64,000 nucleotides of DNA from Ostreococcus lucimarinus. Lineage: Eukaryota. A program made the position numbers and the translations under genes. Location: NCBI GenBank assembly GCA_000092065.1, contig CP000581.1. One strand, written 5' to 3'. How positions within the stretch are numbered: the stretch's first letter is position 1; every line of letters starts with the position of its first letter. This document shows, in pieces, positions 1 through 64,000 of this stretch. The notes beneath the pieces were generated by a model. It was given only the letters and a program-made list of their open reading frames with translations, was not told where the DNA came from and did not search any database.

Positions 1-255
1 CGGCGAGCAGTCGCATCGCGTTCGCGTCGTCATCGCGCGTTCGCGTCGTCGTCGACCGCGCGTCGCGTCGAGTCTCGCGTCGTCGCTCTCGCACCTGCTG
101 CATGTTTCGTCGACGAACGCTCGGACGACGGGCGTCGAAATGCCGACACGCGCGCGCGATCGGACGCGATCGGACCTTTCGGGGTCGACACGACACGAGG
201 GACTGTATGTTGAGTCACGATTCGTGGATATTTGCGTATAAAAATTCGAAATTGG

Positions 256-3200
256 CTAAGAAGGAAAAGAATTTTGCGTTTTGGACGCGGCCTGATTCGG
301 ACGCGAGGGCGACGACGGGTGCGCGACGGCGGCGGCGCACTCGTGCACGGCGAGGGGAAGGCCGGGGAAGGTGAGCGTGACGTACGCGGCAAAAATCGCG
401 CGACGTTGATCGCGAGTGTAGGAACGCGCGGAGGCGTCGAGATCGACGCCGAAAGGCAGGGCGTCGGCGTCGGCGAGCTTGCGAAGAAGCGGGGCGAGCT
501 CCTTGTTGGTCTCGGGCGGGTGCTCGTGGACGTTTCGGCAGAATCTTAAGAGATCAGCGAAGCCAGCGCGGTAGGGCTTGGTGCTTTGCTCCGAAGATTG
601 ACCTCGCGGCGGTTTTTGCTTGTGGTTGTTGGCGTCCGACGAGTGCGGGACGCCGTCGCCGTTTCGCTGCGCAAAGTTTACCACGCGCGACAAGAGGGCT
701 GGTTCGATTTGACGTTGCCAATCTTGGAGGTCCATGGATACCGCGGCGAGAAGTGCGCCTCGTTCGCTGTCACCGCCCAAGAGCGCTTTTGTGTTGACAC
801 TCTGAAGCACGCTCGTCAGGCTGGTTTGTAGCTTGGCGGATCCCGCGTGCAGGTCGCTCAAGTTTTCAAGGACGGTGTCGTCGTCCCACAGCAGTGGATG
901 ATTCAGTACTCCTTCTGCCGTCGGCCGCATCGCCGGGTTGGGCGATAACATCGCCGAAAGCAAATGGCGCGCCTCAATCGCGCGTCTGGGCGGCATGTCG
1001 TTTGCATTCATGAGTCGTTGTAAGTTGTAACGACCGTTGAGAATCTCGTCGTCGCTCGGCTTCACATTCGGGTCTTCACCAAATGGAGAGTTGAACCCGG
1101 TGAGGACGTAAAAGAACACGACACCCATCGCCCAAATATCCGCCGCGGGTGTCAAGGGCTTTCGAGCCAAGATTTCGGGCGCACGCCCGGCCAAGACGAT
1201 GGAGATGCCGTACTTGCTGAACGTACCCAACGAGTATTGATCAGAGTCGCCCTCTTCTTTGCGAAGTCGCACGCCGAGACCGACGTCGGCGATTTTTACC
1301 TTGCCATTTGAAGTCACAAGCAAGTTTTCTGGCTTCAAATCGTTATGTGTGATGCACCCTTGCGTCTTGCCGTCGTCGTGAAGCCATGCGATGCCTTCGG
1401 CGACGCCTTTCAGCAACTTGATTCGTTTCGCCGCCAAGAGATTCGGCTGGCGCGCGATGTGCTCGCGAAGCGACTCTGGACAGAGCTCTTGTGCGATGAA
1501 GACGTTAGAACTCGTGATACCCCAGCAGTGGAAGAACGGAACCAATGGTGACTGATTGAGTGCCGTCATCAACTCGACTTCGCGTTCGACGAGTTGCACG
1601 AGATCACGACCCTTCTCGCCAGGCGGGCGCGCGATTCTTTTGACTGCAACGGCGTGCCTTGCACGCGAAGTGTGTCTAACGTATCCTCGAAAAACGTAAG
1701 TACCCGCGCTGCCGACACCGATGACTTCTTCCTCGTTATAAATGATGCTTTCGCCGACGCGACGCCAGCCACTCGTGCCGTCCGACGTATCATCCGTCAT
1801 TTCCCCGACACCATCTTCGTCCGGCACCGCGTTCGCCCACGCGAGTTTAACGTCTTCGAAGTCTTCACTGTCACTGCTTGCCATAAGTTCGGTTTCAGCA
1901 GATTCGAACAACGGACCACGCACGCCGTTGTCTCGGCCTGCGAACCGTACAGGCTTTTTTGAGCTCATTCCAGACATCTTTGGAGTCGAAGACTTTGATG
2001 GCTTCACCAACCCACTTGCCGCATTCGCCATGCGTTGAATCTGTTCATGTTCGGCTTGCGTAATATCCAAGCTTTCTCTCAGCGTGAGTAGCATTTGTGC
2101 GCTTTCAGGAGTGACCGTGCCGGTGGCCCACGCGACTTTGCTCGCCGCGAAATACGCGCGCAAACGCTGGTCACCACCTTCGAGCGCAGATTCGGCTTCT
2201 AACTCGCTCAGCACAGCTTTTGCTCGACGCATATCAACGTCCGTCGACTCTGGGTCGCGTTGTGACTCTTCGAGCGCTAACCGAAGTTCAGTTCGACTTC
2301 TACTCAAAATAGCCGTCTCCAAACGTTCAAGACGTCGCCACCTCACGAGGACTCGTTCAGCTTTTTCAATCAATTCATCCAATTGCCACGGCCAAGCAGA
2401 AGAACGCGCCCTAGATAGGGCTGATTCTAGCACTTTGACATCTTCGGACGTGATCCCACCGACGGCTTGATCGATTCCATTTGCCGACGGCCTCATCGCT
2501 TCGAGAAGCGCCGCGCGAGCACCCTCCATGTCTTGTAGCGCGGTTGCTCGACTCTGCACTCGACTCACGAGAGTGTTCAGCTTTGCGGCGCCTTCTTGCG
2601 TCAGTGGCGGACCGTTCGATGCAAGCTTAGCCGCCTGTAGCAATAAATTCTCCAACCTAGGCACAGATTCCACGCTCCTACTCGTCTCATCCGCTAGAGC
2701 AGCGCGTAAATCCGATTCAAGCGCGTCGGCGCGCAAAGCGCGTTCGGCTCCAATGACCGCCGCTGTCAAAGCGCTTCGCGCGCTTTTCTTCTTCTTGCTA
2801 CCGCCTTCATCAGCGATGGAGTCTATGACAGCGGCAAACGGATCGGGGTCGTAGGACATAGACGCCGCCGCTTCGTCAACGTCGTCGAACTCATCCAGGC
2901 TCGATTGCACGTCCTCTGCGACGTCTGTCGCGTTACCTAAGAACTGTTCAGCCCGTGCGTAAGTCGCTTGCAAAGCCTGAACATCCATAGGAACCTGCAA
3001 ACACGCTGCTCGTAAGGCATTCGCGAGCGCCAACTCTTCGGCCGCGCTCGCCTTACTACGAATGTCTCTCATTAACTTTTCGCCTTCATCCTGCATGGCG
3101 CCGAGCGCGCGTGCTTCTTTGAGCGCTTCCTCGAGAACGATAAGAGCACGACCTTGGGGGTCGGTTTGCGCCGCTTCAAACGCCCGGAGTACACTTTTTC

Positions 3201-4133
3201 TAGCCTGCACGCGTTTCACCGATCGACCGAGGAGAATCTTCGTGCGACCCTCCATGAGGGTCTTGAGCCGTTCCTTCTCCACATTACGCGCCTTGCCCGT
3301 CTTCACGGACACCGCAAGTGAGTTGTCCAACCACAACGTGAGCTGCACAAATGGGACTTCTTTTTCGAGCAACAGTTCAACAGTGTTGACCATGGCTTCG
3401 CCGTCGGATTCAGCCGCATCTTCGTCCCCAGGGGCGGAAATATTCAACAACATGACGAGCTTCTTGTGCCCTTTTCGCCGTTTTGCATATAGCTCGCTCG
3501 TTTCGTTTTCCCAAATCCCCTCTCGCGAGTACGTGACGAGCTCGTACGGATTATCGGGCCAGAGCCGAGCGAACACCGTTCGTAAATCTCCCATCGTCGC
3601 ACACTGTGGTAACAAGACGTAAATCTTACTCTTTAGCGCTGCTTGTTCGTCTGCCGAGCCGCTCCCCACACGCATTCCACCCGCCGCCGCCAACGCACTT
3701 GTCACCATTAGCACCGTCCGAAGCGTCAAAGCCGTCGTCGGTTGCGTCCAATGGTCCCAAGTCGGCAACATCACCGGCATCTCAGCCGTCGCGTTCCCAG
3801 GATTCTCCACGCTCCGTCCCGCCGCCAACGCCTTGGTCGAGGTTGGAAACGTCGTCGCCGCCCGCAACGACGGCACCGGCACGTGCATCGCCACGCTCGG
3901 CGTTTCGCCGACCACGAGCTTATTCGCCGGAAAGCTCGTCACCTCATTCACGATGACATCCGTCACCTCTTTTACGACCAGCGTCGTCGACGTCTCGCCG
4001 CCGAGGTGCCAACGCACGACGGCTTCGAGCGCGTCCATCTTCGACCCAGGCGCGACGCTCGGTGGCGCCGGCGCTTGGTACACCGTCACCAGCGACGACG
4101 CGCGCCGAACGAAGCCCTCGATCGGGGCCATCC
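256..4133 (-). CDS. Ser/Thr protein kinase fused to a C-terminal KEN (IRE1/RNase L-type ribonuclease) domain, with a long N-terminal globular plus coiled-coil region and no lumenal sensor or TM segment
   Basis: ORF 256..4905 (−). The kinase motifs are present (AVAVKRI, HNDLKPENLLV, a DVG variant of DFG, APEIL). They are followed by HPLLWDDD…DLLRFCRNVHEHPPE…YVTLTFPGLPLAVHE, which matches the IRE1 KEN domain (HPFFW…DLLRAMRNKKHHYRELP…YFTSRFPHLLAHTY). Residues upstream of MNDWMAPIEGF (start ~4133) are R-rich low complexity and overlap the divergent neighbour, so I place the start at 4133; 4767 is an alternative. Confidence 0.6.
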
Positions 4134-4765
4134 AATCGTTCATCGCCTCACCGGCGCGCGCGCCGTCGTCGTCGTCGTCCGTCTTGGCTGTCCGCCGCAC
4201 CGACGTCGACGTCGACCGACGCGTCGCGCCCGCGCGTCGCCGCGCGCGCGCCGTCGCGCCCGCACCGCGCGCCGTCGGCGTCGTCGACGTCGACGACGAC
4301 GCCGCGCCGTGCGACGCCGCGCGCGCGCAGGGCGTCATCGTCGCGGTCGCGCGTCGGTGTGTACCGAACACAGCGACGCGCGAACGCGAAAGATGTTCCG
4401 ACGATGCGCAACGACCGCGGCTCGAGAGCTCGCGCGGGCGCGCCAACGCGCGAAAGCGATCGCGGTGCGCGCGTTGAAGCGTCGAACGCGCGCGAACGCG
4501 ACGCACGCGAACGCGTGAAGGGGAATGATTGAAAGACACGGGGACGCGCGGACGTTCGATCGACGACGACTGACGACGCTGACGGCGCGCGATGCGCGAT
4601 GCGTGGACGCAGGAGAGCGCGACGAGCGCGATGGTATCGATCGATGCGCCGATGGGGTCATCGGGGCGGGCGTGGGTGATGATGCCGCGAACAGCGAGGC
4701 TGGCGGCGACGACGACGTTCGCGAGCGCGGCGGCGTTCGCGGCGTCGGCGACGTCTGCGGCGTGC

Positions 4766-5398
4766 ATGGGCGCGAGTGAGACTAAAGTCGCGAGCGGTGA
4801 GGACGGTGATGCGAATGTGAAGGAAGCGAAGCCGACGGGGACGCCGACGGTGGTTTTCGTGCTCGGCGGTCCGGGCGCGGGGAAGGGAACGCAGTGCGCG
4901 AACATCGTTCGCGACTACGCCTTCGTGCACTTGTCCGCAGGAGACTTGCTCCGCGCGCACATGAAAAGCGGGAGCAAAGATGGAAATATGGTGGCAGAGA
5001 TGATAAAACAAGGTCAGATCGTGCCGAGCGAGGTGACGGTCAATTTGCTCTTGGAAGCGATGCGCGCTAGCGGAAAGGATCGATTTTTAATCGATGGGTT
5101 CCCGCGAAACAAGGAAAATCGCGATGCGTGGGAAACGACCGCGGGCTTCGATTGCGATTTTGTTCTATTTTTCGACTGCCCAGAGGAAGTCATGACAGAG
5201 CGTTTACTCGGCCGTAACGAGGGTCGAACGGACGACAACATTGATACCATCAAGAAGCGTTTCAAGACGTTTCGCGAGAGTTCCATGCCGGTGATCAACT
5301 ACTACGACAGCTTGAACAAGGTTTGCAGCGTCAACAGCGACCAATCGCCCGAAGATGTGTACGCGCAAACTAAAGAGTATTTCTCGAAGTTCGCTTGA
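4766..5398 (+). CDS. UMP-CMP kinase (adenylate kinase family)
   Basis: [16 protein letters not shown]…HLSAGDLLR…GFPRN, the P-loop and NMP-binding motifs of eukaryotic UMP-CMP kinase. The ATG at 4766 gives a short N-terminus; an upstream in-frame ATG at 4592 would add a transit-peptide-like extension ([18 protein letters not shown]). Confidence 0.8.
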
Positions 5399-5512
5399 TC
5401 GTCGTTTATTTATAGCTCATCGGCAGCTACGAGTTGTAAGTGCAGAACGAAGAAATATGAAGACGTATCCGAGCTAATATTACACAGGTTGCGCCATCGT
5501 GCTTGCAGTTTG

Positions 5513-7336
5513 TCAATCAACTTTTCGCGATGCGCGAGCTGACCAACCGATCGGCCCGAAAGAGTTCTTGTTTGGCGCTACGCGTTGCTCTCGCGGGTTG
5601 CTTACTTCTAATTCAGCGACAAACTGACCATGTTCCGAAGTCTTGATGCGCGAGTCGGGCAGCTTCCAACCTCTCGCGATGAAGGCGCGCAACTCAGGCC
5701 CTGAAAACTGAGTTTTCAGACGACTATTACGGTCCCTGGGCGGTAGGGCGTCGTCGTCGCGCTCGAGACCTTTGGCGATGAACTCTGCGCGATTTTTCCA
5801 GCTCTTGGCGAGTTCAGCTTGCACGGCGACTTCCCGCGCGAATCTATCATGCTCTCGCGTATCAAAGGACGACAAATGCGCAATTTCCTTCTTGAGGGCC
5901 TCGATTTCTAAGTTTTTCGCGTTCAAGACTTTGTTCAGGTCGTCAACTTTGCTGCTCGTCTCCGCCATGACGAGCTCTATTTTCTTTTCGCCGAACGTTC
6001 GGGTTTCTTGCGCTTGGGCAATGCTTTCCTTCACCTTACGTTCAGCCATGTGTTCGGAGCTCTCTGCTTCGGCTTTGGACTTCGACGCGGATTTCACATT
6101 ATCGGATACAATCGAACGAAGTTGTTTTATCTCCTCATTCTGCGCCGTAACTTGCTCCTGAAGTGATACAATGATTTCAGTCGCTTTTGTCTTGGCGGCG
6201 GTGAGCGTAGCGTATTCCTCCAAAATTTCGTTCTGGCGGAAGAGCTGAGACTCTGCGGTCTCGGCACGAACGACAGCGGCAGAGATGAGCTGCTCACTCG
6301 TACGTTTCTGCTCTTCGGCGCGCTCTTCCGCTGCCTTTTGCGCGATTCTGGCGTTTTTGACGGCCAACTCGGACGATTCCTTCGCATTCTCGATGCGTTT
6401 GCTGATGGTTTGTTCTGTTTGCGTGATTTTGGATTCGGCTAGCGTAGCGCGCGTGATGGCTTCCGTCGCCCGAATGGTCATGTCTTCTACTGTAGCCATC
6501 AGCGCGAAGATTTCTTGCTCCTTGGCGGTGAGAGTATTCTCCAACGTGTTCTTCTCGTCGCGGGTGGTCTCAAACTGGGTCATGTAAGTTCTGAGTGCCT
6601 CATTTTGTTCCTCGAGTGCCGTGATATTGTCCGTCAGCGCCGTAATCTTCGCACTCTCCGCCTCCATGGCGCTCTCGTGCGACGCTTCCCACATCGCAAT
6701 TTGGTCCTTCGTCTCTGCTTGCACCGTCGCCTCAAGCTTCTTCATGAGCTTGGCTGCGGCTTCCGCTTGTTCCGTCGCGAGCTTTTGCGCCGAGTCGGCA
6801 TCTTGCCGAAATCTTGTGATTTTCTGCTGCTGTTCCGCGTCCAAAGCCTTGCGTACTCGACGTTCGATCTCGCCTTCAACTTGAGCGTACATCTGAGCGC
6901 GAGCGCCTTCGAGACTTTCCATCGCCTTGACTTTAACGCGTTCAATCTCAATACGGAGCGCCACATTTTCATCACGCACGCCGTCGATTGTCGCAGTCAA
7001 CGCGCTCTCCAGCTGCTTCTTATCCATCATCACCTGATCGAGCAACACCGACAGCGCCTTGTTCCTTCGTTCAAGCGTCTGCGACTCGTCGCTTGCCACC
7101 TCCAACTTTCTCATCGCGTCAATCTCGCTCATCGTGCTCTGCTCCCACGCCTCGTCCATCGCGTTGGAATCCATGGGCACCCTGGACGTCGTCTCCGCCG
7201 ATTCCTCGCGCGAACGTCGCGCGGCGCTCCAACCTCGCCGGCGTCCCACAGTCCCCGGCGCCATCTTTCCGGTTGCTTTCGTCCTATTGCGCGATCCGAC
7301 CGCGCGCGCGCCGTGCAATTCCATTTTGCGCATCAT
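5513..7336 (-). CDS. Coiled-coil protein of unknown function
   Basis: A 607-aa ORF made almost entirely of heptad-like E/K/A/L/Q-rich sequence. No recognisable catalytic motif; start uncertain (7336 or the internal MAPGTVG / MDSNAM). Confidence 0.45.
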   Translation of the reverse strand: MMRKMELHGARAVGSRNRTKATGKMAPGTVGRRRGWSAARRSREESAETTSRVPMDSNAMDEAWEQSTMSEIDAMRKLEVASDESQTLERRNKALSVLLDQVMMDKKQLESALTATIDGVRDENVALRIEIERVKVKAMESLEGARAQMYAQVEGEIERRVRKALDAEQQQKITRFRQDADSAQKLATEQAEAAAKLMKKLEATVQAETKDQIAMWEASHESAMEAESAKITALTDNITALEEQNEALRTYMTQFETTRDEKNTLENTLTAKEQEIFALMATVEDMTIRATEAITRATLAESKITQTEQTISKRIENAKESSELAVKNARIAQKAAEERAEEQKRTSEQLISAAVVRAETAESQLFRQNEILEEYATLTAAKTKATEIIVSLQEQVTAQNEEIKQLRSIVSDNVKSASKSKAEAESSEHMAERKVKESIAQAQETRTFGEKKIELVMAETSSKVDDLNKVLNAKNLEIEALKKEIAHLSSFDTREHDRFAREVAVQAELAKSWKNRAEFIAKGLERDDDALPPRDRNSRLKTQFSGPELRAFIARGWKLPDSRIKTSEHGQFVAELEVSNPREQRVAPNKNSFGPIGWSARASRKVD

Positions 7337-7882
7337 GTTTCCCCCTCGCGCGCGTGCTCACGTCGCGAGCACGCCTCGCTCGCGCGCACGGCGTCAAAGA
7401 AAGCGCACAACACCCGATTTGGATGAATCCGCTTTTCGTCGACGACGGGTCGCGCGCTCCGAACGGGTCGCGCGCGCGTCGACAACGCGACGAGCGATTC
7501 GCGGGTTATTCGACCGCGCGCGTTCGCGCCGTTCGCGACGACGCGAGGGCGATGCGCGGCGCGTTGTGTCGCGCGCCGGCGTGCCAGCGTTGGCAGCCAC
7601 CGGTCGGTCGGTCGGTCGGTTACTAGATATTTTAGGTGTGAGGTGTGATCTCTGAGTTGGCGCGCTTCTTCTTCTTTGGTACGACGAGTGTTGGCTGCGC
7701 TGTATGAGTGATATTAAATACGAAGAATCTAAGCGCGCGCGCGACGACGCGCGCGCGAGGGTGGCGATGGGGAAGTCGCGCGGTGATCAAACGACCTGCG
7801 CGGCGAGGACGGCGAGGCGTCAGTGTCCGAGTCGAACGCCGACGGCGATTTCACTACGGGCGCTCGGCGAGAGCGCGTGCGT

Positions 7883-8542
7883 CTATCCTTGTCTGGAGGC
7901 GAAGAAATTCATCACGCGTCCGAGCAAGTCTGATAACACGTAAATCCCGAGCAACGCGAGGATCGGCGATCGCGCGAACCCGAGCGCGCCCGACGCGACG
8001 CTCTCGTCCACTACCTTGGCTTCCTCGGCGTCCAAATTCGCCGGAACGTATTTGACCGAAACCGAGTTCACGCAGTGTCGCTCCATCGTCGCCGAGAATC
8101 CCTCGTTTTCAAACACATGCCCGAGATGGCCATCACACGCCGCGCACATGATCTCCACCCGTCGCATCCCGAACGCGTTATCGATCTCCGTCTTCAACGC
8201 GCCCGCGTAGCACTTGTCAAACGCCGGCCAGCCGCACCCGCTGTCAAACTTCGATTTGGCGCTGTACAGCGGCGTACCGCAACCGCGGCACACGAAGTGT
8301 CCTTCGCTCGGGTAGAACTTATCGTACTCTCCAGTGCGCGCGGGTTCGGTGCCTTTTTGTCGCAGCACTTGGAACGCTTGCGCGTCGAGCTCTTGCTTCC
8401 ACTCGCTCTCGGGTTTTTCGACGCGAGTCACGTCGACGCGCTTGGACATGGCGCGCGCGACGCGCGCGCGCGCGCGCGTGGGCTTGATGAGAACGCGAGT
8501 GAAGTCAGCGCGCGCGCGCGAGACGTGCGACGCGAAGGACAT
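7883..8542 (-). CDS. msrB: Peptide methionine sulfoxide reductase B (SelR domain) with a C-terminal hydrophobic tail
   Basis: GHFVCRGCGTPLYSAKSKFDSGCGWPAF…CAACDGHLGHVFENEG, i.e. the two CxxC zinc motifs and catalytic Cys of MsrB. The C-terminal SPILALLGIYVLSDLLGRVMNFF looks like a tail-anchor TM helix. The N-terminal ~30 aa may be a presequence (alternative start 8449). Confidence 0.8.
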   Translation of the reverse strand: MSFASHVSRARADFTRVLIKPTRARARVARAMSKRVDVTRVEKPESEWKQELDAQAFQVLRQKGTEPARTGEYDKFYPSEGHFVCRGCGTPLYSAKSKFDSGCGWPAFDKCYAGALKTEIDNAFGMRRVEIMCAACDGHLGHVFENEGFSATMERHCVNSVSVKYVPANLDAEEAKVVDESVASGALGFARSPILALLGIYVLSDLLGRVMNFFASRQG

Positions 8543-8639
8543 GGAACGCGCGGCGGCGTGTGGAGCGCGAGTTGCGATCTCCCGATGGGTGACGTGGGTG
8601 GAACTGGAGATTTGGATAGCACGTCGGGCGAAGGCGGCG

Positions 8640-11600
8640 CTACAAGTCTAAAGCTAAGGCAGCGAACGCGGCGTAGACGAGGAAAAATATGAGAAATGTG
8701 CCTGTGCGAGCGGCGGAGTGATAGTACACGCAAGCTTCGACGGAAGTCGAACCGGCGGAGCTGTTGAAATGGTACAGCGGACATCGCTCGCACAGAGTTA
8801 CGACGGTCGCGCCCGAGGTGACGCCGTAGGTACCCTCCGGACACAGCGTGCAGTTCGCGAGACCGAGGGTGGAGGCGTATGTGCCGGGCGTACACGCATC
8901 ACATGCAGCTTTGCCGCCGGCCGAGGCGCGTCCAAGCGGGCACGGACGACAGACGGTGTCGTCGCCCGTCGTCGCCCCTTGAATCGCGCCGTATGTGCCC
9001 GGGCGGCACGGCTTGCACGTGGACAAACCTGTGACGTCGGAATACGTGCCCGCGGGACATGGGTCGCACAGCTGCGATGCTTCCGTGTCGGAATACGTGC
9101 CAGCGGCGCATTCGATGCACGTCGCAACGCTCGTGCCGCCTTGCTCAGTGCCGTACGTGCCGGCTGGACAACCATCGCAGATCGCCATGCCAGTTTGGCC
9201 CGCGTAAGTTCCAGGTTCACAGTCGCTACAAGATACGGATGCGTCGAGCGAGTACTGACCGATCGCACACTCCAAACAATTTTCGACCGTCGGACTCGCT
9301 TCGACGATGGAATATGTTCCCGCGACGCAATCGATACATCCTGTGGCGGCTGTTGTGTTTGAATACGTGCCCGCGACGCAGTTGAGACATTCAGCCAAAC
9401 CTTCAATGTCTGAGTACGTACCCGTCGGACACGGTTGTAGATTCACCGCCGAAGTGGCACCTTCATCCGGAAGGAAATAGCCAGCGGGCGCAGCTTTGCA
9501 CTCGAGTAAGCCCTCCTCATCCCCGTACGTACCCGCAGGGCACCGAAGACAGTCGACTTGACCATCCGCGGGGTTGTACGTACCGACGGCGCACAATGTG
9601 CACGCCGATACGCTCGTCGCCCCTTCAGCGGCGGAATACGATCCCGCTGGGCAAAGTTTACAGCTCTCCGCGGGAATACCGCTCCCCGGCGCTATGTCAG
9701 AGTAACTCCCTGGCCCACACAACGTACACGCGTCACTTCCTTCATTTATCGATACAGAGCCCAGCGGGCAGTCCTCGCAATCGGTCTTGGCGACGCTTCC
9801 CGTCGTCGCAAGAGCCGTGCCTGCTGGGCACTGCTCACAAGTTTCGCGGCCCTCAGTTGAACTGTAGCTACCAGCGGCACAGGGAACACATACGGTGCTA
9901 CCGAGATCATTCGTAGCGGTCCCAAGCGGGCATGGCAGACATTGATCGACGCTGGTCGCGCCAGTGTCCGCGAGATATGTACCTTTCGGGCACAAGTCAC
10001 ACGTGGGTTCGCCGGCATCGGCTTGATACTGCCCCGCGGGACATTCCTTGCACGGTTCACCATCTGCTGCATAAAAGCCGGCTGGACACACATCACAATC
10101 ATCCTCGCTCACGCTGGCGTAATTTATTGAATACTTTCCAGGCGGACATGTCGTACACTCTGACGTGTCTGTGCGATCGGCTGGACCGTATCGGCCAGGC
10201 GGGCAATCGAGGCACGCACCCATACCCGCATGCGGTGCATATTTACCCGTACCGCAATTTACGCAATCACCTTCCGCAACCGCACCGTCGGTCGCCGTGA
10301 CTTTACCCGCAGGACATGATTTACATAAAGTTTGTCCTTCTTGGTCCTGATACGTACCCGCTTCGCACTTCGTGCAGAACTGATTCAGACCGAGAACTAA
10401 TGTTGACGTCGAGCCAGCGACGGCGGTGTATGTGCCAACTGCGCATTGCTGACATGCATTTTGTAAACTATCTCGTACGATTACGTTTGCCGTTCCAACG
10501 CCGGAATACCCTGCAGGACACTTTGTGCACTCGGTCGCCCCTGCAGTTGCGCTGTACGTACCGTCTGGACACGACAGGCATACACTTTGGCCCATATCCG
10601 ATGTATAAGTTCCCACTGCGCATGGTACGCAGTCATCGACGGATGACATTGTAGCCGTAGCGTCGCCAGTTGTCCCCGCTGGACACGGTGTACACTCGAC
10701 AGCGCCACCTTCTGAGTAAAATCCGATATCGCACGGGTCGCACGCCGACGCACCAGGCGCCGAAGCATCTGTGCCCGCAGGACACGGCTCACATTGCGAG
10801 GCTCCTGTACTCGCAGCAAATTTACCAGCTGGACAGCTCACGCAGTCGCTCGATCGCTGCGCCCCGACGGCCCCGTTGAACGTGCCTATTGGACACCCCG
10901 TGCATGATGCTTGTCCTGTGAGAACTTGATACGAACCCGTCCCGCACGGCGTGCATGATGAGCTTCCCTCCGCCGCGCTGTAGCTCCCTGCCGGGCAAGA
11001 TTCGCAGAATGAAGATGCGAACGCCCCTTCAAACGGAACGAAGGTCCCAGCAGGACATTTAGAGCATACTGATAGACCTGTTGTCGCCGCGTAAGCTCCG
11101 CTTTCACACAGGATACATGATGAACTCGCAGATTCGTTTTGATACTGACCCAAAGGACACGCAGAACAGACGAACGAAGTGAAGTCATTCGTGTAACCTC
11201 CAGCCGAACACGCCGAACACTGTCCCGTTTCAGTATCACGCTCGTACCCAACGTCACACGAAACGCGTAGAGCTAAAGAAAAACCACCCACAGCGACAAC
11301 CATGGTGACTTGTTGCACCTCAGCGACGATGACGGGCGCGGCGACGTACTCCACTTCGCCGTACAACCCCACGTCAGCCGTTGAAAGATATCCGCCCTTG
11401 AACGGCCGAGTGGCACCCATGACTAACGCTTCGAATTCTGCGTTCGATCCACCAACTCGACCGCTCGCATCGAGCGTATCTCGAAACGCATAGAATAATG
11501 TCGACGATGCGCCGCTCTGCAACTCTGTGCCGTAATTGGCTAACAGGCGACGTCTACTGGCACTGATCGCGGTTTGTTGCCATCCTCGCAGCGTCAAAGT

Positions 11601-13415
11601 CAAATTGTACGAGGCGTCCGACGCCGGTCGGGGCTCTAATCCAAGTTGACCAAACTCATTCGATCCCCATGTGAATACCTCACCGTAATCACTCACCGCT
11701 ACAGTGTGCGATCGTCCACATGACACCCAATGTATCTTTACGTTAGCATCAGCGAGCGCGGTCACTTTCGTCGGTATAAATCTACTGACACGGTCATTGT
11801 GACCAAGTTGCCCGAACGTATTGAGCCCCCACGTGTATACCTCGCCAGTGGATGCGACTACTGCCGCGTGGAAGTCTCCAGCTGCGATGAACACCGCTTG
11901 CACGCCCGCGTCTGCCAATGTCGCCAAAACTTTCGGCGCCGCTGAGCGAAAAGGATCCAGACCATCCGTTCCGAATCCGAGCTGGCCGCTTTCGCCGTAA
12001 CCCCACGTGTACACCAAACCACCGTTCGCCCCATTTGCGTCCGCTGCGCTAATCGCCATGGAGTACCGCGCGCTCGCTGCAATCGCTGAGAATTTCACGG
12101 CTGACGGCACCTCTTGCGGTGACTGCGTGGTGGGCATTTCTGGGGCGTCTGGGAACGCGCTGCATGCGCCGGTGCCGTCTCCATATTTACTCACTTCGCA
12201 CGGTTTGAGTCCTAACTGACCATCGATGTTACTACCCCACGCCCAAATCGAGCCGGTGGAAGTCAGCACGAGGGTGTGCGCTAGGCCAGCCGCGACCTCC
12301 ACCGCCGTGACGGAGCCAAATCCATTGTTCACGACACGCGTCGGCAACCCCTTGTTTTTCAAAAATGTTTCCGAGCCGACGTACTGCAACGTCCCTGGCA
12401 TCCAGCCGCGACCGAGTTGACCGAGATCGTCGTTACCCCACGTAAAAACATGGCCGGAAGCGCTCACCGCCACGGCGTGTCTGACCCCCACCGCGACTTT
12501 TGTCATGCCTTCGAGCGCGCCGATGCGAACGGGATTCACAGCCAAGCTCGAAGCGTCAGGCGTTTTCGTCTCCAAGTTGAGAACGCCACTGGAATCGAAA
12601 CCCCATCCCCAAACGTATCCGGTACCGTATTCAACGCCCATCACCGTTTTGTCTGAGGCCGAAATATACGTGAACTGTTTCACCAACTCAAAATTTGCGT
12701 TCGTTACGGGCTGCGATTTCGGCGCAGTGTCACCGAACGCGAGCTGCGCCATGGCGTTATCGCCCCATCCGTACACAACTGCGCTAGAATTCGCGAGTTT
12801 CTTAAACTGCCCGTTATTGGCCGCATCAGTTCCAGTCAACGGCAACGTCAGCGTCGGGTCCCACCAATCCACGGCGTCCACCGTGCTCACGTCTGTTCTC
12901 GACACCCACTTCGCCGTGCACGCCCGCACAAACCTCGACACCGAGTCCTTGTACACCTCTATCGTCACAGTGATCGTACTCTCATCACTACACGCACCAA
13001 CACTATCGATCAATCGATACGTTATCGTCGTCGTGAACTCTCGTCTCGTCTCCGTCTCGTCGCACGGTGCTACGAAGTACGCCGTCTGCGACCCCGCCAA
13101 CCGTCGCGCCGACACCGTCCCGCTCGCCAGCGCGGTGCAATAATTCGCCGCCGCGTCCAACGCGGTGTTCTGATCGTCCTTATACACCGATCCCGTCCCC
13201 GGCAACGACGTGATCAACGCCGACAGCGTGTGCGTATCGTCGCTATCCGTCCCCGCGAGCGTCAGCGTCGCTCGCGAACCCGCGACGACGCGCACGCTCG
13301 ACGCCGACGGCACCACCGGCGTCGCGCCGCGCGCGACGGACGCGACGCCCGCCACGGCGACGAGCGCGGCGACGAGCGCGCTCGACGCGACCGCGTGGCG
13401 TCGGTGTCGACCCAT
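8640..13415 (-). CDS. Secreted/surface protein: signal peptide, N-terminal domain, RCC1-like β-propeller repeats, ~30 tandem Cys-rich repeats (CxxCPxGTYS…; ephrin-receptor-like/GCC2_GCC3 type) and a C-terminal hydrophobic anchor
   Basis: A signal peptide (MGRHRRHAVASSALVAALVAVAGVASVARG) follows the ORF's first ATG. Repeated GHVFTWGNDDLGQLG / GEVYTWGLNTFGQLGH / GEVFTWGSNEFGQLG motifs are RCC1 blades. From about residue 750 the CxxC(P)xGxY…CxxC(P)xGTY unit repeats many times. The C-terminus TGTFLIFFLVYAAFAALALDL is a TM or GPI signal. Confidence 0.7.
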   Translation of the reverse strand: MGRHRRHAVASSALVAALVAVAGVASVARGATPVVPSASSVRVVAGSRATLTLAGTDSDDTHTLSALITSLPGTGSVYKDDQNTALDAAANYCTALASGTVSARRLAGSQTAYFVAPCDETETRREFTTTITYRLIDSVGACSDESTITVTIEVYKDSVSRFVRACTAKWVSRTDVSTVDAVDWWDPTLTLPLTGTDAANNGQFKKLANSSAVVYGWGDNAMAQLAFGDTAPKSQPVTNANFELVKQFTYISASDKTVMGVEYGTGYVWGWGFDSSGVLNLETKTPDASSLAVNPVRIGALEGMTKVAVGVRHAVAVSASGHVFTWGNDDLGQLGRGWMPGTLQYVGSETFLKNKGLPTRVVNNGFGSVTAVEVAAGLAHTLVLTSTGSIWAWGSNIDGQLGLKPCEVSKYGDGTGACSAFPDAPEMPTTQSPQEVPSAVKFSAIAASARYSMAISAADANGANGGLVYTWGYGESGQLGFGTDGLDPFRSAAPKVLATLADAGVQAVFIAAGDFHAAVVASTGEVYTWGLNTFGQLGHNDRVSRFIPTKVTALADANVKIHWVSCGRSHTVAVSDYGEVFTWGSNEFGQLGLEPRPASDASYNLTLTLRGWQQTAISASRRRLLANYGTELQSGASSTLFYAFRDTLDASGRVGGSNAEFEALVMGATRPFKGGYLSTADVGLYGEVEYVAAPVIVAEVQQVTMVVAVGGFSLALRVSCDVGYERDTETGQCSACSAGGYTNDFTSFVCSACPLGQYQNESASSSCILCESGAYAATTGLSVCSKCPAGTFVPFEGAFASSFCESCPAGSYSAAEGSSSCTPCGTGSYQVLTGQASCTGCPIGTFNGAVGAQRSSDCVSCPAGKFAASTGASQCEPCPAGTDASAPGASACDPCDIGFYSEGGAVECTPCPAGTTGDATATMSSVDDCVPCAVGTYTSDMGQSVCLSCPDGTYSATAGATECTKCPAGYSGVGTANVIVRDSLQNACQQCAVGTYTAVAGSTSTLVLGLNQFCTKCEAGTYQDQEGQTLCKSCPAGKVTATDGAVAEGDCVNCGTGKYAPHAGMGACLDCPPGRYGPADRTDTSECTTCPPGKYSINYASVSEDDCDVCPAGFYAADGEPCKECPAGQYQADAGEPTCDLCPKGTYLADTGATSVDQCLPCPLGTATNDLGSTVCVPCAAGSYSSTEGRETCEQCPAGTALATTGSVAKTDCEDCPLGSVSINEGSDACTLCGPGSYSDIAPGSGIPAESCKLCPAGSYSAAEGATSVSACTLCAVGTYNPADGQVDCLRCPAGTYGDEEGLLECKAAPAGYFLPDEGATSAVNLQPCPTGTYSDIEGLAECLNCVAGTYSNTTAATGCIDCVAGTYSIVEASPTVENCLECAIGQYSLDASVSCSDCEPGTYAGQTGMAICDGCPAGTYGTEQGGTSVATCIECAAGTYSDTEASQLCDPCPAGTYSDVTGLSTCKPCRPGTYGAIQGATTGDDTVCRPCPLGRASAGGKAACDACTPGTYASTLGLANCTLCPEGTYGVTSGATVVTLCERCPLYHFNSSAGSTSVEACVYYHSAARTGTFLIFFLVYAAFAALALDL

Positions 13416-13691
13416 CTCGCTCGTTCGATGTTCGTTCGAGTCGTTAGCTCCGCGCATCGTCGCCGTCTCGCGACGTCTCGCGCGCGCCGCGCGCGATGCG
13501 CGCGCGCGCGCGAGCGCCGCACGCGAGCATGTTTTCGTACGACGGCGCGCGCGGGGCGATTGGACGCGACGCGCGCGGTGATTTGACGCGCAAAGGCCCG
13601 CGGCTCGAATCTTCTCGAAGCCGCGTCAAAGTCAAAGTCAAAGTCGACGCCGCGACGCGACGCGCCGGTTATACGCTAAAACGCTAATACG

Positions 13692-14714
13692 CTAATGCTC
13701 GCACCCGGGAACGCGACACGACCACTTACACCCTTCGAGCATGAACCCCGGGTTCTTGTCGCATTCGCCCGTGTTGGCCCAGCCGCGACACTGGTCGTGC
13801 GCGTCTTCGCATCCGGGCGTCGCGCTCGCCTCGGGCGGTTTCTGCCAGCGGTACGGCTCGGCGTGCACCCACACGGTGGCGGTCCACTTCACCCCCGCAA
13901 CGACGGGACAACCGACATGCAACGCGCGGTGATCAATCTTCCCGTTCGGGTCCACGGACCAAAATATTAAGCCGTCGCCTCGGCGCGGTTTCATCGCCAC
14001 GCGATGCTCCGCGCACTTCGACCAACTCGTCCCCTCCGCCATCTTCGGATCGATCCACTCGCTATCGGGAAACGCCGTCTCTCCCCCCGCCTCGGGTTCT
14101 TCCAAGTACAACAACACCGTCGCCACGCGTTTACCGCCGTCTTTCGACAACTCTCTCCCGCTCAGCGAATCCTCCGCGCCCACGTCTTCGTGCGCGTCGT
14201 ACTTTTCCCCCACCCGGTATTCCAACACTTGCATGTCCTCGTTGTGCGTCCAGGGCAGCATCGTCACCGCGCTCAGCGCGTCGTATATCTCTCGCACCAC
14301 CTCCTCGTCGCGATTTAAAAACGTCTGCTTCGACGTGCGAATCGGATCGACTTTCGACTCGCCCGTGACGCTGTCGACGACGGTGCTTCGCCGGACCCGC
14401 GCGCGCGTCGCCCGCAGCACCGCCTCGCACTGCGCCTCCGTCAGCGCGTCTCGCAGCGCGAACGCGCGCGGGTACCACGACAGCGGTTCGACGCGCGTCC
14501 GCGCTCGCGCCCGCGCGTCCGACAGCGTCGGTCGCGCGCCGTCCGTCGTCGTCCGTCGTCGCGCGCGCGCGCCGTCGAACCCGTGCGTCGTCACGCGCGC
14601 GCCCAGCGCGCCCAGCGCGAGCGCGCACGCGAGCGCGAGCGCGCGCGCCGTCCACCGCGCGCGCGCGCGCGACCGACGTCGACGCGAGACGTCGACGGAC
14701 GCCGCGCGAAGCAT
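13692..14714 (-). CDS. Prolyl 4-hydroxylase α-subunit homologue (2OG-Fe(II) oxygenase) with a C-terminal ShK toxin-like domain; type II signal anchor
   Basis: N-terminus [38 protein letters not shown] (signal anchor), then EPLSWYPRAFALRDALTEAQCEAVL (P4H N-motif), then the HxD…H dioxygenase core (YDAHEDVG…RALHVGCPV). The C-terminus CEDAHDQCRGWANTGECDKNPGFMLEGCKWSCRVPGC is a six-Cys ShKT domain. Confidence 0.8.
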   Translation of the reverse strand: MLRAASVDVSRRRRSRARARWTARALALACALALGALGARVTTHGFDGARARRRTTTDGARPTLSDARARARTRVEPLSWYPRAFALRDALTEAQCEAVLRATRARVRRSTVVDSVTGESKVDPIRTSKQTFLNRDEEVVREIYDALSAVTMLPWTHNEDMQVLEYRVGEKYDAHEDVGAEDSLSGRELSKDGGKRVATVLLYLEEPEAGGETAFPDSEWIDPKMAEGTSWSKCAEHRVAMKPRRGDGLIFWSVDPNGKIDHRALHVGCPVVAGVKWTATVWVHAEPYRWQKPPEASATPGCEDAHDQCRGWANTGECDKNPGFMLEGCKWSCRVPGCEH

Positions 14715-15831
14715 GGATTGGATTGGATGCGACGCGACGCGACGTGACGCCGCGAGAGCGCGACGCGCGATGTCGCGCGCGCGCGAGGCGCCGACGACGT
14801 TCTGTGGACTGCCGACGCTGCGACCGGACGCGCAGGCGAGGACGCGCGCGGCGACGCCCGAGACGCGCGGCGACGCGCGCGACGACGCGACCCGGACGCG
14901 CGTGCGAAAACTGCTGCTCGTGCGCCACGGCGCCAAGGCGAAGACGACGCGAGGGAAACGAGACGCGGAGGAGATTCGACGCGCGTGCGAGGCCGCGAAC
15001 GTCGACGTCGAGACGGCGACGACGGAACGCGCGGGACACGGCGTCGAACTGGTGCGAGACGCGGATCTGAGCGACGTGGACGCGATCGGGGTCGTGGGAG
15101 GGGACGGGACGCTTCGCGAGGCGGTGCAGGGATGGATCGAGCGCGAGGCGAGCGGGCGGGGCGACGGGAGGCGAACGCCGATTTTCGCGTTTCCGTGCGG
15201 CACGGGGAATAATTACGCGCGAGATCTCGGGGTGTTCACCGTCGCGGACGCGATGGCGAAGTTGAAAGCCGGGAACGCGCGTCCGGTGGACGCGGTTCGA
15301 GTGTCGGACGGCGTCGGTAACGATACGATTTCGATCAACGTCGTGACGTGGGGCATGGCGCGCGACGCGGCGGAAACGGCGGAGGGCATGCGTTGGATGG
15401 GCGGTTTGCGTTACGACGTCGCCGGTTTGATTCACATCTTGAAGAATAAAAAGAATAACGGCATCATCGGCGTCAGCGATTCTCTCGAGGGCGAGATCGT
15501 GGAGGAATCGAATGATTATTTGATGATGTTCGCGCAGAACACGCGTTGCAGCGGCAGAGCTTTCGCGTTCACGCCGCTGGCGCAACTCGACGACGGATTT
15601 TTCGACGTCGTCGTGTGTAACAAAGGAGGCCCGATGCACACGAAGGCGCTCTTCGACGCCACGAAAACTGGTGGCGGTCACGTCGAAGATCGTAACGTAT
15701 CATACGTTAAAGCTAAGCGGTTGTCGCTGAAAACAGCGGCGGCCGAGAGCGTCGGCATTGACGGCGAAGTCACCGTTCCAACGCCCGTTCATCTGACGGC
15801 GCTCGAGGGAGTTTTCACTACGTTTCGCTAA
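14713..15831 (+). CDS. DAGK-catalytic-domain lipid kinase (sphingosine/ceramide/diacylglycerol kinase-like)
   Basis: LLLVRHGAKAK…VVGGDGTLREAV (GGDGT motif)…FAFPCGTGNNYARDLG…IDGE, the DAGK_cat fold. Start ambiguous: the ATG at 14713 overlaps the P4H start codon on the other strand (CATG); the next ATG is at 14770. Confidence 0.6.
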   Translation: MDWIGCDATRRDAARARRAMSRAREAPTTFCGLPTLRPDAQARTRAATPETRGDARDDATRTRVRKLLLVRHGAKAKTTRGKRDAEEIRRACEAANVDVETATTERAGHGVELVRDADLSDVDAIGVVGGDGTLREAVQGWIEREASGRGDGRRTPIFAFPCGTGNNYARDLGVFTVADAMAKLKAGNARPVDAVRVSDGVGNDTISINVVTWGMARDAAETAEGMRWMGGLRYDVAGLIHILKNKKNNGIIGVSDSLEGEIVEESNDYLMMFAQNTRCSGRAFAFTPLAQLDDGFFDVVVCNKGGPMHTKALFDATKTGGGHVEDRNVSYVKAKRLSLKTAAAESVGIDGEVTVPTPVHLTALEGVFTTFR

Positions 15832-15867
15832 GTAGTACGTCTTGTATTAATCGCACGCTATGTATGT

Positions 15868-17400
15868 CTATTCGACTTTGCACGCGCACAACCAGCTCTC
15901 GTCTTCCTGAGGGAACATCCACCAAGAAGAGTCGTCGGCTTCTTGCATGCACGTCGTGAACACGGCGGGGTAATCCAACTCAACTTCGCCCGCGGTGATG
16001 GTGAAACGAACTTGATGACGTTCTTTCCATCGGTAGAAGAGCTTGGGCGATGGGAGCATTTGAAAGACGTGATCTCGGCACTCGTCGTTTGTGACGAGAA
16101 ACGCCTTGTCCCCGGCGTGCACCGCCGCGTACAACCAGTACCAGTCGTCGTTTGAGCCGTGCGCCGTCGTGAAGAGCTCGCCGGCGCCGTCCCATTTGGC
16201 AAGGAGCGCTTGATTGTGCGGCTTGCGCGCTGGGCCACCCTCAACACGACGCTGGTGTAAGAACGCGATGGGCGGAGCATCGCCTTCCTTGGCGCGTTTG
16301 CGAAGCTCGACGAGGACCTTTTCAACCTGGTTAAAGTTCATCCCGGAAGTCGAGAAATTCTGATTGTACATGCCCACGTTTGCGCCGTCAACGATGGCGT
16401 TCATACCATCTTTTTTAACGTTGAGCCAATTCATGAAATTGTCGAACTCTGACTGCGCTTCGCGTTCGCACGCCAACTTTGCGATGCCCGCGAGCAAGTC
16501 TGCGCGTTCCTCCTCCGTAAGACTAATCGCCTTGAGCTGAAGTTCCACGCGCTTTTCCTCCATCGCCAACACCGCCACGGCGGCGCCCGCGTCGTCCACG
16601 CGCACTTCGTCCGCGACGCTCCATCCGGGCACCGCACTAAACCACGCGCGTAATTCTTCGCTCATCTCGTCGCTCGGGCTACGAATCTCCGTTCGCATCC
16701 GACGCAACATCGCGAACCCGCCGTCGAACGCCTCCGCCGCGCGATACGCCCTCAACATCGCCATGAACTCCAACTCCGTCGGCAACAACCCCTCATCGCG
16801 CAGCATCGCCTCCACGGCCTCCATCTTCTCCAAATCCCCCTTTTTCGCGCTCGCGTGCAGCGCGCACGCGTACGTCCGCACCTTCGGCGTCAACTTTTCC
16901 TCCTTCAGCGCTCGCGCCGCGTCCAGCGCTCCCTCCACGTCCCCCGCCGCCGCGCGCACTCTCGCCAGCGCCGTGTAGCTCATCTCGCTCATCATCACGC
17001 GTCGCGCTTCCATGTACTTCACCACCTCGTCCGCTTCCTTCGCGCGCGCGCACTCCTCGTGCGCCAGTCCCGCCGTCCACGCCCCCGCGCCGCCCGCGCA
17101 CATGTGCAGCAGCACGTTGCACGAGTGCGGCGCCAGCGCGTACGCTTCGCTCCTTCGCGCGTCCTCGAACGCGTCCCACGCCGCGGCGAACTCGTCCCGC
17201 TGACACGCCGCGTCGATCGCGCGTCGCGCCGTCGCCGCCGGGCCGAACGCGTCCGCTTTCGCGCGTCGTCGGTCCGTCGCGCCGCCGGCGGCGCGCGCGC
17301 GATCGACGCCGCGCTTGCGCTTCGCGGCGGCGTCGCGGGACGAGCGCTCGGGCGAGGCGTCGACCGCGAGGCGGGCTCGCGTCTCGGCGTCGAGCGGCAT
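15868..17400 (-). CDS. PRORP: Proteinaceous RNase P (PRORP): PPR repeats plus a C-terminal NYN metallonuclease domain
   Basis: The C-terminus IVDGANVGMYNQN…RVEGGPARKPHNQALLAKW…GSNDDWYWLYAAVHAG…LVTNDECRDHVF…RWKERHQVRF aligns almost motif-for-motif with plant PRORP1 (VIDGANMG…GSNDDWYWLYAAV…LVTNDEMRDHLF…RWKEKHQVR). The N-terminal half has PPR-like helical repeats. Start chosen at MPLDAETR (17400); the ORF extends further upstream into an R-rich stretch. Confidence 0.75.
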   Translation of the reverse strand: MPLDAETRARLAVDASPERSSRDAAAKRKRGVDRARAAGGATDRRRAKADAFGPAATARRAIDAACQRDEFAAAWDAFEDARRSEAYALAPHSCNVLLHMCAGGAGAWTAGLAHEECARAKEADEVVKYMEARRVMMSEMSYTALARVRAAAGDVEGALDAARALKEEKLTPKVRTYACALHASAKKGDLEKMEAVEAMLRDEGLLPTELEFMAMLRAYRAAEAFDGGFAMLRRMRTEIRSPSDEMSEELRAWFSAVPGWSVADEVRVDDAGAAVAVLAMEEKRVELQLKAISLTEEERADLLAGIAKLACEREAQSEFDNFMNWLNVKKDGMNAIVDGANVGMYNQNFSTSGMNFNQVEKVLVELRKRAKEGDAPPIAFLHQRRVEGGPARKPHNQALLAKWDGAGELFTTAHGSNDDWYWLYAAVHAGDKAFLVTNDECRDHVFQMLPSPKLFYRWKERHQVRFTITAGEVELDYPAVFTTCMQEADDSSWWMFPQEDESWLCACKVE

Positions 17401-17497
17401 CACCCGCGGCGTCGACGAGTGACGCGATCGGCGCGACGCGATGTGAAATGAAAGGTGCAGCTCGGCTTTGATGTGATTACGGACGCGAGACGACGCG

Positions 17498-19788
17498 TCA
17501 ACGACGCCTGAGCGAGGGCGAGGCGAAGAGCGAAGACGCCGGCGCGTGCACGCGAGAGATGGAGGAAGGCGACGCGGACGCGCGACGGTCCCGCGGACGC
17601 GCGACGTCGGCGACGTCGACGCGCGCGTCGCGAACGGCGGCGCGCGCGGAACGCTTTTCTTCGACGGCGCGGTGCAACTCGTCGAGTTGCGCGCGTTGAC
17701 GCTCGATGACGGCCATGATTCTCGCTTCTTCGTCCTCGCCGAGTTGGATCTCATCCGCGGGGGCGATGGTGTGCTGAAGGCGAGAGGCGGCGGCGAGCGC
17801 CTCGGCGCGACGCGGGAGCGACGCGGCGGAGCGGTTGACGCGGGAGCTCAACGCCTTGAAGTCGTTCAAGAGCTCGATTTCCTCGGCGGACATCGGCGGG
17901 ACGGCGCCGCCGTTGGCGTCGGCGTAATTCTTCAACTGCGCTTGGTGGAGCGTGCGGAAGATTTTGATCAACCGATGCTGCTGCTCCATGTTCTTATTTT
18001 TGACGTCCCGCATGCGCTTTTCCAACTCGGTGTCCGCCCACTGCAAGATTTGTCTCACCGACGTCGCCGCGGCTTGGATGTACTCCTCTTGCGCCTTGAT
18101 CTCCGTCTCCGCCTGCGTCTTTCGTTGGATCAATCCCTCGAATCCGTCGTACTGAACGGGCCACAGACAATCGGGGTTGTTCTCGCCACCTACGGCGTCC
18201 AAGAGCTCGCGCCACTTCCGTTCGCTCACGTTCTGCGGCTTCACGCGCATGCGCGGATCTTTGACGACGTTGTAAAAGTACGCTCGGAATCGGTAGTCAG
18301 GATGGTTCGGGTTGTACGCGTTGACGATCTCTTGCACCTCACGCGTGGGATCGAGCGACGACGGATGTTGTTGCATCTGCTGCTGCATTTGCGGGAATAA
18401 GCCGCTGGGCTGCTGCTGCTGCGTCAACGCTCCGGCGGCGCCGGGCGTCGACGGCGCGAACAATCCACCGCCCGAGGGAACGATGGCGTTCGACGGCGCG
18501 CCGAAAGGGTTCGAAGACGTCGTCGCCGCACTCGAGGCACCGAACAAGCCTCCCGGGGACGATGACGGGGCTGGTGTCGCCGATCCAAACAAACCTCCGC
18601 CCGTTGTACCGGGTGTCGCCGCGCCAAACAAACCGCCCGCGGGACTCGAGGCCGGCGCCGCACCGAACAATCCACCGCTCGTAGTCGCCGGCGTCGCGGC
18701 CGCGCTCGCGCCGAACAAACCACCGCCCGAAGTCGCGGCCGGTGCGCTACTACCAAACAATCCACCGAGCGCGGGCGTCGACGCCGCGGGCGAGGCGCCG
18801 AACAAACCACCACTCGTTGCCCCGGGCGTCGCCGCGGCGGACGACCCGAACAATCCGCCGCTCGTCGTCGTCGGCGCCGCGCCGAACAATCCACCACCCG
18901 CGCTCGACGCCGGCGTCGCCGCCGCGCCGAACAACCCACCGCCCGCGCTCGACGCCGGCGTCGGCGCCGCGCCGAACAACCCACCACCCGCGCTCGACGC
19001 CGGCGTCGCCGCCGCGCCGAACAACCCACCGCCCGCGCTCGACGCCGGCGTCGGCGCCGCGCCGAACAACCCACCGCCCGCGCTCGACGCCGGCGTCGCC
19101 GCCGCGCCGAACAACCCACCGCCCGCGCTCGACGCCGGCGTCGCCGCCGCACTCGCGCCGAACAACCCACCGCCCGAACTCGCAGGCGCCGCGCCGAACA
19201 ACCCACCGCCCGAACTCGCAGGCGCCGCGCCGAACAACCCACCGCCCGAACTCGCAGGCGCCGCGCCGAACAACCCACCACCCGCGCTCGACGCCGGCGT
19301 TGCCGCCGCGCCGAACAACCCACCGCTCGTCGCCGCCGCGCCTCCGAACAACCCGCCGCTCGCGCTCGACGCCGACGCGCCGAGCGCGAGCGTCGGCGCC
19401 GCGCCCCGCGCCCCGAACGACCCACCGCCCGCGCTCGATCCCACCGGCGCGGCGCTCCCGAACAATCCACCGCCCGCGCTCCCCGTCGCCGCGGGCGCCA
19501 ACGCCGGCGCCGCGCCGAACGCGCCCCCGCCCGCGCCCGCGCTCGCGCTCGGCGTCCCGAACACACCGCCGCTCGCGCTCGACGCCGCCGCCGCCGCGCC
19601 GTGCGACCCTCCGCTCGCGCGCGTCGCCGCGCCGCCGCCGAACGCGTGCGCCCCGCTCGCCGCCGCGCCCGTCCCGAGGCCCGTCTCGCGCGCGCTCGCG
19701 CTCGCCGTCGCCGGCGCCGACGCCGTCGTCGGCGTCGCGCCGAACGAAAACCCGCCCGTCGTCGCCGCGCCGCGCGGCGTCGCCGGCG
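17498..19788 (-). CDS. FG-repeat nucleoporin, Nup54/Nup57-like (central channel, Nup62 complex)
   Basis: N-terminal GLFGAA/GGGLFG FG repeats, a Q-rich linker, then NPNHPDYRFRAYFYN…NPDCLWPVQYDGFEGLIQRKTQAETEIKAQEEY, which matches the Nup54 α-helical domain (NPDSEKLIPVPMVGFKELLRRLKVQ…), and a C-terminal coiled coil. Start at MFGAPATPRG (19788); the upstream ORF portion is R-rich noncoding. Confidence 0.7.
18890..19335. repeat. Tandem ~48-51-nt coding repeats (about 8 copies; plus 3×36-nt at ~19150-19270) encoding the FG units LFGAA(A/P)TPASSAGGG
   Basis: Direct reading: gccgcgccgaacaacccaccgcccgcgctcgacgccggcgtcgcc recurs with minor variants; ccgaacaacccaccgcccgaactcgcaggcgccgcg occurs 3×. Confidence 0.8.
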
Positions 19789-19861
19789 CGCCGAACATGC
19801 GACGCGCGCGTGTCCCCGAACGCGCGCCGCGCGCCGAGCGACGCGCGTCGACGTCTGACGC

Positions 19862-19905
19862 TGACGCGATTGGATTCGATTCGATTCGATTCGACGATTC
19901 GATGT
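19862..19905. repeat. (GATTC)n microsatellite in the divergent promoter/5'UTR region upstream of the nucleoporin gene
   Basis: ggattcgattcgattcgattcgacgattcgatgtgattcgatcg. Confidence 0.7.
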
Positions 19906-19952
19906 GATTCGATCGACGCGCGCGCCCTCGGACGCGACACATCGCGACGCCA

Positions 19953-20311
19953 TGGCGCACGCCCCGCGCGCGGGCCTCCCGCGCGTCGTGCACGTCAGCT
20001 GGCGCGTCGACGTCGCGCTGCGCACGTCCGAGGGCGCGAACGCGATGACGCCGAGCGTGATCCTGCGACTCGCGCTCGACGACGGGAGCGACCGGACGTT
20101 CGAGTGCGGACTGGAAAAGTTTCACGAGCTGCGAGAGGCGACGGCGACGATGGTGAACGAGATGGAGTGGGCGAGCCGGGACGCGGCGGCGGTGCGGGAG
20201 ATCGGGGCGCGCGCGCGGGCGAGGTGGGAGCGGACGAGGGCGGGGACGACTTCGGGCGAAGAAGGAATAGCGACGAAACGAAACGCGCGGTGCGGCGGCG
20301 ATGATCATTGA
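19953..20311 (+). CDS. Small COMM-domain-like protein (~119 aa)
   Basis: PRVVHVSWRVDVALRTSEGANAMTPSVILRLALDDGSDRTFECGLEKFHELREATATMVNEMEW resembles the C-terminal COMM domain (DWRVDYvLsSs…v.LkL…FEms.dKF..L..EL..A..lM). There is no room for an N-terminal HN domain, so the call is low confidence. Confidence 0.35.
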
Positions 20312-20328
20312 TGCGAGGACGTCGAACG

Positions 20329-21300
20329 TCAGGCTTTGTAGCGCGCGTCGTCGGCGTAATACTCGGGGAAACCGACGGATTCTTGAAGCCTGGCGAACGT
20401 CGGGAGCGTCTCGTCGCGCGGGTAGCCCTCGAGTTTGATTTCTCTCAGCGCGCGTTCCATCGCGTTGACGCTCACGGCGAGCAGCGACAGGGGGTAGGCG
20501 ACGATGCTGAAGCCCATGTCCTCGAGCTCTTGCGGCGTGCAAATCGGCGTCGAACCGCCGCCTTCGAGCATGTTGGCCATCTTCGGCACGCCCGGGGCGA
20601 CTTTGCAAAACGCTCGCATCTCTTCCTTCGATCGCAGCGCGTCGACGAAGAGCGCGTCCGCGCCGACGTCGGCGAACGCCGCGGCGCGCCACAGCGCCTC
20701 ATCTAAATCCACCGCACTTCGCGAATCACTCCTCGCGAACACCACGATTCCCGATCCATCCTCGTCCCGCGCGTCGCACGCCGCTCGCACGCGCGTCGTC
20801 GCCTCCTCGCGCGATACCACTCGTCTATTCTTCGTGTGCCCGCACGCCTTCGGCGCCACCTGATCCTCTATCAATATACCCGCGAACCCAGCCTTGGCGT
20901 ACCCGCGCACCGTGCGCTTCGCGTTCATCGCGTTCCCGTACCCGTCGTCGCCGTCGCCGACGATTGGGAAACTCGCGCTCGTCGCGTCGTTGCACGTGCG
21001 CCCGACGTCCACCATCTCCCCGTACGAGATCAATCCGGTGTCTGGCAGCGCCAACCTCGACGCGGACACGCAGAATCCCGACATGAACGCGGCGGAGAAC
21101 CCGGCGCGTTCGATCAGGCGCGCGCTCAACGCGTCGTGCGCGCACGGCGCTTGCACGATTCGAGGCGACCGCAGGAGGTCTCGCAAGACTTTGGCGTGCG
21201 GTGCGACGACGGACGCGCCGTCGCTCGCGCGGCATCGCGCGTCGCGCCGAGCGCGATGCGCGACGCGCGACGACGCGCCGGGAGCGGCGGCGAGGGACAT
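20329..21300 (-). CDS. Isocitrate lyase/PEP mutase superfamily enzyme (2-methylisocitrate lyase / carboxyvinyl-carboxyphosphonate phosphorylmutase / petal-death-protein-like), probably organelle-targeted
   Basis: CAHDALSARLIERAGF…IVGDGDDGYGN…GFAGILIEDQVAPKACGH (the K(x)CGH catalytic motif)…EALWRAAAFADVGADALFVDA. N-terminus MSLAAAPGASSRVAHRARRDARCRASDGA looks like a presequence. Confidence 0.7.
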   Translation of the reverse strand: MSLAAAPGASSRVAHRARRDARCRASDGASVVAPHAKVLRDLLRSPRIVQAPCAHDALSARLIERAGFSAAFMSGFCVSASRLALPDTGLISYGEMVDVGRTCNDATSASFPIVGDGDDGYGNAMNAKRTVRGYAKAGFAGILIEDQVAPKACGHTKNRRVVSREEATTRVRAACDARDEDGSGIVVFARSDSRSAVDLDEALWRAAAFADVGADALFVDALRSKEEMRAFCKVAPGVPKMANMLEGGGSTPICTPQELEDMGFSIVAYPLSLLAVSVNAMERALREIKLEGYPRDETLPTFARLQESVGFPEYYADDARYKA

Positions 21301-21383
21301 CGCGCGAGGCGACGTCGAGTGCGGGCGGAGACTGGAACGACTTCGGTATTACGCGCGACGCTCGCGCGATTCGCGAGAAACGC

Positions 21384-22652
21384 CTATGATCGCGGCGTCG
21401 GCGTCGCCGAAGGCGACGACGCTAAGAACGACGCGTACTCGCGACCCACGTCGTTATCGGCGTCGGCACCGAATATTTGTTCGCCCGCCACGTGGGAATG
21501 GAGCAACGCGGTGAGCGGACCGGGCGATGGACCGTTCGCGTCTCCGCGAGGCGCGACGGTCGCCCCATCGCCCGCGACTCCTCGATCGCGCGGTTCGTCC
21601 GCGATTGGAATCTCTATCGAAAGGTTATTCTCGCGCGCGAACTCGCTCGAGCGCGTCTCGAAACTCGAGAGCGACGCGCGAGCGCCGCCGACGTCTCGAG
21701 CCGTCGGCGATCCAAGCCACTTAAAGCTGGGCGATAAAAGTTCCAAACCTTCGGGCGGTATGATGAGTGGATCGTCGTTTTCATCCACCAGTAAAGCAAC
21801 GTCTTCAAAAATATATCTATTCGCATCCGCATCCGCATCATCATCATCGTCGTCGTCGTACGGGCGTATTATCGCCCGTTGCGCTCGACTCGCCGCGCCG
21901 CCGTATTGATCGTCTATATCCATTTGACCATCGTCGACGCCGTATCCTCCATTCTCACGCCTAGCGCCCGAACGTCGACTCGCCCGACCTGGTTCGCTCG
22001 CAGACGACCCTTTACCGTGCCCTGACCGTTGCGCGCGGCTCGATTGCTTCGCCGACGCGCGCTCGCGCTTGACGCGCGCGTGCGCACGAAACATGGCTGA
22101 TTTCGACACGGGCGCTGGACTCGGCCCTAGTCGACCTTTACGCGAGAAAACGGGCTCAATGGGCTCTTTCCCTTTCGCTTTATCCGATCTCGTCGTGCCT
22201 TTCGCGTCTTCAAACTCTTCGCCTTCGCCTTCGCCTTCGTCTTCGTCATCGTCCTCAAAGTCTTCTTCGTCCTCGAATTCGTCCTCGTCTTCGAAACACG
22301 ACTCACTCTTCACCTTGCGCCACATGCTTCGACTCGTGCTCGCCTGCGCTCTTTCGCGCGCCGACGCCCCCTTTTGCGTCGAGAAGTGCTGATCGAACAA
22401 GTCCTGATTGTTCCTCGCCTCGTGCGCCTCGGCGCACTCGGTGTGAAATCGCCGCAGCACATCCTCGATGTCCCCAGACGAATACTGATACAACTTTTCG
22501 TTCGAGTTATAGATCACGAGCGCGATGTCGCAATCACACAACACGCTCAGCTCCATCGCCTTTTTCATCAACCCATTCTTCCGTTTCGTGAACGTCACCT
22601 GCCGGTTACGCTCGTCGACGATGCGCTCAATCTTAATCTTCTTCCGTCCCAT
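21384..22652 (-). CDS. MADS-box transcription factor, MEF2-like (type II) with an acidic/low-complexity C-terminus
   Basis: [59 protein letters not shown] is near-identical in pattern to the MEF2 MADS domain ([48 protein letters not shown]). Confidence 0.85.
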
Positions 22653-23123
22653 ATCGTCCCAATCCCGTCCTCAACCCTCCCCCGCGCCACCGACGCGCGC
22701 GCGCGCGCCGTCTTTCCCGCGCCGCGTCTCCCGCGTCTCGCTCTCTCGCGCGAGCCCTCGCGTCCGCGCGTTCCCGCGCGTTCGCGCGAATCGACGCGCC
22801 GGTTGACCTCCCGCGTCCGCGCGCCTCGTCCCTCCTCTCGCGTCGCGTCGTCGCGCGCACGTCCTCGACGCCTCGCGCGCCGCGCGCGCCGCTCCCCCCG
22901 CGCGCCGTCGCCGCGCGCGCGCGTCGTCGCCTCGCGCGCGACGTCGCGCTCTGCGGTCAAAACCGCCCGCGCGTCGGTTTGACTGTTCGCGTCGCGGGGC
23001 GTCGCCCGCACACGCGGGTGTTTCGCGCGTCCCGCCCAACGGGCGATTCGCGACGCGCGCGCCACGTCGACGCGCGACGACCGGCGCGCGACGATCGAGG
23101 CGCGGGAAAACGGGCGCGGAAAG

Positions 23124-24716
23124 ATGGCGCGATCGTCCGCGCAGGCGTTCGTCGCGTACCGCGCGGCGTTCGAGCCCGGGAAGACGGGACGCGGACGATC
23201 GGTGAAGTACTTTCTCGTCGAGGCGGACGGGCGGGAGACGCTCGCGGCGTACGCGGACGAGAGCACGCCGGGAGACTCGCACTACACGTATAAGAATTGC
23301 GAGGAGTTCACGTCGTTCGGGACGCTGTGCTGTCATAATCGAAAGGCGCTGCACTCGTGGTTGGATTCGATCGTGCGGGCGTCGAGCGGGGTGGTGACGA
23401 CGGGACCGATTTCGACGGCGGCGGGGAAGAATAAGAGGGCGTCGGGGAAGAATAAGAAGAAACAAGGGAAGGCGAAACGGAGTGGAATGAGTGAGTTGGT
23501 GATGACGCACGAGGCGGCGACGTCTGGGGCGGCGGCGGCGGTGACGGTGTCGACGACGAAGCCGGACGGTTCGGCGAGATTCGTGAGTTACTCTCAGGAA
23601 AAGTTTACGTTTCCCGATGGTCGGCGAGGGGTGCGGTTTTACGTCATGGACGAGGTTGGAACGCCGACGCTTGCGGTGTTGGGAGAGGAGCGCGAGACGC
23701 GAGATGGTCACTATCAATACAAGCGGGTCGATACGTTTACGGCGGGCGCGCCGCTTCGATGCGGCAACTTGAGCGGCGTGCACAAGTGGTTGAAAGATCA
23801 CATCGCCGGTGGGCAACTGGTCGGGGTAAACTTTCCGTACTCTAGCGTGGCACATGGGCAGGATAACGGCGCGGCGGCGAGCGCGGCAGCGTTAGCGCGA
23901 AGAAAGCGCGGCGACATCGCCGACGGCGTCAGCCTCATCGACCCCGCAGTCACTTTTCAAACAAAGGTTGAAGAGCGCGAAGCGCAATGGGCGCTCGCGC
24001 GTCGAGGCGCGCTGGCATATGTGCGCGAGCCGACGCATCCCGATCATGTAGCGGAACTGAAAGAGATCGTGCCCGTGTTAAAGGCGGCGAAGGCGGAGAA
24101 CAAAGCCGCCGTGAAGGATTTGCTCTCCGTCATCGAAGCCTTTCGTGCGCTCAACTCCGTGTACGTATCTTTACACACGCTCGATAGCATGGACATCAAA
24201 GATGTCGTCGTGGGTTTGCAAAAACACCCGAATGAGACGATTTCTCAGCTCGCGACGAAGAGTGTCCGGCAGTGGCTCGGGTCGTTGTACAGTCACATCG
24301 GCACGTTGGCGAGCGTGTACGAGCGCCCCAAGCCGTTGCCTCCGAGAAATAAGGTGGGCTACGGACCCCCGAAAGATGAAGTGAACAATGAAGGGCAAGA
24401 TAAATCAAATTCGCCTCTTAGTTTGCGGCAACGCACCGGCGTGGCGACGCCGACAGTCTCAGGCGCGAAACGCGCTGCAGACGTCGTGCTCCCGACGACT
24501 TCTAGCCAGTGCAGCCCGCCGCCGAAAATGCAAAAGACGAATTCCGGTTTGCCAGGATGTACGCCTCTCGGCAAAGGTCACAAACTGTGCCCGCAGTGCG
24601 CTGGAACGTGCGGTTCGCCGACTCGCGTGTGTCCCCACTGCGGCTCGGCGCTGCCCTACAAGTCTCCACCCAAGGACAAAAAAGATGGTGAACCAGTGCC
24701 CAAGAAGAAGGTATGA
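23124..24716 (+). CDS. TFIIS N-terminal (LW) domain protein with two tandem ~75-aa N-terminal repeats and a C-terminal zinc ribbon
   Basis: Two repeats (FVAYRAAFEPGKTGRGRSVKYFLVEADG…HYTYKNCEEF and FVSYSQEKFTFPDGRRGVRFYVMDEVG…HYQYKRVDTF). Then LKEIVPVLKAAKAENKAAVKDLLSVIEAFRALNSVYVSLHTLDSMDIKDVVVGLQKHPNETISQLATKSVRQWL (the TFIIS-N/Med26/IWS1-type helical bundle). C-terminal CPQCAGTCGSPTRVCPHCGSAL. Confidence 0.55.
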   Translation: MARSSAQAFVAYRAAFEPGKTGRGRSVKYFLVEADGRETLAAYADESTPGDSHYTYKNCEEFTSFGTLCCHNRKALHSWLDSIVRASSGVVTTGPISTAAGKNKRASGKNKKKQGKAKRSGMSELVMTHEAATSGAAAAVTVSTTKPDGSARFVSYSQEKFTFPDGRRGVRFYVMDEVGTPTLAVLGEERETRDGHYQYKRVDTFTAGAPLRCGNLSGVHKWLKDHIAGGQLVGVNFPYSSVAHGQDNGAAASAAALARRKRGDIADGVSLIDPAVTFQTKVEEREAQWALARRGALAYVREPTHPDHVAELKEIVPVLKAAKAENKAAVKDLLSVIEAFRALNSVYVSLHTLDSMDIKDVVVGLQKHPNETISQLATKSVRQWLGSLYSHIGTLASVYERPKPLPPRNKVGYGPPKDEVNNEGQDKSNSPLSLRQRTGVATPTVSGAKRAADVVLPTTSSQCSPPPKMQKTNSGLPGCTPLGKGHKLCPQCAGTCGSPTRVCPHCGSALPYKSPPKDKKDGEPVPKKKV

Positions 24717-24776
24717 CTGCGAGATTTAGCAAATAGCACATCTGATGGTTAAAAGAATGACTAAGGTCTAGAGTAT

Positions 24777-26963
24777 TTACACAAACGTGCCGGCGTTTTT
24801 CTCGATCCACGCGCGACAGTGCTTGCCCTTCACGGCGATGAGTTCGGCGGAACCGACTTCGCCGATTTCAAACTTGACGTTAGCCGCACGAAGGACAGTT
24901 TCGATCGCCAACAATCGACGCTGGGCACCGTTTTTACCCGGCTTTACCTTACCCGCGTAGATGAACATGGCGGATGGTACTTGATCGCTCGAAAGCGTGG
25001 ACATGCGTTCGAGCAGGACGAGCGTCGCCACCGTAGCTTCGGTGCGCGACAGCTGGTTCATGTTTATCGTACAAGACTCAGACTCCGCTTCGCGCGTCGA
25101 CAGTACGACTGACAAGTCTTCGTACACACCGTGTTCAACGCCCTGAGCGTAGATTTCGCGCAACTTCGCAACCTGGGCGCTGTGCACGAAGGATGCGTCG
25201 TCGCCTGATTCGAGCGATTGTTTCGCCATGGCGAGCTCTGCGCCGCCGCCGCCGATGAACGCATCGAAAACCGTCGTGTACGTCTCCCGATTCGGAGTTA
25301 ACGAACTATTCACTTCGGATTGCTTCTGCATCACGCGAAAGTACTCCATCGCCTCTTCGCTACGGTTCGCACGCCCGAGGGCGTTGATCAAGACGTTGAA
25401 CAAGATGCGGTTTGGCTCGACGCCCGCGGCGCGCATTTCCTCATACACCTTTATCGCAGTTGCCGCATCGCGCGCCTTAGCGCATGTAGCGATCAAACTA
25501 CCATACGTGATCACGTCTGGTTCAACGCCAAGCTTTTTCATCGCGTCATAAAGCTCGAGAGTTGCTTGTACCGATGTAGAGTCCTCCTTGGCGTTCAATC
25601 CCGCAGCGTGAATCAATCGATTTAACGTGCCGACTTGGATTTCAATACCAGAATCCCGCATGTGGCTGAACGCGTCAAACGCCATCTCGGGTTTACCCGC
25701 TTTACACGCGGCGTCGATGAGTAGTGAGTACGTGCTCCTGTCCGGCGTCACGTTGCCTTTCGTTTGCATTTCTTCAAAAATTTCAAACGCCGCCTCCACG
25801 CGCGGTTGCGGTGCGTTCACGCAAGCACTCAAAAGTGTGTTGTACGTCACCTTTCGTGGCATGAGTCCGTTCGACTTCATCTGCACAAAAACTTCCAAAG
25901 CTTGCGCGAGAAGTCCGCTTCGTGCCATGGAATCGAGGGCAGTCTCGTACGTTTGTCTCGCCGGCGTGATCCCCTCTTCGATGAGTTCATCGAAAGTGCG
26001 CACCGCCAGGTCGTGCTGATTCGCGCGATGTGCGGCAACGATGAGAGTGTGATACGCCGCCGGCGCTGGGTCGACATCTTCGTTGAGCATCTCTTCAAAA
26101 AGACGACACGTGCGAATGAGTCGCTCCTGTGGCCCCTTTCGCTTTCCCATGTCGTTGTCCGCCAACGCGCGCAGAAGCGTCACGTAAAGCTTCGAGCTCA
26201 CCGGCAACCCGACATAGCGCATATCATCTTTGATACGAAGCGCGTCCTTGAACATCTCAGCCTTGAGCGCCAACTCGATGGCCAGATGAAACGTACGTCC
26301 CGTCATGCGCACTTGCGCCTCCGTCATCGCGTCGTACACCTGCACCGCACGTTCGGGCGAGCCAACGTTTTGACACACGAGCATCACCGCTACGTACGTG
26401 CTCTCCACGGGCTCCAACCCCGCGTCTCGCATTTCCTTCACCAAACCGAGCACTTCCTCCATGCTCGCGCATCGCCGCAACACGTCGTTGCACTTCGTCA
26501 CCGCCCCCGCGTCGTTCGCGTTCACCCCCTCTTCGTACAAAAACGACAACCGCGCGTCCGTCCCGCCTCTCGCACCACCACTCGCGGCCTCCTCGCGCAC
26601 CGCCCGCACCGCCGTGCGCTTCTCCCGTCGACTCGCCTTTTGCTTATCCAACCTCTCGAACGCGTCGTCGTCCATCGTCCCTCGAAACACGTCGTCCCTC
26701 CGCGCCCGCCCGCCCGTCTTCGGCGTCGCGCGCGTCGACTCTTCCTCCTCGCAAAAGCTCTCCATCGCGTTCAGCACGTCCTCCGCGCCGAGATCGTCCG
26801 CGAGCGCGCCGCGCGCTTCCGCGCGCCGCGCCGCGCGTCCCGCTCGACGCGCATCGCCCGCCCTCCCCGCGCGCGCCGTCGACGTCGCGCGCGCGCGCCC
26901 GCGCGCCGTCGACGTCGCGCGCGCGCGCATCGTCACCTTCGCCGTCGCTCGCGCGGTCGCCAT
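24777..26963 (-). CDS. Pentatricopeptide-repeat (PPR) protein, organelle-targeted, possibly with a degenerate C-terminal Smr-like domain
   Basis: Many 35-aa helical repeats with the P-type PPR signature (…TYNTLLSAC…, VTYGSLIATCAKA…, ILFNVLINALGRA…). The N-terminus MATARATAKVTMRARATSTARG is presequence-like. The C-terminal ~120 aa are non-PPR. Confidence 0.7.
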   Translation of the reverse strand: MATARATAKVTMRARATSTARGRARATSTARAGRAGDARRAGRAARRAEARGALADDLGAEDVLNAMESFCEEEESTRATPKTGGRARRDDVFRGTMDDDAFERLDKQKASRREKRTAVRAVREEAASGGARGGTDARLSFLYEEGVNANDAGAVTKCNDVLRRCASMEEVLGLVKEMRDAGLEPVESTYVAVMLVCQNVGSPERAVQVYDAMTEAQVRMTGRTFHLAIELALKAEMFKDALRIKDDMRYVGLPVSSKLYVTLLRALADNDMGKRKGPQERLIRTCRLFEEMLNEDVDPAPAAYHTLIVAAHRANQHDLAVRTFDELIEEGITPARQTYETALDSMARSGLLAQALEVFVQMKSNGLMPRKVTYNTLLSACVNAPQPRVEAAFEIFEEMQTKGNVTPDRSTYSLLIDAACKAGKPEMAFDAFSHMRDSGIEIQVGTLNRLIHAAGLNAKEDSTSVQATLELYDAMKKLGVEPDVITYGSLIATCAKARDAATAIKVYEEMRAAGVEPNRILFNVLINALGRANRSEEAMEYFRVMQKQSEVNSSLTPNRETYTTVFDAFIGGGGAELAMAKQSLESGDDASFVHSAQVAKLREIYAQGVEHGVYEDLSVVLSTREAESESCTINMNQLSRTEATVATLVLLERMSTLSSDQVPSAMFIYAGKVKPGKNGAQRRLLAIETVLRAANVKFEIGEVGSAELIAVKGKHCRAWIEKNAGTFV

Positions 26964-27156
26964 CGCGCGCGCGTCGCGGCGTCGCGCGATGGCGACGCGC
27001 GCGCGTCGGCCGCGGCTGACGTCACCGCGCGCGGCGACCGACCGACCGTTTTCGCGATCCGAACGAGCGATGTCAAAGTAGCTATAACCGCGACAGCGTT
27101 GGTTCTCGCGCTGACACAAACGATGTAGTCATTGTAAAACAATCTAAGCGCCTAAT

Positions 27157-28620
27157 CTAGTCCTCCCTCGAAGGTTTCTTCTTATCCGCGGCGACGTAGC
27201 CGCTTCGCGTGCTCATGAGGGAGGTGTCCTTTCGCACGACTTCATCCTTGGCGGTGGTGATTTTAGCGGCGCGGCCCTTCTCGCCGTATGCATGCGTGAG
27301 CATGGATTTCCACGTGCGCGTGTCGGTATCTTGCGAACGCCATCCATCTTTGGATTGCGCGGAGCTTCCCGGATCGTTGCCGTCGCCGAGCATGAGCGCG
27401 GGGACGGCTTTGTCGATGGTGCCGAGCCGAGCCTCAGCTTTGAGCAATTCTGCCTTGTCGCTACCGTTCACGCCAGAGTTGAAATCTAAAGAAAGCGATG
27501 GCGTCGTCGGGTACGCGCGTTGCGCGTACGTCATCAAACGCTTGACGCTTTGCAGGTATTTCCGTGTCTCTTCGTCGTGCATGGCGTGCGCTTGCGACGA
27601 CGCGCCAATCTTCTCTCGGGCGCTACGGGCGTGGATACCGACCATTGTAACCCCGATAGGCCACGCAGCGTTGCCGATCGCAATTCCGACGTACGCGTCG
27701 GCGGCTTTCTTGTAATTTCTTTGCTTCATCGCTTGCATGATGAGGTAAAGAGCGCGCTCAACGTCGCCGGGAAGCAAACGACGCTTGATGCGCTTAAACA
27801 GTGGCTTCAAATGCTGCTTCAACGTGCGAAACGTCGAAATCGATTGACGACCTTCGTGAGTGTAGCACCACTCCTCAGACTTCGCGTCGAGCTCGGCTTC
27901 CCACTCCGCGACGAGAGATTTGAAGTACGCAGCCACTTGGTCTATGGGTTCCTTGTCCTCGGCCTCGCGTTGCTTCTTCAGCTTTTGCGCCGCTTTCGCG
28001 AACGCGTCCATGAGTGCTTTCTCCTCGACTACCTCAGGCTCATCATCATCGACGACTTCCGCGCCTCCATCGCCCGCGACGCCCTTTAGCGACCTTTCTT
28101 TCGCCTTTAAGCTCTGTTCCTTCTTCTTTCGCGCGAACGCCTCGACGTGCTCGGCGTCCAACAACTTTTCATTCACCTGCGTCGCCGTCGTCGTCGTCTC
28201 GTCCACGATCGCGAAATTTTTCGTCGCCACTTTCAATCGAAAAATCCTATCCTCCCTCGTCTCCCCGAACATCGTCGCCGGTTGCCCGAGCGTGCGCAAC
28301 CGCGCCACGGCTTCGTCGTTCGTCAACGCGTCCAGCGCCGCGTCCGCCTCTTCGTCCTCCAGCACGCGCGTCACCACCGCCGCCGTCGCCGCGATCGCTT
28401 TTCCATCATCCTCGCGCGCGCGTTTCGCCCCCGTCACCCTCCCCGCGCCGTCCGCGTCCGCGTCGGCGCCGTCGTTTTCCCCATCCACCGGCGCCGCCGA
28501 CGCCTCGCGCTGAAGATCGCCGCGTCGGGCGTACTTCTTCCCGCCGCTCGACGACGCCGCCGCCGCGCGCGCCGCGCGTTCGGCTCTCAACCGCGCGATC
28601 TCCGCGCTCGCGATGTCCAT
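27157..28620 (-). CDS. PRP18: Pre-mRNA splicing factor Prp18
   Basis: N-terminus MDIASAEIARLRAERA (cf. MDILKSEILRKRQ). The central SFM/Prp4-binding-like region and the C-terminal Prp18 domain with IGNAAWPIGVTMVGIHARSAREKI are characteristic of Prp18. Confidence 0.7.
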   Translation of the reverse strand: MDIASAEIARLRAERAARAAAASSSGGKKYARRGDLQREASAAPVDGENDGADADADGAGRVTGAKRAREDDGKAIAATAAVVTRVLEDEEADAALDALTNDEAVARLRTLGQPATMFGETREDRIFRLKVATKNFAIVDETTTTATQVNEKLLDAEHVEAFARKKKEQSLKAKERSLKGVAGDGGAEVVDDDEPEVVEEKALMDAFAKAAQKLKKQREAEDKEPIDQVAAYFKSLVAEWEAELDAKSEEWCYTHEGRQSISTFRTLKQHLKPLFKRIKRRLLPGDVERALYLIMQAMKQRNYKKAADAYVGIAIGNAAWPIGVTMVGIHARSAREKIGASSQAHAMHDEETRKYLQSVKRLMTYAQRAYPTTPSLSLDFNSGVNGSDKAELLKAEARLGTIDKAVPALMLGDGNDPGSSAQSKDGWRSQDTDTRTWKSMLTHAYGEKGRAAKITTAKDEVVRKDTSLMSTRSGYVAADKKKPSRED

Positions 28621-28732
28621 CGCGCGCCGCGTCGTCGTGTGCGGCGTCGCGCGGATTCGTCAGACTGTTTGCCCACGGGGCTGATTTTCCCGCCAAACGC
28701 GGTGTCGAGTTTGAATCGGCGTCACTCCCGCG

Positions 28733-29993
28733 CATGCTGTCGCGCGAAGGCCGCAAGACGATCGCCGACGTCACGCGCGCGCGAACGATCGAAAGCCTGA
28801 CGAACGGTCTGCGACGAATGCTGGGACACGCGCGAGGCGTGCACGCGACGACGACGCGATCGAGCGAAATGAGAACGATGCGACACTTGAAGAAGATTAC
28901 CGCGACGATTCGCGGCGCGACGACGCCGTTGCGCGCGACGCGCGCGCAGACGACGGGTCGGGAACACGCGAGACGGACGTTTGCGGCGCAGGCGCAGTTT
29001 GTGAATAACCGGGGGTCGTACACGCCCGCGGGACCGAGGTCGGCGCGCGCGCAATCGTACGGAGGAGATCCGCAGACGCAGACGACGGCGCCGCCGAGCG
29101 TCGTCACGTGGACGCCGGAATTGGCGAACTCGGTGACGATCATCGGTAACGTCGGCGCTGATCCGGAGATTCGGCACTTCTCCAGCGGAACGTGCGTGGC
29201 GAACGTGCGATTGGCTGTGAACGGCGGGCGTAAAGCCGAAATGACGGACGGCGCCGTGGAGGAGGACAAGACGAACTGGTTTGCGGTGGACATTTGGGGC
29301 GAGGAGGCGATGCGCATGGCCGAACACGTGAGTAAGGGCAAGACGATTTGCGTGCAAGGTCAGTTGAAGACGGACACGTGGACGGACAAAGACACAGGGG
29401 CACCGCGTTCCCGAGTGAAGATTGTGGCGAAAAACTTTTCCTTTGTGCAGAGCGCCAAGGCGCAGCAAGGTGGTGGTGGCTACGGGCAGCAACAACAATC
29501 TGGTGGCTACGGCAGCGACATGGCCCCAGCTGCGACGCGCCAACAGTCATCGCCGCCGCCGCAACAGCGCCAGCAACCGCCGCAACAGACAGGCATGCCC
29601 CCGGGCGCGTCTCCGAAGGAGGCGCTCTGGCGTTCGCTCGCCGAGGCTCCGGACACGTGGTGGGACAACCGCGATCGAAAGTCTCAACCAGGTGCAAACC
29701 CACGTTCGCCTGATTTCAAGCATAAGGAAACCGGCGAGGCGTTGTGGGTCGAAAGCCGTGATACTCCCGCGTGGGTGCTGGAAACGTTGGGCGGCGGCGC
29801 GCAACAATCGAGGCAGCAGGACTCGGACGCGTACACGGGCGCCTCCAATCCGGCGGCGTATGAACCGGACTATAACCAACCGTACGGTACGCAAGTCCCG
29901 CAAGCTCAGTATGCCGGTGGTTACCAACCGCTCGACAACGACGGTTACGAGCCTGTCGAGCAACACTTCAACCAAGACGACCCACCGTTTTAA
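28733..29993 (+). CDS. ssb: Organellar (bacterial-type) single-stranded DNA-binding protein with presequence, Gln-rich linker and conserved acidic C-terminal tip
   Basis: The presequence MLSREGRKTIADVTRARTIESLTNGLRRMLGHARG is R/S/T-rich. The OB fold VTIIGNVGADPEIRHFSSGTCVANVRLAVN…WFAVDIWGEEA is SSB-like. A Q/G-rich linker follows, and the C-terminus …DNDGYEPVEQHFNQDDPPF matches the bacterial SSB tip (…DDDIPF). Confidence 0.75.
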
Positions 29994-30100
29994 GCGCCCG
30001 CCGATGACCTACAAGATTTTACCAACAAAAGCGAAAGTTTTAACGAATTGTGAATAAAAAGGAACGCTCGCTCGATTAAATATTGCAAAGTCTACGTTCT

Positions 30101-32151
30101 CTACTTGCCGCCAGCGGTCATCCGCGTGCCGTAATGCATGCTCACTGCGTTGTCAATGTCCTCTTGCGCACACCCCGCTTCGTGGAAGTTTTCGAGCGCC
30201 TCGTCGAGCATCGACTTCCATTCCTTTCCTAAGCGAGCCGCCAATTGTGATTGCTCGAAGAGCGTATTACCAAGCATGACGCGCACTTGTCCCTTCGTCG
30301 ATGGCTCCTCGTCCGTGGGTGGTTCGTCGCCCCGCGCGACGGCTTCGTCCACGAGCGCTTGGAACGCCGCCTTTTCCTCCTCAGTCTTTTCCCTCGGGAC
30401 TTCGTCCGGCAAGGTGGCAAACACAGCCTTGTAATCCGCCACGGCTCCGACGAATTCGGCCTCTGCTTCTGCAATGCGCTTTTTAGCATCGTGACCCTTG
30501 GCTACCTTACCCTCATCGCCGCTCATGCCGGCGGCGGCGCTGAGCAGACGCGAGCGCTCGTAGCGACGCTGCGCCAACGCGATGTGCGAATCGTGGTGAT
30601 CCGGCTTGATCACGATCGCTTCCTCGAATCGTTCCTTAGCAAGACCGATGAGTCGTTCGACTTCATCGAACTCATCCGCGATGGCGATGGCAGATCCCGG
30701 AGGACCGCCCTGCTCCTTCGCCGGTTCGCGACCGCCGTCCATCTTCTTGCGCGCTTCGCACATGTGCACGTTGCCCCAATTAAAGATGGTCGCCGCGGCG
30801 CAGGCTTGGAACTTCTCGATGGCAGCATCTCGAATTTCCTTTGCTTCTTCGTCCGTCAAGCTCGTACCACTTGCGAGATCGTTGGACAAGTTCGTACCCT
30901 AAGAGACGCGAAAAACGAGAAAATTGTCAGTCGAGAATTCGTCGTCGCGCCTTCGTGGTCGAGATTGAAACCATCGACCCCCAGCAAAGAAGCTCACGAT
31001 AGGAGCGAAAGACATTTGCAAAAACATTAATCACGGAAATCAGTGAAGTAGTAAGTTTTTTGTATCGTCATCGCTTCTTTGCACGATGAGAGCCGCGATT
31101 GTTTCGCACGTCGTGCGCTATTCGAAAGAAAACGTACCTCGTGGTGAAGGTCCAAGTGGCCCTCTGCGTCGATGCCGAGATGTTCGCGGAACAAGGAAGA
31201 AAAGTCCAAAATCCATTCATCGATCTCGACGACCTCGTTCGGCGCCAGGCCAACCGGGTTGCCATCTTCGTCGACGACCTCGATGTCTTCAACCTTGGGC
31301 AACTCTTGAATCATGAGCTTGACGTACGGGATGAGTGGGGGCTTTTCCATCGCCCGCAAACGCGTCGAGGTGGCGTAGATGGACTTTTGAAAGTCGTTTC
31401 GCGACTGAACATTCTTCACGTTGCCTTCTTCGTCTTCGTACTTGATCGAAAACTGCCCCGCGAACGCAAACTTGGTCGCAATGCTCGTCTGCAAGTCCTT
31501 GAAACCGATTGTAGACCACACGCTGAACATGCGCACGTCGTCCCCGAACGCCGCCTTGACCAGAATCGACGGCGGGTCCGCCACGCGCTCTTTCGCCTGC
31601 GCCGCGTATCGCGCTTCCGCTTCCGCTCTTCGCGCATCCTCTCCCGCATCACCATCGCCCTTCTTCGCGCCCTTCTTACCCTTCTTCCCGGGCGCGAGGG
31701 TCATCCCTCCCAACCCCGCCGGCGCCCCCGCCTTGCTCGTCCCGTTGAGCGCGTCCAGCGCATCCTTCGCGTCCGTGTAGCTCGGTTCGATCTCGATCAC
31801 GCTCTGCAAATCTCTTTTCGCCTTACCGACCTGTCCCAACTGCATGTACGCCTGCGCCCTGTGCCAATACGCCTTATAACTCTTCCCGTCCAGCGCCAGC
31901 GCGCGGCTCGCCTCCGCCACGACGTCCGCGTAGCACTGCATCTTCGAAAAGCACGCCGCTCGATTACTGTGAATCATCGCCCGCGTCTGATCGCGTTCGG
32001 GCAGCAGGTTCAGCGCTTGCTCGTACACCTCGAGCGCGCGCTTGATCGACCCCGCACCGTACAGCGCGTTCGCCTCATCCTTCAGCTCGACGGCGCGCTG
32101 CGTGAAGACTTCGTCGTCGGGGTCTTCGCCACCGCGGTGCGCGCTCTTCAT
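30101..32151 (-). CDS. TPR + PB1 domain protein (plant Phox/CLMP1-like), 2 exons: 32151..31136 and 30898..30101, intron 30899..31135
   Basis: Exon 1 has three TPR motifs (AVELKDEANALYG…) and a PB1 domain (VKAAFGDDVRMFSVWSTIGFKDLQ…KYEDEEGNV) and ends …HLDLHHE|gtacgt. Exon 2 is preceded by ttttctcgtttttcgcgtctcttag| and reads GTNLSNDLASGTSLTDEEAKEIRDAAIEKFQACAAATIFNWGNVHMCEARKK…. This reproduces the conserved HLDLHE…FNWGNVHMC(A)ARK block of CLMP1-type proteins and links the two track ORFs in phase 0. The 'M' of ORF 30101..30889 is a TTG. Confidence 0.7.
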
Positions 32152-32340
32152 CGCGAGCTTCGTCGTCGGCGCGTCTCTCGCGTTTGTCGTTCGTTCGCTT
32201 CGCGCGCGCGTCGGTCGCGTCGCGTCCGCGCGCGTCGCGGTGCGCCGTCGTCGACGCGTCACCCAGCCAATCCCTTGAGGGTTTCGCCTAGGGTGGGTCG
32301 CTCGCACACCCGGGTGTTCCGAGTCCCGACCCGTACTGTT

Positions 32341-32410
32341 CGCGCATACAGGTCGGTCGCCGCGAGCATCGGTGTCACTGTTTGCGCATACAGGTCGGTC
32401 GCCGCGAACC
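32341..32410. promoter_or_regulatory. Direct repeat (2 × ~26 bp, gcgcatacaggtcggtcgccgcga) in the bidirectional promoter between the TPR-PB1 gene and the downstream + strand gene
   Basis: gttcgcgcatacaggtcggtcgccgcgagc … tttgcgcatacaggtcggtcgccgcgaacc, separated by ~14 bp; read directly. Confidence 0.5.
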
Positions 32411-32462
32411 GAACGGTCGCATCGCCGGACGTCGTCGCGCGCGCCACCGTCGCGCGCGCGCG

Positions 32463-33806
32463 ATGTCGGCGATGCGCCGCCGCGAGAGATTGCTGCTCAA
32501 GCGGCGCGTGCGTCGGTGCGGGCGCCTCGCGCTGTGCGTCGGGTTGCTGTGCGCGGGGCTCGTCATCGCGCGACGCCGCGCGTGGACGTGGACGGACGCG
32601 GACGACGACGACGACGGCGGCGACGGCGGCGGCGCGGGACGCGGGTTCGGACGCGCGTCTTCGCGGCGACGCGGGTTCGCGGCGCGCGATGCGGCGCGCG
32701 CGCCGGCGCGCGACGCGCCGGAGGGCGAACCGACGCGCGCGGTGGACGGCGCGGCGTCGACGTGCGGCGTCGGCGGGTCGGCGTTCGGCGAGCGAGGATG
32801 CGCGAACGAGCGCGCGTATCCGGATTTAGACGTCGTGAGCGTGGCGGTGAAACCGTCGTGCGTGAACGCGGTGGCGGTGGCGGCGTTGAATCAGTACGTG
32901 GGGCCGAGGAGGATCGTGGTCGTGGCGCCCGATGAGACGCGGTGCGAGACGTTTCGCGGCATGGCGACGAACGTGGAGTGTCACGCAGAGGACGCGTTTA
33001 TACGCGGGTTGACGAAGGATGCGGTTTCGTGGTATTTGGAGGACGCGTACGGAGATTCGCTCGGACGCGATGGCGCGCGCGCGCGATTCGTCGGTCGAGA
33101 ATTGGGAGGGTGGTATTTACAACAGTTGATCAAGCTCGGCGCGGCGACGTCGACGGCCATCGCGCATCCGCCGCTGAGCCGAAAGTTTTTGCTGTGGGAT
33201 TTGGACATGATCCCCTTGCGCCCGTTGACGCTGTTCAAGGGAGAGATTCCAGTGAGACAAATCGGTGGTAACGTCATCAAGTCGTACGAGGCGGCGTACG
33301 AGACGCTCACGGGTGATCGTCTGAAGTACGCCAAGGATGGTACGTCCTACGTCACGCATCAAATGGTCGTCGACGCGTCCATCATGGAGGAGATGCTCGA
33401 TGCGTTCGCACGCAAAGCTGATCGCACAGACGAACTAGCGACGACAAGCGACGAACTCCCGCGATGGGCTACCGCGGTTTTGCAATCGTTGAACCGCAAA
33501 GATCTCACGCTCGGCTTTAGCGAATACGCGACGTACGCCTCGTACGTCGTCGATAATCACCCGTCCGAGGTGTCCGTGGAATCGCGCAAAAAGTGGGCGC
33601 GCGCGAGCGGTGGCAAGCTTGGGATATCGTTCCAGCGCTGGATCAACCACGATGGTCTGTGTTGCCCGGGTCCGGGCGTGCTCGGGTTGATGAAATCTCG
33701 ACGGTTCGATTACGTGGGGCACGAAATCGGTCACGTAGAATCGTGCCGATACGACTCTCCCGAACACGAGTTCTCGTACGGGTTACCCATCACTGTGCCG
33801 GACTGA
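32463..33806 (+). CDS. Type II membrane protein, putative Golgi glycosyltransferase-like (function unassigned)
   Basis: The N-terminus has a cytosolic RRRERLLLKRRVRR stretch, a TM helix (CGRLALCVGLLCAGLVIA) and an acidic/Gly stem. A ~330-aa globular domain follows (…GWYLQQLIKLGAA…FLLWDLDMIP…) with no motif I can assign with certainty. Confidence 0.4.
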   Translation: MSAMRRRERLLLKRRVRRCGRLALCVGLLCAGLVIARRRAWTWTDADDDDDGGDGGGAGRGFGRASSRRRGFAARDAARAPARDAPEGEPTRAVDGAASTCGVGGSAFGERGCANERAYPDLDVVSVAVKPSCVNAVAVAALNQYVGPRRIVVVAPDETRCETFRGMATNVECHAEDAFIRGLTKDAVSWYLEDAYGDSLGRDGARARFVGRELGGWYLQQLIKLGAATSTAIAHPPLSRKFLLWDLDMIPLRPLTLFKGEIPVRQIGGNVIKSYEAAYETLTGDRLKYAKDGTSYVTHQMVVDASIMEEMLDAFARKADRTDELATTSDELPRWATAVLQSLNRKDLTLGFSEYATYASYVVDNHPSEVSVESRKKWARASGGKLGISFQRWINHDGLCCPGPGVLGLMKSRRFDYVGHEIGHVESCRYDSPEHEFSYGLPITVPD

Positions 33807-33861
33807 CGCGCATTCAGTTTCGGTTGACGCATTTAAAGTTGTAACTTTCACAACAACGTCG

Positions 33862-35387
33862 TTATTTAGAGCTACCTACGTTCCAAAATCTCAGCTGTCC
33901 GTCGTCGCCGCCGCTGCACAGCCGTTCGCCTCCGTGGTAATCCACGGCGAAGTTTTTCCCGTCGTGCGACGAAACGCTGTGCAGTGGCACTCTACCACGA
34001 ATATCCCATAACTTGACTTTTCCGTCGTATCCACTACTCACGATGTGATGCTCGTTTGTTGGACTCCATCGAACGCACGACACCCACCCCTGCGTTTCAA
34101 ATCGCGCGCGTCAGTCAATCGGCGAAACAATTCATTCCGCGAAACAAATTTTTGCGCGCCGCTCGCAAAGTCTCAGTAAAAAATTAGAGTGATTGATTGT
34201 GCCCTCACGCACGAGTGTCGGGAATCAAAAGTGTGTTCATCACTGACTTTGCGAACGGGCGCGAGCGCGAGCGAGAGTACACATGACGACAAACTTACCT
34301 CGTGAGATTTGAGCTTCAGGCACGCCTTTGCCGACGCCGACTCTCGCGGATCCCACACGTTAACCAGGCGGTCGCTCCCCCCGAAAGCGAACCTACTTCC
34401 TCCCCTCGAGACATCCAAGGTATGGACTGAACTGTTCGTATGATGAGACTCCTTCTCTTCGCCAGTCTCCACGTCCCACGCTCGGATCGTATTATCGTAT
34501 GCGCCGGTCCAAAGTACTTGCGGGCTTTCCCAGGAAACCGCTCGCACTTGATCCGTGTGCCCACGCAACACGAGCTCCTCGCCGAGACCAATTTTCGCGC
34601 TCGCATCGTCGACCATCGCGTCGTCGTCTGTAGCCTCCGATTTCTTCGATGTTCTGCGCTTCTTCGTTACCTTTTCGTTCGCCGACTCGCCACCGTCGAT
34701 TTTCCACACTCGCGCCGTGCAGTCGACGGAACACGAGGCGAACAGTCGAGCGCCGTACGCGCTCGCGACGTCCGTCACAGTGCCCTCGTGACCCTTGAAA
34801 ACACGCTGCTCCCCGAGTTCACACTTTTTCCCAGTCAGCGTCACCGCATACGATCGCAAGGTGTGATCCGCCGAAGCCGCTAACACCACACACGCGTTTT
34901 CTGCGTCCGCGCCGGCGCTCGGCGGCGCCAAGCTCACCGAGCACACGCGCTCTTCCGCGCCTTCCAACTCGCACAGCAACTTACCCACGGGTGACCACAA
35001 CCGTGCTTTACCGTCGAAGGACCCCGTGACGACCGCTTTCGCCCAACTTCCATCGATCGAGCTCACCCACGCCTCGCATTTCGTCGTCTCAGCCGCCGTC
35101 GGCGGTCCCAGCGCCGGCACGTACTCCACCACCAGCGTCGCCTCCGCGCTCTTCCCGAGCCTCAGCGCCAACTTCGCCAGCGACGTGCGCAAAAGCGTTC
35201 CATCGATGAGGAAATCAAACGGCGTCGGCGTCGTCGCGCCGAGCAGGTGATTCACCACCTCGCTCAAGCCGTACCTCGTCAGCCGGCCCGGCACCTCGAT
35301 CGCGCTCTCACTCACGCGAAACTCCTCGGGCAGGCGCGTGACGAAGCTCACCGCGATCTCGACATCGCTCGCGTCCTCGTTCGACAT
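33862..35387 (-). CDS. WDR12: Ribosome biogenesis protein WDR12/Ytm1 (N-terminal Ubl/NLE domain + WD40), 2 exons: 35387..34299 and 34089..33862, intron 34090..34298
   Basis: The N-terminus VEIAVSFVTRLPEEFRVSESAIEVPGRLTRYGLSEVVNHLLG…PFDFLIDGTLLRTSLAKL matches the Ytm1/WDR12 Ubl domain, and WD repeats follow. Exon 1 ends …KLKSHE|gtaagt. The acceptor …tttgaaacgcag| precedes GWVSCVRWSPTNEHHIVSSGYDGKVKLWDIRG…, reproducing the WDR12 HEGWVSSVKWSP block. Confidence 0.8.
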
Positions 35388-35756
35388 CGCCCTCGCGGTT
35401 TCCCGCGCGCCGTCGCGCGTCGTCGACGACTTCGCGTCGGCGAGCGCCGGCGGCTGCGCTTTTTCGTCGTCGCCCGAGGGCGCCTCACGTCGCGCGCGGG
35501 CGTTCGATCGCTCGTCACGCCCCGCTCGCGCGCGCGCCGATACCGTCGCTCGCGCTCGAAGTCGCGCCGCGCGTCTTTCGGCGCGTCGCCGGCCGCGCGC
35601 GTCGCCGAATGGCGACGCCGCGCTGTCCCCTTGGACGGTCGTTGCGGGCATTCGCCGCATACGCGCGCGCGCGCACCGTCCGTCGCGCGCGCACGAGCCG
35701 CGCAACGCGCGCAAAGTCGCGTGCGACGTCGCGCGCGCGCACACCGCGCGCGAGCG

Positions 35757-38700
35757 ATGTTCATCGCGCGGCGTCGGTCGTCGAACGAGGGCACCGTCCC
35801 GGGCGGAGCGGCGAACGCGGCGCCGTCGATCGTGCCCACGGGCGCGCGCGATGACGCGAGCGCGACGTCGCGCGCGGCAGAGCGGCGCGGTAGTGATCTC
35901 GCGTCGGGCGATGGTGGCGCGGAGCGGGCGGGAGGGACGAGCGGGACGGTGAACGCCGTCGTGGGATCGCAACCCGCGCGCGAACGCGCGGGCGCGACGT
36001 CGACGAGCGTGGCGAGGAAAAGGAGTTTCAATCGCTCGCGCACGGCGAAGGAGGACACGTTGAACGCGCTGCTCGAAAAACTGTGTGCGATCGATGTCGT
36101 GGATGAGGACTCGAGGGGATCGATGGAAGACGACGGGGCGCTGCGGGAACGCGTGGAGACGGAGGCGCGAAGCGCGAACCCGGCAGACTTTCTCAAGTTT
36201 AGAAACGCGGTACACGAACGTGTGGATACGATGATCACGGGCGAGGACGTAGCGAGAAAGCTCGGGGGACTGCGCGCGATTGATCAGCTCATCGAGGTGG
36301 AGTTTGGCGAGGAGGTCGAAAAGGTGAAGAAGTTTGCAGATTACTTGCTCGACGTCGTGAGCACGAGTGCGGAGGACTTGCTCGGATCGTCGTTGACGGA
36401 TGAACACAGAGAGCACCCTGTGGCGATTAATGATCCACTTTGGAGTAATGCGCGCGCGCGCGAACTCGTGGAGATGATGAGCCTGGTCTTAGGTCGATTG
36501 GTTTTGCACAGCGGGGCGTTGACGACTGAAATCGTCGACTCGCACGTGCAGCGTGCCATCGAGTTGTTGAACGCGGACGACGGGAATCAAGACGTGGTGA
36601 GCATGAAGCACTACGCCGCAGCTCTGACGCTGACCGAACTCGCGCGCAATGCGCCTACGATCTTCAACGTCCACGTACCAATTTTTATCTCGTCCATCTG
36701 GACCGCTTTGCGCGATCCATCTTTGAGAGTGCGCGAAGTCGCTGTCTTGGCGCTTCGCGAGTGTCTGATGGTGACGGAGCGCCGAGAGACGAGATATCGC
36801 GTGCAGTGGTACTACGCGTTGTACGAAGCCTGTCGAGCAGGATTGAAGCAAACTTCGAAAGTAGAAGAGATACACGGTTCATTGTTGGTGTTCGGCGAAT
36901 TACTGAGACACACTGGCGAGTTCATGTTGAGTCGCTATCGCGAAGTGGCGTTGACGATTTTGCGGCTTCAAGATTTTAAGAAGTCAATCATACGACGAAC
37001 GATCGTGAGTTTGATTCCCAAGTTAGCAGCATTTAGTCCACAGCGCTTCGCGGAGTCGTACCTGGTCGAGTCGTGTGCGTTGATCCTCACGACGATTCGC
37101 TCGCCGAACGATAGCGGCGCCGGCTTTCAAGCGCTCAGTCACCTCGCCGACGCAATGTCGTCAGTGATAGACGTTGATTCAGATGAAGTCACAGTTGGCA
37201 GCTCTTTACTGAGGTACTTGCCGGAAGTGAGTGCGGTAATGTACGACATGTTTACGTCTCGAGCAAGAGGACCGAACGCGTATCCAGAGGCGCTCGAGTG
37301 CGCCGGGGCTTTGATGAATTCGCTCCACTTAGCGTGGAAGCCGCATTTCGTAAACTTGTTGATGCCTATGTTCACCGCGGGGTTGTCCAAGTCGCTCGTC
37401 ATAGGGCTTGAATCTGCAGCCCAAGGTGCACCGGATCTGTTGCCGTCTATCCAATTGAAACTGGCAGACGCTATTGCGAGCGCGATTCATCAGGAACCGA
37501 CGACGGAGAAGAGCTGCCCGATGCCACCGAACAAAAAGATCGTGCAACTGGCGCTCAAAACGATGCGAACTTTCCCGTTCGAACCGACAGTGTTACTTCG
37601 ATCGATTCGCAAAAATGTCATTTGCTACCTGGACGATTCGTCAGCTGAGTCACGACTCGAAGCGGCGCTGACGTGTTGCAGCGCGTTGCGCCTCAGAGTG
37701 GGATCGAGCAAGAGCGTGACGACCGCGGTGGAGAACATCATGGAAGCGCTCATTCCAGTGGCGGTCGGCGACAACGATGCATCGATCAGAAATGCGCTGT
37801 TGACTGAATTTTGCAGGCCGAGCGCATCGATAGATTCGTACCTATCGCAGGCAAAATCTCTCAGGGCGTTGTTTTTGACAGTGAACGACGAGAGTGTTGC
37901 CATACGCATGTTAGGTATTGAGCTGCTTGGACGCTTGGCGACGAGGAATCCGGCGTACGTCCTTCCAGCACTACGTGTGCACATGCTGCAGCTTTTAGCT
38001 GAGCTCGAATATAGTAGCGAATCCCTGCATAGAGAGGAGAGTGCCAAGGTGATGGCGGTGATGATTCGCAGTTGTCCGCGGCTCGTCTCGCCGTATCTCT
38101 CCCCTATCTTGCGTTGCCTCATGTCTACGTTGAAGGCGGAAGAAGGCGGAGCGGCGAAGAGCTCGAAATCAAAACAAGACTCATCAGCACCGTCGAGCGC
38201 ATCTGTGGGAACTGCCGCGACCACGTTGCGACGAACATCATCATCCAAACAGACGTCGGCCATTGCGCCGTCGAAAAAACACGATATCACTGGCCGCGAA
38301 AAGGCAGCAGTACTTGGCACGATCGGCGAGCTTGCAAATGTTAGTGGATATGGCATCACGCCATTTGTTCAAGAGCTTCTCATTCTTCTATTGATAGCGC
38401 TGAAATCGGCAAGCACTCGCGACCATGCCGTCGTGACTCTCGGCAAGCTCATCGAGAGCTCGGGATACGTCGCTGAGCCGTTCACGACGCACCCGCAGCT
38501 TTTGCCACAGTTGCTCCGAATGCTGGCAAACGAACGCGGTATTGTCAGGAGCGAAGTACTGCGGACCCTGGGAATTCTTGGTGCGCTCGATCCGCATGCG
38601 CACAGAGGAAATGAAATTCGTTTGCACGGAGAGGGTGTACTAAGCGAAGAGGGCGTGCGCGGTGTGCGACAAGCGAGACTGAGTATGAAGATCGACGATG

Positions 38701-41700
38701 GCGCGACGGACAGCGCGCAGGTCGATGATTTAGGCAATAATGATGACGGTGACGAAGAGCTGGATATACTACCGATGCTTCATTTGACGTCGCTATCCGA
38801 TGACTATTACCCGACGATAGCGCTGAATTCGTTACTTCGTGTGCTGCGAGATCCTTCGCGCACGAGCGTTCGTCACATGGTGGTGCGAAGCATCGTGTAC
38901 ATTTTCCAAGTCCTCGACACGGCTTGTGTTCAATATTTACCTAGCGTCGTCCCAGTCATGCTGAGTGTGATTCGAACGAGTGATGATAGCCTGCGTGAAG
39001 GAATGTTTGTGGAGCTCGCTACTCTGGTGGGTGTCATCAAGGCACATATTCGCCGATACTTGTCGGACATCTTCGAGCTGATGAATATTGCATGGGATAG
39101 AAGCGGGATGTCCAAAAATACGCTGCTTTTGTGCGAAGAGCTTTCCGTCGCTTTGAACGACGAGTTCAGAAGGAGTTTACCCATGATTGTTCCTCGCATA
39201 GTTTCGTCGCTCGCAGAGGCTGAGCGCTTGCGCAGGTACGATTCAGTACCGTATATTCTTCACGCCTTGGAGACGTTCGGAACTTCGCTCAACGATCACC
39301 TCTACTTGATACTTCCGACGCTTGTGCGCATTTTTAAACCAAGCGTTTTGGATATGCCGCTTGACATCAAAAGAGGCGCTCTGCAGTCTCTGCGCAGACT
39401 GCTACCGCGCATGCGCTTGGCGGACCAGGCTGGGATTGTCGTTCACGCGTTGACGAGAGTATTGGACGTGGAGGACGTAGAGCTTCGTTTAGATGTACTA
39501 AACGTGCTCATATCGTTGGAGGTGTCTCTTGGGCGCGAATATGCGCTCTTCTTGCCCGTCGTAAAGCGTGCTGTTTCAAAGTGCGGCGTCAAGGATCCGG
39601 CGTTTGACGACATGGTCAAGCGAGTCGAAAGTGGTAATCCGCTACTCTTCGATGACCTTGAATCTGAATCGCTATTAATCGCGTCAGCCACGGAACATAG
39701 AAAACCTGTGCTTCAAAAGCATCTTTCAGTGAACCAACTTGCCGTTCGCCGCGCTTGGGAGAGCAGTCAGCGGTCTACCAAGGAAGATTGGCTAGAATGG
39801 ATGCGAAAACTTGCGTTGGATCTGTTGAAGAGCTCACCACTGCCGTCGCTACGAGCGTGCAGTGAGTTAGCGCAAGTGCAGCCGAATCTTGCTAGGGATC
39901 TATTTTGCGCTTCGTTTGTTTCGTGCTGGGCCGAGCTGAATGAAAGCCATCGAGAGATTCTAGTGCGCTCGCTGGAAGCCGCTCTCGGAAGCCCGACCAT
40001 TCCTCCTGAGATCGTCTCAGTTTTGCTCAATCTCTGCGAGTTCATGGAACACGATGAAAAGCCAATTCCAGTTGACGTGCGGACGTTGGGTATGATTGCT
40101 GAACGCTCCAGAGCTTACGCCAAAGCTTTGCACTACAAAGAACTTGAGTTCATAACGAACCCAGGTGCGTGCGTCGCAGCCATCATCGCCATCAACAACC
40201 AGTTGCAACTTCCCGAGGCGGCTCGAGGTGTGCTCGTGTACGCGCAAGAAAACTTGACGGTCGACATCAAAGAGTCGTGGTACGAGAAACTTGAACAATG
40301 GGACGATGCTTTGGAAGCGTATAAAAGAAAACTGGACGAGCTCGCCAGCGTGGATTCACCTCAAGCGATGGAAGAAAGACGTGAAGCGATGGTGGGGCAG
40401 CTTCGATGCTTGAACGCACTCGCGGAGTGGGAAGAAATTCAGAGAATCTACGAAGCTGGGAATCAAGCAAACGTCGATTGGGACGAGTATCGCAACGATG
40501 TTACTACGATTGCCGCGAAAGCTGCTTGGCATCTTGGAGATTGGGAGCAGATGGAGATTTGTACGAATCAACTTGATAGAGATCAAAATATCCGGGGTCG
40601 TCTCCCAAACGCCGACCGTGTCGATGCGATCGGCAAGCGTACGTCCAGCGTAGTGAACACTACTGATTGTGACTTTTACAAGTCCATTCTCGCCATCCGT
40701 CGAGGCGCACAGGACGAGGCGCGGGAGCATCTTGCCGCCGCGCGCGAGATGCTCGGCACGGAACTCGCGGCTCTCGTGAGAGAGTCTTACGACCGTTCTT
40801 ACGGAGCGCTCATACGAGCGCAACAGCTAACTGAGCTGGATGAAGTGATTGAATACGCGCAACTGACTGCGGTCGCTTCACCCGCGGCTGCGCGGCGACA
40901 AGAGATCATTCGAAAAATGTGGCGCGATCGAATCTACTTGGTCAAGCGTGACGTCGAGGTCTGGCAAGAGCTCTTGCAAGTTCGCTCATTGGTGTTGCCC
41001 ATGAGCGAAGAAACTGATATATGGCTTAAGTTTGCCTCTCTGAACCGCAAACAAGGGCGCGACCGTCAATCACGTCGAACGTTGTTGCGCCTCCTTGAGT
41101 ATGACCCAATCATGTGTGCCGAGGGCAAGCCAGGATTCGGCGCGGGTTCTGGGCGCCCTAAAGTCATGTTTGCGTTCGTGAAGCACTTGTGGCACACAGG
41201 ACAGAAAAGGCAAGCTTTTATGCGTCTTCAATCTCTCGCACACGAGTTGCGAGTGCAATTGGAAAACATGCGCGCTTCTGGTCAGACAGAGACGGATCAC
41301 AACAAGACGGTCTCGCGAGCTTTTCTCAAACTCGGCAAATGGCGCTGGGCGCTCACCGATAGTATGAACGATGAAACACTGACTGATGTGCTCATGGCGT
41401 TCAGAACCGCGACATCTGCGGACCAGCATTGGTCCAAGGCGTGGCATCACTGGGCATTGTTCAACGCCACGGCCATGGAACATTTCCATCGCCAAGGTGG
41501 TGCGTCAACAAAGGATGCGATGCAGCACGTCGCGCCAGCAATCAGTGGATTTTTCCGATCAATCTCTTTGGCAGGCTCATCCATGAAAGCCAAGGGTGGA
41601 TCACTGCAGGACATTCTACGCCTGCTCACACTTTGGTTCAATCACGGTGGCTCGCCCGAAGTCGAAACGGCCTTGATCGCTGGGTTTGGACACGTAAACA

Positions 41701-43793
41701 TCGACACTTGGCTCGCCGTGATCCCACAAATAGTTGCGCGAATTCACACGCACGTCTTACCTGTGAGAAATTTGATTTATCAGCTTCTGGTGCGTGTTGG
41801 CCGACAGCACCCGCAGGCGGTTCTCTATCCTTTGCTCGTGGCATGCAAGAGCCAGAGTACATCGAGACGAGCCGCGGCGCACGCGATTTTGGACAACGTG
41901 CGACAGCACAGCGCCTTACTCGTCGAGCAAGCACAAATCGTTTCTCTCGAGCTCATTCGAGTCGCGATCGTGTGGCATGAGGCCTGGCACGAGGCTTTGG
42001 AAGAAGCGTCACGTCTATACTTCGGCGAGCAAAACGTCGAAGGTATGATGGCAGTATTGACTCCATTGCATCACATCTTGGAACGCCAGGGTGCTGAAAC
42101 TCTTCAAGAGATGGGCTTCGTGCAAAACTACGGCCGCGAGCTTCAGGAGGCACACGACTTGTGTCAAAAGTACCGCCAAAGTAAGCGCGAAGAAGAGCTG
42201 AATCAAGCGTGGGACTTGTACTATCACGTTTTCAAGCGTATCACCAAACAGCTTCCTACAATGACGACATTGGAACTTCAGTACGTGTCACCGCGTTTGC
42301 TCAATTCGCGAGATTTAGAGCTGTGCGTTCCCGGCAACTATATATCTGGACAGGTGGAACAAGCCCAGATTAGAGCCTTCGCGCCGACTATGCACGTGAT
42401 CACGTCCAAGCAGAGACCGCGACGACTGCAAATTCATGGATCCGATGGTAAAGACTATGGTTACCTCCTGAAAGGTCATGAAGATTTGCGCCAGGACGAA
42501 CGCGTGATGCAACTCTTCGGTTTGGTGAACACGTTGTTGAACACGACCATGGCCACGGCACAACGAGACTTGGGCATCGCTCGCTATGCCGTCGTCCCGC
42601 TCTCCCCGAACAGCGGTTTGATTGGATGGGTGCCTAATTGCGACACCCTTCACGCGTTGATTCGTGAGTACAGAGACGCGCACAAGGTGCCACTGAATTT
42701 GGAACATCGCATGATGCTCGCCATGGCGCCGGATTACGATCATCTACCCCTCGTGAATAAGGTTGAGATTTTCCAACACGCCGTTGAAAACACTTCAGGT
42801 GGCGACTTGGCACGAGTTTTATGGTTGAAGAGTCGAAGTAGTGAGCAATGGCTCGAGCGCCGGACGACGTACACGCGATCTCTCGCCGTGATGTCTATGG
42901 TAGGCTACCTACTCGGCCTCGGAGATCGCCACCCATCAAACTTGATGGTGGATCGATACAGCGGTAAGGTGCTTCACATCGACTTTGGTGATTGCTTCGA
43001 ATCGTCGATGTACCGAGAAAAGTTCCCTGAAAAGGTCCCTTTCCGACTCACTCGCATGCTCGTCAGGGCGATGGAGGTGAGCGGCATCGAGGGCAACTTC
43101 CGAAGCACGTGCGAGAGCGTCGTGACGGTTTTGCGCGACAACAAAGACTCTGTCATGGCGATGTTAGAAGCCTTCGTGCACGATCCGCTCATCAACTGGC
43201 GTTTGCTGACGAACAATGTTCTCGCCCCAGACGGAGAATCGATGAATACATCAGCGCACGACGCGCAAACAAGCCCGGCTGAAACGCCGACGCCGAATCG
43301 CAGCCGCACGAGCAGTACTCCCGGCGCGGACGATAGCGACGGCGATCGGACGCCGACGCCAGGCAGACCATCAAATCGACCCTCGAGACAGGATTCGCGC
43401 CCTCCAAGCGTCGGCGTCATCGAAACACCGTCTGGTCCTGTTCCTTCGAGTACATCCGTTATAGGAGTCGAGGCCACGCACGCGATGGCTGCCATGGGCT
43501 CGAGCGTGCGCGATTCCAGTACGGCGACATCGGTGCTGTTGCGTCGAACCGAACTCATCAACGCGATGGAAGCGTACGGCATCGATGACGGGACAAACGA
43601 TGCACTGAATGAACGAGCGGTGAGTGTCATGCAACGCATGAGCGCGAAACTCACAGGTCGCGACGGCGATCATCATCACGTCGAATCGATGCAACCGGAT
43701 TCAGTCGAGATGCAAGTCGAGCGATTAATCTCTGAAGCTACGAGCGCAGAGAACCTCAGCGTTAGCTACGTGGGGTGGTGCCCGTGGTGGTAA
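35757..43793 (+). CDS. TOR: Target of rapamycin (TOR) kinase, full length, apparently intronless
   Basis: HEAT/FAT region, then FRB (WHEAWHEALEEASRLYFGEQNVEGM…QAWDLYYHVFKRI, ~41960-42250). PIKK catalytic domain (GHEDLRQDERVMQLFGLVNTLL…HIDFGDCFE…, ~42400-43100). FATC terminus (…VERLISEATSAENLSVSYVGWCPWW). Start at MFIARRRSSNEG (35757); the ORF's upstream part overlaps the divergent WDR12 gene. Confidence 0.9.
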   Translation: MFIARRRSSNEGTVPGGAANAAPSIVPTGARDDASATSRAAERRGSDLASGDGGAERAGGTSGTVNAVVGSQPARERAGATSTSVARKRSFNRSRTAKEDTLNALLEKLCAIDVVDEDSRGSMEDDGALRERVETEARSANPADFLKFRNAVHERVDTMITGEDVARKLGGLRAIDQLIEVEFGEEVEKVKKFADYLLDVVSTSAEDLLGSSLTDEHREHPVAINDPLWSNARARELVEMMSLVLGRLVLHSGALTTEIVDSHVQRAIELLNADDGNQDVVSMKHYAAALTLTELARNAPTIFNVHVPIFISSIWTALRDPSLRVREVAVLALRECLMVTERRETRYRVQWYYALYEACRAGLKQTSKVEEIHGSLLVFGELLRHTGEFMLSRYREVALTILRLQDFKKSIIRRTIVSLIPKLAAFSPQRFAESYLVESCALILTTIRSPNDSGAGFQALSHLADAMSSVIDVDSDEVTVGSSLLRYLPEVSAVMYDMFTSRARGPNAYPEALECAGALMNSLHLAWKPHFVNLLMPMFTAGLSKSLVIGLESAAQGAPDLLPSIQLKLADAIASAIHQEPTTEKSCPMPPNKKIVQLALKTMRTFPFEPTVLLRSIRKNVICYLDDSSAESRLEAALTCCSALRLRVGSSKSVTTAVENIMEALIPVAVGDNDASIRNALLTEFCRPSASIDSYLSQAKSLRALFLTVNDESVAIRMLGIELLGRLATRNPAYVLPALRVHMLQLLAELEYSSESLHREESAKVMAVMIRSCPRLVSPYLSPILRCLMSTLKAEEGGAAKSSKSKQDSSAPSSASVGTAATTLRRTSSSKQTSAIAPSKKHDITGREKAAVLGTIGELANVSGYGITPFVQELLILLLIALKSASTRDHAVVTLGKLIESSGYVAEPFTTHPQLLPQLLRMLANERGIVRSEVLRTLGILGALDPHAHRGNEIRLHGEGVLSEEGVRGVRQARLSMKIDDGATDSAQVDDLGNNDDGDEELDILPMLHLTSLSDDYYPTIALNSLLRVLRDPSRTSVRHMVVRSIVYIFQVLDTACVQYLPSVVPVMLSVIRTSDDSLREGMFVELATLVGVIKAHIRRYLSDIFELMNIAWDRSGMSKNTLLLCEELSVALNDEFRRSLPMIVPRIVSSLAEAERLRRYDSVPYILHALETFGTSLNDHLYLILPTLVRIFKPSVLDMPLDIKRGALQSLRRLLPRMRLADQAGIVVHALTRVLDVEDVELRLDVLNVLISLEVSLGREYALFLPVVKRAVSKCGVKDPAFDDMVKRVESGNPLLFDDLESESLLIASATEHRKPVLQKHLSVNQLAVRRAWESSQRSTKEDWLEWMRKLALDLLKSSPLPSLRACSELAQVQPNLARDLFCASFVSCWAELNESHREILVRSLEAALGSPTIPPEIVSVLLNLCEFMEHDEKPIPVDVRTLGMIAERSRAYAKALHYKELEFITNPGACVAAIIAINNQLQLPEAARGVLVYAQENLTVDIKESWYEKLEQWDDALEAYKRKLDELASVDSPQAMEERREAMVGQLRCLNALAEWEEIQRIYEAGNQANVDWDEYRNDVTTIAAKAAWHLGDWEQMEICTNQLDRDQNIRGRLPNADRVDAIGKRTSSVVNTTDCDFYKSILAIRRGAQDEAREHLAAAREMLGTELAALVRESYDRSYGALIRAQQLTELDEVIEYAQLTAVASPAAARRQEIIRKMWRDRIYLVKRDVEVWQELLQVRSLVLPMSEETDIWLKFASLNRKQGRDRQSRRTLLRLLEYDPIMCAEGKPGFGAGSGRPKVMFAFVKHLWHTGQKRQAFMRLQSLAHELRVQLENMRASGQTETDHNKTVSRAFLKLGKWRWALTDSMNDETLTDVLMAFRTATSADQHWSKAWHHWALFNATAMEHFHRQGGASTKDAMQHVAPAISGFFRSISLAGSSMKAKGGSLQDILRLLTLWFNHGGSPEVETALIAGFGHVNIDTWLAVIPQIVARIHTHVLPVRNLIYQLLVRVGRQHPQAVLYPLLVACKSQSTSRRAAAHAILDNVRQHSALLVEQAQIVSLELIRVAIVWHEAWHEALEEASRLYFGEQNVEGMMAVLTPLHHILERQGAETLQEMGFVQNYGRELQEAHDLCQKYRQSKREEELNQAWDLYYHVFKRITKQLPTMTTLELQYVSPRLLNSRDLELCVPGNYISGQVEQAQIRAFAPTMHVITSKQRPRRLQIHGSDGKDYGYLLKGHEDLRQDERVMQLFGLVNTLLNTTMATAQRDLGIARYAVVPLSPNSGLIGWVPNCDTLHALIREYRDAHKVPLNLEHRMMLAMAPDYDHLPLVNKVEIFQHAVENTSGGDLARVLWLKSRSSEQWLERRTTYTRSLAVMSMVGYLLGLGDRHPSNLMVDRYSGKVLHIDFGDCFESSMYREKFPEKVPFRLTRMLVRAMEVSGIEGNFRSTCESVVTVLRDNKDSVMAMLEAFVHDPLINWRLLTNNVLAPDGESMNTSAHDAQTSPAETPTPNRSRTSSTPGADDSDGDRTPTPGRPSNRPSRQDSRPPSVGVIETPSGPVPSSTSVIGVEATHAMAAMGSSVRDSSTATSVLLRRTELINAMEAYGIDDGTNDALNERAVSVMQRMSAKLTGRDGDHHHVESMQPDSVEMQVERLISEATSAENLSVSYVGWCPWW

Positions 43794-43839
43794 AACACAA
43801 AATTTGTAACAACATCATTTCATCATAATGAAACGTCTA

Positions 43840-45114
43840 TCAAATCGCCAATTTAGCGCTCGGAGATCTAGCCGTGGACGCTTCTCTCGTAAATCGGTCG
43901 GCGTCGTGTTCTACGCTTCGGCGCGGAGACCGCGGAGTCTCGGACGATTGACTTCCCACAGTCGTCGTCACGGACATCAACTTTGAAAGCTCTGGCGCCG
44001 GAGGCGGTTTCCACGGCGATTCCGCGCTACCCTCTGCGTTGACTCGCCTGATGGGAACTTGCGTGACTTCGTCGTCGGCGAATTCGAGCGCTTTCCCGTT
44101 GGCACCGCTCTCTGGGGACTGCCACGGTTTGCCCGGGCGCGACGCACTCGAGCGAGGGATCGCAGCGTCCGGATTCGGCGGTGTGTCGTCGATGTCTTTG
44201 ATACCGGGTGGCGTTTTGCCGTTTTCGAGCATCTCTAAGATGTCCATAAAATTGCTCGGATGCGGGGGATCAATCAACTCGTCTCGCCCCGGTCGTCTTT
44301 GCGTCTGCTGCGCCGAAAAGAAGTTTGGATTTTCTGACGCGCTCGTTTGCGGACGCGGCGCGGTATTTAAGGTGAACTCGCCCGCGCTCGACGCCGGCTC
44401 TGGGGTGAACGCTAGACTCTCCCCTGACTCGCTCCCTTGCGGACTCGTCTTGAACGGCCAATCCTTGCTCGCGCGCGCCGCGGGCGACGACACCCCACTC
44501 GCCGTTCCACCGGCGGCGTACATCTGCTTCAATTCCGCCAACTCTGCCTTCATTTGCGTCTCTAAAAACGTCTTCACGTCCGTGATGCTGTCCCGAACGG
44601 TGGACGAAACCTCATTTTTAATCTCCTCTCGCAGCGCCTCGGCGCGCTCCTCCGCGCGTTCGACGCGTTCCACCGCGCGTTCAATCTTCCCCGCCAACTC
44701 CGGCGTGAGCGCCATCGCGCCCTCCTCCGCCACCACCCCATTCATCCGCGCGGGCGTTCGCGCGTCCTCGCTCCCCTCCGCGTCGTCCTTCGCGTCCCCT
44801 CCTCTCGCCGTCGCCTCGACGAATCGCGCCAACCACCGCCGCGCGCTCGGGTACGCCAAATACGCCGCTCCCACCACCGCCGCCATCCGCGCCGCCCCCC
44901 CCCACGCCGTCCCTCGTCTCTCCTCTACCTCCGCCATCGCTCCGCCCCCCCCGACGCCTTCCTCGCGTCCCGCGCGTCGAAACGCCTCGTCGATCTCGTC
45001 CTCGCGCACGCCCTTCCCCTTTAAAAATCCACGCTTCGCGTCGTCATCCCTCGACGCCCTGACGCTCGCGTGCGTCAGGAAGCTCACCGCGTTCGAGATC
45101 TCCGTCTCGCGCAT
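43840..45114 (-). CDS. PEX14: Peroxin-14 (PEX14) homologue
   Basis: [49 protein letters not shown] matches the conserved PEX14 N-terminal PEX5-binding domain (REELIATAVKFLQNSRVRQSP…RAFLKKKGLTDEEIDMAF). A hydrophobic segment ([15 protein letters not shown]) and a coiled coil follow. Confidence 0.65.
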
Positions 45115-45379
45115 CGCGGTCGTCGTCGCGCGCGGTCTGCGGTCGGCGGTCGTCGATCGAAGCGTCGGTCCGACGCCGGGCGTCGACGACACGAGACTCA
45201 ATCGCACACACGGACGCTACACCCTCGACCCTAAACGAGACTTTATATCACACACGGACGACGACGACGCCGGACGAAAACCTCGATCGACGGCGCGCGC
45301 GCGACGCGACGAGCGCGCGACACGCGCGATCGCGGCGCGGCGAACGCGACGAACGCTCGACGAGCGCGCGCGTTATACG

Positions 45380-47284
45380 ATGCGCGGGACGAACGCGTGC
45401 GCGACGACGATGCGCGGACGAACGACGACGACGACGACGACGACGACGGGACTCGCGGGACGGCGCGGAAAGACGGCGCGAACGGCGCGGACGGCGCGAG
45501 GGGCGGCGCGAGGGACGAACGAATGGACGAGAAAGGTGGTGGTGCGCGCGGGATCGAGCGGGGAGGGCGCGGATGGGGTGGCGCGCGCGCCGAGACCGGC
45601 GTACGTGCCGGGGGTTATCTCGGACCCGAAGTACGTGCGCGTGTTCGACACGACGCTGCGGGACGGGGAACAGTCCCCGGGGGCGACGCTGACGAGCAAG
45701 GAGAAGCTTGACATCGCGACGTCGTTGGCCAGGCTCGGGGTGGACATCATCGAGGCTGGATTTCCGATCGCGAGCCCGGACGATTTGGAGGCGGTGCGCG
45801 GCATCGCGAAAAAGGTCGGCAACGAAGTGTACGAGGACGGGTACGTGCCGGTGATTTGTGGGCTTTCGAGAGCGAATAAGAAGGACATCGACGCGGCGTG
45901 GGAAGGCGTGCGTCACGCGCTGCGACCGAGAATTCACACGTTCATCGCGACGAGTCCTATTCACATGGAGAGTAAATTGCGAAAAACCCCGGATGAAGTC
46001 GTGGCCATCGCCGTGGAAGCCGTCAAGTATGCGCGTTCGCTCGGGTGCGACGACGTCGAGTTTTCTCCGGAAGACGCCGGAAGATCCGATCCCGAGTTCT
46101 TGTATCGCATTTTGAGCGCCGTCGTCGAGGCGGGCGCGACGACTTTGAACATTCCGGACACGGTCGGGATTTGCCTGCCGGATGAATTCGGACAACTCAT
46201 CGCGGGCATCAAGGCGAACGTGAAGGGCATCGAGGGTGCGGTTATTTCGACGCACTGCCAAAATGATTTAGGTTTGTCCACGGCAAACTCATTGGCGGGT
46301 GTCGCGAACGGCGCGCGCCAGGTGGAGTGCACCATCAACGGCATCGGCGAACGCGCGGGTAACGCGTCGTTGGAAGAAGTCGCCATGTCCATTTTCATGC
46401 GCGGCCAATCACGCCTCGCGGGCGCGTACACTGGAATTAATCCGGTTTATATCTATCCCACTTCCCAGATGGTGAAAAACTACAGCGGTATGGCGATCCA
46501 ACCGCACAAGGCCATCGTCGGCGCGAATGCCTTTGCGCACGAGTCCGGCATCCACCAAGACGGCATGTTGAAGAACAAGCTCACCTACGAAATCATCGCC
46601 CCGGAGCAAATCGGGTACTTCAGAGGCGAAAACGACGTCGGTGTCGTCATGGGGAAGCACTCTGGTCGCCATGCGTTGTCTTCCAAGTTGAAGCAGCTCG
46701 GCGTGCCGATGGAAGGAGATGCGCTCGACGAAGTCTTCAATCGCTTCAAACTCGTCGCGGAGACGAAGCTCGGTGGGGTCAACGATGATGAGTTGCTGGC
46801 TATTGTGCGTGACGGCGAATCGGTGCAAGACCCGGCGTGGAGTTTGGAAACCGTGCAAGTCGTGTGTGGTACCACCGGTTTGCCCACGGCGACGGTGAAG
46901 ATGCTGGCCAAGGATGGTACGGTGCACATCTCCGCCGTCGTCGGTACCGGCCCGGTTGATGCCGCGTTCAAGGCGATCGACGCTCTCGTTGGATTAGATG
47001 TCGTGTTGACGGAGTACAGAGTCACCGCGGTTACCAAGGGCATCAACTCGCTGGCGGAGACGACCATCACGGTGAAGCCGCGAGAAGGCGCGGAGCAAAA
47101 GCTCGGCGCCGACGTCTTCAAGACCAACTTGCAAACCGGCGAAACCGCCGTTCGTTCGTTCACGGCTACCGGTGCAGACACCGATATTGTTGTGTCTTCT
47201 GCCCGCGCCTACGTCATCGCCCTCAACCGCATGACTGAATACGTTACCAAGGCCTACGTGGTCGAGGCCGTGGCGTCAAGATGA
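45380..47284 (+). CDS. leuA: 2-isopropylmalate synthase (LeuA), with a green-type plastid transit peptide
   Basis: [28 protein letters not shown]…[43 protein letters not shown], plus the C-terminal LeuA dimerisation/regulatory domain. Presequence [30 protein letters not shown]…VVVRAGS. Confidence 0.85.
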
Positions 47285-47502
47285 GAAGCGCGCGGCGCGC
47301 GCGGCCGACAACTAGCCAGTCATACGCACACCTAGAAAGCATTATTGAATACAACACGTCAGTATCGTATGCGAATTCACCGCACTCGCCACACCGCGCG
47401 CCGCGCGCCCGACCGCGCGCGTTCGAACGTCGTCGGCGCGCCGTCGGCGACCTAGGTGTGGCCCAAGTGCGCGTCACATCGCCGCGTGCGCGTCGTCGTC
47501 GC

Positions 47503-48984
47503 ATGAGCACCTACGTCTACGTCGACGCCGATGGCGCCGGAAGCGATCGTAAAGCCGTGCAGCGTCGCACCGTGGACTACACCGCCACCACCGTGCGGTA
47601 CGTCGAGGAGCGCGTGTACGCGAAAGATCCGTGGAATTCTTCGCATCCGCGCCCTCTCCCCGGCGCGCTGCTCGATTTCATGCCTCCCGTGGCGTACCCA
47701 CACCTCCCCGCGACGTCGTTCGCCACGAAGTTCGTGCACGTGAGCAGTAATAAAATCAGAACGAGCGTGAACAAGGTGATGTTCATGCCGGATGGACGAC
47801 GGTTGTTGACGTGCTCGCAAAACGGAGAGTTTACGCTGTGGAACGGGATGTCGTTTAATTTCGAAACCATTCTACAAGCGCACAACGGACCGATTCGATG
47901 CGCGGAGTTTAGTAACAATGATAATTGGCTCCTCACCGGGGACGACGAAGGGAACGTGAAGTACTTTCAGACGACGTTTAATAACTTGCGTTCGTTTCAA
48001 GTGCACAAAGAACCGGTGACGTCGATTTCGTTCGCGAGGTCGGATTTGAAGTTTGCGACGGGAAGTGACGATGCGTCGGTGAAGATTGTAGATTTCGCGC
48101 GCGCAGAGACGGAGCACACGCTGAGCGGGCACTCTGGGGACGTGAAGACTGTGGAGTGGCATCCGTATTTGGGTCTCGTGGCGTCGGGAGGAAAGGATGG
48201 AGCGTTGAAGATGTGGGACCCTAAGAGCGGGCACTGCGCCACGACGTTATACGGGCATAAGAACGCAATAACATGCTCGAAATGGAACAAGAATGGGAAC
48301 TGGTTGGTGACGGGGTCGAAGGACCAGACGCTCAAGGTTTGGGATTTGCGAATGTTGAAGGAAATCGGTACCTACAGAGGTCACGGAAAGGATGTCACGG
48401 AAGTTGTCTGGCATCCCACGCACGAGGCCATGTTCACCTCGGGTGCGTTCGATGGTTCCATCAACTACTGGCTCGTGGGCGCTGGTGAAGCGCCTCACGC
48501 GGAAATCAAGGGTGGCCACGAAGCTTCAATTTTGAGCCTGGCGTGGCACCCGGCTGGACACATTCTCGTGAGCGGATCACAAGACAACACCACAAAGTTT
48601 TGGTGCCGCAACCGCCCGGGCGAGGTCGCGCGCGATACAGCCGCCGGTCGCATGCCGGCGGGTGGCGCTGTCGAGGCGGTCATTCCCACGACGCTTCCAC
48701 GACCGGTCGCGCCGCCCGGATTGCCGCCCGGATTGAAAACCGGCGCCGCGCCTCCTCGACGTCCAGTTGCGCCGAGCCGCTCGCGCGCACCGCCACCGGT
48801 TCCACCCCCAGGCGCACCACCACAGGGCCGTCCACAGGGGCGCGCGCCTCCGCCGGCACCGCCTCCTGGGGCGCCGCCTCAGGGTCGTCCGCAACCGCCC
48901 GGCGTCGGTCGCGGCAGACCGGCGGCGCCGCCGCGCCGAGGCCAACCCCCTCCGGGACTGGGCAATCGCCCCCCTGGACTGTAG
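47503..48984 (+). CDS. WDR33: WDR33 / Pfs2 / FY: WD40 subunit of the mRNA cleavage-polyadenylation complex, with Pro-rich C-terminus
   Basis: [22 protein letters not shown]…[59 protein letters not shown]… aligns closely with human WDR33 ([18 protein letters not shown]…[55 protein letters not shown]…). C-terminal [11 protein letters not shown] repeats. Confidence 0.85.
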   Translation: [493 protein letters not shown]

Positions 48985-49185
48985 TTAGCGACTGTAGATT
49001 ACACTTAGTTTTCGATATTTCCCTTGTCTTCACGCCGGCGCGCGTTTGAGGCGTCCATCCATCGCCGCCTTCGCGCCTCGTCAGCGTTCGGCCGCCGCGA
49101 GAGTGGATAGGGCGCGTCCCGACGCATCATCGCCCGTCTCCCGACGCCATTTTCGCGCGCACACGCACGCACGCTCGCACACAAG

Positions 49186-50186
49186 ATGTCCGCTTCGTTT
49201 GCCACCGTCCAACCGAGCGTCCGCGCGCGCGCGACGCTCCGATCCCGCGCGAGACGCGCCGATCGATCGTCGATCGTCGTCCGCGCGGGCAGCGCGGCGC
49301 AACAAAAAGGTCTCGGCGATCTCGACACCGTCAAGCTCACCGCCGCCGACGGTTCCACCGCGGACGTGTACTTGTTCGGCGGCGTCGTGACGAGTTTCAA
49401 GCCCAAGGGCGGTGACGACGTGCTGTACGTGCGCCCGGATGCGAAGTTTGACAAGGTGCGTCGGCGGCGAAGCGACGCGCGAGACGCGCTCGGACGATGA
49501 GCGAAGCGATGGAAGACTGACTGCGGTGTGGTAAACACAATCGCACGTAGAGTAAGCCGATTTCTGGTGGTTTGCCGCACTGCTGGCCGCAGTTCGGCCC
49601 GGGGGCGATTCAAGTGCACGGATTCGCGCGCAACGTCGACTGGACGCTCGTGAGCACGACGGATGGCGACGAACCGTCGATGACGATGGAACTCACGCCA
49701 AATGATTACACCAAGGCGATGTGGGATAAGGATTTCAAGGTGACGGAAACCGTCACGCTCAAGGGCGGCGCGCTCGAGGCGAAGCTCGTGGTTGAGAACA
49801 AGGGCAAGGAAGCGTTCGATTTCACTGGTTCGTTCCACACGTACTTGAGCGCCGACATCAACGCCGCCGCCGTCGGCGGGTTGAACGGCTGCAAGACGTT
49901 AGATCGACTCGCGGAGAAGGAATCCACCGTCTCTGGTGACGTCAAATTCCAAGGACCGATCGACAGCGTGTACTACGGCGTTCCGGAGACGCTTACGCTC
50001 GCCACGGGCAAGCGCACTGTGAGCATCAAGTCGAGCAAGACGTGGACAGAAGCCGTGGTGTGGACGCCGTGGACGGACATGGAGGCGTGCTACAAGGAGT
50101 TCGCGTGCGTCGAAAGCGCCGCCGTGACTCCGGTCGTCGTCGCTCCGGGCGGCTCTTGGACCGCCACCACGACGATTTCCGCGTAA
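49186..50186 (+). CDS. Glucose-6-phosphate 1-epimerase (aldose-1-epimerase superfamily, YeaD-like) with transit peptide, 2 exons: 49186..49455 and 49551..50186
   Basis: Exon 1 …YLFGGVVTSFKPKGGDDVLYVRPDAKFDK|gtgcgt. Acceptor …cgcacgtag| precedes SKPISGGLPHCWPQFGPGAIQVHGFARNVDWTL… (the conserved KPIRGGIP.CFPQFGP…HGFAR block). Phase 0, 95-bp intron. Presequence MSASFATVQPSVRARATLRSRARRADRSSIVVRAGS. Confidence 0.7.
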
Positions 50187-50241
50187 ATTTGTCGCATTAT
50201 TACTTGCAATCAAAAATTTCATTTAAGTTCGCTATTCGTCG

Positions 50242-51204
50242 TTAAAAATACTTGTTTCCGAAGACCTTGGCGTCGTGCTCCTTCTTGAAATCATCGCGCG
50301 TCTGCGTGCCCGCCACTCCACCTCGATCGTTCAGCGTCGTGCGATCGAGTCTGATGTGATGCGGCGGTTGCAAAACAGCCTTCTCCGCGTCCGTCATTCC
50401 GTCCTCCGTGCCGTCGGGCCAGGTGGGATAGTACGACCGCCCGTATGCGTACGTCGACGGCGCGAATCTATACAGCACCGCTCGCCGCGTGTGCTTGGCC
50501 GTCCACGCTTGCGTACCGTGCGTCGCGGCTTCGGTAAAAAATAACACATCTCCAGCCTTCATCTTCGGGTTTACGACAAGGTCTTGATGCGACTTGTACT
50601 CTAAAATTTCTTGCGGGCACGGAAACATGGACTTGTGCGACCCCGGAAGGATGCAAAATCCTCCATCCCCGGGTTCAGTGTCGCTCAACGCCACGCTCAC
50701 ACCGATGAGTTGGTTATACATTCTCCCGCCTTCGCACGTGTACGCGAGCTCTTGACACCAACTCCCATCCGGATTCATCCTCCCTCCGTGAAACACGAAG
50801 CCGTCGGCGCCCGTCTTCTGTTGAATCATCAACGGTAAGTGATCCATGCGATACCCCTCCCCGACGAGCTCGTGATAATAAGGCACCAAGCGCTCGTGCG
50901 CGAGCACAGATCTAAACAACGTCGCGTCTCCGTTCTTCCACGATAACATCCCTCCCAAATCCGCGCGCCCCGTCGTCCCGTCGCCCGCGAGCGGGTCCCC
51001 CGCTTCCCCTCCCAACCGCAGTCGACCCTTGCGTTCGACGATCTCCGATTCCCGCGCATCGATCGCCGCGTTCATTTTCCTCACTTGCTCCGCGTCGTAC
51101 ACCCCGCGCACGACGACGAACCCGCGCAAATCGAACGCAAACTTTTCCTCCGTCGTCATTCGAGGCGTCGTCGTCGTCGACGCGTCGTCGTTGGCGTTCG
51201 CCAT
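50242..51204 (-). CDS. Phytanoyl-CoA dioxygenase (PhyH) family Fe(II)/2-oxoglutarate oxygenase
   Basis: FAFDLRGFVVVRGVY…MDHLPLMIQQKTGADGFVFHGG…GGFCILPGSHKS…AGDVLFFTEAATHGTQAW, the PhyH-type HxD…H core. Start at MANANDD (51204). Confidence 0.65.
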   Translation of the reverse strand: MANANDDASTTTTPRMTTEEKFAFDLRGFVVVRGVYDAEQVRKMNAAIDARESEIVERKGRLRLGGEAGDPLAGDGTTGRADLGGMLSWKNGDATLFRSVLAHERLVPYYHELVGEGYRMDHLPLMIQQKTGADGFVFHGGRMNPDGSWCQELAYTCEGGRMYNQLIGVSVALSDTEPGDGGFCILPGSHKSMFPCPQEILEYKSHQDLVVNPKMKAGDVLFFTEAATHGTQAWTAKHTRRAVLYRFAPSTYAYGRSYYPTWPDGTEDGMTDAEKAVLQPPHHIRLDRTTLNDRGGVAGTQTRDDFKKEHDAKVFGNKYF

Positions 51205-51381
51205 GGCGCGCGCGACGCGCTGAGCGCTCGCGCGATGCGAGCGAATCGACGAGGATCGTTCGTTCGACGTCTGGCGACGCCGAGCGCAGTGCGTGAGTAA
51301 AGGTGCGGGCGCCGAGAGAGGCATCGAGTGGCGCGTGACGTCGCTTTTTCGTTGCTACAAGGGAGTGTGCTAATCAATCTT

Positions 51382-52204
51382 CTAATCCATTCTGCTCTTT
51401 AACGTCCTGGTGAACGTCCCGTTGCCCTTGGTGACGACGGTCACGACTCCACCCCAACCGCTCAAACAATCTCTGTTCACGCCCGAGGTCAAGCAGTGCG
51501 AGATGACCTCGAACAACGCCTCGGGATCCAAGTCGCGCTTGTAAAACGACTCGCACACGCCGAAGAGCGACTCGACGTTGTCACCCGCGACGACGAAATC
51601 GTCCGTCGAGGCGTCGGCACCGATCAAATCCATGCTCGTGATGTACGGTTTACCATCTGCATCTAATCCGGCGACCACGGGTTCGGTGTAATACGGTGAG
51701 AATCGTTTCTCGTACAGCGTCGCGCTCACCACCGCGCCGAACACCTTCGGCGACATCACGCGGTTCTCCCGAAGTTCATACATGTCGTGCTTAAACTTTA
51801 ACTTTTGCGCCAGCGTGAGTTGATCGGCGATCAATCCCGTGAGTCCCAAGTACAACCGATCGTGGATCTTGTGCAACTTGGAGTAATCCACCGCCGCGGT
51901 TTGGTTTTGGTTGATGCCCAACCTGAGATCGGACGCGATCGCCACGCAATCCTTCCCCGTCATCGCTGCGTCGCGCGCCGCGCCGTGGTCGTTCGCGCGT
52001 CGTCAGTCACCGTTCATTCGCGTGCGTTCGCGCGTCGCGCGGCACCGTCGCGTCGCGCGTCGCATCGCGCGTCGCGTCGGACGTCGCGCGTCTTCGAATC
52101 GAACCCGCGTCGTCGTCGTCGTCGTCGTCGCGCGTCGTCGCCGTCGTCGTCGTCGTCGCGCACGCACCGATGACGGCGGCGCCGTTGTAGCTCATGATGC
52201 TCAT
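51382..52204 (-). CDS. PSMB3: Proteasome subunit β type-3 (PSMB3/PBC1), 2 exons: 52204..52168 and 51965..51382, intron 51966..52167
   Basis: Exon 1 reads [12 protein letters not shown] + 1 nt, then |gtgcgtgcg. Acceptor …gacgcag| precedes cg ATG ACG… giving …[22 protein letters not shown]…, matching human PSMB3 [31 protein letters not shown] almost residue-for-residue, through to …TRTLKSRMD. Confidence 0.85.
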
Positions 52205-52898
52205 CGCGCCCGTCCGTGCGCCCGCGCGGCGTCGCCGAGCGTCGCGCGTCGTCGTGTGCGGCGGTCGGCGGTCAACCACCGCACTCGTCCTCGCGCGTCG
52301 CCGTCGCGCGCGCGCATGCTTCGCCGCGCGTCGCGCGCGCTCGCGTCCCCGTCGCGCCTCGCCGCCGTCGTCGCCGCCGCGCGCCGTCGCCGCGCGCGCC
52401 CGTCGTCGTCGTCGCCGCCGTCGCCGTCGTCGTCGTCGACGTCTTCTCGCGACGCCGACGTCGACGCCGCGCCCACCGGCGCGGACGGCGCGTCGCGCGC
52501 GCCTCGACCGCGCGCGCGCGTCGACGTCGCCGACCTCCCGCGCGCGCGCGCGACCGACGCCGACGCCGAGACGACCGACGTCGACGCCGACGCCGACGCC
52601 GACGCGCTCGCCGCGAAGCGCCGCGCGTTCCACGCCGCGCGCGGCGTCGACGTCGCCGAGCACGGCGGCCCGCGCGGGCTGGAGCCGACGCGGTACGGCG
52701 ATTGGGAGCGCGGCGGGCGCGCGAGCGACTTTTAGCGCGCGCGACGACGCGCCGGCGCGCGAGATTGGATTTGAAACGTTCGTAATCTCGCATCCGACGT
52801 GGCGCGGGCGATCGAACGATCGGTCGCGAGAGCGCGACGCGCGCGCGATCGAACGATCGTCGACGCGCGAGGACGCCGAGGAGGACGACGCGAACGCG

Positions 52899-54473
52899 AT
52901 GCGTCGCGTGACGGCGATCGCGCGGGCGCGCGGCGCGCGACGCGCGGTGGAACGCGCGCGATGCGCGCGCGGAGGGGTGGTAACGGTTGGCGCGACGCCG
53001 CGCGTCGCGGGGGCGCGGAGCGACGCGATGGCGCGCGCGGTAGGGACGCGAACGCGGGCGTCGAGCTCGACGACGGAGGCGCGAGAGAATTTGGGGTTCG
53101 CCGCGCACGGATTGCTGGCGGAGACGGCGGTGTTCGCGCCGATGGATGTGCCGTCGACGGGGGGGACGCGCGCGGGGGCGAACGACGGCGCGGGGGGGGA
53201 GCGAACGTCGTACGCGGTCGATGATTTACCGACGCCGAAGGAGATGGTTCGAGTGTTGGATGAGTACATCGTCGGACAAGCGCACGCGAAGAAGGTGCTG
53301 TCGGTGGCGGTGTATAATCACTATAAGCGCGTAGGGGCGGAGGGCGAACGACGAGCGCGAGAGGCGAGCGCGGCGTTCGCGCAACGACTCGACGAAGAAG
53401 ACGGTGCTTTTGAGGATGAAAATGTAGTGGATGAAAATTCGCTCGATGATGTGACGTTGGAGAAGTCAAATATTTTACTGTGTGGACCGACGGGAAGCGG
53501 AAAGACGCTCTTGGCGAAGACGCTAGCGAAATTCGCCAACGTGCCTTTCGCCATCGCGGATTCGACTACTTTGACTCAGGCCGGTTACGTCGGCGAAGAC
53601 GTGGAGTCCATCTTGCACAAGCTCTTGCAGAACGCGAACTACGACGTTCAGGCAGCGCAGCGCGGCATCGTGTACATTGATGAAATCGACAAGTTGTCTC
53701 GCAAGAGCGACAACGTGAGCATCACGCGAGACGTCTCAGGCGAGGGCGTTCAGCAAGCCCTTTTGAAGATGGTTGAGGGCACGACGGTGAACGTACCGGA
53801 AAAGGGCGGTCGAAAGAACCCGAACTCGCAGTTTGTCCAGCTCGATACGACAAACATTCTTTTCATCTGCGGCGGCGCGTTCACGGGTTTGGAGAGCGTC
53901 ATCCAACAGCGTCTGTCCAAAAGCTCCATCGGTTTCGGTAAACCTGTGATCGCGCGAGATGAGCCAAACAGTAAGCAGGCGGTAGAAGCGGCGGCGAAAG
54001 CCTTGCAAGAGGTGGAGACTGGAGACATAGTCTCTTACGGTTTGATCCCAGAATTTGTCGGACGCTTTCCGGTGTGCGTACCGCTGTCCGCCCTGGGCGA
54101 AAAAGAGCTCGTGGATATCTTGACGAAACCTCGCGACGCAGTGGGCAAGCAGTATCAACGCCTTCTCGAAATGCACGGTGCCGACCTGACGTACACCGAC
54201 GAAGCGCTTTCACTCATCGCACGTGCCGCCGTCAAGCGAGGCACGGGCGCCCGCGGGTTGCGAACGCTTCTCGAGCGTTTGCTCACCGACGCCATGTTTG
54301 AAGTTCCCGACGATCCGACGGTTTCTGAAGTTCTTATCGATGGAGAGAGCGCGGAAGCAGGTCTGGCGCGACGCGGCGTGGCGGGTGCGAAACTCATCAG
54401 ATCGAAAGCGCGAAAATTTAAGGCGAAGAAGGGCTCGGCGAAGGACGAAGAAGGTTCCGCGGCTGAGGCATAA
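52899..54473 (+). CDS. clpX: ATP-dependent Clp protease ATP-binding subunit ClpX (organellar), apparently lacking the N-terminal C4 zinc-finger domain
   Basis: [30 protein letters not shown]…[44 protein letters not shown]…[11 protein letters not shown]…GFVQL…ICGGAF…[11 protein letters not shown]…GARGLR. Start taken at [12 protein letters not shown] (52899; presequence-like); the 5' 700 bp of the track ORF is R/P-rich noncoding. Confidence 0.8.
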
Positions 54474-54631
54474 CGCCAATGTACACACGTTTGTTTTAAG
54501 TTTGTTTACATCAATATGTAATTTTACGAATGTTACAGCATCTATATATATATGCGATGACAGAAAATGTGCTTGGAGCGCGCTTGGAATGCATAGAATG
54601 CGCCAGCTGCTCGGCGAAGAACGCGCCAGCC

Positions 54632-55645
54632 TCAGCGAGTCTTCGACTTTGATCTCGAATTTGATAGTGAGTCCCTGCAGGCGAGGTAACCGTACATCCA
54701 TGGCATGGCGAGTGTCATCTTGATGAACAAGTGATTGCACCACTGTCTGTCCACGATACCATCTCGTAACAATGTGTAGGCGTTCTCTTGCCAGAACATC
54801 ACCCCCATGCAAAGCGGTTCAAGGACCGCACCGTGCAGCAAGCAGTACTTTGCCTGCAAGTTCGGCGGGAACGACGCCATGGCCACCGCAAGGCCGATGA
54901 TACACGATAGGATGCCGATTGCTAGATGATTTACCATCGCGTACTCGAATCGAGTACCGACTTTGAAATAGTACAGAAGCACCGGATCGCCGAACGCGAA
55001 TGTCGCCCCGTACAGCGCCAACAGAACCCAGTTGAAAAGCATCACCGTATGCGCCGTATTTCGCGGCTTATAAAACGGTCTCACGCGAGGAATCCCTGAA
55101 GACGTCGTCACGCAAAACACTACCGCCAGTCCAAACGAAATCATGAGCGACGACTGACGATAGAAATCCACCAACGTCGCGTTCCCCCGTCCCTGCCCTC
55201 GCCCTTGCGCCCCCTCGAACATCAACAACCCGATCCGCAAATAATTCGCGACCGCCGCGCGATGCACCCACTTCATTCGCACCGCCTCATCGCCCCACCG
55301 AATCACCATCAAAGTCTCTAACACCTCTCTAAAATGCATCACCGTGCACCACATGGACATCGAAAAGAATTCCCTCGTCGCGTTTTCCGCGTTGAAAAGC
55401 CGCTGTCCCGCGTCTTTACCGAACCACGCGAACGGCGCTCCGCACAGCATCTGCGCGAGCGCGAACGCGATGCAGCACCACAGCGCGGGTTTCGTGCCGA
55501 AGAGCGCGCTCGCGATCGCACCGCGCGGCGTCGTTCGTCCAATTCTTCGTCCATCGCGGTCCCTCGTCCGACCGCTCGCGCTCGTCGTCGCCGTCGCGCG
55601 ATCGCGCGCGCTGTCGCTCGCGGTCGTGCTGCTCGCGCGCGTCAT
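54632..55645 (-). CDS. Multi-pass membrane protein of unknown function
   Basis: About 8 predicted TM helices (…LWCCIAFALAQMLCG…, …LMISFGLAVVFCVTT…, …VMLFNWVLLALYGATFAF…, …LAIGILSCIIGLAVAM…, …LLHGAVLEPLCMGVMFW…). No family assigned from sequence alone. Confidence 0.4.
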   Translation of the reverse strand: MTRASSTTASDSARDRATATTSASGRTRDRDGRRIGRTTPRGAIASALFGTKPALWCCIAFALAQMLCGAPFAWFGKDAGQRLFNAENATREFFSMSMWCTVMHFREVLETLMVIRWGDEAVRMKWVHRAAVANYLRIGLLMFEGAQGRGQGRGNATLVDFYRQSSLMISFGLAVVFCVTTSSGIPRVRPFYKPRNTAHTVMLFNWVLLALYGATFAFGDPVLLYYFKVGTRFEYAMVNHLAIGILSCIIGLAVAMASFPPNLQAKYCLLHGAVLEPLCMGVMFWQENAYTLLRDGIVDRQWCNHLFIKMTLAMPWMYGYLACRDSLSNSRSKSKTR

Positions 55646-55853
55646 GTCGCGCGCGCGTCGCCGGACGACGTGGCGATCCGTCGCGCGCGCGGTGTGGTCG
55701 CGCGCGCGATGTGACGATCGCGTCAGGTTTTCGCGCGCGTCATCGCGTCGTCGCGCGGCAGTGCGCGACGCGCGCGAGCGGCACGACCGCGCGCGGCGAG
55801 CGAGGGCGCGCGCGCGAGCGTCGGCGACGCGCGGGCGACGCGCGGGCGACGGG

Positions 55854-56413
55854 ATGGTGCTGTACGACGCGATGATCGTCGTGAGCGCCAAGGTGCCGAA
55901 GACGGCGTGCGCGGACGTGCTGCGACGACTCGGCGCGAGCGTCATGGACGCGGGCGGGGTGGTGACGAACGTGGCGTCGTACGGCGCGCGGACGCTGGCG
56001 TACGAGTTTCGTCGACCGGGGGAGAAACACTTCGAGGTGCGGCGACGGAGGAGCGAACGATCGCGGGGGTTTGCCAGACGAGACGCGAACGCGAACCGAA
56101 CGAGGACGTCGTCGACGCGCGCGTGCGAGCATCGATGATGGCGCGGCGCGGTGATGATGAATGCGATGAAGGATGGCGACTGACGGCGAGGCGTGAGCGG
56201 CGATCGGACGCGCAGGCACAGTTTGTGAAGATGTCGTTTAACGCGCCGCCGACCCTCGTGGCGGAGGCGGAGCGCACGCTGCGCATCGACGAACGGGTCT
56301 TGCGGTGGGTGATCACGAAAAAGCGCGCTATGAGGCGATTGAATGATTATAAGGCGCACGATCCGAGGAATCCGAACGCGATGCAGAGTTATGATGGGCG
56401 GAAGCCGTCCTGA
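55854..56413 (+). CDS. rps6: Organellar ribosomal protein bS6, 2 exons: 55854..56036 and ~56216..56413
   Basis: Exon 1 MVLYDAMIVVSAKVPKTACADVLRRLGASVMDAGGVVTNVASYGARTLAYEFRRPGEKHFE|gtgcgg. Exon 2 (acceptor cgcag| at 56215, or cacag| at 56221) reads (AQ)FVKMSFNAPPTLVAEAERTLRIDERVLRWVITKKRAM…. This is the bS6 pattern (…RRLAY.I…H..Y.L..FEA.P..I.EL...LR.DE.VLR). Confidence 0.65.
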
Positions 56414-57294
56414 GGGGCTCGAGAGGTGCGGCGGCGCTACGCGTTTGATTTTTTCGTCGACGGAACCGAGCGCGATCGACGATACCCGCGTGAGCTGTTC
56501 GTGAAACACGCGTTCACTCTGCGGATGACGATCAAAATTTAGTTATCCCTGTCTTACTCGCCGTGGCCGGCGTCGTATGATGATTAAGTTATTAGCTCTA
56601 GCCGACGCACGAGCGGCGCGGAGCGAATAGCGATCGCGGGACTGTCGACGAGCGCGCTTGGTTCTCTTTTTTCTCTCTTTTTTGCGTCCAGTCACACACG
56701 TTTGCCGATGAGGATGAAATCTTATCTTAGCGGATTTCTCTGATTTTTCGTGAGGAAATTCAAGACAACTGTTACACAACGCCAAGGCAATGGGTTTTCT
56801 CGACTCGACGGCGTGTCAGGAAGAACGTGGACGATGATAATCTACATATTCGGATTCCCTCAGAGCATGAGCAGTGATCGAGCATGTAACAACCTGACAC
56901 GTTTTCCTGTCACTTGTTTTTGGAGATGACGAACGATGAGCGAGGGAGAGTCTCTGATGATGAAGACAGCAAGGGCGTTTCTCAAAGAAACCATTCGCAG
57001 TGCCCGAACTCTAGAGTTTTCGCTACCGATTCGTCGGATGCCTAGCTTGAGAACTAGTGCAGGCCCCACCTTCCTTGGATGTCTGAGGAGACGAACTTCG
57101 CTCATCGTTTTGCCAAGTCAAACTAGAATCAAAGTTCTTCGTCGGCTTGAAGTTTTCGTGTTCTGACGCGTCGCGTGACTTTTTTCGCCTTTGCAGGAAT
57201 GTTTAGCAGGTACATTTAGGTGCCGTGTAGTAGCGATTGATGAATAAATGTAGTTTAAAAAGAAGTTAAAGAATAAGAAACGAGGCTTCCGCGC
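56414..57294. other. GC-poor (~45-50 % GC) ORF-free island between two convergent genes; unusually long for this locus
   Basis: Every other convergent spacer in the window is 18-160 bp; this one is ~880 bp and visibly AT-richer than its flanks. It contains UGAUGA…CUGA box-like strings (56957-56962 and 57163-57166) and an AUUUUUCG motif (56745). Confidence 0.5.
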
Positions 57295-58218
57295 TCACCA
57301 GTCGATCTTCTCGCCCGCGTAATCGTACAAGTTACCGCTGTGCTCGAGCGTGGCGCCGCCGATGACTTCGAGCAATCTCGTCACGGCGTATTCCGGAGTG
57401 AAAAGTTTGTCCGCCGGCACGTTCTTCTTGAACGGCTCGCTGAGCTTCGTGTCGACCGTTCCCGGGTGCACGCACATCGCGATGATGGGATGTTTCTTGC
57501 GCGCAAACTCGATGGAACAATTTCTCGTCAACTGATTCAACGCCGTCTTCGACGCTCTGTACGAATGCCAACCGCCCAAGGCGTTATCACCGATACTACT
57601 GACGCGCGCGCTCCAATTCGCGATCACCGGCACGTGTGCGTTACCGGCAAGATTCAACTCCGCCGTCTTCAGCATCAACGGCGAGAAATGTTTCATCATC
57701 ATCGTCGGGCCGAGCGCGTTGACGCGATACGACTCCACCATGTTCTCCGCCTCCGTCCTCGCGATCGAAGTCTCCGGCCGCATCTTCCCCTCGCTCAGCA
57801 CCGCGCTGACGTTCGCCATGAAGTCCAACCTCCCGAACTCTCTCTCGACCGTCGCCGCGGCGGCTTTCATCGACGCCTCGTCCTTGGCGTCCACGCGCAG
57901 CACGCGCAGCCGGTCGCCGTGCGCCTTTTGCAGCTCCTTCAGCCCATCGGCGTTGTCGGGATCTCGACACGTCGCCACGACGACGCCGCCGTGCGACTTA
58001 CCTCGAAAAACATCTCGATCCCGCTCGAGCATCTGCCGCGCCAGCTCGAGCCCGATCCCGCGCGACGCCCCCTGCACGAGCGTCGCGAAAGGCACCGGCG
58101 CGGTGACGTCGGTTCGACTCGCGAACGCTCGCACGGCGCGCATCTCGCGCGCGGACGCCGACGGACGCGCGGCGCGCATCGCGAGCGTCGACATCGCGCA
58201 CTTCATCGCGCTCGCCAT
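57295..58218 (-). CDS. Short-chain dehydrogenase/reductase (SDR) with N-terminal presequence
   Basis: TLVQGASRGIGLELARQ (the TGxxxGIG Rossmann motif)…NVSAV…YRASKTAL (the catalytic YxxxK)…HPGTVDT. Presequence MASAMKCAMSTLAMRAARPSASAREMRAVRAFAS. Confidence 0.7.
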   Translation of the reverse strand: MASAMKCAMSTLAMRAARPSASAREMRAVRAFASRTDVTAPVPFATLVQGASRGIGLELARQMLERDRDVFRGKSHGGVVVATCRDPDNADGLKELQKAHGDRLRVLRVDAKDEASMKAAAATVEREFGRLDFMANVSAVLSEGKMRPETSIARTEAENMVESYRVNALGPTMMMKHFSPLMLKTAELNLAGNAHVPVIANWSARVSSIGDNALGGWHSYRASKTALNQLTRNCSIEFARKKHPIIAMCVHPGTVDTKLSEPFKKNVPADKLFTPEYAVTRLLEVIGGATLEHSGNLYDYAGEKIDW

Positions 58219-58379
58219 GACGAAGACTCGCGCGCGACGATGTGACGGCGCGAGGTCGCGCGCCGGAGGGGCGCGCGAGAGAGGTCGGCGCGCGCGCTTC
58301 GATTCCGCCTCGACGACGACTTCGTGTTACATACAATCGACTAATCCCTCGCCGCGCGCGCGTTTTAACGCGCGCGCGC

Positions 58380-58823
58380 TCAATTCGCCTCGCTCGGCGT
58401 CTTCGTCTTGAGCTGTAGGGCGTGAATCGGGTTATCCATCTCCTCGCTGAGCGCGTCGTAAATCATGCGGTGTCGAAGCACCTGGCGCTTGCCCTCGAAC
58501 GCCTCGCTCACGATCTCCACCTTGAAGTGCGTCTCCGCGCTCGGGTCCCCGCGCGCGGGATTCCCGACGTGCCCGGCGTGCGCCGCGCTCTCGTCGATGA
58601 CGACGAGGGACGCGGGCGCGAGCGCGCGCGTGAGTTTTTGAGTGATGGCGGTGTACACGGGACGACCGACGTTCATCTTCGCCCCGGCGGTCTCTTGACA
58701 CGCGGAGCCGTCGGGTTGGACGTCGACGATCGTGGTCGTTCGACGCGCGCGGCTCGGAGCGCGGGCGCGGCCGGAAAGAAGCGGTGCGCGCGCGTGAACG
58801 ATGAGGGTCGCGGCGACGGGCAT
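58380..58823 (-). CDS. BolA-family protein (BolA1-like), with presequence
   Basis: LVVIDESAAHAGHVGN…ETHFKVEIVSEAFEGKRQVLRHRMIYDALSEEMDNPIHALQLKTKTPSE, the BolA helix-turn-helix signature. Confidence 0.7.
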   Translation of the reverse strand: MPVAATLIVHARAPLLSGRARAPSRARRTTTIVDVQPDGSACQETAGAKMNVGRPVYTAITQKLTRALAPASLVVIDESAAHAGHVGNPARGDPSAETHFKVEIVSEAFEGKRQVLRHRMIYDALSEEMDNPIHALQLKTKTPSEAN

Positions 58824-58997
58824 GAGCCGGCGAGGCGCGAAGTGCGGTGGAGGGCGCGCGAACGACCGCGCTCGCGGTCGCGGTCGCTGAGCTCGATTTC
58901 GCGTGGATGGCGTGGAAATGCATGGAAGTAGGCGTCGTATTTAAAGCGCGACGCTCGATCGCGCGCGTGATGGTCGTCAGAGCATCGACCGAAGCGG

Positions 58998-59703
58998 TCA
59001 AGCCTTCGTGTACATCTTCGCCAGGTCGTCGAGCGAGTGATCGAGATGGCAGCAAAAGTCGGTGTCGACGTTTTGTTTGCACTTCATCGCGTTTTGCATC
59101 ACCAAGTGGTGAATCTTGAGCGCGTCGACGTAATCCTCCGGCGACATCTCCGCCGCCTTGACGCGTTGGCAGAGACAATATTCGCCGATGAGGGCGATGA
59201 TCTTCCCGCAGTGTTCTTCCTTGGTCATCACCCACCGCATGGACTGGTTCAACTTCACCGGATCCGACAACCCACCGGCGAGCTCATTGATCTGCGTCAT
59301 GGCTTTTCGAATCGTCGCCGACATTTCGCGAAGACTCGCCACCATGGCGGGATCGTCGAAAATCCCGCACGGCACTTGACAGTGCCCACCGCGCACGCGC
59401 ACGCGCGCGTGCACGGTAGATTCGTTTTCGAGCGCCGCGTCGTCCCGCAGCACCGCGCCGCGCGCGTCGGTTAAGTAATCGAACGCCGCGCCTCGGCGTC
59501 GCAGCGCCGCGCGCGCCGACCCCGCCGTCGCCGCGTCCCTAACCACCAGCGTCTTTCCCTCCACTGCGCGCGCGCGCGTTCGAGCGTTTCGTCAGTCGCG
59601 CGCTCGCCGTCGTCGTTCGCGCCTTCGCCACGCGTCCCGCGCCGACGCGTCGATCGCGCGCGCGCGGCGCGCGACGCGCACCCGTGCGCGCGAAGATTTG
59701 CAT
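58998..59703 (-). CDS. sodN: Ubiquitin-like pro-domain fused to nickel superoxide dismutase (NiSOD, SodN), 2 exons: 59703..59682 and 59563..58998, intron 59564..59681
   Basis: Exon 1 reads ATG CAA ATC TTC GCG CGC ACG G|gtgcgc (MQIFART, phase 1). Acceptor …gcgcgcag| precedes TG GAG GGA AAG…, giving MQIFARTVEGKTLVVRD…LRDDAALENESTVHARVRVRGG. This is a degenerate ubiquitin (MQIFVKTLTGKTITLEV…[27 protein letters not shown]) ending in the RGG cleavage site. It is followed immediately by HCQVPCGIFDDP…, the NiSOD Ni-hook (HCDLPCGVYDPA), and the NiSOD four-helix bundle. The track ORF's 'M' is a GTG. Confidence 0.75.
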
Positions 59704-59775
59704 GTCGAGTCGATTCGTCGTAAAGTGACGCGACTTCGTCGTCGCGACTTCGACGCGCGTCCGAGGCGCGCGCGC

Positions 59776-61635
59776 ATGGCGTCGCGCGTCGCGGCGACGC
59801 CGGCGACGCCGCGCGTCGTCTCGCGGCGCGCGGCGCGCGAGACGCGCCGCGCGCGCGCGTCGGCGCGCGCGAACGCGGGGACATCGGCGCGCGACGACGA
59901 CGTCGACGACGCGGCGACGCTGCGCGCGCTCGCCGACGAGCCCGAATCGCCCAAGGACGAGCGCGCGTCGAAGCGAGCGCTGGAGATCGTGCGCGCGGCG
60001 CGAGCGTCGAAGTCCGCGCTCGGGAGCACGAGGGCGTGGAACTCTGCGCTGCGAGCGGTCGCGCGCGCGGCGAACGAAGACGACGGGAAGGCGCGCGTGC
60101 GCGAAGTGTGGGGGTACATGCGCGATGGGAAGGTGCGGTTGAATGATTTCACGCTCGGGGAGTTGGCGCGAGGATTGTGCCGAGCATCGCGGGACGTGCC
60201 GGAGACGCTGACGACGCTGCGGGAGGCGGTGTCGCTGGGGGCGACGATGAACTCGTACGCGCTCACGACGATGTTCGCGGCTTGTAAGCGAGAGCAATAC
60301 GCATATCGCAGGGCGAAGGGGAAGTGGGCGCGCGATGAGAATAAGAAGATGATTGAGACGTTGCAGGAGGTGTGGAATGCTGGTAGGGGATATCACAACG
60401 GGTACTCGCTCGCGAACGCGATGCGAACGTTTCAATTGTCCGATCGCGAGGATCTCGCTTTGGAGATATTCAAGGAAGGCGAGGTTAAAGTATTGGACGC
60501 GCACGCTCTGCGTTGCGCGTTGCAAAGTTACGCCGCGGTGGAGGGATTGAAGAGCGCGGACGAAATGTATCGTCGCGGCAAAAAGGAAGGCGTCGTCATC
60601 GACGTCGGACACGTCAACACTTTGCTTTACGCAGCGATGGAGTCGGGCGATCACGTATACGCGACGAAAATATTTGACGATATGGTTGCGGGCGCTGAAC
60701 CATCGCCAGACGTGCTGTCGTTGGTGTACGTGTTATCAGCGTGCGCCAAGGCGAAGGAAGCCGACGTCGCGATGGAGTACTTTGAGCGCGGGTTAAAGGC
60801 GGGAATCGACTACGATATCTCCACCATCGACGCCTTGTTAAAATCGTGCGCAAAATCTGGGCGTGCCGTTGACGCGCTGGAGGTGTTCATGGACGCGACG
60901 GCTCATGGTATCAAAGTGAGAGAGTCTACAATTACTCTTTTGCTCTCGGCGTACCAAGACATCGCCGCCCAGCCCGGGCAACTGGAACAGGCGCTGACGA
61001 TCGTGGACATGGGCTTGTTTTTGAACGTTGAGCCGACCGATCGCATGGTTAAGGCACTGCTCCGCTTGTGCGTTGCGGGTGACGATCTCGATCGGGGTCG
61101 CGAGGAACTTCGCAAGGCTTGCGAACGCGGTGTGCGTGTGACGTGCTCTGCATTGAGCATTCTAGCCGAGCCGTACGCGGCTCGCGGCGATATCGACGGT
61201 GCACTGGACGTTATTCGATCAGGTAAAGGCATGGGGATCGAACTGAAATCTGGCGTGTTCATACAATGCGTCTCAGCCCGGAAAGCCCGCGGTGACGGCG
61301 ACGGCGCGCTCGTCCTGTACAAAGCGTCCAGAGACGAGTTTGATGTCGAGCCGAGCGCCCGAATCATAAACGAGCTTTTTGACGCTCTCGGACGTAAGGG
61401 GATGTGGGAAGAAGCGCTTCGAATCCTTTCCGACGACGTGCTCTCCGTGGATGGCGTCGCGCGCGCCGGCTTTAGCGAAACGGCGGTATCCCATCTAGTT
61501 CGCGCCTTCATCAACGCGGGTGATCTCGAGCAAGGCGCCGCAGCGCTCGAGATTGGTAAAATGCTCACGAATTCCGCGAACAAACTCGCCGAAGAGCGTC
61601 TGCGCGCCGCACAGAAGCGGAAGCTCAAGAGATGA
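59776..61635 (+). CDS. PPR / TPR-like helical-repeat protein, organelle-targeted
   Basis: The presequence MASRVAATPATPRVVSRRAARETRRARAS is followed by ~35-aa helical repeats (…VNTLLYAAMESGDHVYATKIFDDM…, …LSLVYVLSACAKAKEADVAMEYFERGLKAGI…, …IDALLKSCAKSGRAVDALEVF…). Confidence 0.6.
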   Translation: MASRVAATPATPRVVSRRAARETRRARASARANAGTSARDDDVDDAATLRALADEPESPKDERASKRALEIVRAARASKSALGSTRAWNSALRAVARAANEDDGKARVREVWGYMRDGKVRLNDFTLGELARGLCRASRDVPETLTTLREAVSLGATMNSYALTTMFAACKREQYAYRRAKGKWARDENKKMIETLQEVWNAGRGYHNGYSLANAMRTFQLSDREDLALEIFKEGEVKVLDAHALRCALQSYAAVEGLKSADEMYRRGKKEGVVIDVGHVNTLLYAAMESGDHVYATKIFDDMVAGAEPSPDVLSLVYVLSACAKAKEADVAMEYFERGLKAGIDYDISTIDALLKSCAKSGRAVDALEVFMDATAHGIKVRESTITLLLSAYQDIAAQPGQLEQALTIVDMGLFLNVEPTDRMVKALLRLCVAGDDLDRGREELRKACERGVRVTCSALSILAEPYAARGDIDGALDVIRSGKGMGIELKSGVFIQCVSARKARGDGDGALVLYKASRDEFDVEPSARIINELFDALGRKGMWEEALRILSDDVLSVDGVARAGFSETAVSHLVRAFINAGDLEQGAAALEIGKMLTNSANKLAEERLRAAQKRKLKR

Positions 61636-61680
61636 CGAATTGACGCGACGCGAGGCGTTCGCGATTGTAAAATCAAAGCA

Positions 61681-63624
61681 ATGCAGCCACACTTCGCCAC
61701 ACCCGCGCGCGTTTCACCGCGCATCTACGCGAGCATGTCGAACGATGACCCCCCGGCGTCATCCGCCGCTGCGGCTGCGCCACCCGACGACGACGGCGCC
61801 GCCGCAGGCGACTGGCTCTTCGCCGCGCCGCCTCCCAAAACGAAGAAGCGAAAGACGCTCGCGCACGAGTCCGTCTACCTCGACGCGCTGCCCTCGGCGT
61901 CGATGTACGAACGATCGTTCATGCACCGCGACACCGTGACGCACGTCGCGTTCGCGACGACGCACGATTTCTTCGTCACGGCTTCAATCGATGGACACTT
62001 GAAGTTTTGGAAGAAGCGACACCGCGGCGTGGAGTTTGTGAAGCACTTTCGAGCGCACGCGAGCGAGATCCTCGGATTGAGCGTGAGCGCAGATGGAGGG
62101 ATGTGCGCGACGATCGGGAGCGATAATACGTGCAAGATATTCGATGTGGTGAACTTTGACATGTTGTTGATGCTGAAGCTGCCGTACGCGCCGACGGCGT
62201 GCGAGTTCGTGTTTCGAAGAGGAGATGCCGTCCACGCACTCGCGATCGGGGACGATGCGGGAACGATCCGAGTGTACGATGCGCTGTCGTCAAGCGCAGA
62301 GCCAGTGAAGACGTTGGATAAGTTGCACAGATCGAGAATCACGGCGTTGCGATACAACTCGGCGCGCGAATGCGTCATCTCCGCCGAGGAGAAGGGAGCG
62401 TTGGAGTACTGGTCATCGCGACCAGAGGACGATTACGCGGCGCTGACGAGCTCCAACCACGCGAAAATTGAGTTTAGATACAAATTAGACACAGATCTTT
62501 ATGCCTTGGCCAAGGTAAAGACGGCGGCGTACGCCCTCGAGGTGAGCGCCGACGGCGAAAAGTTTAGCACAACTGGCCCAGACAGGCGAGTGCGAGTGTT
62601 CCGATGGAAGACTGGCAAGTTGATTAAAGACATAGACGAATCCTTGGAAGGCGCGGAGGACGTTCAACGGAGTGGGATCGAGAAGTACGTGCTCGAGGAT
62701 ATAGATTTCGGAAGACGATTGGCCATCGAACGCGAATTGACGAAGTCGCTCGAAAAGCACGCGTGGCCGAATGCTATCTTTGACGAAAGCGGAAACTTCC
62801 TCATTTACGCCTCGCACTTGGGTATCAAGGTGGTAAACCTAGTGACGAATCAGTGTCCACGAATTATCGGTAAAGTGGAGAACACGGAACGATTTACTCG
62901 CTTGGCGTTGTTTCAAGGCGTGCCGCAAAAAGACAAACGAGCGAGAGGTTCAGGCAAAGACGTCAAAGTAGCCGAGAAAGACCCCACGATCGTGGCGTGT
63001 GCATTCAACAAGGTTCGTATGTATATATTTTCTAGTCACGAACCGGAAGAAGGCGACGATGCAGCGACTGGACGCGACGTGTTTAACGAAAAACCACGCG
63101 CGGAAGAGCTACTCGCGGCGTCGGCGCTGCCATCCGCGGGCGCGGGCGTGGCGACGAGCGCGGTGATTCACACGACGCTTGGTGATATTCACGTTCAGTT
63201 CTTCCCGAACGAGTGCCCGAGGACTTGCGAAAACTTCAGCACGCACGCGCGAAACGGTTACTACGACGGTATAGTCTTCCATCGAGTGATAAAGAACTTT
63301 ATGGTTCAAACCGGCGATCCGCTCGGCGACGGCACTGGCGGCCAGTCTATATGGGGTGGCGAGTTCGAGGATGAAATCGTTCGTGACTTGCGCCACGATC
63401 GGCCATTCACCGTATCCATGGCAAATGCCGGCCCGAATACCAACGGGTCGCAGTTTTTCATCACCACCGTCGCCACACCCTGGCTCGACGGCAAGCATAC
63501 AGTCTTCGGACGCGTCACGCGGGGCTCTGACGTCGTGCAAGCAATCGAAAATACGAAGTGCGACAAGCACGACAAGCCTTTAGAAGACATCACGATGCTG
63601 AGCATCAAGCTCAACTACAATTGA
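61681..63624 (+). CDS. PPWD1: PPWD1: WD40 repeats + C-terminal cyclophilin-type peptidyl-prolyl isomerase
   Basis: [74 protein letters not shown]… tracks human PPWD1 ([57 protein letters not shown]…). C-terminus [24 protein letters not shown]…[15 protein letters not shown]…[13 protein letters not shown]…GSQFFIT… is cyclophilin. The start could be the internal ATG at 61735. Confidence 0.85.
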
Positions 63625-63668
63625 TTCAGCGCTATTAAGCAAACTCAGTGTTGTTACAACAAACATTT

Positions 63669-63980
63669 CTAACTCTTTTGCAACTCGTCGTAAAGACTAT
63701 TGGCGGCTGAGCGCAACGTCGATCCAACACGACTGGCGACATTCTTCACAGCGTGCAAATCGTTCTTCGCGGCGAGTGACATTTTTTGCATGAGATCGCG
63801 CGCACTCAAATCGGTGTCGTCACCGTCGAACCCATCAAATCTCCCGTCGCGCTGGCCGTACTGGTTTGACGACGCCGAACTCATGTTGCCGTAATTGCCG
63901 TACGAAGAACTGTTCGCTGCTGGCGATGAGTATCTTCCCGCAGAAGCTTGTGGAGCTTGTGCGCCTTGCGTATTGTGCAA
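63669..63980 (-). CDS. 3'-terminal coding exon/ORF of a gene continuing beyond the window (Q/S/Y/G-rich then a short helical C-terminus); function unknown
   Basis: ORF ending …DLMQKMSLAAKNDLHAVKNVASRVGSTLRSAANSLYDELQKS*; its N-terminal part runs to the window edge. Confidence 0.25.
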   Translation of the reverse strand: MHNTQGAQAPQASAGRYSSPAANSSSYGNYGNMSSASSNQYGQRDGRFDGFDGDDTDLSARDLMQKMSLAAKNDLHAVKNVASRVGSTLRSAANSLYDELQKS

Positions 63981-64000
63981 ACCGTAACGCGGATCTGGGT

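Follow-up and report, generated by a model that had tools for sequence, protein, structure and literature searches.

The gene lies on the minus strand of the 64,000-nucleotide stretch of Ostreococcus lucimarinus contig CP000581.1 analyzed here (the window), within an ORF at 256-4905 that ends in the stop codon TAG (256-258) and comprises 1549 codons up to the farthest ATG. In-frame Met codons occur at 4131, 4143, and 4338. The start at 4133 given in the initial annotation is off the codon boundary, 2 nt out of frame. Translation from 4143 is 100% identical to XP_001415955.1/ABO94247.1 of O. lucimarinus CCE9901 (1295 aa; "predicted protein" in RefSeq). Our preferred reading is a longer, single-exon coding sequence at 256-4338 (minus strand), which gives 1360 aa from Met-4338 and is collinear with its orthologs. 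Met-4338 is probably the true start, because the orthologs bear a Ser/Thr/Ala/Arg-rich leader resembling a transit peptide. The corresponding probable leader in O. lucimarinus spans 65 aa (4144-4338, minus strand) and is presumed to be translated on the basis of its composition and a GC content by codon position of 0.66/0.85/0.92. A divergently transcribed adenylate kinase gene begins ~430 bp upstream and leaves no room for upstream exons encoding a signal peptide, a lumenal domain, or a transmembrane segment. All of the motifs quoted in the initial annotation were located in the ORF and assigned nucleotide positions.

A protein kinase domain of the IRE1 clade is encoded at 892-1740 (minus strand), as indicated by Pfam (Pkinase, E = 2.7e-35), by profile matches to the PDB, and by its motifs. 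These include the G-loop GVGSAGT, the Lys of VAVK, the αC Glu (EREVEL), and APE. The protein has HND for HRD (THNDLKPEN, nt 1324-1350) and DVG for DFG (ADVGLG, nt 1273-1290); both substitutions had been noted earlier, and both were confirmed and do not vary within the family. None of the catalytic residues (Lys, Glu, HxD, Asn, DxG) is missing, and the motifs are unchanged across 21 aligned sequences. In a single-sequence phmmer search of the PDB the best matches were all IRE1 (1.2e-25). A family profile matched IRE1 at 7e-47 (163 bits) compared with 1e-28 (103 bits) for the best non-IRE1 kinase, and RNase L was not among the best 60 PDB matches of that profile. Judged by these residues and matches, the domain is a non-RD (HND), catalytically competent kinase of the IRE1 clade.

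The kinase is followed by a divergent KEN domain (kinase-extension nuclease, HEPN-type) at 322-900 (minus strand), for which the evidence comprises the top Pfam family, a motif alignment, a profile link, and AlphaFold and Foldseek analysis. The domain begins with HPLLW (nt 886-900) and contains a disordered insert of ~30 aa. Two further motifs quoted in the initial annotation map to nt 511-579 (KPYRAGFADLLRFCRNVHEHPPE) and nt 340-384 (YVTLTFPGLPLAVHE). The former position holds the catalytic block KPYRAGFADLLRFCRNVHEH (nt 511-579), an Rx4H motif with the pattern Y-x12-RN-x3-H that aligns with YHSSKLMDLLRALRNKYHH of yeast Ire1. Its Tyr, Arg-Asn, and His line up with Y1043, R1056, N1057, and H1061 of the yeast enzyme (numbering of Lee et al. 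2008). These Tyr, Arg, Asn, and His residues are invariant in 21/21 aligned sequences, among them distant high-GC relatives and the Ostreococcus paralog P0068, and they hold even where identity over the kinase-KEN region is 36-46%. The motif is defined as an Rx4-6H HEPN-type active site with a polar residue after the Arg (PMC3710099).

The full protein matches the Pfam family Ribonuc_2-5A (PF06479) only weakly, at E = 0.13 (12.9-13.3 bits); the C-terminal 214 aa alone match it at 6.4e-4 (20.3 bits), below the gathering cutoff of 23.3. Ribonuc_2-5A is the top family for the C termini of 13 of 13 orthologs, with a best E of 3.9e-6. A profile of the C-terminal family (A1) reaches a fish protein, P0071, that has three bona fide KEN copies, at 2e-7; hhalign links the domain to bona fide KEN with 92.5% probability, over just 22 columns. 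The only KEN match of the C-terminal profile in the PDB is RNase L, at E = 0.07 and with the catalytic block aligned.

An AlphaFold prediction of the kinase-KEN region, built from the 21-sequence alignment, had a pLDDT of 84 and a pTM of 0.84, with values >90 across the greater part of the stretches 300-380 and 410-495. When the predicted model was compared with solved structures using Foldseek, the top 31 matches were IRE1 kinase-RNase chains, which aligned over ~500 columns and both domains with target-normalized TM scores of 0.70-0.81 (0.72-0.81 on full-length targets) and E values down to 2e-19. Other kinases aligned over just ~290 columns. The HMM check proposed with the initial annotation is thus formally borderline (20.3 against 23.3 bits), whereas the profile, motif, and structural evidence decides for KEN. 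The arrangement of a kinase followed by KEN stands, and this evidence settles the predicted identity of the C-terminal ~195 aa as a KEN domain that, although divergent, appears catalytically intact.

The large unassigned N-terminal module noted earlier is present; it measures ~800 aa and consists of an α/β domain and helices. A conserved N-terminal segment (WMAPIEG, VTVYQAPAPP) precedes a Rossmann-like, five-stranded α/β domain, the two together occupying 3292-4134 (minus strand) on the evidence of AlphaFold and conservation. The α/β domain carries the motifs SFPANKL, SPSVAMH, KIYVLLP (nt 3607-3627), and AESDGE and a buried helix, TALTLRTVLMVTSALAAAGGM (nt 3673-3735); the AESDGE loop is not conserved in distant relatives. 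In the AlphaFold model (m15654604aa7c, residues 44-290) most blocks have a pLDDT of 72-93, and residues 104-122 form a disordered loop. The segment has no match in Pfam, NCBIfam, or PADLOC and no Foldseek match in the PDB at E<=1e-3.

The α/β domain is followed by a helical region of ~420 aa (2017-3288, minus strand) with helices of 13-42 residues, several of them >=30, and with the conserved motifs ILLGRSVKR, PPLTQEGAAKLN, WPWQL, and LEGGDQRLRAY...LRESLDIT.AEHEQ. The helices are spectrin-like, and structure comparison of the predicted model found no PDB relative for the α/β domain plus helices. An acidic, Ser-rich linker (1777-2013, minus strand), delimited by the alignment and by a low-confidence prediction (pLDDT <50 at model residues 717-764 and 785-795), connects the helical region to the kinase; Micromonas-type orthologs have a conserved insert in it (ELYVLNWDD..ELYVGGAGPR). 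An ENT (EMSY N-terminal) dimerization domain at LEGGDQRLRAY...AEHEQ was considered and rejected, the Pfam match being weak (E ~0.1, in 4/14 orthologs) and a 14-sequence profile of the putative ENT region retrieving no meaningful PDB chain, EMSY included, at E<=10. When a profile of the N-terminal domain was searched against the database, all it matched was four family fragments; low-complexity words probably swamped the search, whose outcome is thus a poor guide to how widely the domain occurs.

As the initial annotation had stated, no transmembrane segment could be detected. Kyte-Doolittle scans with 19-residue windows of this protein and 10 relatives gave maxima of 1.4-2.0, and these fell solely in buried helices of the kinase, KEN, and α/β domains. 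A hidden transmembrane helix at TALTLRTVLMVTSALAAAGGM was rejected: this stretch scores 1.2-1.75, includes an invariant Arg, and is modeled by AlphaFold as a core helix of the α/β domain. The conserved segment TALTLRTVLMV... likewise has an invariant Arg inside it and is modeled as a core helix. Neither a signal peptide nor an ER-lumenal sensing domain was found; the N terminus is rich in Ser, Thr, Ala, and Arg and is not hydrophobic, and the N-terminal model shows an α/β domain and helices with no PDB relative in place of a lumenal domain. Pfam searches with the protein and its orthologs returned nothing beyond the kinase, KEN, and the weak ENT match.

More than 30 collinear relatives, 43-80% identical, were found among Ostreococcus-, Bathycoccus-, and Micromonas-type sequences, which shows that the ORF did not arise by chance, and all of them lack a signal peptide, a lumenal domain, and a transmembrane segment. 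More distant relatives also share the architecture. Because it has been kept in all three types and in these distant relatives, the whole arrangement appears to be under selection. Outside green picoalgae and related metagenome sequences, the family was not found. Ostreococcus has a second kinase-KEN paralog, P0068, with a different N terminus again. A viral origin, or viral homologs, was rejected, no relative being found in IMG/VR contigs and P0068 being flanked by ordinary nuclear genes. A literature search for six accessions from O. lucimarinus or O. tauri found no mention of them.

The closest known system is IRE1/ERN1 (yeast Ire1p and human IRE1α; PDB 3fbv, 2rio, and 6w3c, among others), whose family carries out nonconventional splicing of a bZIP mRNA (HAC1/XBP1/bZIP60) and RIDD at the ER. 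The algal protein and IRE1 share a kinase that passes through an HP[LF][LF]W junction straight into KEN, as well as the KEN Tyr, Arg-Asn, and His residues, and the predicted two-domain structure superposes on the IRE1 kinase-RNase. Nevertheless, the algal protein has the α/β and helical module where IRE1 has a signal peptide, lumenal sensor, and transmembrane segment; its leader is transit-peptide-like rather than an ER signal; its kinase is of the non-RD type and has DVG for DFG; and its KEN domain, with the disordered insert, falls under a Pfam threshold that canonical IRE1 KEN domains pass easily. RNase L (PDB 4o1o) resembles the algal protein in being soluble and in the order of N-terminal regulatory module, kinase-like domain, and KEN, and its membrane-free, ligand-driven dimerization is the nearest functional analogy. 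However, RNase L is a pseudokinase, whereas the algal kinase keeps every catalytic residue and is far closer to IRE1. RNase L is known from animals, where it forms part of the interferon/OAS system. Its ankyrin repeats had no Pfam match at E<=1 in 14 orthologs of the algal protein, and no repeat solenoid is seen in the N-terminal model of that protein. Brassicaceae have a sensor-less IRE1C, that of Arabidopsis being reported to have a transmembrane anchor and essentially no N-terminal extension. IRE1C is thus similar in keeping kinase-KEN and missing the lumenal sensing domain, although the algal family differs in being free of transmembrane segments and in having a large conserved N-terminal module.

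We estimate a probability of about 0.6 that the gene product is a soluble enzyme of the IRE1/RNase L class, composed of an IRE1-clade kinase, a divergent KEN endoribonuclease, and a lineage-specific N-terminal module. By analogy with the known members, its function is most likely that of a metal-independent endoribonuclease switched on through self-association. The N-terminal module would replace the lumenal sensor and transmembrane segment of IRE1, or the ankyrin repeats of RNase L, and would govern self-association via a ligand, partner, or stress signal. Nucleotide binding by the kinase, trans-autophosphorylation, or both would then stabilize a back-to-back dimer, in which the paired KEN domains would cut RNA without metal to leave 2',3'-cyclic phosphate ends. 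The analysis itself shows the predicted fold, the order of the domains, the retained catalytic residues, and the lack of a transmembrane segment and lumenal domain; we infer the RNase activity, its activation by oligomerization, the substrates, and the compartment (cytosol or organelle). The initial annotation suggested that the protein is regulated by oligomerization and unrelated to ER stress sensing; both suggestions are reasonable. A sensor role for the N-terminal module is only an analogy, because the module has no recognizable ligand-binding relative.

Several other readings of the locus were weighed. The long protein might be an annotation artifact, a fusion of neighboring genes in GC-rich DNA with rare stop codons; spurious long ORFs are indeed frequent in the window, many of them overlapping, and the present frame stays open to 4905, past the start of the neighboring gene. 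However, the protein is collinear from WMAPIEG to the C terminus in three genera, including the AT-richer Bathycoccus-type sequences, in which chance ORFs are short. Full-length orthologs are also known from transcriptomes, and AlphaFold predicts confidently folded domains along the protein, so that the probability of such a fusion appears negligible. We also think it unlikely that the protein signals purely as a kinase, its KEN-like domain having degenerated into a structural appendage or serving to bind RNA or protein, even though the likeness of that domain to canonical KEN is limited to the catalytic block, its score is sub-threshold, and it has acquired long, low-complexity, lineage-specific inserts (~100 aa in the Micromonas type). 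The four residues required for catalysis in Ire1 are those that are invariant in all relatives, the predicted fold superposes on active IRE1, and Rx4-6H is kept, whereas inactive HEPN/KEN domains are typically without this motif (PMC3710099). Quite unlikely, too, is that the gene is a functional Mamiellales ortholog of IRE1, still engaged in the ER unfolded-protein response, with a partner protein bringing it to the ER. Such a role would fit the position of IRE1 as the closest of the solved kinases, the JGI auto-annotation as IRE1 of one metagenomic fragment from a related cluster, and the precedent of IRE1C. It is difficult to reconcile with a membrane-less architecture in all of the >30 relatives, a KEN domain much more divergent than that of canonical IRE1, a leader unlike an ER signal, and two Ostreococcus paralogs whose different N termini form a pattern of lineage-specific diversification.

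The cytosolic location proposed in the initial annotation is not secure, because orthologs of all three genera carry, upstream of 4133, acid-poor Ser/Thr/Ala/Arg-rich leaders that look like organellar transit peptides. The first 40 residues of the O. lucimarinus leader contain no Asp or Glu, 12 Ser/Thr (30%), 12 Ala (30%), and 7 Arg/Lys and are followed by the acidic patch DDDDD. Leaders alike in character but unrelated in sequence are found in O. tauri, in O. mediterraneus (transcriptome-derived), and in Bathycoccus-type and Micromonas-type orthologs, and P0068 has one of a similar kind. The leaders of the Micromonas type can be aligned in frame; their final residues, RARVVRAAAA, resemble a stromal processing site. 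It is therefore possible, if doubtful, that the same enzyme is imported into the chloroplast or mitochondrion and acts as a stress-activated kinase/RNase in or on the surface of an organelle rather than in the cytosol. Against this, the RefSeq protein begins at 4143, without the leader; the GC-rich 5' UTRs of this genome give Ala/Arg/Ser-rich peptides through composition alone; extension to the farthest ATG is typical of prokaryote-style gene callers; and to our knowledge no eukaryote-type kinase-KEN protein is located inside an organelle. Mars1 (Cre16.g692228), the kinase of the Chlamydomonas chloroplast unfolded-protein response, has a predicted transit peptide from 1 of 2 candidate starts and is nevertheless described by its authors as cytoplasmic, with the kinase as its sole known motif (PMC6794094). 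Orthology to Mars1, a lead from the literature only, is unsupported: judged by length, source, and name, the 42 proteins that the C-terminal profile retrieved from 1.84 billion representatives included no long Chlamydomonas protein and none named Mars1.

The soluble kinase-KEN protein looks like a third, uncharacterized architecture of the IRE1/RNase L class, since it is conserved across the Mamiellales, and it is membrane-less and probably catalytically active. To the best of our knowledge, gating of a KEN ribonuclease by a kinase-type domain has been characterized only in IRE1 and RNase L. Their N-terminal modules set what is sensed, namely unfolded ER proteins by IRE1 and 2-5A by RNase L. 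With an N-terminal module related to neither of these, a third architecture would bring a new input to the kinase-KEN switch. Ostreococcus, Micromonas, and Bathycoccus, in which it occurs, count among the most abundant picoeukaryotes of the sea and face heavy prasinovirus pressure. Tentatively, and with considerable doubt, we suggest that the Mamiellales, together with certain other green picoalgae, have evolved their own branch of IRE1-like kinase-RNases, which a transit peptide would direct into the chloroplast or mitochondrion or onto its surface and which would serve there as an RNA-cleaving switch triggered by stress or infection. If so, IRE1 and RNase L would have an organellar or antiviral counterpart with a new type of sensor domain, and the two Ostreococcus paralogs would represent sensors diversified around a single effector, much as immune systems do. 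The idea is testable, because O. tauri is open to genetic manipulation. Present domain annotation, which recognizes the kinase only, overlooks the RNase half of these proteins.

The initial annotation held that kinase-KEN is otherwise confined to IRE1 and RNase L, which is broadly correct, although it must be qualified by P0068 and by other KEN fusions and solo KEN proteins already published (PMC3710099). Anantharaman et al. (2013) described kinase-KEN proteins with ankyrin or CCCH domains, KEN combined with ubiquitin or BRCT, and expansions of solo KEN in Oikopleura and monocots (PMC3710099). The algal family shares with these catalogued KEN/HEPN proteins the Rx4-6H active site and a lineage-specific diversification outside the canonical unfolded-protein response; however, none of them has the algal α/β and helical module, and the Mamiellales family is not mentioned there (PMC3710099). 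The fish tandem-KEN protein P0071 belongs with these other KEN architectures.

The kinase-KEN gene occupies a single unbroken ORF on the minus strand that runs from 4905 to a TAG stop codon at 256-258 and comprises 1549 codons counted to the farthest ATG. In-frame Met codons are found at 4131, 4143, and 4338; the start at 4133 proposed in the initial annotation is two bases out of frame. Translation from 4143 gave a 1295-aa protein identical to XP_001415955.1/ABO94247.1 (UniProt A4RRT4) of O. lucimarinus CCE9901, which identifies the window as nuclear DNA of O. lucimarinus. Databases already list the gene, as an unnamed kinase ("predicted protein" or "protein kinase domain-containing protein"), and the RNase half is absent from the Pfam domains precomputed for this entry.

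Pfam Pkinase matched the protein at E = 2.7e-35. A search of all solved structures with the single sequence gave IRE1 for each of the 16 best-matching distinct sequences (top E = 1.2e-25). A profile built from 21 family sequences matched IRE1 in the PDB at 7e-47 (163 bits) and the best non-IRE1 kinase, PLK3, at 1e-28 (103 bits), with RNase L missing from the top 60 matches. The wide margin over PLK3 and the position of RNase L outside the top 60 place the kinase specifically in the IRE1 clade. The glycine-rich loop GVGSAGT, the Lys of VAVK, the Glu of helix alphaC, the Asp and Asn of the catalytic loop (THNDLKPEN), the Asp that binds Mg (ADVGLG), and the APE motif are all invariant in the family, and the catalytic apparatus is intact. 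The HND-for-HRD and DVG-for-DFG substitutions noted in the initial annotation are real, both motifs being invariant across the family. As judged by the HND motif, the enzyme is a non-RD kinase, a type in which activation-loop phosphorylation is usually not required.

The C-terminal domain is very divergent in sequence. Pfam Ribonuc_2-5A (KEN) scored E = 0.13 on the full protein and 6.4e-4 on the last 214 residues, so that on the HMM test which the initial annotation had set for its refutation the KEN assignment is borderline: Ribonuc_2-5A is the top Pfam family but its 20.3 bits lie below the gathering score of 23.3 bits. It was likewise the top family in 13 out of 13 orthologous C-termini (best 3.9e-6), and a profile of these 13 reached RNase L among solved structures only at E = 0.07. 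An hhalign comparison supported the KEN link with 92.5% probability, limited to the 22-column catalytic block. In a phmmer alignment KPYRAGFADLLRFCRNVHEH of the window protein pairs with YRKYHSSKLMDLLRALRNKYHH of yeast Ire1. The Tyr, Arg-Asn, and His of this block, which we take to be Ire1 Y1043, R1056, N1057, and H1061 (numbering of Lee et al. 2008), do not vary in any relative; this holds also for the distant relatives and for the second Ostreococcus paralogue, P0068. The catalytic block of the family fits the Rx4-6H motif of HEPN domains (PMC3710099).

A search of a 1.84-billion protein set with the family profile matched P0071 at 2e-7. This protein (TMS01848.1, Larimichthys crocea, 449 aa) consists of three tandem KEN domains without a kinase and is a bona fide KEN protein (Ribonuc_2-5A 3.8e-28 over three stretches). 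Such "solo KEN" proteins have been described from Oikopleura and monocots (PMC3710099); this one is a vertebrate case.

The last 514 residues were modelled with AlphaFold2 at a mean pLDDT of 84 and a pTM of 0.84, with most post-kinase helices above pLDDT 90. A Foldseek search of the PDB with this model returned IRE1 kinase-RNase chains as all of the top 31 matches, with ∼500 columns aligned, target-normalised TM scores of 0.70-0.81, and E values down to 2e-19, whereas ordinary kinases aligned over only ∼290 columns. The KEN domain contains a disordered insert at model residues 382-406, and in the Micromonas-type proteins the domain is longer by >100 additional low-complexity residues at another site. 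Consistent Pfam top family, catalytic block, the link to P0071, and predicted structure are four independent lines of evidence on which the kinase-KEN assignment is secure (probability about 0.95). The kinase-then-KEN order described initially is thus upheld by profile, motif, and predicted structure, and the predicted KEN fold has an intact HEPN active site.

A database search recovered over 30 relatives that are collinear with the protein, at 43-80% identity. By composition and sequence they fall into three groups, Ostreococcus, Bathycoccus-like, and Micromonas-like; the first is named from cluster members (O. tauri, O. mediterraneus, and O. lucimarinus), and the other two labels rest on composition and similarity. 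Conservation in the family alignment runs from WMAPIEG/VTVYQAPAPP to the C terminus, which marks a conserved gene rather than a chance ORF, and the whole architecture is under purifying conservation. When 1.84 billion representative proteins were scanned exhaustively with HMMER using the C-terminal-domain profile, only 42 proteins reached E ≤ 1e-3. Among them are distant, high-GC metagenomic relatives (P0057, P0058, and P0061-63) with the same architecture, which share the motifs SFPAEKL, WPWQL, L.GGD.RL.AY...EHE, HNDLKP, HPLFW, and LLRF.RNA.EHPP. Apart from one metagenomic fragment auto-annotated as IRE1, no relative has a functional name past "serine/threonine protein kinase", and none of the papers searched mentions any of six accessions from O. 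lucimarinus and O. tauri. A search for viral homologues in IMG/VR contigs found none. Micromonas-type members P0024, P0025, P0027, and P0030 have two lineage-specific insertions (family alignment columns ∼1400-1440 and ∼2020-2110): a conserved block, ELYVLNWDD(P/E)..ELYVGGAGPR, at the boundary of helical region and kinase, and a low-complexity Ala/Arg/Glu-rich stretch of ∼100 aa within the KEN domain.

The C-terminal profile scan also detected a second Ostreococcus kinase-KEN protein (P0068/P0169, 1321 aa), encoded at positions 8001-11966 of locus L001 and represented by an MMETSP transcript of O. 'lucimarinus'. It has ordinary nuclear genes (Arf, UQ_con, Pol theta, and HSP70) as neighbours. 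Its kinase is of the IRE1 clade (best PDB match Ire1, 2.6e-15), with HND and DLG motifs and the KEN block YGNRLFDLVRFARNMHEHPP. The N-terminal ∼780 aa are completely unlike those of the window protein, and the paralogue has an Arg/Ala/Ser-rich leader of its own. Ostreococcus has one effector in two paralogues with differing N termini; lineage-specific diversification of this kind is linked to conflict and stress systems in the HEPN survey (PMC3710099).

No transmembrane-like segment emerged when the window protein and ten relatives were scanned by Kyte-Doolittle hydropathy. The highest values (1.4-2.0) belong to helix alphaF of the kinase, the final helix of the KEN domain, and the conserved N-terminal segment TALTLRTVLMVTSALAAAGGM, which contains an invariant Arg and is confidently modelled as a helix in the core of an alpha/beta domain, in agreement with the earlier statement that the protein lacks a transmembrane helix. 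The model of the N-terminal 811 residues (pLDDT 75.6, pTM 0.48) comprises a five-stranded Rossmann-like domain (residues ∼44-290, pLDDT mostly 72-93 except for a disordered loop at 104-122), a helical part of ∼420 residues with helices of 13-42 residues each, and an acidic disordered linker ahead of the kinase. There is no space for further exons upstream that would encode a signal peptide, lumenal domain, or transmembrane segment, because a divergent adenylate kinase gene (4766-5398, plus strand; Pfam ADK 8e-50) begins ∼430 bp away from a start at 4338, the two genes sharing this upstream region.

The choice of start codon bears on the compartment. Orthologues of all three genera have about 40-150 residues upstream of the conserved WxxP[LI]EG motif. 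These leaders are unconserved in sequence but always rich in Ser, Thr, Ala, and Arg and nearly without acidic residues in the first 40 positions. The window leader from Met-4338 has no Asp or Glu in its first 40 residues and strongly asymmetric codon-position GC (0.66/0.85/0.92). Micromonas-type leaders align with one another in frame, ending in RARVVRAAAA, and Bathycoccus-type leaders are encoded in DNA richer in AT, in which an ORF is less likely to be extended by chance. Although the RefSeq start is 4143, the orthologue leaders together with the composition and codon-position GC of the window leader make 4338 the somewhat more probable start. Beyond about 4340 the open frame almost certainly does not code for this gene. 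In character the leader resembles an organellar transit peptide and may act as one, but GC-rich UTRs can mimic such a composition. A cytosolic location, as first proposed, is therefore not established; the initial interpretation was largely right on structure and over-confident on compartment and coiled coil.

IRE1 and RNase L self-associate, pair their kinase domains back to back, and form from the paired KEN domains a metal-independent RNase that leaves 2',3'-cyclic phosphates. By analogy with both, the N-terminal module would control self-association, nucleotide-bound kinase domains would then dimerise back to back, and the KEN domains brought together in this way would form an active RNase of the same metal-independent kind, with the same cyclic phosphate ends. 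The protein would work like IRE1 and RNase L, yet it is a member of neither as defined: it lacks the lumenal domain and transmembrane segment of IRE1 and the ankyrin and pseudokinase of RNase L. Its motif and predicted fold assign it to the KEN/HEPN class, although its score lies below the Pfam threshold. Published surveys describe kinase-KEN proteins with ankyrin or CCCH, KEN with ubiquitin or BRCT, and solo KEN expansions; the present architecture is absent from them (PMC3710099). It is a third architecture of kinase-KEN proteins and is conserved among ecologically dominant picoalgae. A link to the Chlamydomonas cpUPR kinase Mars1, followed from the literature, found no support. Speculatively, the most attractive roles are an antiviral one like that of RNase L and one in organelle stress, and either, if borne out, would add to the significance of the family.

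Elsewhere on the minus strand, 5513-7336 holds a 607-aa ORF of Glu/Lys/Ala-rich, heptad-like sequence of coiled-coil type with no Pfam match at E ≤ 1e-3, and 8640-13457 encodes a 1605-aa protein with RCC1 repeats, 21 ephrin-receptor-like Cys-rich repeats, and TNFR-/NCD3G-type Cys-rich modules, an unusual mix for a green alga. A local GC peak at 18001-20000 (0.73 versus 0.55-0.65 elsewhere) contains at least five overlapping ORFs of >390 aa on both strands, indicating that spurious long ORFs arise easily in this genome. A very long plus-strand ORF (35247-43793, 2848 aa) lies largely in a lower-GC stretch (∼0.53-0.55, 36 to 44 kb).

Follow-up and report, generated by a model that had tools for sequence, protein, structure and literature searches.

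A two-exon nickel superoxide dismutase gene of Ostreococcus lucimarinus with a decayed, ubiquitin-derived N-terminal domain

A two-exon gene and its polyadenylated transcript

The 64,000-nt stretch of DNA analysed here (the window) carries on its minus strand a gene in which a very short first exon is spliced to a second one that encodes the rest of a ubiquitin-derived domain and, immediately behind it, a nickel superoxide dismutase (NiSOD; Table 1). The minus strand reads ATG at 59703, then CAA ATC TTC GCG CGC ACG G, then GTGCGC, and joining 59682 to 59563 yields an in-frame coding sequence of 588 nt for 195 aa, whose product runs MQIFARTVEGKT...HARVRVRGG and continues as HCQVPCGIFDDP...; exon 1 codes for the first beta-strand of the ubiquitin-derived domain. 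A first-pass annotation of the window, made from the letters alone, had reconstructed just this seven-codon exon, MQIFART, with a phase-1 splice, and both its coordinates and its sequence agree with the model given here and with the identical RefSeq model. The spliced product equals XP_001415976.1 / ABO94268.1 (UniRef100_A4RRW7) of Ostreococcus lucimarinus CCE9901 at every residue, which answers the comparison with Ostreococcus proteins proposed at that time and, since these entries have the same 195 aa, implies the same two-exon model behind them. Judged by this identity, the window gene is the nuclear sodN of O. lucimarinus or a near-identical strain, and the guess of the first-pass annotation, an Ostreococcus-type prasinophyte, was correct.

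The gene is therefore one already known, through the identical RefSeq model and through a published fusion family that includes the genus Ostreococcus; XP_001415976.1 itself is named 'predicted protein', with no function given, and Pfam marks Sod_Ni alone in it. Fusions of ubiquitin to NiSOD are present in Ostreococcus and Micromonas, and their distribution has been surveyed (PMC6332867). The text of that survey credits Palenik 2007, Dupont 2008 and Schmidt 2009 with the first mention of them, in O. tauri and O. lucimarinus; its supplement contains nothing on Ostreococcus.

Table 1. Features of the sodN locus, in window coordinates
Feature	Coordinates	Strand	Details
Exon 1	59682..59703	-	22 nt: seven codons, start codon included, plus 1 nt (MQIFART + G); ATGCAAATCTTCGCGCGCACGG
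Spliceosomal intron	59564..59681	-	118 nt, phase 1, GT-AG, GTGCGC...CGCAG, 79% GC; interrupts codon 8
Candidate branch site ACTGAC	59591..59596	-	branch A ~28 nt upstream of the acceptor; motif match alone
Exon 2	58998..59563	-	TGA stop included
Ubiquitin-derived part of exon 2	59385..59563	-	residues 8-67, ending ...HARVRVRGG
Ni-hook HCQVPCG	59364..59384	-	residues 68-74, from sequence; Pfam Sod_Ni match begins at residue 67
Predicted processing site	between 59385 (Gly67) and 59384 (His68)	-	
Mature NiSOD domain	59001..59384	-	128 aa, four-helix bundle (predicted)
Stop codon TGA	58998..59000	-	
3' UTR	58915..58997	-	83 nt, from the NiSOD stop codon to the poly(A) addition site; from contig L005

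Splicing of this transcript is documented by a public contig, L005 (Logan assembly SRR28369184_79985, run SRR28369184), which holds the 195-aa ORF without interruption. It aligns to the window, with a single mismatch, between 61203 and exactly 59682, resumes at 59563 and tracks the genome to 58915, where it gives way to a terminal A22 that has no counterpart in the genome. The exact 80-nt sequence across the junction 59682^59563 occurs in L005 and the unspliced sequence is missing from it, so that a transcript joining these two positions, named beforehand as the check on the gene model, does exist. Because the A22 is non-genomic and the intron is missing, we infer that the SRR28369184 contig derives from polyadenylated mRNA; the gene is thus transcribed from the minus strand, and its transcript is spliced and polyadenylated. 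The segment removed has GT-AG boundaries and is absent from a poly(A)-tailed contig, as expected of a spliceosomal intron, and the GT(gcgc)…AG intron that had been postulated at 59564..59681 is indeed spliced out. We also considered L005 as genomic DNA of an intron-less strain and rejected this reading, because the poly(A) tail is non-templated and because the contig, which spans two divergent genes, ends on either side just past a stop codon of one of them.

The DNA around the junction agrees with the need for splicing. In the frame of exon 2 there is a TGA at 59594-59592 and no ATG ahead of the Ni-hook, and reading through from the ATG of exon 1 into the intron meets a stop after 54 aa, so that the gene would be non-functional if unspliced. 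The GC content of the intron is 79%, against 61% in exon 2 and 61% across the whole window.

The gene lies in a compact neighbourhood. Only 72 nt (59704..59775) separate the NiSOD ATG at 59703 on the minus strand from that of a divergent PPR gene at ~59776 on the plus strand. L005 spans NiSOD and the entire divergent PPR gene, so that either the 5' ends of the two transcripts overlap or the assembly bridged them; the arrangement suggests a bidirectional promoter of extreme compactness. On the other side, the NiSOD poly(A) site is followed after ~90 nt by the start of a BolA-family gene (58380..58823, minus strand). The order PPR, ubiquitin-NiSOD, BolA, short-chain dehydrogenase is found with all four genes at five related loci (L001-L004 and L012) and, with partial coverage by the contigs, at four others (L011 and L013-L015). 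Around L016 and L018, two loci whose NiSOD is fused to canonical ubiquitin, this order is not conserved. Elsewhere in the window, a 45-nt tandem repeat of ~10.6 copies at 18795..19362, encoding GLFG repeats of the GGLFGAAPTPASSAG type, lies within a minus-strand ORF (17498..20692) and accounts for the 73% GC peak at 18-20 kb. The C-terminal part of this ORF (…NPNHPDYRFRAYFYNVV…) presumably places it with the FG-nucleoporins of the Nup54/Nup57 type, which it resembles.

The first exon in related loci and database entries

The split of the gene after 22 nt is shared well beyond the window. In a sister lineage represented by genomic loci L001-L004, whose protein is 83% identical to the window protein, ATGCAAATCTTCGCTCGCACCG precedes an intron of 213 nt (GTACGC...CGCAG) that occupies the same position, as read in L001, and the spliced form, MQIFARTVEGTT..., is present in five short contigs from five assemblies (L006-L010). 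Three more distant lineages have an exon 1 of MQIFTRT with an intron of 295 nt (L011), MMIFARA with 204 nt (L012) and MQIFART with 199 nt (L014), so that the orthologous introns at this position in the relatives measure 199-295 nt. The five introns of the window, L001, L011, L012 and L014 all have a GTRCG donor and a CAG acceptor, and in each a motif resembling ACTGAC (in L014, ACTCAC) precedes the acceptor by 25-35 nt. The canonical-ubiquitin genes L016 and L018 (MQIFVKT|LTGKTITLEV...) are split at the same place and in phase 1, by introns of 261 and 259 nt, respectively, both with a GTGCGT donor. With the window, the 22-nt exon is therefore kept in seven lineages (the others being L001, L011, L012, L014, L016 and L018), and the site that it shares with canonical-ubiquitin genes indicates that the intron position predates the decay of ubiquitin described below. 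This comparison covers loci with enough upstream DNA, which leaves L015 (the P0006 lineage) outside it. The strain variants P0143 and P0145 differ from the window in the register between intron and exon 2, indicating that intron length varies between strains by amounts not divisible by three, as expected of non-coding sequence.

These observations bear on the simplest competing gene model, in which there is no intron, translation starts at GTG 59564 (188 aa, VEGKT...) or another upstream codon, and the MQIF motif is coincidental. Database models of this kind exist, two of 188 aa (P0001 and P0135) and one of 201 aa that starts at an ATG within the sister-clade intron (P0003). We nevertheless give this model almost no credence, because the junction 59682^59563 is present in a poly(A)-tailed contig and five sister-clade contigs are likewise spliced, because the 22-nt exon is kept in seven lineages that include canonical-ubiquitin genes, because exon 2 is preceded by an in-frame TGA and offers no ATG ahead of the Ni-hook, and because the strain variants differ in length within the intron in a way that would shift the frame. 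The transcript contigs, in particular, refute translation from GTG 59564 with the MQIF exon left out.

Public entries for the protein (among them P0001, P0135, P0136, P0003, P0011, P0013, P0143 and P0145) are for the most part gene calls in prokaryotic style. The mis-started ones take as their first codon the acceptor GTG, an internal GTG or an ATG within the intron, with the result that the MQIF exon is missing or the intron is translated. Some entries are named 'small subunit ribosomal protein S27Ae', presumably owing to the faint ubiquitin signal. The practical meaning is that prokaryotic gene callers mis-start most metagenomic entries and so hide the ubiquitin exon.

A constrained enzyme domain behind a decayed ubiquitin

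The C-terminal domain is readily recognised. In the spliced product, the Pfam profile PF09055 (Sod_Ni) matches residues 67-194 with an E value of 1.2e-33 and 116.8 bits (cutoff 25), over profile positions 5-125 of 127, which satisfies the profile check proposed for it by the first-pass annotation. The residues H68, C69, P72, C73 and G74 of the precursor are invariant in an alignment of 63 sequences. AlphaFold2 predicts a four-helix bundle with helices at 78-105, 109-135, 149-171 and 176-192 and pLDDT mostly above 90, and Foldseek relates the model to the Streptomyces NiSOD 3g4x at a TM score of 0.66; this is how the link to the fold was made, as no NiSOD chain was among the 60 matches listed by a phmmer search of PDB sequences. 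The ...RVRGG end of the ubiquitin-like part abuts HCQVPCG in one spliced, transcript-supported coding sequence, and the direct adjacency claimed earlier can be read both in mRNA-derived contigs and in the identical RefSeq protein. The segment RGG-HCQVPCG has a pLDDT below 50. The Ni-hook of NiSOD becomes ordered only upon metal binding, and the low value in the model fits a flexible ubiquitin tail followed by a hook that is not yet ordered. At mature position 9 (residue 76, 59358..59360) the enzyme has Phe (HCQVPCGIF), as do all 63 eukaryotic homologues in the alignment, whereas Streptomyces NiSOD has Tyr9; 3g4x is the Y9F mutant of the latter.

Recognition of the N-terminal domain requires more sensitive comparison. 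The search with PF00240 that had been proposed for the spliced product does not find a ubiquitin domain even at E<=10, and the N-termini of the window protein, L001 and L011 likewise give no match at that threshold; L014 and L012 give sub-threshold matches of 18 and 16 bits (cutoff 25.4). Because the Pfam profile misses the domain, homology has to be argued from profile-profile comparison and from intermediate relatives. A profile of five sequences aligned to ubiquitin by hhalign gives a probability of 97.5% and an E value of 6e-12, with columns 1-73 set against 1-76, and BLASTP against ubiquitin gives 33% identity at an E value of 1e-9. In a phmmer search of the PDB, single-chain ubiquitins are matched weakly (E 0.1-0.6), the better E values of polyubiquitins being sums over repeats. 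The predicted fold of the domain is beta-beta-alpha-beta...beta, a beta-grasp, with pLDDT 77-90, and Foldseek returns ubiquitin structures (1ubq and others) at a TM score of ~0.70 and an rmsd of 2-3 A; the input alignment consists mostly of canonical ubiquitin fusions, so that this model does not support homology independently. From these comparisons of sequences and profiles, the derivation of residues 1-67 from ubiquitin is clear, and the description of the domain as a degenerate ubiquitin stands on the hhalign result, the intermediates and the predicted beta-grasp. The estimate that about a third of ubiquitin positions are conserved is likewise borne out, with 24-26 of 76 (about 32%).

What has been kept and what has been lost is informative. 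In a residue mapping over five lineages (ubiquitin numbering), R72, G75 and G76 never vary, whereas H68 is retained for the most part. In the window protein, by comparison, R42 is replaced by T, I44 by A, V70 by R, K48 by A and K63 by N, the tail is VRVRGG against the LRLRGG of ubiquitin, and K11 is the only lysine left in the ubiquitin-like part; the sister clade has none. The set that characterises a functional ubiquitin (the L8/I44/V70 patch, R42 and R72 for E1, K48 and K63 for chains, and the tail LRLRGG) is thus no longer present as a set, with R72, G75 and G76 kept. With patch, lysines and R42 lost, a released domain is unlikely to act as ubiquitin, and although ubiquitin-derived, this domain should not be filed as ubiquitin.

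The loss of lysine is confined to this half of the protein. Across the five lineages the ubiquitin-like part has 0-2 Lys and 10-12 Arg and the NiSOD part 9-10 Lys and 4 Arg. The depletion could reflect a GC-driven drift from Lys to Arg under relaxed constraint or selection against lysines that can be ubiquitylated; on the first of these, we note that the NiSOD part keeps Lys over Arg and yet is far more constrained. In four comparisons between close lineages (Nei-Gojobori), dN/dS is 0.27-0.40 for the ubiquitin-like part and 0.07-0.20 for the NiSOD part, rough values given a dS of ~0.9-1.5 that is near saturation. Taken at face value, these ratios indicate that the ubiquitin-like domain is relaxed, not neutral. 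The NiSOD domain of the window clade is 63-70% identical to that of L016, as compared with 69-71% for diatoms and cryptophytes, whereas the ubiquitin part of the window clade is 24-36% identical to ubiquitin and that of diatoms and cryptophytes 93-96%. Since the NiSOD domains are about equally close to L016 and only the ubiquitin part has decayed, the decay is specific to the ubiquitin moiety of this lineage.

The persistence of purifying selection, together with the retained RGG or GG at the C-terminus, could be taken to mean that the released domain can still be conjugated to targets, be it as ubiquitin or as a novel ubiquitin-like modifier, and that the gene is bifunctional in the manner of ubiquitin-ribosomal fusions. 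We regard this as very unlikely: not only are R42, I44, V70, K48 and K63 replaced, but R74 is lost in three of the five lineages, the ubiquitin part ranges from 67 to 78 aa in length among close lineages, and it evolves 2-4 times faster than the NiSOD part.

Proposed processing of the precursor

Three known systems frame the possible maturation of this protein. The canonical ubiquitin-NiSOD fusions of marine algae (Guillardia theta P0067, named 'ubiquitin-superoxide dismutase fusion protein'; the diatom UBQ-NiSOD of PMC4460010; PMC6332867) have the same order of Ub...RGG followed by HCQVPCG, their NiSOD domain is 63-71% identical, and L016 and L018 also share exon 1 and the phase-1 intron. Their ubiquitin part, however, is 93-96% identical to ubiquitin and detected by PF00240, whereas that of the window fusion is ~32% identical, 9 residues shorter, nearly free of lysine and undetected by Pfam. 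In Ub-eL40, Ub-eS31 and polyubiquitin, an N-terminal ubiquitin is removed by deubiquitinases and the partner is released with a defined N-terminus, which is the same logic; in those genes ubiquitin is almost invariant because it feeds the cellular pool, whereas in the window gene it has decayed. Bacterial SodN (Streptomyces, marine cyanobacteria) resembles the window protein in its PF09055 domain, its Ni-hook and an N-terminal extension that has to be removed for His1 to become the first residue. The bacterial extension, in contrast, is a short pro-peptide unrelated to ubiquitin, and it is served by SodX, a dedicated signal-peptidase-like enzyme usually encoded beside sodN, whereas the window sodN has PPR and BolA genes as its neighbours and no peptidase gene flanking it.

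We propose, at a probability of about 80%, that the sodN mRNA is translated into a 195-aa precursor of decayed ubiquitin and NiSOD, that a protease of the UCH or USP type cuts it after Gly67, and that the ubiquitin part is a cleavable pro-domain. By analogy with the precursors of ubiquitin-ribosomal proteins and of polyubiquitin, the cut would free the alpha-amino group of His68, a nickel ligand, and the metal would then be held by the amine of His68, the amide of Cys69 and the thiolates of Cys69 and Cys73, as in characterised NiSOD. A protease of the ubiquitin type would here take the place of the bacterial SodX peptidase, and the ubiquitin part, supplying no usable ubiquitin, would remain only as a pro-domain that folds and can be cut off, with R72 and G75-G76 retained. 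Cleavage of the deubiquitinase type as the step that activates the Ni-hook is an earlier proposal for this fusion family (PMC4460010), and the mechanism has thus been put forward before (Groussman 2015; Sibbald 2019). The suggestion of the first-pass annotation that the ubiquitin part is a mere processing tag fits the loss of I44, V70, R42, K48 and K63 with R72-x-x-GG kept, and it fits a dN/dS that is raised and still below 1.

The composition of the domain allows a different reading of the same cleavage. With 14 Ala, 11 Arg and 1 Lys in the 67 residues of the window protein, an Arg at position -3 of the cleavage site and the recognition patch of ubiquitin gone, the N-terminal part might have been re-used as an organelle targeting peptide, in which case it would be cut off not by a deubiquitinase but by the processing peptidase of the stroma or the mitochondrion or by a protease of some other kind. 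A presequence, however, would not be expected to carry 8 acidic residues and a predicted beta-grasp (pLDDT 77-90), the hydrophobic core pattern of ubiquitin is kept, and dN/dS is below 1. The -3 Arg, moreover, varies among relatives (VLGG in L011, LIGG in L012 and L014), in contrast to the invariant R72 and GG, and we consider a targeting peptide improbable.

It might also be supposed that the domain is never removed and that the protein acts with both its domains, whether as a NiSOD relative that is inactive or regulatory or as an enzyme whose metal chemistry differs. NiSOD chemistry needs the free N-terminal amine of His1, as the structures of the Streptomyces enzyme make plain. In all 63 aligned homologues an invariant Ni-hook follows directly after GG, and the NiSOD part is under strong constraint (dN/dS 0.07-0.2), which argues for an active enzyme, so that a precursor that stays uncleaved seems to us extremely improbable. 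For the cleaved precursor that we favour, general deubiquitinases could recognise a domain that lacks the I44/V70 patch and R42 less well, which makes the identity of the responsible protease uncertain.

What is new here is minor: the ubiquitin tag has decayed and become depleted of lysine specifically in this lineage, and the 22-nt exon is both ancient and conserved. The text of PMC4460010 and of PMC6332867 contains no remark on the decay and lysine loss of the tag or on the 22-nt first exon. To the published family the present analysis adds direct transcript support for the mini-exon and its intron in O. lucimarinus and its sister clade.

We speculate, as a tentative idea that may well prove wrong, that the ubiquitin of the Ostreococcus-type fusion escaped the constraint, or the concerted evolution, that keeps it near-invariant in every other alga, and that it is now a dedicated, non-recyclable and almost lysine-free pro-domain. 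The loss of lysines might then have been selected, sparing the precursor from ubiquitylation and from the ubiquitin-fusion-degradation route, and the loss of the I44/V70 patch might have been accompanied by a specialised, co-evolved protease for NiSOD maturation. If this were true, the precursor would be a natural minimal-ubiquitin substrate, revealing what a deubiquitinase needs, namely R72 and GG on a beta-grasp. More broadly, the fusion concerns how eukaryotic algae handle NiSOD maturation without the bacterial SodX, a point already published, and it bears on the nickel and iron economy of marine phytoplankton.
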